NCBI GenBank assembly: GCA_025450395.1
Contig: JANWHK010000145.1
Location: 1-37,092, forward strand
Length of the DNA stretch: 37,092 bases
Reading direction: 5' to 3'
Source: Bacteroidia bacterium
GTDB lineage: Bacteria; Bacteroidota; Bacteroidia; NS11-12g; UBA955
Made by a program: the position numbers and the translations under genes. Under the pieces are notes generated by a model. The model did not search any database and had not been told where the DNA came from. It saw nothing but the letters and a program-made list of their open reading frames with translations. This document shows positions 1-37,092 of this stretch, piece after piece. How positions within the stretch are numbered: the stretch's first letter is position 1; every line of letters begins with the position of its first letter.

Positions 1-2
1 GC

Positions 3-314
3 ATATCCAGTTTTACAAACTTGATTGATACCGAAGGTATTTATAAAATATTTGAAGGGAGTTCTGTCGCATTTATCAGGAAAGGATCCCTGGGTATTGT
101 TTTTGACCATAAAATAGAGATCATTCCATCAGAATATTTAAATGAGGATATGGAAAAAATTGAAGCGTCAGCAAGACCATTCAAATTTGACAAGATGCAT
201 ATTCTGGGTCTTATAAAATATAAAACTCATACACTCAGGATCGACCATCATATCCTGAAGGATTTGGAAGCATTAACAGTGAATAAATTATGGGAAAACC
301 AGCAGCAAGGCTAA
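3..314 (+). CDS. hypothetical protein, probably 5'-truncated by the window edge
   Basis: The frame has no stop from nt 3 to the TAA at 312-314. The listed ORF starts at a TTG (21), so the true start may lie upstream of the window. No motif recognised. The 3' end overlaps the PAAR gene start by 25 nt. Confidence 0.35.
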   Translation: MSSFTNLIDTEGIYKIFEGSSVAFIRKGSLGIVFDHKIEIIPSEYLNEDMEKIEASARPFKFDKMHILGLIKYKTHTLRIDHHILKDLEALTVNKLWENQQQG

Positions 315-769
315 CCGATTTTCATATGTGCCCCATGCAGACACCTGGCACTCCGCCTATACCGCATGTCGGTGGACCAATAACAGGCCCCGGCAGTCCG
401 ACAGTTTTAATCGGAGGTATGCCGGCCGCAGTGATGGGAGATATGTGTACTTGTGTTGGCCCGCCGGATACAATCATATTGGGTTCTACAGGCGTATTGA
501 TAGGCGGCAAGCCTGCGGCCCGTATGGGTGATTCTACAGCCCATGGGGGAAAAATCATGTTAGGTTGCATGACTGTATTGATAGGAGAATCAGGTGGTGG
601 TGGTGGTGGCGGAATGGGAGGCATGCCTGTCAGCGTATTGTTGAATGTCATGAAAAGCATGCCGGAGAATATGCAGAAGAATATGGCACAAGTGGTGGCG
701 ATGAAAGAGGCGGCAGCTATGGGGGTTCCGTTTTGTGAAGTTTGTGCAGCTGCGGCGCTTAAGGGGTAG
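290..769 (+). CDS. PAAR-domain spike-tip protein with Gly7 linker and Met/Ala-rich C-terminal tail
   Basis: Three PAAR-type motifs (GKPAARLTD, GMPAAVMGD, GKPAARMGD) spaced as in PF05488, with conserved Cys/His (HMCP, CTCVGP, STAHGG). These are followed by SGGGGGGGMGG and a ~55-aa tail. Confidence 0.85.
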   Translation: MGKPAARLTDFHMCPMQTPGTPPIPHVGGPITGPGSPTVLIGGMPAAVMGDMCTCVGPPDTIILGSTGVLIGGKPAARMGDSTAHGGKIMLGCMTVLIGESGGGGGGGMGGMPVSVLLNVMKSMPENMQKNMAQVVAMKEAAAMGVPFCEVCAAAALKG

Positions 770-788
770 TAAACCAAAGTTATTAAAC

Positions 789-1127
789 ATGACGAATTTT
801 CAAATTTCAAGAAAACAAATGGCCGTATTTAATCGTCACTTTTCGGATATCCTGATCCGGAAAATAACAGATGTATTGAATGAGACCTTTGCCAGTGAAA
901 TAGAAAAGCTTGAGTTAAAAAATGATGAAGCGTTAACTATTATCATAAAAGACGGACTTGCAAAAGCGGAATTATTGGGATTAAAGAAGGATGATCACCG
1001 ATGTGCCTATATAGTCTTATCCATCTATAATTTAACAAAGAGGATTAGTGACAAGGATTTTGATTCCATCAGGAAACGAATCGCAAAGAACAACAAATCG
1101 GTTTTGGACTTTGTAAATATGTACTAA
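789..1127 (+). CDS. hypothetical 112-aa helical protein (possible PAAR/toxin partner or immunity)
   Basis: ATG at 789 lies 19 nt after the PAAR stop. The track ORF from GTG 735 would overlap PAAR. The gene ends 4 nt before the toxin ORF. No family recognised. Confidence 0.5.
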   Translation: MTNFQISRKQMAVFNRHFSDILIRKITDVLNETFASEIEKLELKNDEALTIIIKDGLAKAELLGLKKDDHRCAYIVLSIYNLTKRISDKDFDSIRKRIAKNNKSVLDFVNMY

Positions 1128-1131
1128 GAAA

Positions 1132-2001
1132 ATGGGAGAACCTTGTACCCTTCCGCCGGCTCATTCCTCAAAAATTTCGTCTGCTTTAGGTGGGACGACT
1201 GCTGCGGTATCTTCATGTCCACACCGGGCGAAGGACTCCCCTTTCACCGACCATACTGCTGAACATCTAATGGGAGAGGTCAAGGTGGATTCAAGTGGAG
1301 ATAAAAAAGCGGTGGGTTGTCATTTGGCCGCAGCCGTAGCAAGTGGAAAAGCAAGACACAAAAAGGACGCTCCCGTGACTTATGGGCCAAATCCGCCGGG
1401 TTATTATGATGTAGCAGTTGAAATATGTGACGGTACTGAATGGGTTGAAAAAAAAGCATCTTCCACATTTTTCCCTGATGATCTGACCCCCGCGGAAGTT
1501 GAGGCAGAAGTCCTGAGCGCTTTTAAGAATTCCAAGGACGATGGGGATGGCGGATGGGAAGGAACTTCTGACAACGGACTTTTAATAAGGGGTTATTATG
1601 GGAAGGACGCTTCAAACAATGATGATAAAACTAAGATTGCAACAGCATTTCCTGTTTGCAAGGAAGTAGAAGAAAAAAGAGGGTTAGAGGAAAGACAAAA
1701 GGAAATTGCCCTTGAAAAAAAGAAAGTAGAAGCTGAAAAGAGCAAGATAAAAAAGGAAAAGGAGACCCTGGAAGCAAAAGACAAACAATTCGATAACATC
1801 AAGAATGATAAGGTAAAATCGGAAAAAAAAGCAGGAATAGTCAAGGAAAGGGAAGCGATGAAAACAGATCATGAAGCCCGCGAAAAGACTGTTAAAACCG
1901 ATGAAGATAAAGTAAATAAAAAACAGGAAACCCTTGACAAGGACCAAAAGACCTTTGATGACAACCAAAAGGTCTTGAAAACAAAGCATGTAAAAACATA
2001 A
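1132..2001 (+). CDS. EndoU-like (bacterial EndoU nuclease family) RNase toxin with C-terminal Lys/Glu-rich coiled-coil tail
   Basis: The motif series resembles PF14436: DHTAEHLMGE...VGCH, YYDVAVEI, SSTFFPDDLTPAEVEAEVLSAF, GLLIRGYY, KIATAFPV. Residues ~178-289 are a K/E/D-rich heptad-like tail. Confidence 0.65.
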   Translation: MGEPCTLPPAHSSKISSALGGTTAAVSSCPHRAKDSPFTDHTAEHLMGEVKVDSSGDKKAVGCHLAAAVASGKARHKKDAPVTYGPNPPGYYDVAVEICDGTEWVEKKASSTFFPDDLTPAEVEAEVLSAFKNSKDDGDGGWEGTSDNGLLIRGYYGKDASNNDDKTKIATAFPVCKEVEEKRGLEERQKEIALEKKKVEAEKSKIKKEKETLEAKDKQFDNIKNDKVKSEKKAGIVKEREAMKTDHEAREKTVKTDEDKVNKKQETLDKDQKTFDDNQKVLKTKHVKT

Positions 2002-2016
2002 GTAATAGAAAATGAT

Positions 2017-2448
2017 ATGAGTTTAAAAGAAGAAATAGAGGAAAAGAACCTTGAGGAGATTATAACAAAAAATACGGATACCATAGAGATGGTTTCATTT
2101 GAAGATGCCGGATGGGAATCTTCAAGCAATTTTTTTTATGATGTTAAAACAAACTATAATGACATGCAGGATTTTATTTCTGCAATGCTGCATAAGCTTA
2201 TAGAGATAGAATATTTGAAAGGCGAGTTTTTGGAAGGTTTTGTAAAAACAGGTATTTTTAATGATTTTACACAGGATAGGTATGGCAAATATCTTTCAAA
2301 GGCAAAATTAAAATTAGAGGATCCATTGTTGAAAGATGTTTCTGACTATGTAAGGGGAGTACGGATTATAGATGACTGGGACAAAAAATTCATGATAGTT
2401 GAAACCAAAAAATATTTTGTGTCTTATACCTGGGACACCACGGCATAA
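2017..2448 (+). CDS. hypothetical 143-aa acidic protein; candidate cognate immunity protein
   Basis: ATG lies 15 nt after the toxin stop on the same strand. It has no signal peptide, and its size and position are typical of immunity genes. No family recognised. Confidence 0.5.
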   Translation: MSLKEEIEEKNLEEIITKNTDTIEMVSFEDAGWESSSNFFYDVKTNYNDMQDFISAMLHKLIEIEYLKGEFLEGFVKTGIFNDFTQDRYGKYLSKAKLKLEDPLLKDVSDYVRGVRIIDDWDKKFMIVETKKYFVSYTWDTTA

Positions 2449-2477
2449 GCTGTTAACCCCTTTTAAATTCTAACGAT

Positions 2478-2726
2478 ATGCTCAGCCCTCTCAATACAGC
2501 ACATAACAGGAAACTCAACCTCTTAAGTCAAAGTGGTAAATTGTTGGCGCAAAAAAATGGTGAGTTTTATTTTTATATGGTATTGGATGGCAAATTGAAT
2601 TATTTTAAGTGTGAAGAAAACTTGTTTCACAAAAATTTTGAACAAACCTCTTCAACAGAATTAAAAGAACTCAATGAAGAAGAATGGAACGAATTGAAGA
2701 AAAAATGTAAAAAATATCCGTATTAA
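2478..2726 (+). CDS. hypothetical 82-aa protein
   Basis: ATG-initiated ORF in the same tightly packed + strand array. No motif recognised. Confidence 0.4.
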   Translation: MLSPLNTAHNRKLNLLSQSGKLLAQKNGEFYFYMVLDGKLNYFKCEENLFHKNFEQTSSTELKELNEEEWNELKKKCKKYPY

Positions 2727-2809
2727 TTCTCTGGCAATCCTATTTGGAGTGCTTTAATAATTTAATTAATGATCCAGTAAACTTCCCAAAATTTCAGTTT
2801 AAGCGCATA

Positions 2810-3490
2810 ATGCTCAACCAAATCAATTACATATTACTGGATGCAGCCCGCATGGGAGATACCATTGAAAAAGCGAAGGAGATCAATCCTGATTTTGATT
2901 CGCTTTATCGTGGCAGAAGTGAGGAATCCCTCGCTGTGGTGGCGCCATACCTGTTTTTATTCAGGCAAAATACGGACTTTGGAAAATGGTATATCGAAAA
3001 TGGTTGGGGTGATGCCTGGGGCATTTTAATCCGGTCACATCTGCCCATGCCGGAATTACACCGACATTTCCGCAAATTCCTGGTCGTTGGCACAGAAGAT
3101 ATGCAGGAGCTGTATTTCAGGTTTTACGACCCAAGGGTCTTGCGCATCTTTTTACCCACCTGTGACCAGCAGCAACTCAAGGAATTTTTCGGCCCGATTG
3201 AATATTTTATAATGGAAGATGCGGACAAGGATTGGGCCATCAGGTGCTGGTTGGAGAATGGTCATCTCCGCTCTGTTAAAATACCTATAGATGAACTGGT
3301 GAATAATACATTTAAATTTACATCTGCCAAGAAAACAGAGCCGGTTCAGGAAAATACAACAAATGATCAAAACAACTGGCAACCCAGTCCTTCAACACCC
3401 GTAGAAGGCAAGGATAAAAAAGACAAAAAAGAACCGTCGGAAAATAAGAAAGGCGGTTCCAAATGGGACAATTTTTTCTTTGAAGAGTAA
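2810..3490 (+). CDS. DUF4123 domain protein (T6SS effector adaptor/chaperone family, Tap-1/TEC-like)
   Basis: Signature matches: YILLDAARMG, VAPYLFLF, WGILIRSHLPMPELHRHFRKFL, LYFRFYDPRVLRIFLP. A low-complexity K/D/E tail ends in WDNFFFEE. I prefer ATG 2810 over the TTG at 2744. Confidence 0.8.
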   Translation: MLNQINYILLDAARMGDTIEKAKEINPDFDSLYRGRSEESLAVVAPYLFLFRQNTDFGKWYIENGWGDAWGILIRSHLPMPELHRHFRKFLVVGTEDMQELYFRFYDPRVLRIFLPTCDQQQLKEFFGPIEYFIMEDADKDWAIRCWLENGHLRSVKIPIDELVNNTFKFTSAKKTEPVQENTTNDQNNWQPSPSTPVEGKDKKDKKEPSENKKGGSKWDNFFFEE

Positions 3491-3532
3491 GCAATGATAT
3501 AAACTAAACTTGATACACATTCTTAAAAATCT

Positions 3533-5530
3533 ATGACCGCACACTTTCAATCGAATAAAAACAAACACCTTTACTTCATTTTCCTTTTACTTTTCCTGCC
3601 GCTTTTATTCCAAAGTTGCGTGGTTTCGCGCCCCAGGTATAAATCGATTGCAAGTTCGGACACGTTCAGTCAATTCAAGGTCATTCATAAACCATATTAC
3701 AAAAAGGAACTCAGCGGGTTTGGCAAGTTTTGCGCCGTCTTTTTGCCAGCTGCGGGTGCTTCTGCCGGTTACGTATTTGGCGACCAGGCGGGAATAAGCA
3801 ATAAGTATGCAGGAGCCGGAGCTGGTGCTATCGCAGGTTATGGCTTGTCGAGGCTCGCGTTTGTGATAGGTGGCAATAAAAAGGAAAGAAAACTGAAGGG
3901 ACATGGTGAATACCAGGATTGGCTCGATAAGTATAGCGATGAGAACTCAACCAATTGGGTATTGATCAATATTCCTACCCTTGGTGGCGACACAGCGATA
4001 TGGGCCATTGAAAGGGCCAGGGAAAAATCGTTTGTTCCATCCAGTTATGATGATGTTACATATTTTGCTGCAGCTTTTCCGAATAGCCAATATTTGCACC
4101 AGGTGATCCTGACGGCCAATAAGATCATAAGCAAGGAAGACCTTAAGAAATTAATAACCCAGTTCCCGAACCATCCTGCCATTGCGTTCACTAAAATTGA
4201 ACTGGTCAACAGGAGTCAATCAGAAGCGGAGATCAAGGCACTTGTTATTAAATACCCTGAGACGGCAAGCCAGGCTGAAAAGAAATATGCCGAATTGGTC
4301 CAGTCTTATGATTATTTATTGGCATTCGTCTTGAAATATCCAAAAAGCAATTATACGGATATTGCGGTTTTACATGCCATCTACCGCATGAGCCATGAAG
4401 AACTCAAAATGATAGACATGAAAGCAAGGGGATTGTCCAAGCCTTCCATCTACATGTCTGAGCCAGTAAAGTTAAAACTGCAACTGGCATTGGTCGAGTA
4501 TTCTGAGACATATAATGAAATGATGAAAACAATCCATGATTATCCCAATACACCTTTTGTAGTCAGGTTTGATGCAAAAATAGAGGATCTGGATTCTGCT
4601 AAAGCGATTTATGAGCGGCTCATCAATTATAAACCAACAATCCAGAAAAGTGGTATAAAGAAGGTGGCGACTGATTTAAAGGCGCAGTACTTAAAGAACA
4701 GGATGGATTATCCTGAAAACCTATTTGAACAGATGATAGGTGATGACAAATGGCTGAAAGAAGGACTTCCGCCCGGGATGTTCGATTCCATTGCGCTTAT
4801 TGCCGTCAAGGTATCCGGTACCGACTACTTTACCGGAACAGGGAAGTGGGAAAATATTAAACCCCAGGGTAAAGGCAAGTATTACAGGACAAACGGACAG
4901 ATTAGTGAAGGGAACTTTATTGATGGAAAACTGCATGGTCAGGGGATCAAACTGAAAACAGAGTTTGGAGAAAGATTGTTGTATGAAGGGGAATTTAATT
5001 ATGATGAATTAAACGGAAGGGGAAGAATGACTTCTCAAAGAGGGACCATATATGAAGGGATCTTTAAAAATGATGTCATGGAAGGCAAGGGTCGCATTTT
5101 ATACAAGGATGGAAGTTATGATACAGGCTATTTTTCCAATTTTAAATTGGAAGGCTTGGGCGAAAGGAAGTCCCGGAGGTTCACTTATATAGGAGGGTTT
5201 AAGTCCGGAAAATTTGAAGGCATTGGGAAATACCAATCGTTAAATGACAGCAGCAACTGGTTCAAGGGTCATTTTACAGGCGGAAAAAGGAACGGCCCGG
5301 GTGAACTGCATATTTCACCTGATTTTTTAGTCAGGGGTACCTGGTTAAACGATTGTCCTGAAAATACGATCAATCTCTTCAAGTATTCAGAGACGGATAA
5401 GACATTCAAACCTATCGGTACATGGAAAATTTCAAAATGTACAGTACTGAATAAGTCGGCTGATTCAAATGTTTTTAAGGTAAATGAAGCACAGGTGATG
5501 GAAAAGACCTGGGTGGATTATAGTGATTAA
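3533..5530 (+). CDS. 665-aa protein with lipoprotein-like N-terminus, glycine-zipper segment and C-terminal MORN repeats
   Basis: The N-terminus LLLFLPLLFQSC looks like a lipobox. The Gly/Ala zipper AAGASAGYVFGDQAG...AGAGAGAIAGYG covers ~nt 3716-3877. At least 6 MORN-type repeats (YEGEFNYDELNGRG, YEGIFKNDVMEGKG, YIGGFKSGKFEGIG, etc.) cover ~nt 4865-5300. Confidence 0.75.
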   Translation: MTAHFQSNKNKHLYFIFLLLFLPLLFQSCVVSRPRYKSIASSDTFSQFKVIHKPYYKKELSGFGKFCAVFLPAAGASAGYVFGDQAGISNKYAGAGAGAIAGYGLSRLAFVIGGNKKERKLKGHGEYQDWLDKYSDENSTNWVLINIPTLGGDTAIWAIERAREKSFVPSSYDDVTYFAAAFPNSQYLHQVILTANKIISKEDLKKLITQFPNHPAIAFTKIELVNRSQSEAEIKALVIKYPETASQAEKKYAELVQSYDYLLAFVLKYPKSNYTDIAVLHAIYRMSHEELKMIDMKARGLSKPSIYMSEPVKLKLQLALVEYSETYNEMMKTIHDYPNTPFVVRFDAKIEDLDSAKAIYERLINYKPTIQKSGIKKVATDLKAQYLKNRMDYPENLFEQMIGDDKWLKEGLPPGMFDSIALIAVKVSGTDYFTGTGKWENIKPQGKGKYYRTNGQISEGNFIDGKLHGQGIKLKTEFGERLLYEGEFNYDELNGRGRMTSQRGTIYEGIFKNDVMEGKGRILYKDGSYDTGYFSNFKLEGLGERKSRRFTYIGGFKSGKFEGIGKYQSLNDSSNWFKGHFTGGKRNGPGELHISPDFLVRGTWLNDCPENTINLFKYSETDKTFKPIGTWKISKCTVLNKSADSNVFKVNEAQVMEKTWVDYSD

Positions 5531-5620
5531 TGCCGTAAATTATGTAACAATTACGGATAATTATGTAACTTATTCTCTCGATTAAGTATAGAAATTTGTT
5601 TGAAATAATAAGGAAGTGAC

Positions 5621-6187
5621 ATGAAAACAATGGGTCTGAATCTGAAGATGGTATTGCTTTTTACGGCTTTGTTAGTGTTGAGCGGTGTGATTGTCACCGG
5701 TTTGATAGGTTCTGACGATAAGAAGGTTAAAGCAAAAAATACTGTTAATTCCACACTATCCACTGACGCGGATGCAAACCAATCGGAACCGGAGAAAAAA
5801 ACGGAGATTTCATCATCGCGTAGTGATGAAAATATTTCAGATGAAGTTCCTGCCGAAGTAGCAGTTGATGCGGTAAGCAGCAGGGTGAAGGTTTTTGAAC
5901 CTGAATTTGATGATGCATGGTGTAAGGCACATTGCCCCGGTTATACAGGTAAAAATATTTCCCTGAGCAGCGAGGATATCGTTATCATCGATAAGAAAGG
6001 TTCTAAAATTACAGATTACAATGAACTTAGCCTGAAACTGGCACCTGGAATTTCAAGTGCCAGGAGGACTGACCTGGAAAAGGACTATCACTTTGAAGAT
6101 GCTTACATAAATGTCAAGGGAATTGGTCCCATGAAGATAAAAGCCATCAAATTCAGTTATGAGATAATACCTCCCCAGGGTCGTTAA
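5621..6187 (+). CDS. hypothetical N-terminally membrane-anchored/exported protein
   Basis: Hydrophobic N-terminal helix (MVLLFTALLVLSGVIVTGLIG), then a Ser/Glu-rich linker and a ~100-aa C-terminal domain. A terminator follows. Confidence 0.55.
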   Translation: MKTMGLNLKMVLLFTALLVLSGVIVTGLIGSDDKKVKAKNTVNSTLSTDADANQSEPEKKTEISSSRSDENISDEVPAEVAVDAVSSRVKVFEPEFDDAWCKAHCPGYTGKNISLSSEDIVIIDKKGSKITDYNELSLKLAPGISSARRTDLEKDYHFEDAYINVKGIGPMKIKAIKFSYEIIPPQGR

Positions 6188-6208
6188 TGATTTGCCTTAT
6201 TTAAATTT

Positions 6209-6248
6209 CCTGCCACCCGATTTTGAGAGGGACTGGCAGGTTTTTTTA
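6209..6248 (+). terminator. Rho-independent terminator
   Basis: Stem CCTGCCA (6209-6215) pairs with TGGCAGG (6234-6240) and is followed by T7 (6241-6247). Confidence 0.6.
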
Positions 6249-6309
6249 TTTAATAATCAATTACTTATGATGTTAATTAACAATAAACAGTAACAAACAG
6301 TAACAAACA

Positions 6310-6340
6310 TTTGTAAGTATCAGTAAATTTACTATATTTG
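6310..6340 (+). promoter_or_regulatory. Bacteroidota-type promoter (-33 TTTG, -7 TATATTTG)
   Basis: TTTG at 6310-6313 and TAnnTTTG at 6333-6340 are separated by a 19-nt spacer, 20 nt upstream of ATG 6360. A 10-bp tandem ACAGTAACAA x2 (6287-6306) sits just upstream. Confidence 0.5.
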
Positions 6341-6359
6341 CCTATTAAATATTGATATT

Positions 6360-7136
6360 ATGGAAAAGTCAAAAGGATTCATAGAAGTATTCAGGATCTT
6401 CCAGAACAAGGAATCCTATTTCGAAGAAATCAACAAGGAGCAATCCAACAGCCTGATGATCAAGCAGGTCGTCATTGTCTGTGTGTTCACTTTCTTCTAT
6501 GGTGTAGGTATGGGCAGCTACCACAGTTTTTTGCAGTCGGTTTCTGCTGGCATCAAGGTAACCATATTATTCCTTTCGACCATCGTGATCTGTTTCCCGT
6601 CTTTTTTTATCATACAACAGGTATTGGGTTCGCGGATGACCGTCAGGCAGATGATGATGATCGTATTGAGCGGACTGGTACTTATTTCCACCATCATTTT
6701 TTCCTTTATTCCCATTGTTATCTTCTTTCAGGTGACAGGGGGAAATTATCATTTCCTGCAGCTTTTACACGTAGCCATATTCATTTTCGCCGGTTTTTTT
6801 GGTTTGCGTTTAATGGTGGAGGCCCTGAAATACGCGTGTGAAAATAAAGCCATTTATCCGGAAATAGGTGTGAAGGTTTTTAAGGTCTGGGTGATTATCC
6901 TGGCATTTGTCAGCATACAACTGGCGTGGAACCTGAGACCTTTCCTTTGCAACAAGAATGAAGCATTCAAGGTGTTCCGCAACCACGAGGGGAATTTTTA
7001 TACGGCCATTATCTATTCCATTCAACAATTGACGGAAACAAAGCCGCGACAAAAGGAGCCTATATTCATGACGCCGGAAACGGACCCGCTGAATAATGAA
7101 CCTGACACTACAACTGACACCACACTAGTCCCGTAA
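6360..7136 (+). CDS. polytopic integral membrane protein, function unknown
   Basis: About 5-6 hydrophobic helices sit between a soluble N-terminal ~35 aa and a Pro/Thr-rich C-terminal tail. No confident family assignment. Confidence 0.7.
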   Translation: MEKSKGFIEVFRIFQNKESYFEEINKEQSNSLMIKQVVIVCVFTFFYGVGMGSYHSFLQSVSAGIKVTILFLSTIVICFPSFFIIQQVLGSRMTVRQMMMIVLSGLVLISTIIFSFIPIVIFFQVTGGNYHFLQLLHVAIFIFAGFFGLRLMVEALKYACENKAIYPEIGVKVFKVWVIILAFVSIQLAWNLRPFLCNKNEAFKVFRNHEGNFYTAIIYSIQQLTETKPRQKEPIFMTPETDPLNNEPDTTTDTTLVP

Positions 7137-7168
7137 AATTAAAAGTCTTTATCAAAATATCATAAAGC

Positions 7169-7363
7169 ATGGATGACATCATGACACTGGAAGAAGTCGC
7201 GAAGTACCTGAAACTGAAACCCCAGACAATTTATACCTGGGCACAGGATGGCAAGATACCGGCTGCAAAACTTGGCAAGGAATGGAGGTTCAGGAAATCA
7301 GTGATTGATAAATGGTTTAATACGCATATGGATGATAAGTTTTCTTCTTTTTTGGAACCATGA
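7169..7363 (+). CDS. small helix-turn-helix DNA-binding protein (excisionase/MerR-like HTH_17 type)
   Basis: MTLEEVAKYLKLKPQTIYTWAQDGKIPAAKLGKEWRFRKSVIDKWF is the classic HTH_17 pattern. Confidence 0.75.
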   Translation: MDDIMTLEEVAKYLKLKPQTIYTWAQDGKIPAAKLGKEWRFRKSVIDKWFNTHMDDKFSSFLEP

Positions 7364-7370
7364 GGCAATT

Positions 7371-7405
7371 TACGACATACGACATACGATGTACGATGTA
7401 CGATG
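7371..7405. repeat. heptanucleotide tandem repeat (TACGACA x2, TACGATG x3)
   Basis: Five consecutive 7-bp units read directly from the sequence. Same family as the repeats at 9974-10020 and 24076-24129. Confidence 0.9.
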
Positions 7406-7419
7406 TGTGTGAATTCCCT

Positions 7420-7427
7420 TACTTTTG
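7420..7427 (+). promoter_or_regulatory. candidate -7 box TACTTTTG
   Basis: Matches the Bacteroidota TAnnTTTG consensus 12 nt upstream of ATG 7440. Confidence 0.4.
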
Positions 7428-7439
7428 CATGGAATACCC

Positions 7440-8618
7440 ATGAGCCTCATCACCCGCAATGTCTGGATACTGTCCATCGTCAGCCTTTTCACGGATGTGG
7501 CGAGTGAGATGTTGTACCCCATCATGCCTGTGTATTTGAAGACCATCGGTTTTTCAATCATCTTAATAGGTATACTTGAGGGATGTGCTGAAGCCACTGC
7601 AGGCCTGAGCAAGGGTTATTTCGGTCACCTGAGCGATCACAAGGGTAAGCGGCTGCCTTTTATACAAATAGGGTATACATTCAGTGCCATTTCAAAACCG
7701 ATGATGGCTGTCTTTTTAATGCCTTTGTGGGTATTCTTTGCACGCACCCTCGACAAGTTGGGCAAGGGTATCAGGACAGGGGCAAGGGATGCGCTGCTGT
7801 CCGATGAAGCAACGGAACAAACCAAGGGCAGGGTATTCGGTTTCCATAGGGCAATGGACACATTTGGTGCCGTGCTGGGACCATTGCTTGCATTGTTGTA
7901 TCTTTGGTATTATCCTGAAGATTATAAAACCCTGTTTCTCATCGCTTTTTTTCCGGGCATCCTGGCTATCGCTTTTACCTTTTTTATCCGGGAAAAAAAG
8001 AGGCCAGTTGAAACCGGACCTAAACCGAGATTCCTGGATTTCATAAAATACTGGAGGGAAAGTCCAGCGGAATACCGGAAGCTGGCCGGTGGCTTGCTGG
8101 TATTTACCCTTTTTAACAGCTCCGATGTTTTCCTTTTATTAAAGATAAAGGAGGCGGGATTTGATGATACAACGGTCATAGGGGCTTATATTTTCTATAA
8201 CCTGGTGTATGCATTATTTTCTTATCCACTGGGAAGCCTGGCTGATAAACTTGGTATGAAGAAAGTATTTATGGGTGGCCTGCTGATGTTTATACTGGTA
8301 TATGCCGGAATGGCTTTCGCAGAAAATAAATTCCTGTTTTTCGGCCTCTTCTTTTTATACGGGGTTTATTCCGCAGCGACTGAAGGCATAGCCAAAGCCT
8401 GGATCACCAATATCTGTGACAAACGGCATGCGGCTACTGCGATAGGTACTTACACTGCCTTTCAAAGCCTTGCCACATTGTTTGCAAGTTCTCTGGCCGG
8501 GTTGGTATGGTTTGTTTACGGTCCCGGGTTGACCTTGTTATTCACCGCTATAGTCACCACAGGTGTATTGATCTATATCATGGTGAATATAAAGGGTATT
8601 AAATCGCTTGAAGTATAA
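7440..8618 (+). CDS. MFS transporter
   Basis: About 12 hydrophobic segments and an MFS-like loop motif (GHLSDHKGKRLP). I prefer ATG 7440 over TTG 7425. Confidence 0.85.
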   Translation: MSLITRNVWILSIVSLFTDVASEMLYPIMPVYLKTIGFSIILIGILEGCAEATAGLSKGYFGHLSDHKGKRLPFIQIGYTFSAISKPMMAVFLMPLWVFFARTLDKLGKGIRTGARDALLSDEATEQTKGRVFGFHRAMDTFGAVLGPLLALLYLWYYPEDYKTLFLIAFFPGILAIAFTFFIREKKRPVETGPKPRFLDFIKYWRESPAEYRKLAGGLLVFTLFNSSDVFLLLKIKEAGFDDTTVIGAYIFYNLVYALFSYPLGSLADKLGMKKVFMGGLLMFILVYAGMAFAENKFLFFGLFFLYGVYSAATEGIAKAWITNICDKRHAATAIGTYTAFQSLATLFASSLAGLVWFVYGPGLTLLFTAIVTTGVLIYIMVNIKGIKSLEV

Positions 8619-8633
8619 TAGCCAGAATCTCAT

Positions 8634-8641
8634 TACATTTG
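8634..8641 (+). promoter_or_regulatory. candidate -7 box TACATTTG
   Basis: TAnnTTTG lies 18 nt upstream of ATG 8659, inside the 40-nt gap after the MFS stop. Confidence 0.4.
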
Positions 8642-8658
8642 TAGCAAAAATTAGCGTT

Positions 8659-9951
8659 ATGGCCGTCCAGATATTTATTACTTTCCTGTTGGTCTTCATG
8701 AACGGGTTTTTTGTGGCTGCGGAATTTGCCATTGTGAAAGTAAGGGCTTCACAACTCGAATTGAAGGTGCAGGCAGGCAACCGTTTTGCCATTCTCTCCA
8801 AGCATATTGTCACCCACCTGGATGGATACCTCGCGGCAACCCAACTCGGCATTACACTTGCCAGTCTTGGTTTGGGATGGATAGGGGAACCGGTAGTGTC
8901 CAAAATGATCATCAACCTGATGGACTTCATGGGTGTTCAGATCACTTCAGAACTGGCACACAGCATCGCGTTGCCATGTGCATTTGCCATCATCACCGTA
9001 TTGCACATCGTATTCGGGGAACTGGCGCCAAAGTCGATGGCGATACAACGCTCCGAAAAAACCACCATGTTCATTGCCTATCCATTGCAATTCTTTTATG
9101 TCCTGTTCAGGCCTTTTATCTGGGTACTGAATGGCATCGCCAATTTTATCCTGAAAATACTCGGCATCTCTTCTATACATGGTTCGGAAGTGCATAGCAG
9201 CGATGAGTTGAAATACCTGGTGCAACTCGGCAAGGAAAGTGGTGAGATAGAAGAGACGGATTATGATATCATCAAGAATGCTTTCCATTTTTCCGAACGT
9301 ACAGCCAAACAGGTCATGGTACCAAGAACCCAGGTACTGGCCATTGATGTTAATGATTTTAACGAGGTAGCACTTGAGAAGGTGATAGAGGAGAGTTATT
9401 CGCGCATACCCTGTTATGAGGATAGCCTGGACCATATCGTGGGTGTGGTGTATCTCAAGGATGTATTGTTGAAAATGAGGAAAAATGAAACCATCAACAT
9501 ACGAGAAATCATGCGCCCTGTTTTCACCATTCCTGAGACAAAACACATAGGTCAGCTCTTAAAGGATTTCCAGCAGAAACACCAGCAGATCGCTGTGGTG
9601 GTAGATGAATACGGTGGTACCAAGGGCATCGTGACAATGGAAGATATACTTGAAGAACTGGTTGGAGAGATACAGGATGAATATGACAATGAGACCCCTG
9701 TCGTAGAGAAGACCGGCGACCGCAAATATTCCGTCATGGCTTCTGCTTCACTGGACGATATCAACAAGGCCATTCCGCATCCCATCCGCAAGGATGAACA
9801 ATATGAAACGCTTGCAGGATACCTGATACATCACAGTCACAGGATACCGAATACCAATGAGAAAATTGTGAAGGAGGGTTATGAATTTACGATATTAAAA
9901 AGAAGCAGGAGCAGCATTGTTCTGGTGCAGATCGTCGAGTTGAACCTGTAA
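8659..9951 (+). CDS. CNNM/HlyC-CorC family transporter (DUF21 - CBS pair - CorC_HlyC)
   Basis: DUF21 N-terminus (FMNGFFVAAEFAIVKVRASQLE), a CBS-pair region and the CorC/HlyC C-terminal domain. I prefer ATG 8659 over TTG 8608. Confidence 0.9.
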   Translation: MAVQIFITFLLVFMNGFFVAAEFAIVKVRASQLELKVQAGNRFAILSKHIVTHLDGYLAATQLGITLASLGLGWIGEPVVSKMIINLMDFMGVQITSELAHSIALPCAFAIITVLHIVFGELAPKSMAIQRSEKTTMFIAYPLQFFYVLFRPFIWVLNGIANFILKILGISSIHGSEVHSSDELKYLVQLGKESGEIEETDYDIIKNAFHFSERTAKQVMVPRTQVLAIDVNDFNEVALEKVIEESYSRIPCYEDSLDHIVGVVYLKDVLLKMRKNETINIREIMRPVFTIPETKHIGQLLKDFQQKHQQIAVVVDEYGGTKGIVTMEDILEELVGEIQDEYDNETPVVEKTGDRKYSVMASASLDDINKAIPHPIRKDEQYETLAGYLIHHSHRIPNTNEKIVKEGYEFTILKRSRSSIVLVQIVELNL

Positions 9952-9964
9952 TCAGTAATCAGTA

Positions 9965-10027
9965 GGGGAAATGTACGATGTACGACATACGATATACGAT
10001 GTATGGGGAAATGTACGATGTATTGGA
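9965..10027. repeat. heptamer repeat block with duplicated GGGGAAATGTACGATGTA unit
   Basis: TACGATG, TACGACA, TACGATA, TACGATG at 9974-10001. The 18-nt unit GGGGAAATGTACGATGTA occurs at 9965-9982 and again at 10005-10022. Confidence 0.85.
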
Positions 10028-10037
10028 ACCGCGTAGG

Positions 10038-10055
10038 GGCACAAAATTTTGTGCC
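10038..10055. repeat. perfect 18-bp palindrome GGCACAAAATTTTGTGCC
   Basis: Read directly from the sequence. It lies between convergent genes. Confidence 0.9.
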
Positions 10056-10096
10056 TTGATGAATTATTAACGAATGATATTTAGGATGTGACCAAT

Positions 10097-10141
10097 ATGA
10101 TGAATTGGGAAATGTACCACATACGATGTACAATGTGGGGG
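10097..10141. repeat. degenerate heptamer repeat block
   Basis: ATGATGAATTGGGAAATGTACCACATACGATGTACAATGTGGGGG shares TACGATG units with the other blocks. Its ATGATGAATTGG string is also seen at 13373-13384. Confidence 0.6.
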
Positions 10142-10160
10142 AATGGTAATCCGGCAAAAG

Positions 10161-10196
10161 AAAAAGGCTGTCTAAATTCAATTAGACAGCCTTTTT
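10161..10196. terminator. bidirectional Rho-independent terminator
   Basis: Stem AGGCTGTCTA (10165-10174) pairs with TAGACAGCCT (10183-10192). It is flanked by an A-run upstream and a T-run downstream, and sits between convergent genes. Confidence 0.75.
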
Positions 10197-10235
10197 GATA
10201 TGGAATAATTAATGATTATTCAGGACGCTTTAAGA

Positions 10236-11963
10236 TTAAGGCTTCGTGATGATATTGGTACTTGTCAATACTACTGAACCATTCTGGGCAAGTAATCTTC
10301 CTTGTAAAGTTGCATATGAACCCATTGTAATGGATGTCAGGGCCAAAATATTGCCTTTAAATATAGTACTTACGCCAATGGTTGCGGAACTGCCTATTTG
10401 CCAAAAAACGTTTTTAGCCTGGGCACCACCGCTAAGTATGATATTGCCACCTGCTCCGCCTATTGTGGTAAAATCAGATGCTACCTGGAAAATCCATATA
10501 GCATTCGGGTCACCTTGGGCATCCAGGGTCAGGTCACCTAACTGTACCATCAGTGTAGATGTTGATTTGTAAATACCCGGGGCAAGTGTTTTACCTCCTT
10601 GATCACCGGCCACTGTGGCAGGTGCCGGAGCAGTTGCTCCTTCAATGAAAAGGTAGGCATCTGTAAGGTCCTGTTTGGCTTGTATAAGCATTGCAGGTGT
10701 GCCTGGAGGAGCAATGTCATCGGCAGCGAAGATAGAACCGTTCACCATGATTGCAGGTGGGAATCCGGTAATTTTAGAACGAACACCCGGGCTTAACCCG
10801 ATATCCATGTCATGGATCTCGCTGAAGCCAGCATTGTTGTTGATGGATATGCCTGCGAGAATACCGAAGTTGCCGGCAGATTTAAGATCTGGGCCTTGTG
10901 CACCTGTAAGTGTCTTGGTAGTAAAGCTCCATACCTTGTCATTGGCAAGTGGAGTTCCTGCAGGGTTCTTGGCTCCGGTACCGATGGTAGCTGTATAAGT
11001 GGTATTTGCCACTAAAAGATTGGTAGAAGTAAATGATATGGTTGAACCTGCATAAGTAACTACTCCCGGTATGGAAGTTAAGCCTTGTTTCAAGGTGAAG
11101 TTTGACGCAGTCATAGTCGATACTTCCATAGGCTCACTGAAAGTTGCGCTTATAGTTTTATCAAGAAGTATACCGATGGCATTGTTTAACGGGTCAGTAG
11201 AAATAACTGTAGGAGCTACTACAACTCCGGTGTTGAATGACCATACATAGTCAGCAGCTAAACCATTACCGGCCGCGTTCTTGGCTCCGGTGCTGATGGT
11301 GCAGGTATAAGCTGTATTGGATGCAAGGGCAACGGTAGGTGTAAAGAATGCTGTTGTACCGACGTAAACAACAGTTCCTGAAACTGCTGTTGCACCTTGT
11401 TTGATGGTAAAGCTGGTAGCAGGACTATTCAGTGTAGACGGATTCATTGGGACATTAAATGTCGCAGCTACTACTTTGTTAACGGCTACACCTGAGGCAT
11501 TATTTAAAGGGTCAGTAGAAATCACTGAAGGCATCAGGGTTGCACCTGTGCTGAAAGTCCACACATAATTGGCTTGCATCGCATTACCCGCTGCATCCTT
11601 AACTGTATTTTTTACAGTAGCTGTATAGGTTGTGTTAATAACAAGAGCAGTGGCAGGTGTAAAACTCAAGGTGGAATTGGCTGCATTATAAGTCAATGCA
11701 CCTCCGATATTGGATGTTCCTGTTAAAGTGAAGGCTGCAGAGTTCAAAGTAGCAGCATCCATCTTTGAATCAAAATTCACTGTAATGACCTGGTTAAGGG
11801 CTACATTGACAGCATCTTTAGAGGGAGTTGTTGACACCACTTTTGGATTCGTAGCGGTGGGGGTTGGTTCCTGCTTGTCTTTCTTGCAGGCGCCAATAAA
11901 CGTCGTTATGAATACGGCTGCAATAGCGGTCATCCATAATAGTTTTCTTTTTTGATGGTTCAT
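10236..11963 (-). CDS. lipoprotein with three SbsA/Big_5-type Ig-like repeats and a C-terminal ice-binding (DUF3494) domain
   Basis: Lipobox FIGAC. There are three ~100-aa repeats of the form P.V(I)ST(D)P...FTL...YT.T...AGN...W.F.T. DUF3494 motifs: AGNFGILAG...IGLSPG...ITGFPP and NVFWQIGSSATIG...FKGNILA...GRLLAQNGSV. Confidence 0.85.
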   Translation of the reverse strand: MNHQKRKLLWMTAIAAVFITTFIGACKKDKQEPTPTATNPKVVSTTPSKDAVNVALNQVITVNFDSKMDAATLNSAAFTLTGTSNIGGALTYNAANSTLSFTPATALVINTTYTATVKNTVKDAAGNAMQANYVWTFSTGATLMPSVISTDPLNNASGVAVNKVVAATFNVPMNPSTLNSPATSFTIKQGATAVSGTVVYVGTTAFFTPTVALASNTAYTCTISTGAKNAAGNGLAADYVWSFNTGVVVAPTVISTDPLNNAIGILLDKTISATFSEPMEVSTMTASNFTLKQGLTSIPGVVTYAGSTISFTSTNLLVANTTYTATIGTGAKNPAGTPLANDKVWSFTTKTLTGAQGPDLKSAGNFGILAGISINNNAGFSEIHDMDIGLSPGVRSKITGFPPAIMVNGSIFAADDIAPPGTPAMLIQAKQDLTDAYLFIEGATAPAPATVAGDQGGKTLAPGIYKSTSTLMVQLGDLTLDAQGDPNAIWIFQVASDFTTIGGAGGNIILSGGAQAKNVFWQIGSSATIGVSTIFKGNILALTSITMGSYATLQGRLLAQNGSVVLTSTNIITKP

Positions 11964-12033
11964 GATATTATTATTTAATTTTGTTTTTGTGTGTAATTTT
12001 TTCCGACTTAATTTATTAACGAATTAATTATCA

Positions 12034-12041
12034 CAAATTTA
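12034..12041 (-). promoter_or_regulatory. candidate -7 box (TAAATTTG on the minus strand)
   Basis: CAAATTTA on the + strand, 71 nt upstream of the minus-strand ATG at 11963. Confidence 0.3.
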
Positions 12042-12235
12042 GACTTGCGATGATGGTTGCAGTTACACAACCTTGGATATACATTGCAATATTCACACAT
12101 AGAAAAAAAATTGTAATGCCGATTTTAATTGGATACCAGTCTGAGCACAACTCGTTTAAACAGTTTATTTCCTGAAACCCTTCTTTGTTAATTAATAAAA
12201 ATGATATTTTTTGAGCACTCGTGTAATATGCCTTT

Positions 12236-12254
12236 CTGCTAAAATTTTTAGCAG
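12236..12254. promoter_or_regulatory. 19-bp near-perfect palindrome CTGCTAAAA-T-TTTTAGCAG (candidate operator)
   Basis: 9-bp arms around a single central base, 33-51 nt upstream of the radical SAM ATG and just upstream of its -7 box. Confidence 0.4.
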
Positions 12255-12274
12255 CAATTGAATAAATTAAGATT

Positions 12275-12282
12275 TAATTTTG
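12275..12282 (+). promoter_or_regulatory. candidate -7 box TAATTTTG
   Basis: TAnnTTTG only 5 nt upstream of ATG 12287, which would give a near-leaderless mRNA. Confidence 0.35.
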
Positions 12283-12286
12283 ACAG

Positions 12287-13351
12287 ATGAATAAGGATGA
12301 TTTTGTCAAGGGAAGGGGTGCGCAGATGAATGCGCATAATCCTTTTGACAAGAACCACCTGGTGAAGGAGCATTGGGAAGGCATTGATGAGGAAGACCTT
12401 TCATTGCAGGCGAAAACTGAATATATAGAAGTATTTCCCAAGACCATAGTCAATAAGGTTGACAGTGAAGACCTGAGGTTCGGCTATTCGATGAATCCAT
12501 ACCAGGGATGCGAGCACGGTTGCCTGTATTGTTATGCACGCAACACCCATAACTATTGGGGATACAGTTCCGGCGCCGAATTTGAGCAAAAGATTCTTGT
12601 TAAAAAGAATGCGGCAAAATTGCTGGAAGAAACCTTTCAGCAGAAAAGTTGGGTGCCCGAACCCATCATGTTTTCAGGAAATACGGATTGTTACCAACCT
12701 GCTGAACGAAAATTCGGCATTACCAGGCAAATGCTTGAAATATGCCTGAAATACAAAAACCCGGTCAGCATGATCACAAAAAATTCATTGATAGAGCGCG
12801 ACCTTGACCTATTGGAAGAGCTGAATCGTTTTAACCTCGTCAACGTGAGTATTACACTGACTTCCCTGGATGAAGACCTGAGGCGATTACTGGAACCACG
12901 GACCGCCAGTGCACAAAGAAAATTGCGCACAATAGAAACACTTGCAGGAAAGCAGATTCCTGTAAATGTGATGATGGCGCCCATCATACCGGGACTCAAC
13001 AGCCATGAAATATTTGCCCTTGCAAAGGAGGTGTCAGAAAGGGGGGCATCAGCGCTTAACTATACCATCGTGAGGTTGAATGGTACAATTGGTGAAGTGT
13101 TCCTTGACTGGATACGCAAGACCTTTCCCGACCGGGCTGATAAGGTGATACACCAGATTGAGGAATGCCATGGCGGTAAACTGAATGACAGCCGTTTTGG
13201 TGTGCGGATGAGGGGAGAGGGAAATACGGCGCAGATGATATCGCAGATGGTGAAGGTGGCAAGGCAGAAGTTCTTTGAAGGTCGCAGCATGAAACAACTG
13301 GACTGCAGTATTTTTGTCAGGAATAAGAAAGGACAGCTGCCTCTTTTTTAG
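12287..13351 (+). CDS. PA0069-family radical SAM protein (SplB/COG1533-like)
   Basis: N-terminal KGRGAQMNAHNPF and the CxxxCxxC cluster CEHGCLYC, with overall family-typical length. Confidence 0.9.
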   Translation: MNKDDFVKGRGAQMNAHNPFDKNHLVKEHWEGIDEEDLSLQAKTEYIEVFPKTIVNKVDSEDLRFGYSMNPYQGCEHGCLYCYARNTHNYWGYSSGAEFEQKILVKKNAAKLLEETFQQKSWVPEPIMFSGNTDCYQPAERKFGITRQMLEICLKYKNPVSMITKNSLIERDLDLLEELNRFNLVNVSITLTSLDEDLRRLLEPRTASAQRKLRTIETLAGKQIPVNVMMAPIIPGLNSHEIFALAKEVSERGASALNYTIVRLNGTIGEVFLDWIRKTFPDRADKVIHQIEECHGGKLNDSRFGVRMRGEGNTAQMISQMVKVARQKFFEGRSMKQLDCSIFVRNKKGQLPLF

Positions 13352-13508
13352 TTATGAGTTATGAATGGGGAATGATGAATTGGTGGGAATATCCTTTCGT
13401 CTATAGTACGTTTCGCTTATCCATGGAGTGAAGTCAGTGGTTATGTTTTACTTAATTAATGGCCTTAACTCATAATTCATAACTCATAATTCATAATTCA
13501 TAACTCGC
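13352..13508. repeat. inverted arrays of heptamers (ATGAGTT/ATGAATT vs AACTCAT/AATTCAT) flanking a ~85-nt spacer
   Basis: The left arm at 13352-13366 (TTATGAGTTATGAAT) is the exact reverse complement of 13475-13489. The right arm is six 7-bp units at 13467-13508. Confidence 0.9.
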
Positions 13509-13605
13509 AGCAAGTGTGAATCTTACAACTTAAAATGGGATTGATATAATACCCCGCCTGCAAAACTGTAAGACCTTTGTACCATATAAAATAATAATAA
13601 GCAAT

Positions 13606-14040
13606 ATGAAAAAACTAAAAATTTATTTAATGGCCGCAATGATCGGATTAACCGCTTTAGCATTTGAATCATGCAAAAAAGGCGAGGATGATCCCGTCAT
13701 TTCATTAAAAACGAGAAAAGACCGTTTCACCAACACTTGGGTATTGGTTAAATACGAAAAGGATGGTGCCGACCAGAATATCAGCGGAAGCACTTATACC
13801 TATGATGTATTCGCCAATAACAAATTGACCCAGACCATTGAAGGAGCTGTCTTTGGTTTCCCTGTGAAATCTGTTAAAAGCGGTGACTGGGAATTTGTCA
13901 ACGATGAAGAGGATGTAAGGATCACTATTGAAGGTGATGTACAGCTTTATAATGTTCAAAGGTTGGCTAGCAACGAACTGTGGTTGAAAAGATTGTCCGG
14001 TGGTAGTACACACATGTATTACTTCGAAACCAAACAATAA
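13606..14040 (+). CDS. small lipoprotein (lipocalin-like?)
   Basis: Signal peptide plus lipobox (LTALAFESC). The TNTWVLVKYEKDG pattern resembles lipocalin-like lipoproteins. A terminator follows. Confidence 0.65.
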   Translation: MKKLKIYLMAAMIGLTALAFESCKKGEDDPVISLKTRKDRFTNTWVLVKYEKDGADQNISGSTYTYDVFANNKLTQTIEGAVFGFPVKSVKSGDWEFVNDEEDVRITIEGDVQLYNVQRLASNELWLKRLSGGSTHMYYFETKQ

Positions 14041-14085
14041 TCAAACAGCTGCCGTTAAAGCGGAAAACAAATTAAAACCTCAAAA

Positions 14086-14124
14086 AGGCTTTCAGTTTAT
14101 TTCAAACTGGGAGCCTTTTTTTTC
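14086..14124 (+). terminator. Rho-independent terminator
   Basis: AGGCTTTCAGTTT (14086-14098) pairs with AAACTGGGAGCCT (14104-14116), including two G:U pairs, and is followed by T8. Confidence 0.65.
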
Positions 14125-14194
14125 ATGTGAATCATATAATGTTTATATATAATTATATAATAAAAGAATCCCGTACAAATTACAATTTTGTAAC

Positions 14195-14494
14195 ATGAAA
14201 TCAAATGAAGCACAACTTGTCAATCTGATAAGGCGACAAAACCGGGCTGCATACGAATATCTTTGCCAGCAATGCGGTTCTGCCTTATTTAATATCTTGT
14301 TAAAATCCGTAAGGAATGAGGAAACTGCGAAGAAACTTCTGCAAGATGTATTTATTAAAATATGGAAAAATATCGGTTCATTTCCTGAACGCGGCAGGTT
14401 GTATAACTGGATGCTGAATGAAGCCAGGAAAATGGGAGTTGATTATTTAAGGTCTAAACAATTAGGCAATGAATATCAATATCAGACAAATTAA
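14195..14494 (+). CDS. sigma-70 region-2-only protein (ECF-like, no region 4)
   Basis: LLQDVFIKIWKNIGSF...YNWMLNEARKMGVDYLRSK matches ECF sigma regions 2.1-2.4. The ORF stops after 99 aa with no region-4 HTH. Confidence 0.6.
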   Translation: MKSNEAQLVNLIRRQNRAAYEYLCQQCGSALFNILLKSVRNEETAKKLLQDVFIKIWKNIGSFPERGRLYNWMLNEARKMGVDYLRSKQLGNEYQYQTN

Positions 14495-14820
14495 ACATAT
14501 TAAATATATATGAAATCAATCTTATCAATTAAAAGATTTGGACTTGACATGCTTGTCGCATTGTTTTCTCCAAATGTTATGGTATTTAATGCTGTACCCA
14601 TACATAAGGCCACAACTGCAAATACAAAACAAGCGGTGGTACAAAAGTATTTTAAGTACTGACTTATATTTAACGATTTAATGTTGAAAGAGAATTTCAT
14701 GCCAGTCGTGAAATTCTCTTTGTTATTTTATATTGTGGTTTTAAAATATGTTTAGTGCTTAAAATATATGGAAAATATCTTGTTTATAAATAAAATATAT
14801 ATTTAAATTAAAAAATATCA

Positions 14821-16524
14821 ATGAGTGTGAAACCGCATAAAAGAGCTTTGCGTCTGGTCATCTGGATCATTTCAATTGGGTTTATTGCTTTTGTAGGGCT
14901 GCATCTCAGCTTTGTTTTTTATTTTAATGGCAAGATATGCAGGGACCTTCAAAAGGAGTTTCTCAGGCAAACCCATGGAGAGTATGAACTGCAGATAGAA
15001 AAACTGGTTACAAACATATTCCTGAAATCCGTTTATCTTAAGGGCATAAATGTAAGTCCGGTGGCGGGTCTACGCACTGAAGCAACCAAATATCATATAT
15101 CAGCGGCTAATATAAATCTTGAGAATTTTAGCCTGTTTTTATTTCTGACCCAAAGGGATATGAAATTTAAAAGGCTTGAACTTGCAGAACCAAAAGTTAT
15201 CATTTTCAGGAATAATGTTGACATAGAGCCTGATCATCCCAAGGTAAAAAAAGCACAGTTCTCTCTTTATATGTTGCTGAAGAATCATATTCATTCATTG
15301 AGTGTGAGAAAAATACAGATGCGCAACGCGGAAATTAAAGTCTACGTGGATGATAAGGATTCCATATTATTGCTCAACAGCAAGGATAATGAGTTGCATA
15401 TTTCCGAGCTTAGTATTGATGAAGTGTCAGAGCGGGCGGGGCACTTGTTCCTGGCTGAAAAGATACAACTGGCCATCCACAAGTTTTCCTTTACAACGCT
15501 TGACAGCCTGTATACAGTGCGTGTAAGCAAGGTGTTTGCCTCTTATACAGATTCATCCGTATCGATGGATTCAGTCAGGCTTATTCCTAATTATTCACGC
15601 AGGCATTTTGCCGGGGCAGCAGGTGAACAGACAGACAGGATGAAGATATCAGCCTTAAAAGTAGAATTCAACAGGATGGATGTCAAACTGTTTTTTGAAA
15701 AAAACTGGTTTATCGCCAGGCAGCTAAAAATAACCAACTTTAACCTGGAGGCATACAGGGATAAAAACGATTCAAGAAAGCCGCATACCCCCCGTTCGAT
15801 ACAAGCACTTATCAAGAACATTCCGGTGTATATCAGGATAGATTCCATCTGTGTGAATCATGCTAAATGTACCTACGAAGAAGTTGCAGAGGGAGCATCT
15901 GAACCTGGTAAAATCTCTTTTAACAATGTGCATGCTGTGATAACCGGGTTCACGAACAGGCAATCGGGAAATGCAAAGTATGCAGTCCTGGCAGTACATG
16001 CCTCCTGCATGTTGATGAATACAGGCAAGCTGAGGGTTTATTATGGGTTCCCGTTAAATACTGAAAAGATGGTTTTTGATTGTTCGGGATACTTGCAGGG
16101 CATGCCTTTTACGGAGTTGAACAAGGTGCTGGAGCCTATTGCAAAAGTATCAATTTTGCAGGGTGAGATCGATTCAATGATCTTTTCTTTTCACGCGGGT
16201 GACGTCAGTTCTGAAGGCACAATGAAACTGTTGTACCATGACCTGAAGATACAGATACTTAAAAAGAAGGACAAACTTTTTGTGCGGGAGCAGCTTCTTT
16301 CTTTCCTTGCGCACAGATTAATCATTAAGGAACAAAACCCCTCAGGGAACAGGCCGGTACGCATTACCAGGATACATCACCGCCGTGATGAGGATCGTTT
16401 TATTTTCAATTATTCATTAAAATCGATCTTAAGTGGGATCAAAACTACGATTGGGATGCCTGACTCAGATAAAATGAAAATAATTGATAAATTAAAAGGG
16501 AAACGTAAAAGGAACAGAGATTAG
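14821..16524 (+). CDS. N-terminally anchored 567-aa protein, possibly AsmA/DUF748-like
   Basis: A single N-terminal TM (LVIWIISIGFIAFVGLHLSFVFYF) is followed by a long beta-rich region and a basic C-terminus. The family call is tentative. Confidence 0.55.
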   Translation: MSVKPHKRALRLVIWIISIGFIAFVGLHLSFVFYFNGKICRDLQKEFLRQTHGEYELQIEKLVTNIFLKSVYLKGINVSPVAGLRTEATKYHISAANINLENFSLFLFLTQRDMKFKRLELAEPKVIIFRNNVDIEPDHPKVKKAQFSLYMLLKNHIHSLSVRKIQMRNAEIKVYVDDKDSILLLNSKDNELHISELSIDEVSERAGHLFLAEKIQLAIHKFSFTTLDSLYTVRVSKVFASYTDSSVSMDSVRLIPNYSRRHFAGAAGEQTDRMKISALKVEFNRMDVKLFFEKNWFIARQLKITNFNLEAYRDKNDSRKPHTPRSIQALIKNIPVYIRIDSICVNHAKCTYEEVAEGASEPGKISFNNVHAVITGFTNRQSGNAKYAVLAVHASCMLMNTGKLRVYYGFPLNTEKMVFDCSGYLQGMPFTELNKVLEPIAKVSILQGEIDSMIFSFHAGDVSSEGTMKLLYHDLKIQILKKKDKLFVREQLLSFLAHRLIIKEQNPSGNRPVRITRIHHRRDEDRFIFNYSLKSILSGIKTTIGMPDSDKMKIIDKLKGKRKRNRD

Positions 16525-18353
16525 TCATACCCTACGGTGCTTGGTTTCCCAACGTCAAAACTCCTGACCTTTAGTGTGAAACTTCCAATGGGGTTAAACT
16601 TAAACACATCCCTTCCGCCTCCCGGCAATTCAGGATAAAAGCCGACTGTAAATTCAAAACTACTGTTCAGCAGGTTTTCATTCCTGAGCAAAGCGCCGAT
16701 TGAATAGGCCTGGTAGATCTTGCTCGAAAGGTATTTTTTTGTATCAGATTCAAGCATGCCAAAACCTATGAATGCGATTGGCGCAAATTTAAACCCTATG
16801 ATATTGTACGGTGCATAAGCCACGGCTTCCAGGTTGAGTATCATCTTGCCGGTACCCAGCAGGTCACCGGGGTCAAAACCATACATTTCTCCAGGCTTGA
16901 GCGTAATGCGTTCATATGGTTCCTTATTCAGGCCATGTACAAATTTATAGTTCACAAAGTTCCGAAAATACCATTTTCCCTTCTGTTTGAGGTCGCTGAA
17001 GTAAAATACGCTTGCATTGATGGTGGAATTATTTTTAACACCGGTTTTGTAATAGGTGCCATAAATGAAACTTCCCGAAAAATATCCAAACTTTTTATAA
17101 TGGCTTCCGTGTGAAACCTCAAATCCTGAATAATAACGGACGCCTTTGAGCTCTTTCTGAATGACGCCATAAATGGCTTGTATCAATAATCCTTCAGGTA
17201 CATCCTCGTTGGCACCAAATCGGTAGATAAACTGGTCCTTATAATATTTCCTGAGTGAATAACCGATGTTGGCCAGGTAAATATCCGTATGTACATTCAG
17301 CATATTGGTATCGATGGCGAATGATGGCCTTTGGAGATAACGGAGTTCGGAATATCTTAGGCCCGTGATGATATTGCTGTTTTTTTCAGTACGTTTCCTT
17401 TTTCCCAATGCATAACTTCTTGCCAGCCAGAAGTCATAATTGTAATAATCGAGCGGGACATATCTTTCCTTGGGTTCCACCGTGTCGGTGTATAGATAGC
17501 GACCCCAGATCCTGTTGCCTTCGACACCTCCCGCCCAACGCGTAAGCGGTGAATAAAAAGGCCGGTTAAATGATATCCCTATTTTTGTTTCCGCCTTTGT
17601 AGTGGCATAATACAGGTTTGAAGTAATAAAAGTATTTTTGATATTTGAGATATTGTAGTTACCCCTGTAATCATATCCTGTAGTCGTATAATAACCAATC
17701 CTTTGTTCATACGTATGCCCCAGTCCGCTGAGATTTCGGTCCCTGAAACGGATCCAGCCACCGGTGGTTCCACCGCTTACAGTCACATCCAGGCTCCATT
17801 TGTCGAGTACCTTCACTACCACATCCACACTGTCAGCTTTCCTGTCACCTACAATGGTGATACGGGCATCATTGATATATCCTGCCTGCCTCAACAACCT
17901 TTCAGACTCGGTAATCCTGATGAGTTGCACCGTGTCATCGGGGCCAAAAAGAAGTATATTCCGGATGATGCGGTGACGTGTCCTGATGTGTAACTTGTTG
18001 CCGGTTCTCTGGAGTTTATTGGTATTCCGGGTGAAGGTGTCATTCACAGAATAACCGAAGGGGTTATATACTATGATGGTGATAGTCCGGATGATCTTGC
18101 CTACGTATTTTGCATTCGGGTCCCTTTTTTTCTGTTCATTTGATAAAGGTTTTTTCTCGTATTGCTGACGTATCGGTTCTACGAAAATCGCTTCATACAG
18201 CAATTTGCTTACTTTGTGCTTGGACGCAGATCTTTTTATTTTTTTATAAATATTCAGGGTGTCCCTTTCCTGGGCATGCAGTCCGGCGAAGGAAAACAAT
18301 ATCAAACAAAGAAGTAAGCGTCTGTAGTATTTAATTGCTATGGCCTTCGACAT
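16521..18353 (-). CDS. Omp85-family (BamA/TamA-like) outer-membrane protein
   Basis: Signal peptide ending GLHAQ, a POTRA-like segment (ITESERLLRQAGYINDARITIV...VDVVVKV), and a Tyr/Gly-rich beta-barrel region. Confidence 0.65.
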   Translation of the reverse strand: MSKAIAIKYYRRLLLCLILFSFAGLHAQERDTLNIYKKIKRSASKHKVSKLLYEAIFVEPIRQQYEKKPLSNEQKKRDPNAKYVGKIIRTITIIVYNPFGYSVNDTFTRNTNKLQRTGNKLHIRTRHRIIRNILLFGPDDTVQLIRITESERLLRQAGYINDARITIVGDRKADSVDVVVKVLDKWSLDVTVSGGTTGGWIRFRDRNLSGLGHTYEQRIGYYTTTGYDYRGNYNISNIKNTFITSNLYYATTKAETKIGISFNRPFYSPLTRWAGGVEGNRIWGRYLYTDTVEPKERYVPLDYYNYDFWLARSYALGKRKRTEKNSNIITGLRYSELRYLQRPSFAIDTNMLNVHTDIYLANIGYSLRKYYKDQFIYRFGANEDVPEGLLIQAIYGVIQKELKGVRYYSGFEVSHGSHYKKFGYFSGSFIYGTYYKTGVKNNSTINASVFYFSDLKQKGKWYFRNFVNYKFVHGLNKEPYERITLKPGEMYGFDPGDLLGTGKMILNLEAVAYAPYNIIGFKFAPIAFIGFGMLESDTKKYLSSKIYQAYSIGALLRNENLLNSSFEFTVGFYPELPGGGRDVFKFNPIGSFTLKVRSFDVGKPSTVGYD

Positions 18354-18426
18354 TATATCATGTATTTGTAAAGATAAACAAATATATTGATTTTAAGCGA
18401 TAGGCCAGGCTAAAATCAAGGAACAT

Positions 18427-18885
18427 TTAAGAACCCATGAACAGGGCCTCGTCGACTCTGTCCCTGTCTATCCTTTTTTCCTCTTCCTCGTCCAGTTTTT
18501 TCTGTTTTATTTTTTTGTTTAGCAGAAGTTTGAGCAGGCCGGTCCCTGCAGATTTTATGAGCTCTGATTTCTTTGATACAACATTCGTAACGCCAAATTG
18601 CAATAAAGTTCCAAGCAGGTTCTTAAGAGGGTTGTGAGTGGATCCTACTACCATTTTTTTGGTGAGATATCCGGTGCCCAGGCCAACAGCGTAATTCACG
18701 AGATTGTTTTTTAAATCAGGCGACTCAGTTATTTCGTTAACTGCATTCCTGATCAGGTTGGCTGGTTTAAGGCTCACCTGCATGAGATGGAATTGTTCCT
18801 TCATTATATTCTTTTCCAGGGCGCATTGCGTTTCCAGGTTCTTGATTTTTGTGTCAAGTGATTCTTTATAGTTGATTGGTGGCAT
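18427..18885 (-). CDS. hypothetical protein of the stress cluster
   Basis: ATG ORF lying 14 nt downstream of the Holin-X-like gene on the same strand. Amphipathic and Gly-rich in the middle, with a charged C-terminus. Confidence 0.55.
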   Translation of the reverse strand: MPPINYKESLDTKIKNLETQCALEKNIMKEQFHLMQVSLKPANLIRNAVNEITESPDLKNNLVNYAVGLGTGYLTKKMVVGSTHNPLKNLLGTLLQFGVTNVVSKKSELIKSAGTGLLKLLLNKKIKQKKLDEEEEKRIDRDRVDEALFMGS

Positions 18886-18899
18886 AATGTATAATATCG

Positions 18900-19241
18900 T
18901 TAATTAAGTATGTGCCTGATGATCGAATTGCTGACAGGAGTTTTAACAAGTTGTTTTCTGCCAGCGAGGAAAATGATCGTGACCAGCAGGTAAACTCCGG
19001 CAACGACAAAGAATCCCATGTAGGGTTTTCCAAGATAATCTCCAATCCACAAGGATAATCCGATGCTGAGTATAAAGATGAAAAGTACTGTAATCACTAC
19101 TATTGCCAGGTCGGCGACCAGGGAGGATACAGTTTCGGAGATGGTCCTTATGGCTTTTAATTTCATTAATTCAATGCTGCTTTTTCCATAATTTTCAGCA
19201 CTGTCGGCGAGGGATTCCAATATCGTTGTTTTGTCTTCCAT
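18900..19241 (-). CDS. Holin-X / phage-holin-3_6-like two-TM membrane protein
   Basis: An N-terminal amphipathic helix followed by two TM helices is the typical layout of PF07332-like proteins found beside YtxH genes. Confidence 0.6.
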   Translation of the reverse strand: MEDKTTILESLADSAENYGKSSIELMKLKAIRTISETVSSLVADLAIVVITVLFIFILSIGLSLWIGDYLGKPYMGFFVVAGVYLLVTIIFLAGRKQLVKTPVSNSIIRHILN

Positions 19242-19279
19242 GATTTTTTTGTTTTTAATTTATTTAAAAATAGACCTGT

Positions 19280-19525
19280 TCAGGCTGTATAAATGTCTTC
19301 TGCCTTTGAACTGCCTGATTTGTTATCTTTGACGGATTCAAACTGCTGCATGTGTTTCTCACGCCAATGTGCAAATTTGTGTTTGATGTCAAGTGCATAA
19401 TCTCCACCTTTCTTCACGATTTTTTTCCTGGTTTCAACTCCTTTATCCGGTGCAAATAATATCCCTATGGCGGCACCAACTGCAACGCCAGCCAATACGC
19501 TTAACAGTACTTTACCTGATGTCAT
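19280..19525 (-). CDS. YtxH domain protein
   Basis: GKVLLSVLAGVAVGAAIGILFAPDKGVETRKK is the YtxH signature. Confidence 0.85.
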   Translation of the reverse strand: MTSGKVLLSVLAGVAVGAAIGILFAPDKGVETRKKIVKKGGDYALDIKHKFAHWREKHMQQFESVKDNKSGSSKAEDIYTA

Positions 19526-19553
19526 AATTCTTTAATTTAGCGGTTATGTTGAT

Positions 19554-19709
19554 TTATATTGGTTTTTTACCCTCGAGAAGCCTCATCAAGATTGAAATAA
19601 TTGCAAACACCAGCAGTACATGGATCATGGAGCCCAAGGTATAAATAAAGAATCCTATGGTCCAAAAAACAAGTAGGATGATTGCAATTAAATAAAGTAG
19701 GTTTCCCAT
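19554..19709 (-). CDS. lmo0937-family small membrane protein (51 aa; below the ORF-track cutoff)
   Basis: Hand translation gives MGNLLYLIAIILLVFWTIGFFIYTLGSMIHVLLVFAIISILMRLLEGKKPI. This is the two-TM pattern typical of that family. Confidence 0.65.
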   Translation of the reverse strand: MGNLLYLIAIILLVFWTIGFFIYTLGSMIHVLLVFAIISILMRLLEGKKPI

Positions 19710-19720
19710 GGTTTTAAAGT

Positions 19721-20068
19721 TTAAAATTCTTCATCATCATCCATTGATTCATCATCGCGGATGTCCTCGTCAAAATCTTCGTCATCATCGGGAGAAGGTC
19801 TTCCTTTGTATATATTCTCCTTTTTATAAGTATTTCCGGTCTGGTTCGCTATATCCCTTTCATTTTTGACATGTGCTGTTTCTTCAGGGTAATCCCAGTC
19901 TTTCCTTCTTCCTTCAGGGTTTTGACCTCGGGGTTTTTTCTGCTGCATCTCATCTGACTCTGGTGATTTGCCGCTTGGTTTCTCATGTTGACGATTACCT
20001 GGATAATCTTGGTTTTTTTGATTTGCAGGGTTCATCCGGCCCTGTGGTTCTTTTTGTTTGTCTTTCAT
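19721..20068 (-). CDS. hydrophilic, predicted intrinsically disordered protein with acidic C-terminus
   Basis: No hydrophobic core, rich in Q/N/K/E/P, C-terminus DDDEDFDEDIRDDESMDDDEEF. The N-terminus MKDKQKEPQG resembles that of 21109-21486. Confidence 0.55.
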   Translation of the reverse strand: MKDKQKEPQGRMNPANQKNQDYPGNRQHEKPSGKSPESDEMQQKKPRGQNPEGRRKDWDYPEETAHVKNERDIANQTGNTYKKENIYKGRPSPDDDEDFDEDIRDDESMDDDEEF

Positions 20069-20303
20069 GATGTATTTATTTAGAAGTTGTTTGATATGAA
20101 GCCTGGTATCTTACATTATTTTTCAATTTTTCTCAAAAATTCCATGCTGTGTCAAGGTGTATCAGCATGCCAAACAGTAGTACAAAGATGGATTTGTCAT
20201 GCTTAAGAAGGGTTATATTATTACCTTGAAATGTTGTAAAATTTCCATTGGGTTCCGAGTCAATAATTGTCAGGTTATGAGAATGGTAAGTTTGAATGAC
20301 AAC

Positions 20304-20356
20304 GCTGTCACCCTGAGGCTGTCATCCTGAGCTTGTCGAAGGGTCGAAGGGTCGGT
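20304..20356. repeat. REP-like element (GCTGTCAYCCTGAG x2, GTCGAAGG x2)
   Basis: gctgtcaccctgag-gctgtcatcctgag-cttgtcgaagggtcgaagggtcgg. The GTCATCCTGAGCTTGTCGAAGGG-type motif is, from memory, a common dispersed intergenic repeat in Bacteroidota. Confidence 0.6.
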
Positions 20357-20464
20357 ACGTCCTAAGTATTACTTCCGGAACGCTGGGACTTGATGGTATT
20401 CAGGGCCTCGCGGATGCCGTTGAGATAATTTTTAAATGTTAATGATATTTTAATTTAAAACAAA

Positions 20465-20539
20465 CCCCCAAAGAACCAGGCCGGGGAAGCTATAGCAAAA
20501 TTTCGCAATCATGCCGTTTTCCGGTGGTTCTTTGTGGGG
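20465..20539. other. long imperfect hairpin (about 18 bp stem, 36-nt loop)
   Basis: CCCCCAAAGAACCA..CCGG (20465-20484) pairs with CCGGTGGTTCTTTGTGGGG (20521-20539), with two small bulges. Confidence 0.5.
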
Positions 20540-20809
20540 TGCCCCGTCAATAGGGATTAATGTATGAATCTATAAAATGTTCTCAATGCAAGGATTCCGG
20601 GATATATTGAAACCATGATTTAATGTTTCCCGGGGGCTGCAGTCTATATCGTGATAGTAACCTTAACCCAATCCGTTACACAACAACCTTCATTATGTGG
20701 GTGATCATAGGTAGAGGGCCGGTATTGTGATAACCTGATTTTCATTGGATATTCACTTTATTCATTCATACGCATAATACTATTGATCGGAAGCTCGTAA
20801 AAATAAGCG

Positions 20810-21082
20810 TCACGATGTTTTCAAATCCCTTTTCAGTTCTTCTGTTTTTGACTTGCCTTTGTCCACCAGGTTCCTTGCGTCTTCTTTAAGTGATTCAATT
20901 TTTTCAGAACCCATTTCACTCCATTCGTCAAACCTGTCCTTCAAATCCTGGGTAGCAGCGTCGCGTTTCCTGAGGATCTTTTTGCGGGTTTCTGACCCTT
21001 TGTCCGGGGCGAATAATACGCCCAGGGTGGCACCGGCGGCAATGCCTGCCAATACACCCAATAATACTTTTCCGTTTGCCAT
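20810..21082 (-). CDS. YtxH domain protein (second copy)
   Basis: GKVLLGVLAGIAAGATLGVLFAPDKGSETRKK. Confidence 0.85.
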   Translation of the reverse strand: MANGKVLLGVLAGIAAGATLGVLFAPDKGSETRKKILRKRDAATQDLKDRFDEWSEMGSEKIESLKEDARNLVDKGKSKTEELKRDLKTS

Positions 21083-21108
21083 AACTTTGTTGTTAATTTC
21101 TTTATTTA

Positions 21109-21486
21109 TTACATATCATGCTTGAAATCGTCATCACTTTCAGGTGTTTTATGTTCATGCGGATGTTTAATTTCCTTGACTTCCTGTTCCTCATTCTCTT
21201 CCTCTTCTTCATTTTTTATTTCTGAAGCCTCGTTCAATGGCTGGTCTTCCGTAGTGTGCCTGTCTGCTGGTGCATGGCTGTAATCCCTGTTTTCGACATT
21301 GTTGACATTGGCTGATTCCTCTGAATAATTCCTTGTTGTTCCTGTTTTTTCAGGATTGTTTGGGTCAGGAGTATTGCCGGTAGGGGATGTTGGTGTCACT
21401 TCTCTAGCATTTTCAGGAGTGGGTTGGGTTGTTGGTTGATCAGTCAGGTTGGTTTGACCTTGTGGATCTTTTTGATCGTTTTCCAT
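21109..21486 (-). CDS. hydrophilic, predicted intrinsically disordered protein (paralog-like of 19721-20068)
   Basis: Using the internal ATG at 21486 (MENDQKDPQG...) avoids overlap with the DUF892 gene. T/P/N/E-rich with an acidic C-terminus. Confidence 0.5.
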   Translation of the reverse strand: MENDQKDPQGQTNLTDQPTTQPTPENAREVTPTSPTGNTPDPNNPEKTGTTRNYSEESANVNNVENRDYSHAPADRHTTEDQPLNEASEIKNEEEEENEEQEVKEIKHPHEHKTPESDDDFKHDM

Positions 21487-21535
21487 GGGTTTATTTATTT
21501 TATGTTGGAATAATAGTTTGTTTTCTTTTTTTAAT

Positions 21536-22147
21536 CTAGGCTGTCCTGCGTTTTTCTGAACCATAATAACCATAGATCATTTCCTCATAAGAGGCTTCAA
21601 GGTTGATGGAGGTTTTTGCAATGGATGTCAGTTCCCTTTCAGCTTCCTTCTCTTCATCAAGTGTTTGTTTTAACAATACCACGGCCTCTATTTCACCAAG
21701 AGCTTCAGCATAGACGCAAAGTGTTCCATAACTCGCTATTTCGTAATGCTCGATTTTGCGGGCAGCTGAAATAATCCCTGCATCCCTCACCAATCCTTCT
21801 TCCGTGTTTTCAATGATTTCTTCCGATTCCCTGATCAAGCCATACATCGCTTCACATTTTTTTGGTACAGCACGGGTACTTATGAGAGCGAATACTTTTT
21901 CAAGACGTGATACCTGCCCGATAGTGATGTCCAGGTGTTCACTGATTGAATTGATCAGGTCAGGGGATTGTGCATTCTTGATCATTTTTGGGAATGCCTT
22001 GATCAACGCTTTTTCGGCCCAGAGCACATCCTTAAGTTCATTTTCAAATAAGTCGCGCAATCCCTTTGCTATCTTATCAGGCCTTGATTCTGATTGCCTG
22101 ATATCCTTACTTCTTTTTTGGCTTGGTTTTAAAAAGGTGTTTTTCAT
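21536..22147 (-). CDS. DUF892 (YciE/YciF-like) ferritin-like stress protein
   Basis: LRDLFENELKDVLWAEKALIKAFPKM..., EHYEIASYGTL and LDEEKEAERELTSIA are characteristic of DUF892. Confidence 0.85.
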   Translation of the reverse strand: MKNTFLKPSQKRSKDIRQSESRPDKIAKGLRDLFENELKDVLWAEKALIKAFPKMIKNAQSPDLINSISEHLDITIGQVSRLEKVFALISTRAVPKKCEAMYGLIRESEEIIENTEEGLVRDAGIISAARKIEHYEIASYGTLCVYAEALGEIEAVVLLKQTLDEEKEAERELTSIAKTSINLEASYEEMIYGYYGSEKRRTA

Positions 22148-22291
22148 ATATGCTACTTGTTGTATTTGGATAATTTTCTGTGAACTTATTTATCATTACA
22201 AAGATGAACTGCGACTCAATCAAAACACTTACACAATTTCGGAGAAATGTTATATCTTTGCCATAAAGATATATCACTGAAAAAAAACAGT

Positions 22292-23812
22292 TTATACAGG
22301 AAGGATAAGATGGAATGAAGTGCCTTTGCCTGTCTCACTTTCCACATTGATAACACCCTGGTGGTTTTCTATGATCTTTTTGCATAATGCAAGACCTATA
22401 CCCGTTCCTTTATACTTGTTCTGGTGGTTGAGCCGGTGGAAAATCGTGAAGATTTTTTCAGCATTTTGCTGGTCAAAACCAATGCCATTATCTTTAATCG
22501 TAATTTCATGGTATGTATTGTCTTCATGTAATTCAGGATATTTTTTTATATCACCGGGTGAAAGTTCACGCGCGGATATGGTTATGATGGGTGGAACCCC
22601 TTCCTGTGAAAATTTAAGTGCATTGCCAATCAGGTTGCGGAACAGTTGTGACATCTGTACTGAATTCGCAGATATCACAGGTAACTTTTCATACTGGATA
22701 TGGGCATCCTTGTCACGAATCAATACCTCAAAATCTGTCAATATCAGTTTGAGTACGTCGTTTAGATCTGTTTTGACAAATTGTTCCTCTGAACCCACTA
22801 TCATTGAAAAGTTGAGCAGGTCTTCTATCAGCCTGGTCATGCGCTGCGAAGAAGAAATTATCTTTTCGAGATAGGCTTTGCTACCTTCAGGCATATCCTT
22901 ATTATACTGTTCCTGTATGCGGTTTGAGAATGTAATGATCTTGCGCAAGGGTTCCTGCAGGTCATGACTTGCCATAAACGCAAATTGCTGGAGTTCATTA
23001 TTGCTCTTGGCGAGGTGCATGTTCTCTTCTACAAGTGAATGGGTCCTTATACGGATCTTTTTTTCAAGTTCCTGTACAAAATTTTTCTTCCCGTGGATAT
23101 CCGTTACGGTGCCTACCCACATTTGTATCTTTCCAAGTGAATCCTTCTGAGGAATCGCGCGGCTCTCGTGCCACCTGTATTCACCGTTTGAATTGCGGAG
23201 ACGGTGCTGGATAAGTAATTCCCTGCCTGTGGCGATGGATTCAGCCCACATCTTTATACTTTCCCCTTGATCTTCGGGATGCACCAGGCTTATCCATCCC
23301 TCTTTCTGCATTTGCTCATAACCCAATCCGGAATAGTCAAATACGGCCTGGTTAAAATAATTAAAATGCCCCTTGATGTCACTGGTCCATATTTGCTGGG
23401 GTATGGAATCCGCAAGCAGGCGGAATTTTTCCTCGCTTTCCTTGAGTTCAAAGAATAAGGCTTTCAATTCCGTAATATCCTGAACAGTGCCATGTATTTT
23501 TATTGGTATCTTGTTAAGGTCATTATAAGTCATCCTGCCATAGAATTTTATCCAGCGTATGGATTTATCCTGGGTGATGATGCGCATTTCAAACTTCAAT
23601 GATTCCCTTGGATAAGCGTTTTTTATCGCATAGTCCCAAACGGGCTTGTCTTCAGGATGAAAGGCCTGAATGAAATCTGAATATGTGATCTTGGTCTGTG
23701 GATTGAAGCCTAACAGACGGTTCAGCTTTTGTGAGCTGTTGAATTCATGTGTCGCAAGGTCCCATTCGAAAGTTCCCTTTACCTGCTGATAATCAAATTT
23801 AGTGGAATTCAT
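22292..23812 (-). CDS. PAS-domain sensor histidine kinase (cytoplasmic)
   Basis: Two PAS-like regions, the H-box FAFMASHDLQEPLRKI, N-box GNALKF, G1 DNGIGF and G2 GTGIGLA. No TM segment. No adjacent response regulator. Confidence 0.9.
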   Translation of the reverse strand: MNSTKFDYQQVKGTFEWDLATHEFNSSQKLNRLLGFNPQTKITYSDFIQAFHPEDKPVWDYAIKNAYPRESLKFEMRIITQDKSIRWIKFYGRMTYNDLNKIPIKIHGTVQDITELKALFFELKESEEKFRLLADSIPQQIWTSDIKGHFNYFNQAVFDYSGLGYEQMQKEGWISLVHPEDQGESIKMWAESIATGRELLIQHRLRNSNGEYRWHESRAIPQKDSLGKIQMWVGTVTDIHGKKNFVQELEKKIRIRTHSLVEENMHLAKSNNELQQFAFMASHDLQEPLRKIITFSNRIQEQYNKDMPEGSKAYLEKIISSSQRMTRLIEDLLNFSMIVGSEEQFVKTDLNDVLKLILTDFEVLIRDKDAHIQYEKLPVISANSVQMSQLFRNLIGNALKFSQEGVPPIITISARELSPGDIKKYPELHEDNTYHEITIKDNGIGFDQQNAEKIFTIFHRLNHQNKYKGTGIGLALCKKIIENHQGVINVESETGKGTSFHLILPV

Positions 23813-24075
23813 TTTTGTATAATATTGGTGATGTAATGTGTAATTGCAATCTATCTAATACTGCCTCAAAGGAAAATCCTGTCCTGCATCACATTAAAAA
23901 TCAATTGAATGAGAAAATATACCAAAAATGATCTTTGGTTTTCAGAACTTTCATTTAACTATTCTTATCTCGAATTTAAGCATTAAATTTTAATAGTACA
24001 AAGGTTGTAAAATAAGTAATTGGAACAGTTGCATGACTTTGGTAAAATGTTATAACATTACCATTGAGGGGAACA

Positions 24076-24129
24076 TACGATATACGACATACGATATACG
24101 ATGTGATATACGATGTAGGATATACGATG
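24076..24129. repeat. heptamer repeat block (TACGATA/TACGACA/TACGATG units)
   Basis: Four contiguous units at 24076-24103, then TACGATG at 24109-24115, TAGGATA at 24116-24122 and TACGATG at 24123-24129. Confidence 0.9.
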
Positions 24130-24270
24130 TGGGTTCTTTCGTGGGAATATTGCAACTTTTTGCTTAAGTTTTGTAAAACAAATCAGTTTAAAGAAATTCA
24201 ATTTTGCATACGCCTCACCAATAGGATATTACAAGATGGCCGGGAATAAAATAAAAACAACATTTATATT

Positions 24271-25044
24271 ATGAAACCTCTTTGGACAGGATCAATCGGA
24301 TTTGGGCTGGTAAACATTCCGGTGAAACTTTATAGTGCCGTACAGAACAGCGACCTTGACCTTGATATGCTGGATAAGAAGGATCACGCGAATATCAAGT
24401 TCAAGCGTGTGAATGCCGACACGGGAAAAGAAGTGCTTTGGGAAAATATAGTCAGGGGCTATAAGATAAACGAAAGATATGTGGTATTGACAGAAAAGGA
24501 TTTTGAAGATGCCAATGCCAAAAAAACAAAGATCATCGAAATAGAGGACTTTGTACTGGAACAGGAAATCGATAGCACCTATTATGAAATGCCCTATTAT
24601 CTCGAACCCGACAAGTCGGGAACAAAGGCTTATGCATTGTTCCGGGAGGCCTTGACTAAATCCAAAAAAGTAGGCGTGGCCACCTTTGTATTGCGCAACA
24701 AGGAACATCTTGCCATACTCAGGGCCGTGAATGGTGTCATTGTGCTGAACAGGATACGTTTTGACGAGGAGGTAAAGGATACAGGAGAATTAAAGCTGCC
24801 GGCCAAATCGGAAGTTAAACCCAGGGAATTGCAGATGGCACTTTCACTGATTAATCAACTGACCACAAAATTTGATATCTCGAAATACAAGGATACGTAT
24901 GCGGCTGACCTGATGAAGGTGATCAAGGCCAAAGCAAAGGGAACAAAGACTGTGTTGCCTAAAATGAAGGTATCCCATAAAGCCGGAGACCTGATGTCGC
25001 AGTTGAAGGAAAGCCTGTCCAGGAAAAAGAAAAAAGTATCATGA
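24271..25044 (+). CDS. ku: Ku protein (NHEJ)
   Basis: N-terminus [20 protein letters not shown], a Ku core and a Lys-rich C-terminal tail. Confidence 0.95.
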
Positions 25045-25628
25045 GCTTGCGGAAGTATACCGGAAAAAGGGATTTTAAAGTGACCCCTGAGCCGCCGGCA
25101 AAAAAGGAAAGTTCAGCCGGGCAAATGGAATTTGTTGTGCAGAGGCATAAAGCCTCGCGTCTGCACTATGATTTCCGGCTTGAAATGGAAGGAGTGTTAA
25201 AAAGCTGGGCTGTTCCAAAGGGACCCTCCATGAACCCGAAAGATAAAAGACTAGCCATGATGGTAGAGGATCACCCTTACAGTTACAGGACCTTTAAGGG
25301 CAGCATCCCCGATGGAAATTATGGTGCAGGTATAGTAGAAATATGGGATCATGGCGTATATATGCCCTTGAATGATGACTATGAACCTGCTACTGAAAAA
25401 GCGATATTAAAGGATCTGAAAAATGGCACCATCAAGTTCCTGCTGAAAGGGAAAAAACTAAAGGGATTCTTCGCCCTGGTAAAAATGAAAACGGCTGAGG
25501 GCAATGCCTGGCTGCTGATCAAGCACGATGATGAATTTGCCGTTCACAAGGATTATGACAGCGAAACATTTACACCTGCATCATCTCCCATCAATAAGGT
25601 TTTAAAGAAAAAGAAGGCGTCAAAATGA
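25041..25628 (+). CDS. stand-alone LigD 3'-phosphoesterase (PE) domain protein
   Basis: [18 protein letters not shown]...[11 protein letters not shown] is the LigD-PE signature. Its start overlaps the ku stop (ATGA). Confidence 0.9.
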
Positions 25629-25650
25629 AATCTGTCTATTGCAGTGACAA

Positions 25651-26577
25651 ATGAAATTTGAGCATTATATCAAACCCATGCTGGCAAGTATCGGTGAAAA
25701 AGCATTTGATGACGCCGACTGGGTGTTTGAAATCAAGTATGACGGGTACAGGGCCATTGCAGAGCTTGATAAAAAAACAGTGAAATTATATTCCCGCAAC
25801 GGACTGGATTTTTCCAAAGACTATCCTGCTATTTTTGAAGCGCTTAAAAAACCGCGGATAAAAGCGGTACTTGACGGTGAAATTGTAGCATTCGATGCCC
25901 ATGGCAAATCTTCATTCCAGATGCTGCAACAGCTGGGAAAAGGGAAAGCCTCACCTACACTTGTATATTACGTTTTTGACATACTCAGTTTCAACGGTAA
26001 AGACTTAACGGAATTGCCTTTGCTCGAAAGAAAGGAAAGATTGAAAAAAATACTCCCCAAAAATGAATTGATATGTTATTCTGACCATGTAGAAGTAGAG
26101 GGGAAAGCATTTTATAAACTGATAGTCAAAAAGGACATGGAAGGCATGATAGCCAAGCGGGTAGACGGTGAATATTTGCCCGGCAAAAGAAGCAGCAGCT
26201 GGCTTAAGATCAAGTACCACAAGGAACAGGAGGTCATCATTGCGGGATATACGGCCCCAAAGGGTGAGAGACGATATTTCGGTTCGCTGTTGCTGGCAGT
26301 GTATGATAAAGGAAAAATCAGGTATGTAGGTCATGCAGGAACAGGTTTTAATGAATTAACTTTGCATTCGCTATTCATGAAAATGAAACCACTTGCCAGG
26401 AAAAAATCCCCGTTTACAGAAGATGTGCATGCCAATGGTCCTGTGACCTGGCTGAAGCCGGAATTGGTATGCCAGATAAAATTTACGGAGTGGACCCATG
26501 ACAAGCAGATGAGGCATCCTGTTTTTCTCGGTTTGCGCAAAGATAAACCAGCGAAGGAAGTCGTATATGAATTCTGA
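25651..26577 (+). CDS. ligD: ATP-dependent DNA ligase (LigD ligase domain as a separate ORF)
   Basis: Motif I KYDGYR, DGEIV and EGMIAK, followed by an OB-fold region. Confidence 0.9.
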   Translation: MKFEHYIKPMLASIGEKAFDDADWVFEIKYDGYRAIAELDKKTVKLYSRNGLDFSKDYPAIFEALKKPRIKAVLDGEIVAFDAHGKSSFQMLQQLGKGKASPTLVYYVFDILSFNGKDLTELPLLERKERLKKILPKNELICYSDHVEVEGKAFYKLIVKKDMEGMIAKRVDGEYLPGKRSSSWLKIKYHKEQEVIIAGYTAPKGERRYFGSLLLAVYDKGKIRYVGHAGTGFNELTLHSLFMKMKPLARKKSPFTEDVHANGPVTWLKPELVCQIKFTEWTHDKQMRHPVFLGLRKDKPAKEVVYEF

Positions 26578-27517
26578 TATGACAAGTACAAGACAAAATA
26601 CAAAAAGGGAAAATAAAATGACCATCCGGGTGGACAAGCATGATGTGTTTTTGACCAACCAGAACAAGTTGTATTTTCCCGCTGACAAGATCAGCAAAGG
26701 GGATGTCGTGGCGTATTATGACAGCATGTATAAGTGGATCAACCCATATATCAAGGATAGGCCGCAATCCCTTAGAAGGAACCCCGATGGTATATTGAAT
26801 GAAGGGTTTTTTCAAAAAGATGCACCCGAAGGATTGCCGTCTTATGTGAAGACAGTTCCTATCCATTCGGATTCAGGAAACAAGGATATTGATTATATCA
26901 TCTGCAATAACAAAGCTACCTTGCTTTATATGAATAACCTGGGTTGTATAGAAATCAATCCATGGTTTTCAAATACCAGGCATCTGGACAAGCCCGACTA
27001 TTTCGTTATCGATATAGATCCGTCACCAAAAAACAGCTTTGAAGAAGTCATTGAAGCCGCAAAGGCAGTCAAGGAAGTGCTTGACAGGGCTAAAGCCGAA
27101 TCTTATTGCAAGACTTCGAGAGCCACTGGTCTGCATGTGTATGTCCCGCTAGGGGCGAAATACACCTATGACGAAGCAAAGGATTTTTCACATCTTGTAG
27201 CGATGATGACGCAGGAATTGTTGCCGGATACTTGCTCGCTGGAGCGTTCCCTGAGCAAACGTGGAAACAAGATATATCTGGATTATTTGCAAAACCGAAG
27301 GGGACAGACCCTGGCCTGTGCCTATAGCCTGAGGCCGAAGCAGGGTGCCAGCGCTTCCGCCCCACTCGAATGGTCTGAAGTGAAAAAAGGATTGCATCCA
27401 TCACAGTTCACGGTAAAGACCTTGCCAAAAAGAGTTGAAAAGATGGGCGATTTATTCAGTGGAGTGTTGGGGAAAGGGATTGATATTCGCAAGTGTCTTA
27501 AGAATCTTGGGGCGTAA
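26567..27517 (+). CDS. stand-alone LigD polymerase/primase (PolDom) protein
   Basis: LTNQNKLYFP, IDIDP and ATGLHVYVP are archaeo-eukaryotic primase-type LigD-Pol motifs. The functional start may be ATG 26618 (MTIRVDK). Confidence 0.9.
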   Translation: MNSDMTSTRQNTKRENKMTIRVDKHDVFLTNQNKLYFPADKISKGDVVAYYDSMYKWINPYIKDRPQSLRRNPDGILNEGFFQKDAPEGLPSYVKTVPIHSDSGNKDIDYIICNNKATLLYMNNLGCIEINPWFSNTRHLDKPDYFVIDIDPSPKNSFEEVIEAAKAVKEVLDRAKAESYCKTSRATGLHVYVPLGAKYTYDEAKDFSHLVAMMTQELLPDTCSLERSLSKRGNKIYLDYLQNRRGQTLACAYSLRPKQGASASAPLEWSEVKKGLHPSQFTVKTLPKRVEKMGDLFSGVLGKGIDIRKCLKNLGA

Positions 27518-27562
27518 CGTGGCAGAAAACCGGCCATGGGAGAAAGGGGATTATTATTCAGG

Positions 27563-27595
27563 CAAAAAAAAACCCATATCGGTAAGATATGGGTT
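27563..27595 (-). terminator. Rho-independent terminator of the H1-like gene
   Basis: Stem AACCCATATC (27571-27580) pairs with GATATGGGTT (27586-27595). On the minus strand a T9 run follows it (A-run 27564-27572 on +). Confidence 0.7.
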
Positions 27596-27619
27596 TCGAT
27601 GAAGAGGTTAAAAGTTAAA

Positions 27620-27940
27620 TTACCTTTTAGCTGGCTTTTTAGCTTTTGAAGCTACCTTTCTTTTAGCTTTAGTCCTGACTTTAGCTTTTTTAGCGGATTT
27701 TGTAGCTTTGGCTTTTGGTTTTGCAGCTGATTTTTTAGCTTTAGCTTTCACTTTGGCTTTCGGTCTTGCTTTTGCAGCCGATTTTGTAGCTGGTTTTTTT
27801 GCTTTAGCTTTCACTTTAGCTTTAGCTTTCACTTTGGCTTTCGGTTTTGCTTTTGCAGCCGATTTTTTAGCTTTGGCTTTAGCTTTTGGAGCTGCTTTCT
27901 TAGCTTTTGCTTTTGCAGCCGGTTTTTTCTTTGTTGCCAT
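27620..27940 (-). CDS. histone H1-like Lys/Ala-rich basic protein
   Basis: 106 aa composed almost entirely of K, A, P, S, T, V (AKAKAKK, PKAKVKAKAK repeats). ATG start and a terminator downstream. Confidence 0.7.
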   Translation of the reverse strand: MATKKKPAAKAKAKKAAPKAKAKAKKSAAKAKPKAKVKAKAKVKAKAKKPATKSAAKARPKAKVKAKAKKSAAKPKAKATKSAKKAKVRTKAKRKVASKAKKPAKR

Positions 27941-28373
27941 ATTTATATTTATAAAAATTGGTTTTTAATAGAAGTCTGCATCCATGTTTTACACCTGAAT
28001 TTTAGTGAGTATTTTTACTTAAAGAGTAATAAATACTACTGATTATCAGATACTTATACACAAATATAGGAACCGAAGTTAAAATAATTTAAGAATGTGC
28101 AGAAACTTTGATGAATTGGTCGTAATCACTTGATAACCAGTCAAATTATTTTTATTAATTTTGAATAAAAAAGTTGATTTAAAGGCAAAAAATCATGTTT
28201 TTGAGTTCCTTGCAAAGTTTTTTAAAGAGTTTATTCTTGTGAAAATGAACTTTTATTCCGTAAAAAAATAATATATCATTATTGGCCCCCAAACTGGGTC
28301 ACTTTAGTAATTGGTCATGCTTATTCCACCTCACGGGATATTGGCTCCATTTTGTTTTGTTATTCGATTTTCC

Positions 28374-28402
28374 TGTCATATTTCTGTCATATTCTTGTCA
28401 TA
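28374..28402 (+). promoter_or_regulatory. three helically phased TGTCATA direct repeats (11-bp period)
   Basis: TGTCATA at 28374-28380, 28385-28391 and 28396-28402, roughly 100-130 nt upstream of ATG 28504. Confidence 0.5.
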
Positions 28403-28459
28403 AATCACATTAAAACATTTGGTTTTGTTTTTTTTTAAACACTTGTGTTGTTTTTTTAA

Positions 28460-28467
28460 TAAGTTTG
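28460..28467 (+). promoter_or_regulatory. candidate -7 box TAAGTTTG
   Basis: TAnnTTTG 37 nt upstream of ATG 28504, immediately preceded by a T7 tract. Confidence 0.45.
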
Positions 28468-28503
28468 CTTCTGTTATCAAAAAACCCTTAAATTTATTCG
28501 AAA

Positions 28504-30909
28504 ATGAAAAAAAACTACTATTCATTAATATTCGTATTATTAATTTCTTTTAATGTTTTTTCAAGCCCTAAACAAGGTAATTATACTATTGATTCAAGTA
28601 GTGCTACCGCTGGCACCAACTTTAATTCATGGTTGGATTTCCAGCAAAGTATAGTAAGCAATGGCGTTTCCGGTATGGTATATGTTGATGTATTGTCAGA
28701 CAATCTCACAACTTCCCAAATTATTTTTGCAGCCATTCCGGGTGTATCAAACTCCAACCGGATCATTATTAATGGTCATGGCAAAAAATTATCGGCTGAT
28801 ATTGCAGATGCAGTCATACTTTTCAATGGTGCCGATTATCTTACAATTGACAGTCTTAGAATTAATAACAGCTCTTCAAATCCTTTAGCCATTGGCATCC
28901 GTTTTAAAAACAGTTCAGACTACAACACCATCAGCCGTTGCCTGATAGAATTTAGTGGTTTAGCCAATACTGCCATGAACTCCGGGGCTTATATTGCTTT
29001 TGCTGATGCTGCCAGCTCGCTGACAGCTTCCATTAACACATCAGCAGGAACATACAATACTTTGCAATATAATGTCATGCGCAGTACATTAACGAACAGC
29101 ACCGGACCTTCATTTGGCATTGTTCTGAAAGGCAACTCAGCAACATATGCCACCACTGCACAGAATAATACAGTAAGAGGAAATCTCATTTTAAATTTTG
29201 CTTATACGGGTATTTATATGTTCAAAACCAATGGCAATCACCTGGTATTAAATGATATTTCCAGGATTGGAGCTGATTCTTCTAATTGTTCCAGTACAAT
29301 ATATGGCATTTACAGCACGGATGCAGGATCCGCCAACAGGAGTAACCGCATAGACAGCAATCATATTCATGATCTGCCAAAAGACTCGGTTTTTAGTGGA
29401 GGGAACATTAAAACCCTTTATGGCATTTATACTAACTATATTACCGGTAATGACAGTTTGCGATTTTCAATATACCGAAATGTGATCCGGAATTTATTTT
29501 CAACCCAGAATTGCTATATCATGAATAATAGTTATAATTATTTCATGGATGTACTACTGAATTTAGCCGATAATATTGATCTGCCTGTTTCAGGCTCTTC
29601 CACTATTCACTTTTATGGGATATTCAATTCCTATATTTATGGATCCTACCGGATCAATAACAATACTATAAAAAATTGTGACGGGGGCTATTACTGGTAC
29701 GGTATTCAAAATTCTTATCCCCGTCTGGCAAGTGGGGTTCAACAAATCAATGAAAATGTAATAACCAACAACCTGCATGCTTATTATTACAGGTATAATA
29801 TTTATTCCTACTATGCAGATAAGTCAGATTCCCTTCATCAAGTAGAAATTGCCGGCAACCATATTTCCGGAAACAGCACCGATTATTACTACACTTACAA
29901 TATTTATTGTGAATATTATGGAGATTATTTAATTACAGATAATATCATTGAAAAAAATGTCTCAAATCACTATTATATGTATGGTCTGTCTTTACGTTAT
30001 TATGGAACCTATCATGTAGAGCGAAACATCATTCGCGGAAACATCGCTACTTTAGCCGGACAAGGAAACGTCTATGGAATTTATTCGGATCAAAATTACG
30101 GGCAACACTTTTTAAGTAACCTGATTGTTGAAAATGTTGGATATGGCAGTACTTATGGCATGTATTTAGCCGGCGGGGTGAGCGGTAATTACACCCATGA
30201 GATCAGGCAAAACACGATTTCTAATAATGGTTATTTAAGTGGGAACCCATCACACTATTCATATCCTGTATATTGCAACCTTCCCTATAGCGCCCGTTTG
30301 AATTTTACAGGAAATGTAATAGAAGTATTGAATTCATATGCCCTTTACATTTATTTATTAACCTACAGCACTTTAAATGTTGACTACAACTCATACCATG
30401 TCGACAGCGTTAATACAGAATTTTATAATACTAACAACAGCAGTGATTCGAGCCTGGCAGGCTGGATCAATTCCAATTCAGGCAGTAATGAACTGAATGC
30501 TGTTAATGGCCATTATTTTGATAGCATTACCTATGCTACAAAATGGTTTTATAATCAGGACAATGTTCCTTCTGTCGCTTATAATTTATCAGATGTATAT
30601 GGTGTATCCCGTAATGTTAATTTTTCGGACAGGGGCGCGGTAGAATACAGTGGGATTACTTCTGTTAAACAAAGTAAAAGTTCTGGAACCGTCTTTACAA
30701 TATACCCGAATCCAAACAAAGGGAATATCATTTTCATTGATAATCCCGGTATTCAGCAAGACGCAATCTTCTATGATATCACTGGAAAATTGATCAATAC
30801 CCGTCAGATACAAGCAGGAGTAAATTCAATTGAAAACAATTTAACATCCGGCATTTACTTTGTCTACTTTAGCGAAAGCGGTCAAACACTGAAGTTAATT
30901 GTAGAATGA
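28504..30909 (+). CDS. secreted right-handed beta-helix-like protein with T9SS C-terminal sorting domain
   Basis: Signal peptide, Asn/Tyr-rich periodic repeats (N.I.GN, YGIY), and the C-terminal TIYPNPNKGNIIF...GIYFVYF...LKLIVE, typical of Por_Secre_tail/TIGR04183. Confidence 0.85.
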   Translation: MKKNYYSLIFVLLISFNVFSSPKQGNYTIDSSSATAGTNFNSWLDFQQSIVSNGVSGMVYVDVLSDNLTTSQIIFAAIPGVSNSNRIIINGHGKKLSADIADAVILFNGADYLTIDSLRINNSSSNPLAIGIRFKNSSDYNTISRCLIEFSGLANTAMNSGAYIAFADAASSLTASINTSAGTYNTLQYNVMRSTLTNSTGPSFGIVLKGNSATYATTAQNNTVRGNLILNFAYTGIYMFKTNGNHLVLNDISRIGADSSNCSSTIYGIYSTDAGSANRSNRIDSNHIHDLPKDSVFSGGNIKTLYGIYTNYITGNDSLRFSIYRNVIRNLFSTQNCYIMNNSYNYFMDVLLNLADNIDLPVSGSSTIHFYGIFNSYIYGSYRINNNTIKNCDGGYYWYGIQNSYPRLASGVQQINENVITNNLHAYYYRYNIYSYYADKSDSLHQVEIAGNHISGNSTDYYYTYNIYCEYYGDYLITDNIIEKNVSNHYYMYGLSLRYYGTYHVERNIIRGNIATLAGQGNVYGIYSDQNYGQHFLSNLIVENVGYGSTYGMYLAGGVSGNYTHEIRQNTISNNGYLSGNPSHYSYPVYCNLPYSARLNFTGNVIEVLNSYALYIYLLTYSTLNVDYNSYHVDSVNTEFYNTNNSSDSSLAGWINSNSGSNELNAVNGHYFDSITYATKWFYNQDNVPSVAYNLSDVYGVSRNVNFSDRGAVEYSGITSVKQSKSSGTVFTIYPNPNKGNIIFIDNPGIQQDAIFYDITGKLINTRQIQAGVNSIENNLTSGIYFVYFSESGQTLKLIVE

Positions 30910-30933
30910 GGGAGTCCATAAAACGTCCGCTAT

Positions 30934-31386
30934 TCATTTATTACCGAGTTCTTCCGCCAGCCCGATAAGAAGCCCTTCCATTCCCCGAATGTAGCAGAGT
31001 CGATACGAGTTCTCGTACTGAACCACCTCGCCAACGAGCTGAGCGCCATGCTTAATGAGCCTGGATACCATCTCGTCAATGTCTTCAACTGTGAACATGA
31101 CGCGCATATAACCGAGAGAGTTAACAGGTGCAGTCCTGTGGTCTGAGATAACAGGTGGGGTAAGAAATCGTGCAATCTCGAGCCGGCTGTGGCCATCCGG
31201 GGTAACCATCATGGCAATCTCTACGATCTGGGAGCCCAGTCCGGTAACGCGACCAGCCCATTCTCCTTCAATTGTGGCCCGCCCTTCGAGTTTCAGGCCT
31301 ATCTCGGTGAAAAAAGAGATGGCGTCATCGAGGGATTCTACAGCGATGCCGACATTGTCCATTCTTAGTAATTTGTTTTTTGCCAT
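30934..31386 (-). CDS. VOC (glyoxalase/bleomycin-resistance/dioxygenase) family protein
   Basis: LLRMDNVGIAVESLDDAISFFTEIGLKLEG...IAMM...GHSRLEI fits the VOC fold pattern. Confidence 0.8.
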   Translation of the reverse strand: MAKNKLLRMDNVGIAVESLDDAISFFTEIGLKLEGRATIEGEWAGRVTGLGSQIVEIAMMVTPDGHSRLEIARFLTPPVISDHRTAPVNSLGYMRVMFTVEDIDEMVSRLIKHGAQLVGEVVQYENSYRLCYIRGMEGLLIGLAEELGNK

Positions 31387-31424
31387 AGTTTTATCTACTT
31401 ATTAAATAAAAGTCATAACGGAAA

Positions 31425-32174
31425 TTAATTGATAATGTCTCCATTGTTATTCGCCAGCTTTTCGCGCCATTTTTGGACTTCCTCAGGTGTTTGTCTCACC
31501 CAATCTGTTACTTCGCCAACAATTTTCAATGGTGCCTGGCTACGATAAGAGCGTGTCGGATTGCCCGGAAATTTTTTGTCTGTAACGTTCGGGTCATTTT
31601 CAAAGTCCCCTGTCGGTTCAACTATATAAACACGTTCACGCCCATCACCTTTAGCTAATGCAGCGGCAAGTCCCGCGCCATTCATCAAGGCTGCGAAATA
31701 AATATGATTCATTATGAGTTCTTGCTTGTAATTGGATTGGGACCCTGCTGTCAACAAATCACCAATCTGCAAATCCGCTCTCGTCCCGTGATAAAAGGGA
31801 CCCTTGTCAGACAGTTTGTGCTTGAACGAAATTGATAATTGATAATTCTCTTTTGCCTTGTCAGGGTAGCCTAAGTCCTCATAGCATTTGGCAATGTTTG
31901 AATATAGAGAAGGGAGAGCAGTCTTAACAGAGTCGTTATTTTTTTTTAGTGCATAGTGTAATACCGTTTCGAGCCATTTTAATTTGTCGGAAATATTTTT
32001 TTGATGTCGGGCCACATAATACGCAGCAGTGAATTTTTCGAAGTCGTTTGTCGCTTCGTTCCAGGCTTGAAGAAATATTCCGCTTGCTTCTTCAGGTTTG
32101 TTTTTTCCTTCCAGGTCCATACCTTGAATACAGAGTTTAACGATATTGTTGTTTGGATTGAATTCCATTTTCAT
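31425..32174 (-). CDS. arr: Arr-type NAD+ ADP-ribosyltransferase (rifampin ADP-ribosyltransferase family) with ~115-aa N-terminal helical extension
   Basis: C-terminal half: FYHGTRADLQIGDLL, SNY, RVYIVEPTGDFENDPNVTDKKFPGNPTRSYRSQAPLKIVGEV. These are Arr signatures. The N-terminal half is TPR-like helical. Confidence 0.8.
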   Translation of the reverse strand: MKMEFNPNNNIVKLCIQGMDLEGKNKPEEASGIFLQAWNEATNDFEKFTAAYYVARHQKNISDKLKWLETVLHYALKKNNDSVKTALPSLYSNIAKCYEDLGYPDKAKENYQLSISFKHKLSDKGPFYHGTRADLQIGDLLTAGSQSNYKQELIMNHIYFAALMNGAGLAAALAKGDGRERVYIVEPTGDFENDPNVTDKKFPGNPTRSYRSQAPLKIVGEVTDWVRQTPEEVQKWREKLANNNGDIIN

Positions 32175-34018
32175 ATCTCTCCATCTATGAAATACATATC
32201 AATCCCACCTTTGCCCTTCGCTTGAATTTTTCCTCTATAAGTGCAATTGTATTTGTGCTTTATTAATTCATAGGTTGTTGTGCTAATGTTTACTTTACCC
32301 ACTTCACCATTGCTTTCCATTCGGCTAGCCATGTTTACAGTGTCACCCCAAATATCATAGGCAAACTTTTTAGTACCGACTATTCCTGCCACGACCTGAC
32401 CTGTATGAATACCCATTCTGATTTCGAAAAACAGCTCTCCGGCCGCCTTCTTCTTTTCCATATATTCCAACATAAAATGCTTTATAGCCAAGGCAGCTTT
32501 TACCACATCCAATGCATGTGTTTTATTAGGTATTGGTATTCCACCTGCTGCCATATATGAATCCCCAATGGTTTTTATCTTTTCAACCCCATGGTCTTTC
32601 ATAATCTGGTCAAAAGCAGAAAAGTAATCATTTATTTTAGTGACTAATTCTTTGGCACTTAGTTTTTCTGACAATTGTGTAAAAGCCATAAAATCTGTAA
32701 ATAATACCGTTACCTCATCAAATTGCTTAGCCTCTGCACTACCTTTCTCTTTCAATTCTTCAGCGACCTCTGTGGGCAAAATATTGCTCAACAATTCATC
32801 ACTACGCGATTTTTCCTTAGATATTTTGTTGCGTTGTCTGAAAACCACAACTAAAAAGAAGAGCGCGGTAAATAGGCTTGCAGTAATTATATTACGGATA
32901 TACTGTTGATTAATATCCTTTTTTTCCTGTTCAAACCGGATGGCATCTTCTTTTCTCCCGAACTCGATGTTCATGATTTGTTTCTGCTTTTGATTACTGA
33001 ATAACTTGTCACGCACATTCAGGTAACATTTATGATAATATAATGCCTTGAGGCGCATCTGCTCTGTGGTTAATAATTTGCCCCCAATACTATCCGGAAG
33101 TGGAATGGTCGATTTTTCGTAAAGTGAACTTAATGCTTCATATGAGTTTTGAACATGATGCAGTGCACCTATTTTACCCGACAATGCAAGTGAATGATAG
33201 AGATAATCGCTACTCTCCTTGTAGTTTCCTTTGGAGGCGTATATAGAACCTATGTTGTAAAGGTCCTCAGCTATATGATTTTTATTTCCTAAATCTTCAA
33301 ACATTTTCAATGACTTTAAACAATAGTCCAATGCTTTATCAAAATCCCCTGTTTGTTTATAGACACTTCCAATATAGCTTGACCAAACAGCTTTTCCATT
33401 TATATTACCTAATTCTTCGCACATTCTTAATGCTCCAAAGTAGTAATCCAAAGCGGCTGGATAATTCTGCTGCTTTTTATACACGCTTCCAATAAGGCCG
33501 AGATTTCTTGCGATGCCCCATTTATTGTTTAATTCCTTATCCATCTTAAGTGACCTAAAATAATAGTTCATAGCTTTCGTGTAGTCACCTTGTTCCGAAT
33601 ATATATCACCTGTAACACCAAGGGCAATGGAGAGTATCAATTTATTATGGATATTCTCTGCTAAGTGCACCGCCTTGAAATATTTGGTTAATGCTTCAGG
33701 TAAATTCCCTTGCAATTCGTCACACCAGCCTAACACTATATAACTGTATGCTTCCCCGGCTTTCCAATTAAGTTTTTGTGCCAATTGCAATGATTGATTA
33801 CCAAGTATAATGGAAGAGTCTGTGTTGCGGTTGCTTAATTCCCTTGAAAGATTATATAAATGTATAACTTTATTGGTATCATCAATATCCTTTCTTAAAA
33901 GCACATGCAGAGAATCCAAATTGAAATGTTTCCCCATAGAAGATATTTGTCCAATTGAAACCAAATGACAAAACGAAATACTTATTATAAGGAGAAAGTT
34001 TCTTGTTATTATTTTCAT
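32171..34018 (-). CDS. TPR-repeat sensor / class III adenylate-guanylate cyclase
   Basis: Signal peptide from the internal ATG 34018 (MKIITRNFLLIISISF), about 8 TPR units, one TM, then the cyclase core: VTVLFTDFMAFT, KTIGDSYMAAGG, MGIHTGQVVAGIVG, YDIWGDTVNMASRMES. The stop overlaps the arr start (ATGA). Confidence 0.9.
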   Translation of the reverse strand: MKIITRNFLLIISISFCHLVSIGQISSMGKHFNLDSLHVLLRKDIDDTNKVIHLYNLSRELSNRNTDSSIILGNQSLQLAQKLNWKAGEAYSYIVLGWCDELQGNLPEALTKYFKAVHLAENIHNKLILSIALGVTGDIYSEQGDYTKAMNYYFRSLKMDKELNNKWGIARNLGLIGSVYKKQQNYPAALDYYFGALRMCEELGNINGKAVWSSYIGSVYKQTGDFDKALDYCLKSLKMFEDLGNKNHIAEDLYNIGSIYASKGNYKESSDYLYHSLALSGKIGALHHVQNSYEALSSLYEKSTIPLPDSIGGKLLTTEQMRLKALYYHKCYLNVRDKLFSNQKQKQIMNIEFGRKEDAIRFEQEKKDINQQYIRNIITASLFTALFFLVVVFRQRNKISKEKSRSDELLSNILPTEVAEELKEKGSAEAKQFDEVTVLFTDFMAFTQLSEKLSAKELVTKINDYFSAFDQIMKDHGVEKIKTIGDSYMAAGGIPIPNKTHALDVVKAALAIKHFMLEYMEKKKAAGELFFEIRMGIHTGQVVAGIVGTKKFAYDIWGDTVNMASRMESNGEVGKVNISTTTYELIKHKYNCTYRGKIQAKGKGGIDMYFIDGEI

Positions 34019-34266
34019 TGAAGTCAGGCTTGATATTCGATGTTTTTGAATGGTATCCCACAAAAATAACCAATTCCCAATAAAAGGACCAAACTTGTTT
34101 GAGGTACCGATAATATTCATTTCATATTGATTTGTCTCCACAGTTAAAGGAAAAACATATTATTGCATTGAAATATGGGTATTGTGTAACATCTTCCATG
34201 AATCATGTAACTGGCCCTTGCAAGAATCACCTGATATTTGAAAAATAATCCCTAAATCCCCAAATC

Positions 34267-34626
34267 ATGGAACAATATCAAGAAGAACCACTAAAAGACG
34301 CCGATCTCAAGACGCTTGCATCCTGTATGGAGTCGCTGCAAAGAAAAGGTTACACCGAGAATTTCATGGTGAATGAGAAGGGATTGTATGATATTGACAT
34401 GGATAAAAACTATGGTCCGGAGCAAGTGCGGATTCCTAGTTTTTACCGTTTTGAAGGCGCCAGCGACCCGGGTGACAGTTCTATCCTGTATGCCATAGAA
34501 ACGGATGATGGCATTAAAGGATTGCTCTCGGATTCCTACGGTCCCTATTCTGATCCTGAAGTGACTAAATTCATCACGGAGGTGCAGGAAATCAACAAAA
34601 AAACCAATAGAGGTGAAAAGCTGTGA
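34267..34626 (+). CDS. conserved hypothetical 119-aa protein
   Basis: ATG ORF. The FYRFEGASDPGDSSILYAIETDDGIKG pattern looks like a conserved small Bacteroidota protein of unknown function. Confidence 0.6.
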   Translation: MEQYQEEPLKDADLKTLASCMESLQRKGYTENFMVNEKGLYDIDMDKNYGPEQVRIPSFYRFEGASDPGDSSILYAIETDDGIKGLLSDSYGPYSDPEVTKFITEVQEINKKTNRGEKL

Positions 34627-35362
34627 AGCTATATATCGCATCAAAAAAAAGGTCTTCTCCACCATTGTCTTTTACTTGTTTGTCGCAAGTGGTCTTTCTT
34701 CTCAAAACCAGGATATTCATCTGCACAACGGGCTTGTAGGGGAATTGTCGTATTTTAAGCAAACCGCCGAGACCCATGCCTTGCGTATATTCAACCACAA
34801 GGGCCTGCCGGATTCAGTCAAGAGCATCATGGTCACGAAGTACAACAGGCTGAGGACCGGCTATGAACAACTCATACTGCAACTGATATCCGATATGTAT
34901 TCCAGGCCTGGCATGTGTTATTACAGGGGCCTCGACAGGTATTTCTGCACAGGCAAAAAAAGGAAAAAAGGCAAGGTGGCCTATTTCATTGACAATTGGG
35001 AAAAGGTGATGGTCGCCTATTATGAGATGATCAGTTTCCCGAGCCAGGAATACCTCGACAGCCTGACCTCGGCCTATGAAAAGCTTCATGCCGAAGATTT
35101 ATACCTGCCTGATAAAAAACAGGCGTCTCAGCAGGAAACAGTTGTCAAACCGGAGGCGCCGGATCCCCTGGGCAGTATTGTTTCAGTTTTCAGGATATAC
35201 AAGAAATTGAAGCTGGACGCTGAACAGAAAACATACAATCTTACAGAGCTATTGAATTCATTACGTTTACGGCATGCCACGGAATTGATATTGAGGGATG
35301 AGGATGAGGTTGAAACCACCAGGACCATTGTCAAGCCGAATGGGGGTAAGAAGCGGAAATAA
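34613..35362 (+). CDS. hypothetical exported protein
   Basis: GTG start overlapping the previous gene by 14 nt. It has a signal-like segment VFSTIVFYLFVASGLSS. An A8 tract lies at 34643-34650 within codons 10-13. Confidence 0.45.
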   Translation: MKSCEAIYRIKKKVFSTIVFYLFVASGLSSQNQDIHLHNGLVGELSYFKQTAETHALRIFNHKGLPDSVKSIMVTKYNRLRTGYEQLILQLISDMYSRPGMCYYRGLDRYFCTGKKRKKGKVAYFIDNWEKVMVAYYEMISFPSQEYLDSLTSAYEKLHAEDLYLPDKKQASQQETVVKPEAPDPLGSIVSVFRIYKKLKLDAEQKTYNLTELLNSLRLRHATELILRDEDEVETTRTIVKPNGGKKRK

Positions 35363-35388
35363 ATCGCATATCGTAAAGCCTTTACAGA

Positions 35389-35506
35389 TCACCACGGCCT
35401 GAGGCAGGCCTCGTGATGACCGTTTCCAAGACATCTTTTCTGGAAACGGCTTGCGAAATCAATCTTATGGAACCGGTCATGGCGAGTGCTGACGCTTTGG
35501 TCAGCA
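35389..35506. other. three consecutive hairpins downstream of 34613-35362
   Basis: (1) 35389-35419, imperfect. (2) CCGTTTCCA 35420-35428 pairs with TGGAAACGG 35441-35449. (3) TGCTGAC 35487-35493 pairs with GTCAGCA 35500-35506. Confidence 0.5.
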
Positions 35507-35568
35507 TGTGGCCACCTGCCAATCGTAGAAACGCCACCACCTTATATAAATAATTAAGATAAAATAAT

Positions 35569-35576
35569 TATCTTTG
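35569..35576 (+). promoter_or_regulatory. candidate -7 box TATCTTTG
   Basis: TAnnTTTG 36 nt upstream of ATG 35612. Confidence 0.45.
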
Positions 35577-35608
35577 CAGCCCCGAAAAAAAGCGGGGTAA
35601 AAGAATAG

Positions 35609-37092
<1,484 letters not shown>

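Follow-up and report, generated by a model that had tools for sequence, protein, structure and literature searches.

The closest described system is the PAAR4/TecT/co-TecT/TseT/TsiT module of the Pseudomonas aeruginosa H2-T6SS (Burkinshaw et al. 2018, as summarized in PMC11582642). In this T6SS-i module, a free-standing PAAR protein with a C-terminal extension is combined with TecT, a DUF4123 protein that has the conserved N-lobe only, with the separate small co-adaptor co-TecT, which acts as the effector-binding lobe, and with TseT, a DNase effector that has no PAAR domain; the immunity gene lies downstream. Both split adaptors and PAAR C-terminal extensions have published precedent (PMC11582642). 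Bilobed Tap adaptors (the set compared here comprises V. cholerae Tap-1/VasW, P. aeruginosa Tap6 and Tap14, P. putida Tap3 and EAEC Tla1) unite two lobes in a single protein. A conserved Cys pair is found in VgrG helix-turn-helix motifs bound by DUF4123 proteins (PMC11582642), and the Tap3 C-lobe is a helical bundle (PMC12909789). The published Tap survey was limited to 220-350-aa proteins from nine proteobacterial genera (PMC11582642), so that the proteins described below fall outside it.

In the T6SS-iii of Bacteroides fragilis GA3, each effector is placed on the spike tip by accessory proteins of its own, whose genes adjoin that of the effector: Pte3, a PAAR-like DUF4280 protein, acts with the beta-barrel adaptor Ate3, and a canonical PAAR protein serves Bte2. 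DUF4123 has been described as a feature of enterobacterial orthologous loci rather than of Bacteroidota ones (PMC13402684), a 2026 paper sets Bacteroidota adaptors against enterobacterial DUF4123, and our literature search returned no paper on DUF4123 in T6SS-iii. EndoU domains (PF14436) are found in polymorphic toxins such as CdiA-CT, T7SS LXG proteins and Rhs tips, where large delivery proteins carry them as a C-terminal tip.

The window analyzed here is one entire NCBI contig of 37,092 bp. Its left end carries eight closely set + strand ORFs, as the preliminary description had reported, and the spacings given there (-25, 19, 4, 15, 29, 83 and 42 nt) are exact when the DUF4123 gene starts at 2810, in agreement with the deposited 226-aa protein. 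The PAAR, EndoU and DUF4123 identities proposed there each score above the Pfam gathering threshold, and the reading of the island as a contractile-injection cargo module of Bacteroidota is supported, specifically for T6SS-iii, by homologous modules in T6SS-iii clusters. We consider it likely that the first 3.5 kb form a T6SS-iii spike-tip cassette of a Bacteroidota member, probably of Chitinophagales, in which a split Tap adaptor would load an EndoU toxin, with the core genes beyond the contig end.

The PAAR spike-tip gene (290-769, + strand; PAAR_motif PF05488, 89.4 bits, E 1.7e-25) encodes a PAAR domain (aa 1 to ~100, nt 290 to ~590) with three legible motifs, KPAARLTD, MPAAVMGD and KPAARMGD, followed by a Gly-rich linker (aa ~101-112) and a tail (aa ~113-159, nt ~626-766) of two predicted helices and a GVPFCEVC motif; a single-sequence model of low confidence places tail helices at 114-123, 126-143 and 150-157. 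Across the related loci (79 were retrieved; 554 candidate stretches encode a relative), PAAR identity over the best segment is 59-86%, and the CxxC is present in 29 of 33 tails. As in bilobed Tap systems, the spike component bears a helix-turn-helix with a Cys pair, but here PAAR and not VgrG carries the putative docking motif. The window carries a canonical three-motif PAAR with DUF4123, unlike the Pte3 system, and no DUF4280 was detected in it.

The DUF4123 gene (2810-3490, + strand; PF13503, 106.7 bits, E 1.1e-30) encodes a TecT-like one-lobe adaptor. Its conserved core (aa 24-190, numbered from the 2744 start) is followed by a low-complexity Lys/Glu/Pro tail, and, as for the N-lobe of bilobed Taps, the Pfam model matches along with part of the NCBIfam Tla1 profile, the latter weakly and over its N-terminal part only. 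Identity to the DUF4123 proteins of six related loci is 37-72%, reaching 72% with L015. The DUF4123 proteins of related loci consist of the N-lobe only: 47 such ORFs have a median length of ~184 aa, and most extend no more than 13 residues past the shared core. When loci are counted as independent despite their relatedness, the PAAR tail and DUF4123 tend to occur together (20 loci with both, 3 with the tail only, 8 with DUF4123 only, 17 with neither; p=1.4e-4), and so do a ~120-aa helical family and DUF4123 (21 with both, 3 and 7 with one alone, 17 with neither; p=9e-5).

This helical family is represented in the window by ORF 789-1127 (+ strand), which scores 32.4 bits (E 5e-11) against an HMM of 20 ORFs from the loci that leaves out the window sequence. 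Members occur in 41 of the 79 loci, mostly within 110 nt 3' of a PAAR gene or directly after VgrG, and, at 50% identity, form no fewer than 518 clusters among 1.84 billion representatives; neither Pfam nor NCBIfam has a matching model. The true start is probably 789 and not the deposited 819, since the conserved I6 and Q10 precede the latter. The predicted structure is a four-helix bundle (pLDDT 75), unlike the beta-barrel of Ate3. By query-normalized TM-score, its best match (0.63) is chain B of the complex between an adaptor and its effector, Tap3-Tke5; judging by its length, we take this chain to be Tap3. In Foldseek the match falls short of significance (E 5.4, probability 0.41).

In a natural fusion, P0098, the same family follows a DUF4123 domain on its C-terminal side (DUF4123 at residues 22-144, E 3.2e-28; helical family at 184-295, hhalign probability 98.5%, E 2.3e-15). 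The architecture of P0098 is that of a classical bilobed adaptor whose C-lobe is supplied by the helical family; this type of C-lobe has no match in the C-terminal part of the Tla1 profile. P0098 is the one fused protein among the best 150 family members. Directly 3' of its gene lies that of a Tle1-like effector, which shares 41% identity with the effector encoded in a split cassette. We propose that the 789-1127 product corresponds to the C-terminal lobe of a Tap/DUF4123 adaptor, now a separate protein that would bind the effector in the manner of co-TecT.

In the related loci, a tailed PAAR, a ~120-aa helical protein, a variable effector, an immunity gene and a short one-lobe DUF4123 form a recurrent cassette, and the order helical protein-effector-immunity-DUF4123 was found ~30 times; in the Pseudomonas module the order is PAAR, TecT, co-TecT, effector, immunity. 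Effectors are swapped between cassettes (Tle1-like, LysM-bearing or unknown), and Tle1-like and other unrelated effectors are likewise associated with bilobed Taps. Homologues of the PAAR/DUF4123 module occur in MAGs of Chitinophagaceae, Saprospiraceae, Cytophagales and Flavobacteriales, inside or right after clusters with TssB, TssC, Hcp, VgrG, TssE, TssF, TssG, ClpV, TssN and TssO; two of these clusters yielded the T6SS-iii-specific TssN and TssO.

The island had been called an orphan, with no core genes nearby. For positions 5.6-37 kb this stands: Pfam finds no T6SS or eCIS core gene there, and tblastn of the window, with the T6SS-iii proteins of six related loci as queries, hit nothing but the PAAR and DUF4123 genes, so that no T6SS core gene of this genome is visible within the 37,092 bp and only unrelated genes lie 3' of the cassette. 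The T9SS gene also mentioned is a protein with a T9SS C-terminal sorting domain at 28504-30909. The earlier view was, however, a downstream one only. The contig begins 289 nt 5' of the PAAR start, so a lack of upstream core genes is not demonstrable; orphan status is not supported, and the appearance is an artefact of the contig end. Most likely, the core genes lie just past the left end. At the left edge, an ORF truncated by the contig end retains its 3' part (3-314, + strand, at least 104 codons), which runs 25 nt into the PAAR gene and has no homologue in 5.8 billion proteins or in 1,196 ORFs of the 79 related loci. In related loci, too, small ORFs that vary from locus to locus separate the PAAR gene from VgrG or TssF.

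A detached, PAAR-led auxiliary module far from any T6SS-iii core or VgrG, supplying an alternative spike tip in trans, would leave the loading mechanism unchanged and differ in genomic linkage alone. In its favor, of the 60 related loci that extend 4 kb or more upstream, 18 have no same-strand VgrG there, and a few (L017, L018, L033, L042 and L047) have no core gene within 10 kb. In addition, ORF 3-314 is not VgrG-like. However, where the PAAR-to-helical adjacency is the same and at least 4 kb lie upstream, VgrG is found 1.8-9.1 kb upstream in 17 of 19 loci; the other two have none, and one of them lacks any core gene within 10 kb, so that truly detached modules do exist. The + strand also has no Bacteroidota-type promoter motif TAnnTTTG before 6333, a weak sign that transcription enters from upstream. 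We regard a detached module as improbable, though it is the most credible of the alternatives to a cassette at the end of a T6SS-iii cluster.

The effector slot is occupied by an EndoU-family RNase toxin (1132-2001, + strand; EndoU_bacteria PF14436, 48.7 bits, E 1.2e-12), which comprises an N-terminal tag containing one Cys (MGEPCTLPP...) and a linker (together aa 1 to ~44), the EndoU domain (aa ~45-175, nt ~1264-1656) and a Lys/Glu tail (aa 176-289, nt 1657-1998; 56% charged residues, pI 9.2). It is 29-39% identical to T7SS LXG and CdiA-type toxin tips and to stand-alone EndoU proteins. It shares H45, K107, FFP 113-115 and T171/A172/P174 without change with Cronobacter, Priestia and Bacillus EndoU toxins. 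Its second catalytic His (GCH64) lines up approximately with the G-x-H motif of the other three. The His, His, Lys and Ser/Thr-Phe-Phe-Pro motifs of polymorphic EndoU toxins are kept. In contrast to CdiA-CT, LXG and Rhs tips, the domain lies near the N-terminus of a 289-aa protein, behind the short tag, and the 114-residue charged tail follows it; this layout and the small size for an effector of this slot tell against the favored reading.

As in those toxin systems, a candidate immunity gene follows directly (2017-2448, + strand). Its 143-aa product is acidic (pI 4.6), without signal peptide or Cys, and the candidacy is based on position and charge only; our searches, the 79 related loci included, found no homologue, and it shows no similarity to immunity genes beside other EndoU toxins. 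The next ORF (2478-2726, + strand, 82 aa) is a candidate second immunity or accessory protein. It shares a Y-(Y/F)-K-C-E-E-x-(L/V)-F motif with relatives adjoining DUF4123 genes in L018 (7153-7320) and L023 (15201-15503). The preliminary statement that the five ORFs besides PAAR, EndoU and DUF4123 match nothing recognizable thus holds, within the searches run, for 3-314 and 2017-2448 but not for 2478-2726, with relatives in two cargo loci, or for the conserved 789-1127 family.

A decaying remnant, with a shortened effector and orphan immunity genes fired by no machine, is quite unlikely. In its favor, the 289-aa effector is among the shortest of its slot (typically 350-920 aa, with cases of 219 and 299 aa), no island protein clusters with any other of 15 billion sequences at 90% identity, and GC drops to 0.335 at 2-3 kb. 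Against decay, the eight ORFs are intact and close-spaced with one start-stop overlap, and the EndoU catalytic residues, PAAR motifs, CxxC tail and invariant residues of the helical family are retained.

An eCIS (Afp/PVC-like) cargo module, which the preliminary description had offered as an alternative, is very improbable: PAAR proteins do cap eCIS particles, some classes are mainly eCIS-linked (PMC8651086), and any secretion machinery of this genome would lie outside the contig, but related loci with machinery carry TssB/C, Hcp, TssE/F/G, ClpV and TssN/O, no eCIS gene was noticed in the related loci (without a targeted marker search), Pfam found no eCIS-linked DUF4157 in the island proteins, and DUF4123 is a T6SS adaptor family in every characterized case (PMC12909789, PMC11582642).

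The product of the neighboring gene (3533-5530, + strand; MORN PF02493, 61.4 bits, also above the gathering threshold) is 665 aa long and combines a signal of the lipoprotein type (LLFQSC) with a Gly-zipper segment and MORN repeats at its C-terminal end. A suggested pairing with DUF4123 is unlikely because of this signal and because the protein is missing from the cassette in all related loci, where unrelated genes follow DUF4123; the single relative, in L033, is on the opposite strand. The MORN lipoprotein is probably outside the cassette.

Of the novel partners suggested for an uncharacterized module, at least one is real, the conserved 789-1127 family beside PAAR or VgrG; the proposed mechanism has its parallel in TecT/co-TecT (PMC11582642). 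The cassette differs from the Pseudomonas module in its probable T6SS-iii setting, its EndoU RNase in place of a DNase, and its order PAAR, co-adaptor, effector, immunity, DUF4123, by which the proposed adaptor halves flank the effector-immunity pair. In the spike-tip cassette we favor, the PAAR protein would cap the VgrG spike, with its flexible helix-turn-helix tail and conserved CxxC held behind the glycine linker. The DUF4123 protein is proposed to grip this tail, as the proteobacterial Tap N-lobe grips the C-terminal helix-turn-helix of VgrG or PAAR, and the four-helix protein, as the separated second lobe, would hold the effector, probably via its short Cys-containing N-terminal tag. The toxin would then be fired into a neighboring bacterium and cleave RNA there, while the acidic 2017-2448 product, possibly with the small 2478-2726 protein, may protect the producer.

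All eight plus-strand ORFs that the preliminary description placed between positions 3 and 5530 were recovered, and the spacings reported for them are exact when the DUF4123 gene is read from 2810, which is also the start of the deposited 226-aa protein. The domain assignments held as well: searches with PF05488, PF14436 and PF13503 placed the PAAR protein (290-769; 89.4 bits against a cut-off of 27), the EndoU-type toxin (1132-2001; 48.7 bits against 25.3) and the DUF4123 protein (2810-3490; 106.7 bits against 25.8) above the gathering scores. Four island products in all exceed curated Pfam thresholds (PAAR_motif, EndoU_bacteria, DUF4123 and MORN), and the remaining ones have no match in Pfam or NCBIfam. 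The motifs PAAR, PAAV and PAAR can be read directly in the translation of 290-769. The earlier statement that the other five ORFs match nothing stands for 3-314 and 2017-2448; it was overturned for 789-1127, which belongs to a family, and for 2478-2726, which has relatives in two other loci.

With the PAAR protein as query, 79 related loci were retrieved; a relative is encoded in 554 candidate stretches. The loci derive mostly from MAGs of Chitinophagaceae, Saprospiraceae, Cytophagales and Flavobacteriales, with PAAR identities of 55-86%. Upstream of the PAAR homologue, locus L015 carries TssB, TssC (725 bits), Hcp, VgrG, TssE and TssF, while the clusters of loci L005 and L031 encode the T6SS-iii-specific TssN and TssO, together with ClpV in L005 and TssG in L031. 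The island had been suggested to belong to either a T6SS-iii or an eCIS, and these core genes beside related loci favor the former. Pfam detected no eCIS sheath, tube, baseplate or ATPase gene and no DUF4157 in the window, nor did an eCIS gene come to notice in the related loci, whose examination was not aimed at eCIS markers.

One gene order recurs about 30 times among the related loci. It begins with a PAAR gene whose 150-170-aa product bears a C-terminal tail, followed within about 110 nt by an ORF of ~120 aa, a variable effector gene (typically 350-920 aa), a putative immunity gene (200-390 aa) and a short DUF4123 gene. Occupants of the effector slot include Tle1-like phospholipases, a LysM-bearing protein and unknowns. 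The window matches this order gene for gene, with the EndoU RNase in the effector slot. Saprospiraceae loci have the small ORF directly after VgrG and the PAAR gene after DUF4123, and the invariant unit is therefore the small ORF, effector, immunity and DUF4123 genes beside a spike gene. This unit is repeated in tandem in L011, and in L013 one DUF4123 gene stands behind two PAAR-small ORF-effector-immunity units. Homologues of 789-1127 thus co-occur with PAAR or VgrG, an effector and DUF4123, as the neighborhood comparison proposed earlier was meant to reveal. The notion of novel partners is retained for the unannotated family of 789-1127; the island itself is a recurrent cassette and not a partner-less assembly.

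The preliminary description also regarded the island as an orphan. Downstream, the absence of T6SS core genes was confirmed, since T6SS-iii proteins from six related loci, searched against the whole window by tblastn, matched only the PAAR and DUF4123 genes. Upstream, the label is not supported. The window is a complete contig of 37,092 bp with only 289 nt ahead of the PAAR gene, and because ORF 3-314 is truncated at this end and runs 25 nt into the PAAR gene, the operon continues upstream. VgrG is found upstream on the same strand in 42 of the 60 loci that have at least 4 kb of upstream sequence. It could be argued that the window's genome holds a truly detached auxiliary cargo module, as loci L017, L018, L033, L042 and L047 do among the relatives. 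We consider this unlikely, given that 17 of 19 loci that share the PAAR-to-small-ORF adjacency and have at least 4 kb upstream carry VgrG 1.8-9.1 kb upstream; 18 of the 19 have some core gene within 10 kb. ORF 3-314 has no homologues in the protein database or among the ORFs of related loci, it is not VgrG-like, and its identification as a VgrG C-terminus was rejected. No synteny was found between the other 30 kb of the window and the related loci.

The small ORF at 789-1127 was recovered at 32.4 bits (E 5e-11) by an HMM built from 20 small ORFs from which the window sequence had been excluded, and an iterated search found its family in 41 of the 79 loci. A full HMMER scan of 1.84 billion representatives returned at least 518 clusters at 50% identity (E<=0.001), nearly all of them stand-alone proteins of 110-140 aa, with a few tandem duplications. 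The family has no Pfam or NCBIfam model, and its database members are unnamed or labeled 'hypothetical'. Two-domain proteins of about 220-270 aa are encoded at L002 6954-7730, L007 2316-3089, L032 10405-11220, L057 247-1029 and L064 4002-4766, and the database member P0041 is another; such a tandem protein might be one co-adaptor for two effectors, or a simple gene duplication. The deposited protein from the window has only 102 aa and starts at 819. This deposited start, probably mis-called, leaves out Ile6 and Gln10, which are invariant in the family, and translation therefore probably begins at 789. An AlphaFold model of 789-1127 is a four-helix bundle (pLDDT 75). Foldseek found no significant match to this model in the PDB. 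The best query-normalized TM-score, 0.63, was to chain B of a Tap3-Tke5 complex (others 0.18-0.35), a chain that we took to be Tap3 because of its length, and we regard this predicted resemblance only as a lead. Tap3 itself has a C-lobe of about 104 residues that folds as a bundle of five helices (PMC12909789). Searches of PDB sequences with the family profile and with the DUF4123 protein gave nothing meaningful.

DUF4123 (Tap) adaptors are bilobed, with a conserved alpha/beta N-lobe that binds the short C-terminal helix-turn-helix of VgrG or PAAR and a variable helical C-lobe that binds the effector (PMC11582642). For Pseudomonas aeruginosa the same paper describes TecT as an N-lobe only, which binds the C-terminal extension of PAAR4, and co-TecT as a separate protein that binds the nuclease TseT (PMC11582642). 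The DUF4123 protein of the window matches the NCBIfam Tla1 model, which has 245 positions, over positions 11-159, and the conserved core of the protein extends to near aa 190, followed by a low-complexity tail only. Its relatives are similarly short: about 184 aa is the median for the 47 DUF4123 ORFs found in the loci, which share a core corresponding to window residues 24-190, counted from the alternative start at 2744, and mostly end no more than 13 residues beyond it. A bilobed architecture in one polypeptide is not what the window encodes, and since there is no C-lobe in the same polypeptide we classified this protein as a split, TecT-like form. A published survey of DUF4123 proteins applied a 220-350-aa filter to nine proteobacterial genera (PMC11582642) and therefore excluded short proteins of this kind from Bacteroidota.

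If the adaptor is split, the helical family is the candidate for its other half. Both the helical family and a short DUF4123 gene are present in 21 loci, 3 and 7 loci have one only and 17 have neither (Fisher p=9e-5); as the loci were chosen by PAAR similarity and counted without phylogenetic correction, this co-occurrence is supporting and not decisive. A natural fusion provides a second line of evidence. In the 303-aa database protein P0098, DUF4123 spans residues 22-144 (E 3.2e-28), and residues 184-295, in the position of the C-lobe, belong to the helical family (hhalign probability 98.5%, E 2.3e-15). Its gene (L083/L084 8001-8912) lies directly upstream of genes for a Tle1-like effector and a DUF2931 protein, and this effector is 41% identical to the split-cassette effector of L003. 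Members of one effector family are thus paired with a fused adaptor in one genome and with two separate genes in another. Close to a contig end, the P0098 gene follows a gene for a ShlB/POTRA transporter; no VgrG was found within 8 kb upstream of it. Assignment of the helical family to the Tla1 type of C-lobe was rejected, as Tla1 matches the N-lobe only, both in the fused protein and in the DUF4123 proteins of the loci. Taken together, the co-occurrence, the P0098 fusion and the four-helix model make 789-1127 the probable separate counterpart of the adaptor C-lobe.

The spike protein has a plausible docking site for such an adaptor. Behind a Gly linker, the PAAR protein ends in a tail of about 47 aa, in which two predicted helices lead to a terminal G-x-P-F-C-x-x-C. 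The tail is conserved among the 33 PAAR proteins compared, of which 29 have the CxxC, and it co-occurs with DUF4123 (p=1.4e-4, with loci chosen by PAAR similarity treated as independent). A single-sequence model of the PAAR protein (pLDDT 32) shows a helix pattern in the tail, which we count as weak evidence. Based on these sequence features, we propose that the PAAR C-terminal extension can serve as a DUF4123 docking site. The DUF4123 N-lobe would dock on the PAAR tail and the helical protein would hold the effector, making the island a T6SS-iii spike-tip cargo cassette with a divided, Tap-like adaptor.

The identity of the effector as an EndoU enzyme follows from the Pfam match, which covers residues 48-175 and profile positions 11-128 of 129, and from tblastn against plasmid-borne toxins, in which residues 1-175 were 29-39% identical to T7SS LXG and CdiA-type toxin tips and to stand-alone 'EndoU domain-containing' proteins. 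A word-indexed search with the protein found only itself, and no match was found among PDB sequences. H45, K107, F113-F114-P115 and T171/A172/P174 are invariant in a comparison with three annotated EndoU toxins, and GCH64, with the second His, aligns approximately with their G-x-H motif. We take the two His and the Lys to be the catalytic residues of the EndoU family; because these conserved residues are kept, the enzyme looks active. The EndoU domain lies near the N-terminus, behind a short tag (MGEPCTLPP...), and is followed by a tail of 114 residues (aa 176-289; 1657-1998) that is 56% charged (35 Lys/Arg, 29 Asp/Glu; pI 9.2) and may form a single long charged helix. The usual order, with the delivery domain at the front and the toxin at the end, is inverted here.

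Of the 40 effectors encoded after a helical-family gene, 26 have a single Cys within their first 45 residues, against a background of 40% in other ORFs. It stands in contexts such as VQPCP, IQSCP, ISCxS and, at 1132-1160 of the window, EPCT, with the other loci ranging over L002-L064, and is followed by a charged or Pro-rich linker, and the effector beside the fused adaptor has it too (IQKCP; L083 8917-9100). The N-terminal Cys tag is likely a recognition tag of these effectors. In L005, L008 and L030 the tag is on a separate ORF of 93-125 aa. It is conceivable, if quite improbable in our estimation, that the CxxC of the PAAR tail and the Cys of the effector tag are functional and form a redox- or metal-dependent latch. 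Such a latch would keep PAAR, adaptor and effector joined in the attacker's reducing cytoplasm and free the toxin in the prey's oxidizing periplasm, and, if real, would constitute a built-in cargo-release switch for T6SS-iii. Colautti et al. noted a conserved Cys pair in the DUF4123-bound helix-turn-helix motifs of VgrG and raised a similar idea, without data (PMC11582642).

Two genes separate the toxin from DUF4123. The product of ORF 2017-2448 (143 aa, pI 4.6) lacks Cys residues and a signal, and its position in the immunity slot makes it a candidate immunity protein. It has no relatives among the ORFs of the related loci and shows no similarity to the immunity genes beside other EndoU toxins. 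ORF 2478-2726 has relatives at L018 7153-7320 and L023 15201-15503 that share a Y-(Y/F)-K-C-E-E-x-(L/V)-F motif; this family sits beside DUF4123 genes in three unrelated cargo loci, either before, after or one gene away.

The last island gene (3533-5530) encodes a protein with a lipoprotein-type signal read from its sequence (…LLFQSC), a Gly-zipper segment and C-terminal MORN repeats. This protein, which had earlier been paired with DUF4123, was rejected as a DUF4123 cargo on account of the lipoprotein-type signal and the lack of conservation in the cassette. The only relative in the related loci is on the opposite strand in L033. Elsewhere the slot after DUF4123 holds unrelated genes, some of them clear second effectors (phage-type lysozyme, Tle1-like, anthrax-toxin-like). 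We therefore consider the MORN gene a probable neighbor rather than cargo, which may still be co-transcribed with the cassette: no plus-strand TAnnTTTG precedes position 6333, although this is weak evidence. The count of this motif in the whole window is at chance level. Scans of the window for sigma-70 promoters and terminators likewise gave counts at chance level.

Beyond the island, Pfam identified an MFS transporter, a CNNM/CorC protein, a radical SAM enzyme, a histidine kinase, an adenylate cyclase and an 801-aa protein with a T9SS sorting domain. A minus-strand gene at 10236-11963 encodes a protein in which three Big_5 Ig-like domains are combined with an ice-binding-like domain, compatible with an origin in a cold or freshwater environment. 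Ku and a split LigD, with phosphoesterase, ligase and primase-polymerase genes after Ku, form a non-homologous end-joining set (24271-27517). At 31425-32174 (minus strand), a rifampin ADP-ribosyltransferase of the Arr type (Arr-ms) is fused behind a TPR-like N-terminal region and adjoins a TPR-adenylate cyclase gene. Minus-strand ORFs of 610, 152 and 115 aa at 16521-20068 have no Pfam match, and a 113-aa protein among them has a sub-threshold holin-like hit (PF07332; 26.2 bits against a cut-off of 28.4). GC content falls to 0.32 at 14001-15000 and to 0.31 at 28001-29000, just before and at the start of the T9SS-sorted protein gene, compared with about 0.41 elsewhere.

By analogy, the system of the window would work like PAAR4/TecT/co-TecT/TseT, and each of its parts is of a known kind (PAAR, DUF4123, EndoU); the EndoU RNase itself is an ordinary kind of toxin. 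New here are the adaptor halves that bracket the effector-immunity pair and the T6SS-iii setting of DUF4123, as is the unannotated helical co-adaptor family. Our literature search found no paper on DUF4123 in T6SS-iii, and in a study from 2026 the adaptors of Bacteroidota are set against enterobacterial DUF4123. The natural pair of fused and split adaptors could be used to test the two-lobe model of Tap adaptors, and the unannotated family, with its 518 or more clusters at 50% identity, gains a proposed function. Searches for further T6SS-iii effectors and their immunity proteins could also follow a simple genomic rule, which is to examine the genes between a ~120-aa helical gene and a short DUF4123 gene. 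T6SS-iii cargo loading has been studied almost only in gut Bacteroides, where the accessory proteins known are PAAR-like DUF4280 proteins and beta-barrel adaptors. The window and its relatives point to another route in environmental Bacteroidota (Chitinophagales, Saprospiraceae, Cytophagales and Flavobacteriales), one based on DUF4123, in which a PAAR protein with a docking tail would be combined with a two-gene adaptor arranged around a swappable effector-immunity pair.

Follow-up and report, generated by a model that had tools for sequence, protein, structure and literature searches.

What might a small RNase toxin gain from a long charged tail placed behind its catalytic domain, and how could it reach another cell with hardly anything in front of that domain? 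Both questions are raised by an open reading frame (ORF) at nt 1132-2001 of contig JANWHK010000145.1, from a member of the Bacteroidia. The whole 37,092-nt stretch is called the window below; all coordinates refer to its forward (+) strand. The ORF encodes 289 aa. It begins with ATG, and a stop codon in the same frame precedes it by 15 nt. EndoU toxins are a well-known class and small stand-alone versions of them are common. The sole unusual feature here is a charged tail of 113 residues.

Our overall explanation, which we regard as reasonably probable, is that a Bacteroidota T6SS uses the 289-aa protein as a cargo effector, with the matching immunity protein encoded alongside. The EndoU identity and the delivery route are well supported. 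The spike would carry the toxin into a rival cell, where the His45/His64/Lys107 site would cleave RNA in a metal-free reaction that yields 2',3'-cyclic phosphate ends. The acidic 143-aa protein would protect the producer cell by blocking the toxin.

The EndoU domain

The product of ORF 1132-2001 matches the Pfam family EndoU_bacteria (PF14436) with 48.7 bits (E=1.2e-12; the cut-off of the model is 25.3 bits). The match spans aa 48-175, corresponding to profile positions 11-128 of 129, and the domain as a whole occupies aa 38-176 (nt 1243-1659). A full HMMER search (E<=1e-3) yielded 208 EndoU relatives. Among 92 aligned relatives G48 and H64 (codon at 1321-1323) are invariant and H45 (1264-1266) is kept in at least 90%, while the columns of K107 (1450-1452), T112 (1465-1467) and T171 (1642-1644) are invariant or nearly so. 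The motifs that the initial annotation had singled out are therefore those conserved in the family: H45 lies in DHTAEHLMGE, H64 in VGCHLAA, K107 and T112 in and around STFFP, and T171 in ATAFPV. Only H41, a second candidate histidine, drops out, as it is not conserved. EndoU toxins are two-His RNases that act independently of metal (PMC3482391, PMC9990079), and the active-site pairs of XendoU are H162/T278 and H178/S229 (PMC3482391).

The toxin was also compared with solved structures. In an alignment of the family profile to XendoU (2c1w) and human EndoU (9ftw), the EHxxxGE..GxH and TAYPV motifs coincide, at marginal E-values of ~0.7-0.9; the 289-aa sequence as a single query against solved structures gave noise only. 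The AF2 model of the core built with an MSA has a pLDDT of ~95; without an MSA the core was modelled poorly, and that model was left out of the fold search. Among PDB entries, Foldseek ranked coronavirus Nsp15 first for the model (4rs4_A; probability 0.97, 139 columns, E=0.017, rmsd 5.2 Å). No bacterial EndoU structure is among the PDB matches, and a fold search against viral structures returned no significant match. Judged from its sequence, the product of ORF 1132-2001 is a bona fide bacterial EndoU RNase with a complete set of predicted catalytic residues.

The core is unusually acidic. Its net charge of -8 falls in the 3rd percentile of 107 relatives, whose cores average +3.1 and are positive in 71% of cases.

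A stand-alone toxin, and what follows its domain

It had been assumed that EndoU domains normally sit at the C-terminus of large carriers. This premise does not hold for the relatives of the present toxin: 82 of the 149 best are no longer than 250 aa, and 68 of those 82 begin with Met. That the protein stands alone is nevertheless correct. It has no large N-terminal carrier or trafficking domain, and just ~37 aa without any family match precede the toxin domain. What is atypical, as the initial annotation had recognized, is that the domain is not the last of the polypeptide but is followed by a long, charged and helical tail. This tail has 113 residues, whereas 148 of the 149 best relatives have no more than 7 residues past the domain and relatives stop 0-5 residues beyond the motif equivalent to AFPV.

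Two stand-alone relatives are particularly instructive. One, P0009, has 166 aa and adjoins a PAAR gene and a DUF4123 gene (locus L081); the PAAR protein ends in GTPFCEQCQKG, i.e. in the same PFCExC ending as the PAAR protein discussed below. The other, P0003, has 178 aa and belongs to an eCIS-like locus with Pvc16_N and an AAA ATPase (L080). Both likewise have a short leader, and their domains are 33-41% identical to that of the 289-aa toxin. Unlike it, they end 0-3 residues after the domain and have no tail. The full-length protein found only itself in a word-indexed search of 5.8e9 protein clusters. It is a singleton among ~15 billion proteins, and as a single query it retrieved no relatives from genome_contigs or metagenome_contigs.

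The PAAR cassette and delivery

A gene for an extended PAAR spike-tip protein (nt 290-769, 159 aa; PF05488, E=1.7e-25) stands near the beginning of the contig. Its product consists of a PAAR core (aa ~1-100), a Gly-rich linker, an amphipathic helix and a terminal PFCEVC (C149, C152). In genome_contigs it has 554 relatives, many of which match residues 1-155, extension included; 79 Bacteroidota loci were kept from these. The C-terminal ending is conserved as PFCExC or as an H..CxxC..H variant; by eye, it does not co-vary cleanly with the effector family. The 79 loci share a layout: extended PAAR, a protein of ~120 aa, a variable effector, an ORF of ~250 aa and DUF4123.

The same order can be followed in the window. 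Directly after homologous PAARs, 22 of 28 ORFs of ~120 aa belong to one family, and the HMM of that family matches the next ORF of the window (27.8 bits, E=9.7e-10 in a search of 10 window proteins). Since the match begins at residue 22 of a 130-aa reading, we place the start at M19 (nt 789), which gives a protein of 112 aa (nt 789-1127). This family is unnamed, the 112-aa protein having no match in Pfam or NCBIfam; as a partner of PAAR it is a candidate adaptor. The toxin ORF starts 4 nt after it. Beyond the toxin and immunity genes lies a small ORF (nt 2478-2726, 82 aa) with no family match and with weak homologues in two PAAR loci (L018, E=6e-7; L023, E=3e-6). It is followed by a DUF4123 / Tla1-like T6SS adaptor (nt 2744-3490; PF13503, E=1.1e-30), which scores E=1e-9 against the NCBIfam Tla1 model, below the cut-off of that model. 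A DUF4123 homologue is found downstream of PAAR in 46 related loci. This adaptor probably serves the next downstream effector and not the EndoU toxin. That effector would be a 665-aa MORN-repeat protein (nt 3533-5530; PF02493, E=3.9e-17), whose assignment to a second effector slot rests on its position after DUF4123.

From PAAR to DUF4123 all ORFs share the same strand and are spaced by 4-30 nt, so that the PAAR, accessory and immunity genes have the arrangement of an operon. No terminator-like site was found on the + strand between nt 94 and 3456, in promoter and terminator scans that performed at chance level and with a promoter consensus not applicable to Bacteroidota. In related loci the slot occupied here by EndoU is polymorphic and holds unrelated toxins, for example Tle1-like lipases. 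The lack of a trafficking domain noted in the initial annotation is real, as far as the leader is without family match, and it has an explanation: the gene belongs to a conserved cassette of T6SS type behind an extended PAAR and lies at the position where the effector varies. Of the toxins linked to PAAR, ~60% have a separate gene next to it and are not fused to PAAR (PMC8651086).

Since the contig starts just upstream of PAAR and the window contains no T6SS core genes, the link to T6SS rests on homologous loci. This leaves room for a toxin that is not a T6SS effector at all, acting instead as an intracellular RNase of a toxin-antitoxin or abortive-infection system, or travelling as cargo of an eCIS. 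The closest toxin-immunity pair, P0003 with its 117-aa neighbour, does belong to the eCIS-like locus, and eCIS spikes are also capped by PAAR (PMC8651086). However, homologous PAARs with the same C-terminal extension lie directly 3' of T6SS genes, with VgrG, Hcp, TssC, TssE and TssF upstream of the cassette in all four loci checked (L003, L005, L015 and L030). In addition, a T6SS adaptor of the DUF4123 type belongs to the operon of the toxin, the T6SS lipases occupy its slot elsewhere, and neither the toxin nor the immunity protein matches any PADLOC defence-system model. We consider a role outside T6SS very improbable.

How would the toxin be attached to the spike? The N-terminal leader (aa 1-37, nt 1132-1242) is rich in Ser, Thr, Gly, Pro and Ala, lacks a hydrophobic signal-peptide core and is disordered in the AF2 model (pLDDT <50 for aa 11-28). 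It contains Cys29-Pro30 and aligns with the leader of P0009, the common pattern being ..GG..EPCPKA... A Cys-Pro motif occurs in 9 of 23 slot effectors as against 9.6% of controls (p=1.6e-4), and the leader of the eCIS-linked P0003 has no Cys. These features make the leader a candidate loading element. The flexible Cys-Pro leader of ~37 aa would attach the toxin to the C-terminal extension of PAAR (helix plus PFCExC), and the 112-aa partner may assist. Support for this model is correlative. The 112-aa protein may not be the EndoU adaptor, because P0009 in L081 has no adjoining member of the 112-aa family.

The likely immunity gene

ORF 2017-2448 encodes a protein of 143 aa with a net charge of -10. 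In BLASTP it matches, with E=8e-13, the 117-aa ORF directly 3' of P0003, the closest stand-alone EndoU relative. In a large protein database the 143-aa protein found itself only, and a profile made from the two immunity sequences found only its two inputs. The homology begins at aa 23-25. Either translation would in fact begin at M25 (nt 2089), or aa 1-24 would form an acidic, K/E-rich extension particular to this lineage. By this homology, ORF 2017-2448 is likely the cognate immunity gene of the EndoU toxin.

The C-terminal tail

The tail comprises aa 177-289 (nt 1660-1998) and, as described in the initial annotation, it is long and rich in K, E and D: 27% K, 16% E and 9% D, with 55% of residues charged and 34 Lys/Arg among 113 residues. 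Its best 100-aa window is 59% charged, and a comparably charged window is present in 6 of 1018 ORFs of related loci. No homologue of the tail was found in 5.8e9 protein clusters, in the window, in 81 fetched loci or in Pfam (E<=10).

The tail is genuinely coding and not a chance open frame. Its codon positions differ in composition in the frame of the toxin (chi2=42.7, p=1.3e-7): 45 codons have G as their first base and 7 as their second. The choice of codons is native as well. Estimated from base composition, a run of 113 codons without a stop has a chance of ~6e-4, and the frame is unbroken through several A7-A8 homopolymer runs. An insertion of ~430 nt, lineage-specific and A-rich, separates the toxin domain from the point at which immunity homology sets in; the closest stand-alone relative has 22 nt there. 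The tail is a lineage-specific translated add-on.

It is also internally repetitive. Two homologous halves of ~55 aa align in register (38% identity, 69% positives over 26 aa, E=5e-4). At the DNA level there is a two-copy direct repeat of 21 nt at 1930-1971, and TRF found no tandem repeats in nt 1000-2600. AF2 predicts helix A at aa 177-227 (nt 1660-1812), a turn at aa 228-233 and helix B at aa 234-287 (nt 1831-1992). The pLDDT of the helices is ~84-95 with or without an MSA, no homologous sequences covering the tail. LIVMF residues recur every 7 positions in both helices (185, 192, 199, 206, 213 and 220 in A; 254, 261, 268, 275 and 282 in B), and shuffle tests give p ~0.01 per helix for hydrophobic periodicity (period 7 or 3.5). 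This hydrophobic seam is sparse, LIVMF making up ~18% of the tail. On the model, the tail most likely folds as an antiparallel helical hairpin of ~75 Å.

The suggestion of a coiled coil with heptad-like repeats is thus right as to the heptad periodicity and the helices. It fails in the detail that defines a canonical coiled coil: hydrophobic residues are confined to position a, while position d is mostly charged (R/E/E/E/K/I in helix A, D/K/D/N/K in helix B), and a Pfam comparison at E<=10 gave no match to a coiled-coil family. An ER/K single alpha-helix fares no better, with 10 acid-base pairs at i to i+4 vs 8.7 expected (p=0.36) and a hydrophobic seam at every seventh residue. Nor is the tail a former immunity gene fused to the toxin; it resembles neither of the two immunity relatives, and the true homologue is encoded 3' of the toxin gene. 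A K/E module common to the tail and a slot protein of locus L026 was rejected at E=0.63. The K/E-rich slot ORF of L026 is cut by a transposase insertion.

What might the tail do?

What the tail does we infer, and several suggestions can be made. According to the initial annotation the tail could dock onto the PAAR tail or the 112-aa protein, bind nucleic acid or inhibit its own nuclease, and it may do any of these. The tail is needed neither for catalysis nor generally for association with PAAR. P0009, which has no tail, occurs with a PAAR of this kind, and an obligatory role in loading is thereby weakened. We tentatively think it possible, short of probable, that the tail is a handle for protein-protein contacts, serving as an interface with the acidic extension of the immunity protein or with the PAAR/adaptor complex, or for dimerisation of the toxin. 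A different suggestion is that it is an arm reaching for the substrate, in the manner of the helical arms of seryl-tRNA synthetase and ABCF proteins. Once in the target cell, such an arm would make up for the acidic core by binding to tRNA, to rRNA or to the ribosome. A core of net -8 among relatives averaging above zero does fit a need for an RNA-binding appendage, the 34 Lys/Arg and the predicted shape of a long hairpin suit it, and the substrates of characterised EndoU toxins range from tRNA-specific to non-specific (PMC9990079). Against this, the tail as a whole is a near-neutral polyampholyte (net +6, helices +2 and +1) whose charges are not segregated onto one helical face (charge moment not above shuffles, p ~0.7-0.8). 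Binding of nucleic acid is weakened because of these near-neutral helices and the missing basic face. Further, the tail matches no nucleic-acid-binding family, and a tail is absent from two relatives whose cores are at least as acidic (net -18). An RNA-binding arm therefore appears unlikely to us.

It may also be asked whether the tail has been selected for anything. The toxin, its tail and the immunity gene are singletons or near-singletons, so that conservation cannot reveal selection on the tail. A recent read-through after loss of an ancestral stop, grown by duplications of heptads and of 55 aa, would produce a tail tolerated as a soluble helix; alternatively, an error in the draft genome would hide a stop near codon 177. 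Much can be reconciled with this. Codon 177 is AAG, one substitution away from TAG, just where relatives end; the protein has no close counterpart in any of the collections searched, the A-rich stretch is confined to this lineage, and the tail has expanded by internal duplication. On the other hand, neither the codon-position signal and native codon usage, nor the low chance of so long an open frame, the periodic hydrophobics and the frame kept intact across A7-A8 runs are what such an origin would lead one to expect. We rate a tail without selected function as rather unlikely.

Bolder versions can be imagined, and to these we attach little credence. The tail could be a module that brings a second interface unseen elsewhere in the family, or the Cys-Pro leader could be captured by the PFCExC end of PAAR. 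A second interface may have arisen as a zipper together with the acidic 24-aa N-terminal extension of the immunity protein, or it may dock the RNase on tRNA or on the ribosome in the victim. Capture of the leader by PFCExC, possibly via a common metal site, may amount to an undescribed way of loading unrelated effectors in Bacteroidota T6SS.

Relation to known systems

The antiparallel two-helix arm has precedents on enzyme domains in the receptor-binding hairpins of colicins and in the arm of seryl-tRNA synthetase. In colicins the hairpin precedes the toxin domain and its core is dense in Ala and Leu, whereas the tail here has one hydrophobic residue per heptad. We found no sequence or profile similarity between the tail and these helical-hairpin modules. 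As to the catalytic domain, the eukaryotic and viral EndoU proteins compared above carry extra N-terminal domains and not C-terminal helical tails, and their roles are in RNA processing or immune evasion, not in toxicity.

A PAAR-dependent cargo nuclease with chaperones is known in P. aeruginosa, namely PAAR4-TecT-co-TecT-TseT. Both there and here a stand-alone nuclease is encoded beside PAAR, with small accessory genes, DUF4123 and an immunity gene, and by analogy the toxin here would likewise be loaded on the spike tip unfused. There are differences. TseT has a restriction-endonuclease fold, while the toxin here is EndoU. Unlike PAAR4, the PAAR here has a conserved helical and CxxC extension of its own, its small partner is from an unnamed family, and DUF4123 comes after the toxin-immunity pair, probably for the next effector. 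TseT-PAAR complexes are mentioned in PMC8651086.

Among bacterial EndoU toxins, the characterised members of PF14436 include the CdiA-CTs of E. coli STEC_O31 and K. aerogenes GN05224, MafB of N. meningitidis and BC_0920 of B. cereus (PMC9990079). They share with the 289-aa toxin the domain family, the His/His/Lys/Ser-Thr site, a downstream immunity gene and a role in interbacterial antagonism. They are the C-terminal tips of large CDI, Maf and T7SS carriers, in contrast to the stand-alone T6SS-type cargo described here, and they have neither its 113 extra residues after the domain nor its unusually acidic core. In the table of a 2023 review, characterised EndoU toxins are delivered by T5SS/CDI, by T7SS or in outer-membrane vesicles, and none by T6SS (PMC9990079).

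Implications

The effectors of Bacteroidota T6SS are poorly charted, and this locus supplies a compact toxin-immunity pair (289 + 143 aa) in a cassette that is clearly of T6SS type. The tail is a natural experiment in which one catalytic domain is known with and without a helical appendage of 113 aa. The part of the tail in stability, binding of immunity protein, loading and choice of substrate is therefore directly measurable. If the tail is functionless, the toxin is an ordinary T6SS RNase effector. The broader return may be the cassette itself, i.e. the extended PAAR helix with CxxC, the partner family of ~120 aa and the slot for effectors with a Cys-containing leader. Should the cassette embody a rule for loading, further effectors could be predicted from it in the genomes of Bacteroidota.

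Catalytic core

The EndoU ORF (1132-2001, + strand, ATG start) encodes 289 aa and is preceded by an in-frame stop at 1114-1116. Its start is secure, because the next in-frame Met, M47, would lose a catalytic His. Pfam places bacterial EndoU (PF14436) at aa 48-175, scoring 48.7 bits where the curated cut-off is 25.3 bits (E=1.2e-12; profile positions 11-128 of 129), and a full HMMER search of 1.84 billion representative proteins with aa 1-183 gives 208 relatives at E<=1e-3, the best of which are 33-47% identical. When 92 relatives are aligned, G48 and H64 are invariant and at least 90% of the sequences retain H45, G62, K107, F114, P115 and P174; a tighter alignment of nine sequences leaves this picture unchanged. 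A profile of the latter aligns 'EHxxxGE...GxH' and 'TAYPV' to the matching motifs of the eukaryotic enzyme XendoU (2c1w) and of human EndoU (9ftw), with marginal E values of 0.7-0.9.

The EndoU family is defined by two His and two Ser/Thr/Asn residues, which in XendoU are paired as H162/T278 and H178/S229 (Zhang et al., PMC3482391). Their counterparts here are H45, H64, T112 and T171; the conserved Lys is K107. Since the family-defining residues map to these positions, the initial annotation chose its candidate catalytic motifs correctly; within DHTAEHLMGE it is H45 that is conserved, and H41 is not the conserved His. The EndoU relationship that it proposed is likewise borne out, by the PF14436 match and, more marginally, by the motif alignment to XendoU. 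An AF2 model built on the 92-sequence alignment has a mean pLDDT of 84.8, rising to ~95 over aa 31-175, and its best PDB match is the coronavirus EndoU enzyme HCoV-229E Nsp15 (probability 0.97, E=0.017, 139 columns). The net charge of the core, -8, lies at the 3rd percentile of 107 relatives.

The PAAR cassette

On the same strand, the EndoU ORF stands behind a Pfam-matched PAAR of 159 aa (290-769) and a 112-aa protein (789-1127). A genome scan with this PAAR returned 79 Bacteroidota loci, many matching over the full length including the C-terminal extension; the nearest relatives are in Chitinophagaceae, Saprospiraceae and Cytophagales assemblies. The extension (~60 aa, about nt 590-769) comprises a linker rich in Gly, then an amphipathic helix of the pattern MPVxVLxxVM...AQVVAMKxAA, and ends in PFCExC or an H..CxxC..H variant. 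It is common to dozens of Bacteroidota PAARs and lies outside the Pfam PAAR model. The order that recurs in these loci is extended PAAR, an ORF of ~120 aa, a variable protein (mostly 350-930 aa), an ORF of ~200-390 aa and DUF4123 (46 loci).

A single family accounts for 22 of the 28 ~120-aa ORFs behind PAAR (for example L015:8508-8849 and L011:1194-1550, in two of the scanned loci). Its members invariably follow the extended PAAR as the next ORF. It has no Pfam or NCBIfam match, and its HMM scores 27.8 bits on the window ORF, starting at M19, which confirms the 112-aa protein listed in the initial annotation. This protein is thus a conserved partner of the extended PAAR, and its family may be a new family of T6SS adaptors.

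The slot behind PAAR and partner holds several unrelated families, Tle1-like phospholipases among them. The window contig starts at PAAR; in four of the scanned loci T6SS core genes lie upstream of it, namely VgrG in L003, L005 and L015, Hcp and TssC in L005, TssE in L015, and TssF in L015 and L030. By gene order, the window EndoU thus sits in the slot whose effector varies between loci, within a probable T6SS spike cassette. Such a position would account for the absence of a trafficking domain, an observation of the initial annotation that holds.

Several neighbouring features deserve mention. Between the immunity gene and DUF4123, an 82-aa ORF (2478-2726, + strand) has weak homologues in two PAAR loci (L018:5141-5401, E=6e-7; L023:13201-13503, E=3e-6). 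Behind the toxin-immunity pair there is a second effector module (2744-5530 and 5621-6187). It opens with a DUF4123 adaptor (2744-3490, + strand) whose C-terminus is Lys-rich and disordered. Next comes a protein of 665 aa (3533-5530, + strand) that has five MORN repeats and hydrophobic segments at its N-terminus, and for which the 188-aa ORF at 5621-6187 could be the immunity protein. In Adhaeribacter aerolatus (L026:8901-10849) the slot contains an ORF of 219 aa whose N-terminus is hydrophobic and which carries a Cys-Pro motif and a K/E coiled coil. This effector is probably disrupted, since a 401-aa transposase gene on the opposite strand follows.

The window looks Bacteroidota-like because of the nearest relatives of its PAAR and because of two further proteins, one of 575 aa (10236-11963, - strand) with three Big_5 domains and an ice-binding-like domain, the other of 801 aa (28504-30909, + strand) with a T9SS sorting domain at its C-terminus. 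Both proteins would fit a member of the Bacteroidota from the environment as the source.

Leader and its possible part in loading

The leader (aa 1-37), flexible in the AF2 model, aligns around '..GG....CP(H/K)xA' with that of P0009, an EndoU relative of 166 aa that adjoins a PAAR and a DUF4123 gene. The neighbouring PAAR of P0009 ends in GTPFCEQCQKG, that of the window in VPFCEVCAAAALKG. Of the 23 slot effectors that contain Cys, nine have Pro right after the first one, compared to 9.6% of 406 control ORFs (p=1.6e-4), and 12 have Gly or Ser right ahead of it, compared to 15% of controls (p=3e-5). The first Cys of the window protein is C5; the motif is formed by its second, C29-P30 (nt 1216-1221). 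In several slot effectors the motif Cys is the only one, and P0003, a 178-aa relative from a locus that looks like an extracellular contractile injection system (eCIS), has no Cys in its leader. A Cys in small-residue context, often Cys-Pro, precedes the toxin domain in unrelated slot effectors of L003, L010, L011, L018, L026, L034, L039 and L041, and also in P0009. These patterns suggest that the extended PAAR may recognise the toxin by its leader, whose Cys motif could pair with the CxxC ending of PAAR.

Probable immunity gene and origin of the tail

The 143-aa protein encoded next (2017-2448, + strand) has no family match, and a word-indexed search gave no relatives. The 117-aa ORF that comes straight after P0003, however, aligns over its whole length with residues 23-143 (25% identity, 53% positives, E=8e-13), and both proteins share a Y..W.T.A C-terminal ending. 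Such systems are typically marked by a conserved pair of genes in which immunity follows toxin, and the 143-aa protein is most probably the immunity protein of the window EndoU.

Comparison of the spacing at the two loci shows how the tail arose. At the P0003 locus, the immunity start comes 22 nt after the toxin stop, whereas in the window ~430 nt of A-rich sequence lie between the AFPV motif and the start of immunity homology. This stretch accounts for the tail with its stop, for a spacer of 15 nt and for 24 acidic, K/E-rich residues that extend the immunity ORF at its N-terminus (2017-2088; MSLKEEIEEKNLEEIITKNTDTIE). The extension is absent from the only homologue, and the true immunity start may be M25 (nt 2089) rather than 2017.

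Lys makes up 27% of the tail (aa 177-289), Glu 16% and Asp 9%; 34 of its residues are basic and 28 acidic. Its halves align in register as homologues (E=5e-4), and at 1930-1971 a unit of 21 nt occurs twice; the segment thus grew by internal duplication. Base composition differs by codon position (chi2=42.7, p=1.3e-7): G takes the first position in 45 codons and the second in seven. Codon usage is that of other window genes. We estimate from base composition a chance of ~6e-4 for 113 stop-free codons. The tail is thus real coding sequence. Three Phe/Leu/Ser-rich ORFs of 82-101 aa lie opposite it (1596-1844, 1684-1989 and 1869-2129, - strand); we rejected them as genes, as they are mirror images of purine-rich K/E coding sequence.

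Structure, rarity and role of the tail

Both AF2 runs, with no homologous sequences over the tail, predict two long helices (177-227 and 234-287; pLDDT 84-95) with a short turn between them. One LIVMF residue occurs per heptad in each, at 185, 192, 199, 206, 213 and 220 and at 254, 261, 268, 275 and 282 (p ~0.01 per helix in shuffle tests). The coiled coil of the initial annotation therefore survives as helices with heptad-spaced hydrophobic residues, but not in its textbook form, because d positions are mostly charged and no Pfam family matches at E<=10. Nor is the tail an ER/K single helix, since acid-to-base i/i+4 pairs are not enriched.

Such an extension is rare: the protein ends within 7 residues of the EndoU domain in 148 of the 149 best relatives, so that the topology was justly called atypical. 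The sole exception, P0113, has an N-terminal EndoU followed by a region of ~360 aa that is recombinase-like by eye. In two other relatives, P0013 and P0019, the C-terminal half of the domain is present again as a partial second copy. The accompanying statement that EndoU normally sits on large carriers is half true, as 82 of the 149 are 250 aa or shorter, 68 of these Met-initial. P0009 is one short relative; P0003 is another, and its locus also contains Pvc16_N and an AAA ATPase. Similarly, a survey of PAAR genes finds that ~60% of the toxins linked to PAAR have genes of their own next to it (PMC8651086). Stand-alone status is ordinary.

What might the tail do? Relatives without it, one linked to the same kind of PAAR, argue against an essential part in catalysis or loading. 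We rank first, as a tentative preference, a handle for protein-protein contacts, which the periodic though sparse hydrophobic seam would fit; the tail also arose together with the acidic extension on the immunity protein. A tail that is without selected function or an artefact, the two taken jointly, ranks second and seems unlikely to us. In its favour are the singleton status of the window protein, a codon 177 (AAG) that a single change would turn into a stop, and the past expansion of the segment by repeats, although the coding signal opposes a recent origin from non-coding DNA. Somewhat less probable again is an RNA or ribosome arm: the unusually acidic core speaks for it, but the tail helices are near neutral (+2 and +1) and have no basic face, which argues against simple RNA binding.

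The window protein is in all probability a real EndoU RNase toxin with its own immunity gene, and would be cargo of a Bacteroidota T6SS PAAR cassette; it bears a unique helical tail. That tail alone sets it apart, and may or may not be significant. The extended PAAR, the unnamed partner family and the Cys-Pro leaders may be a more useful lead than the tail.
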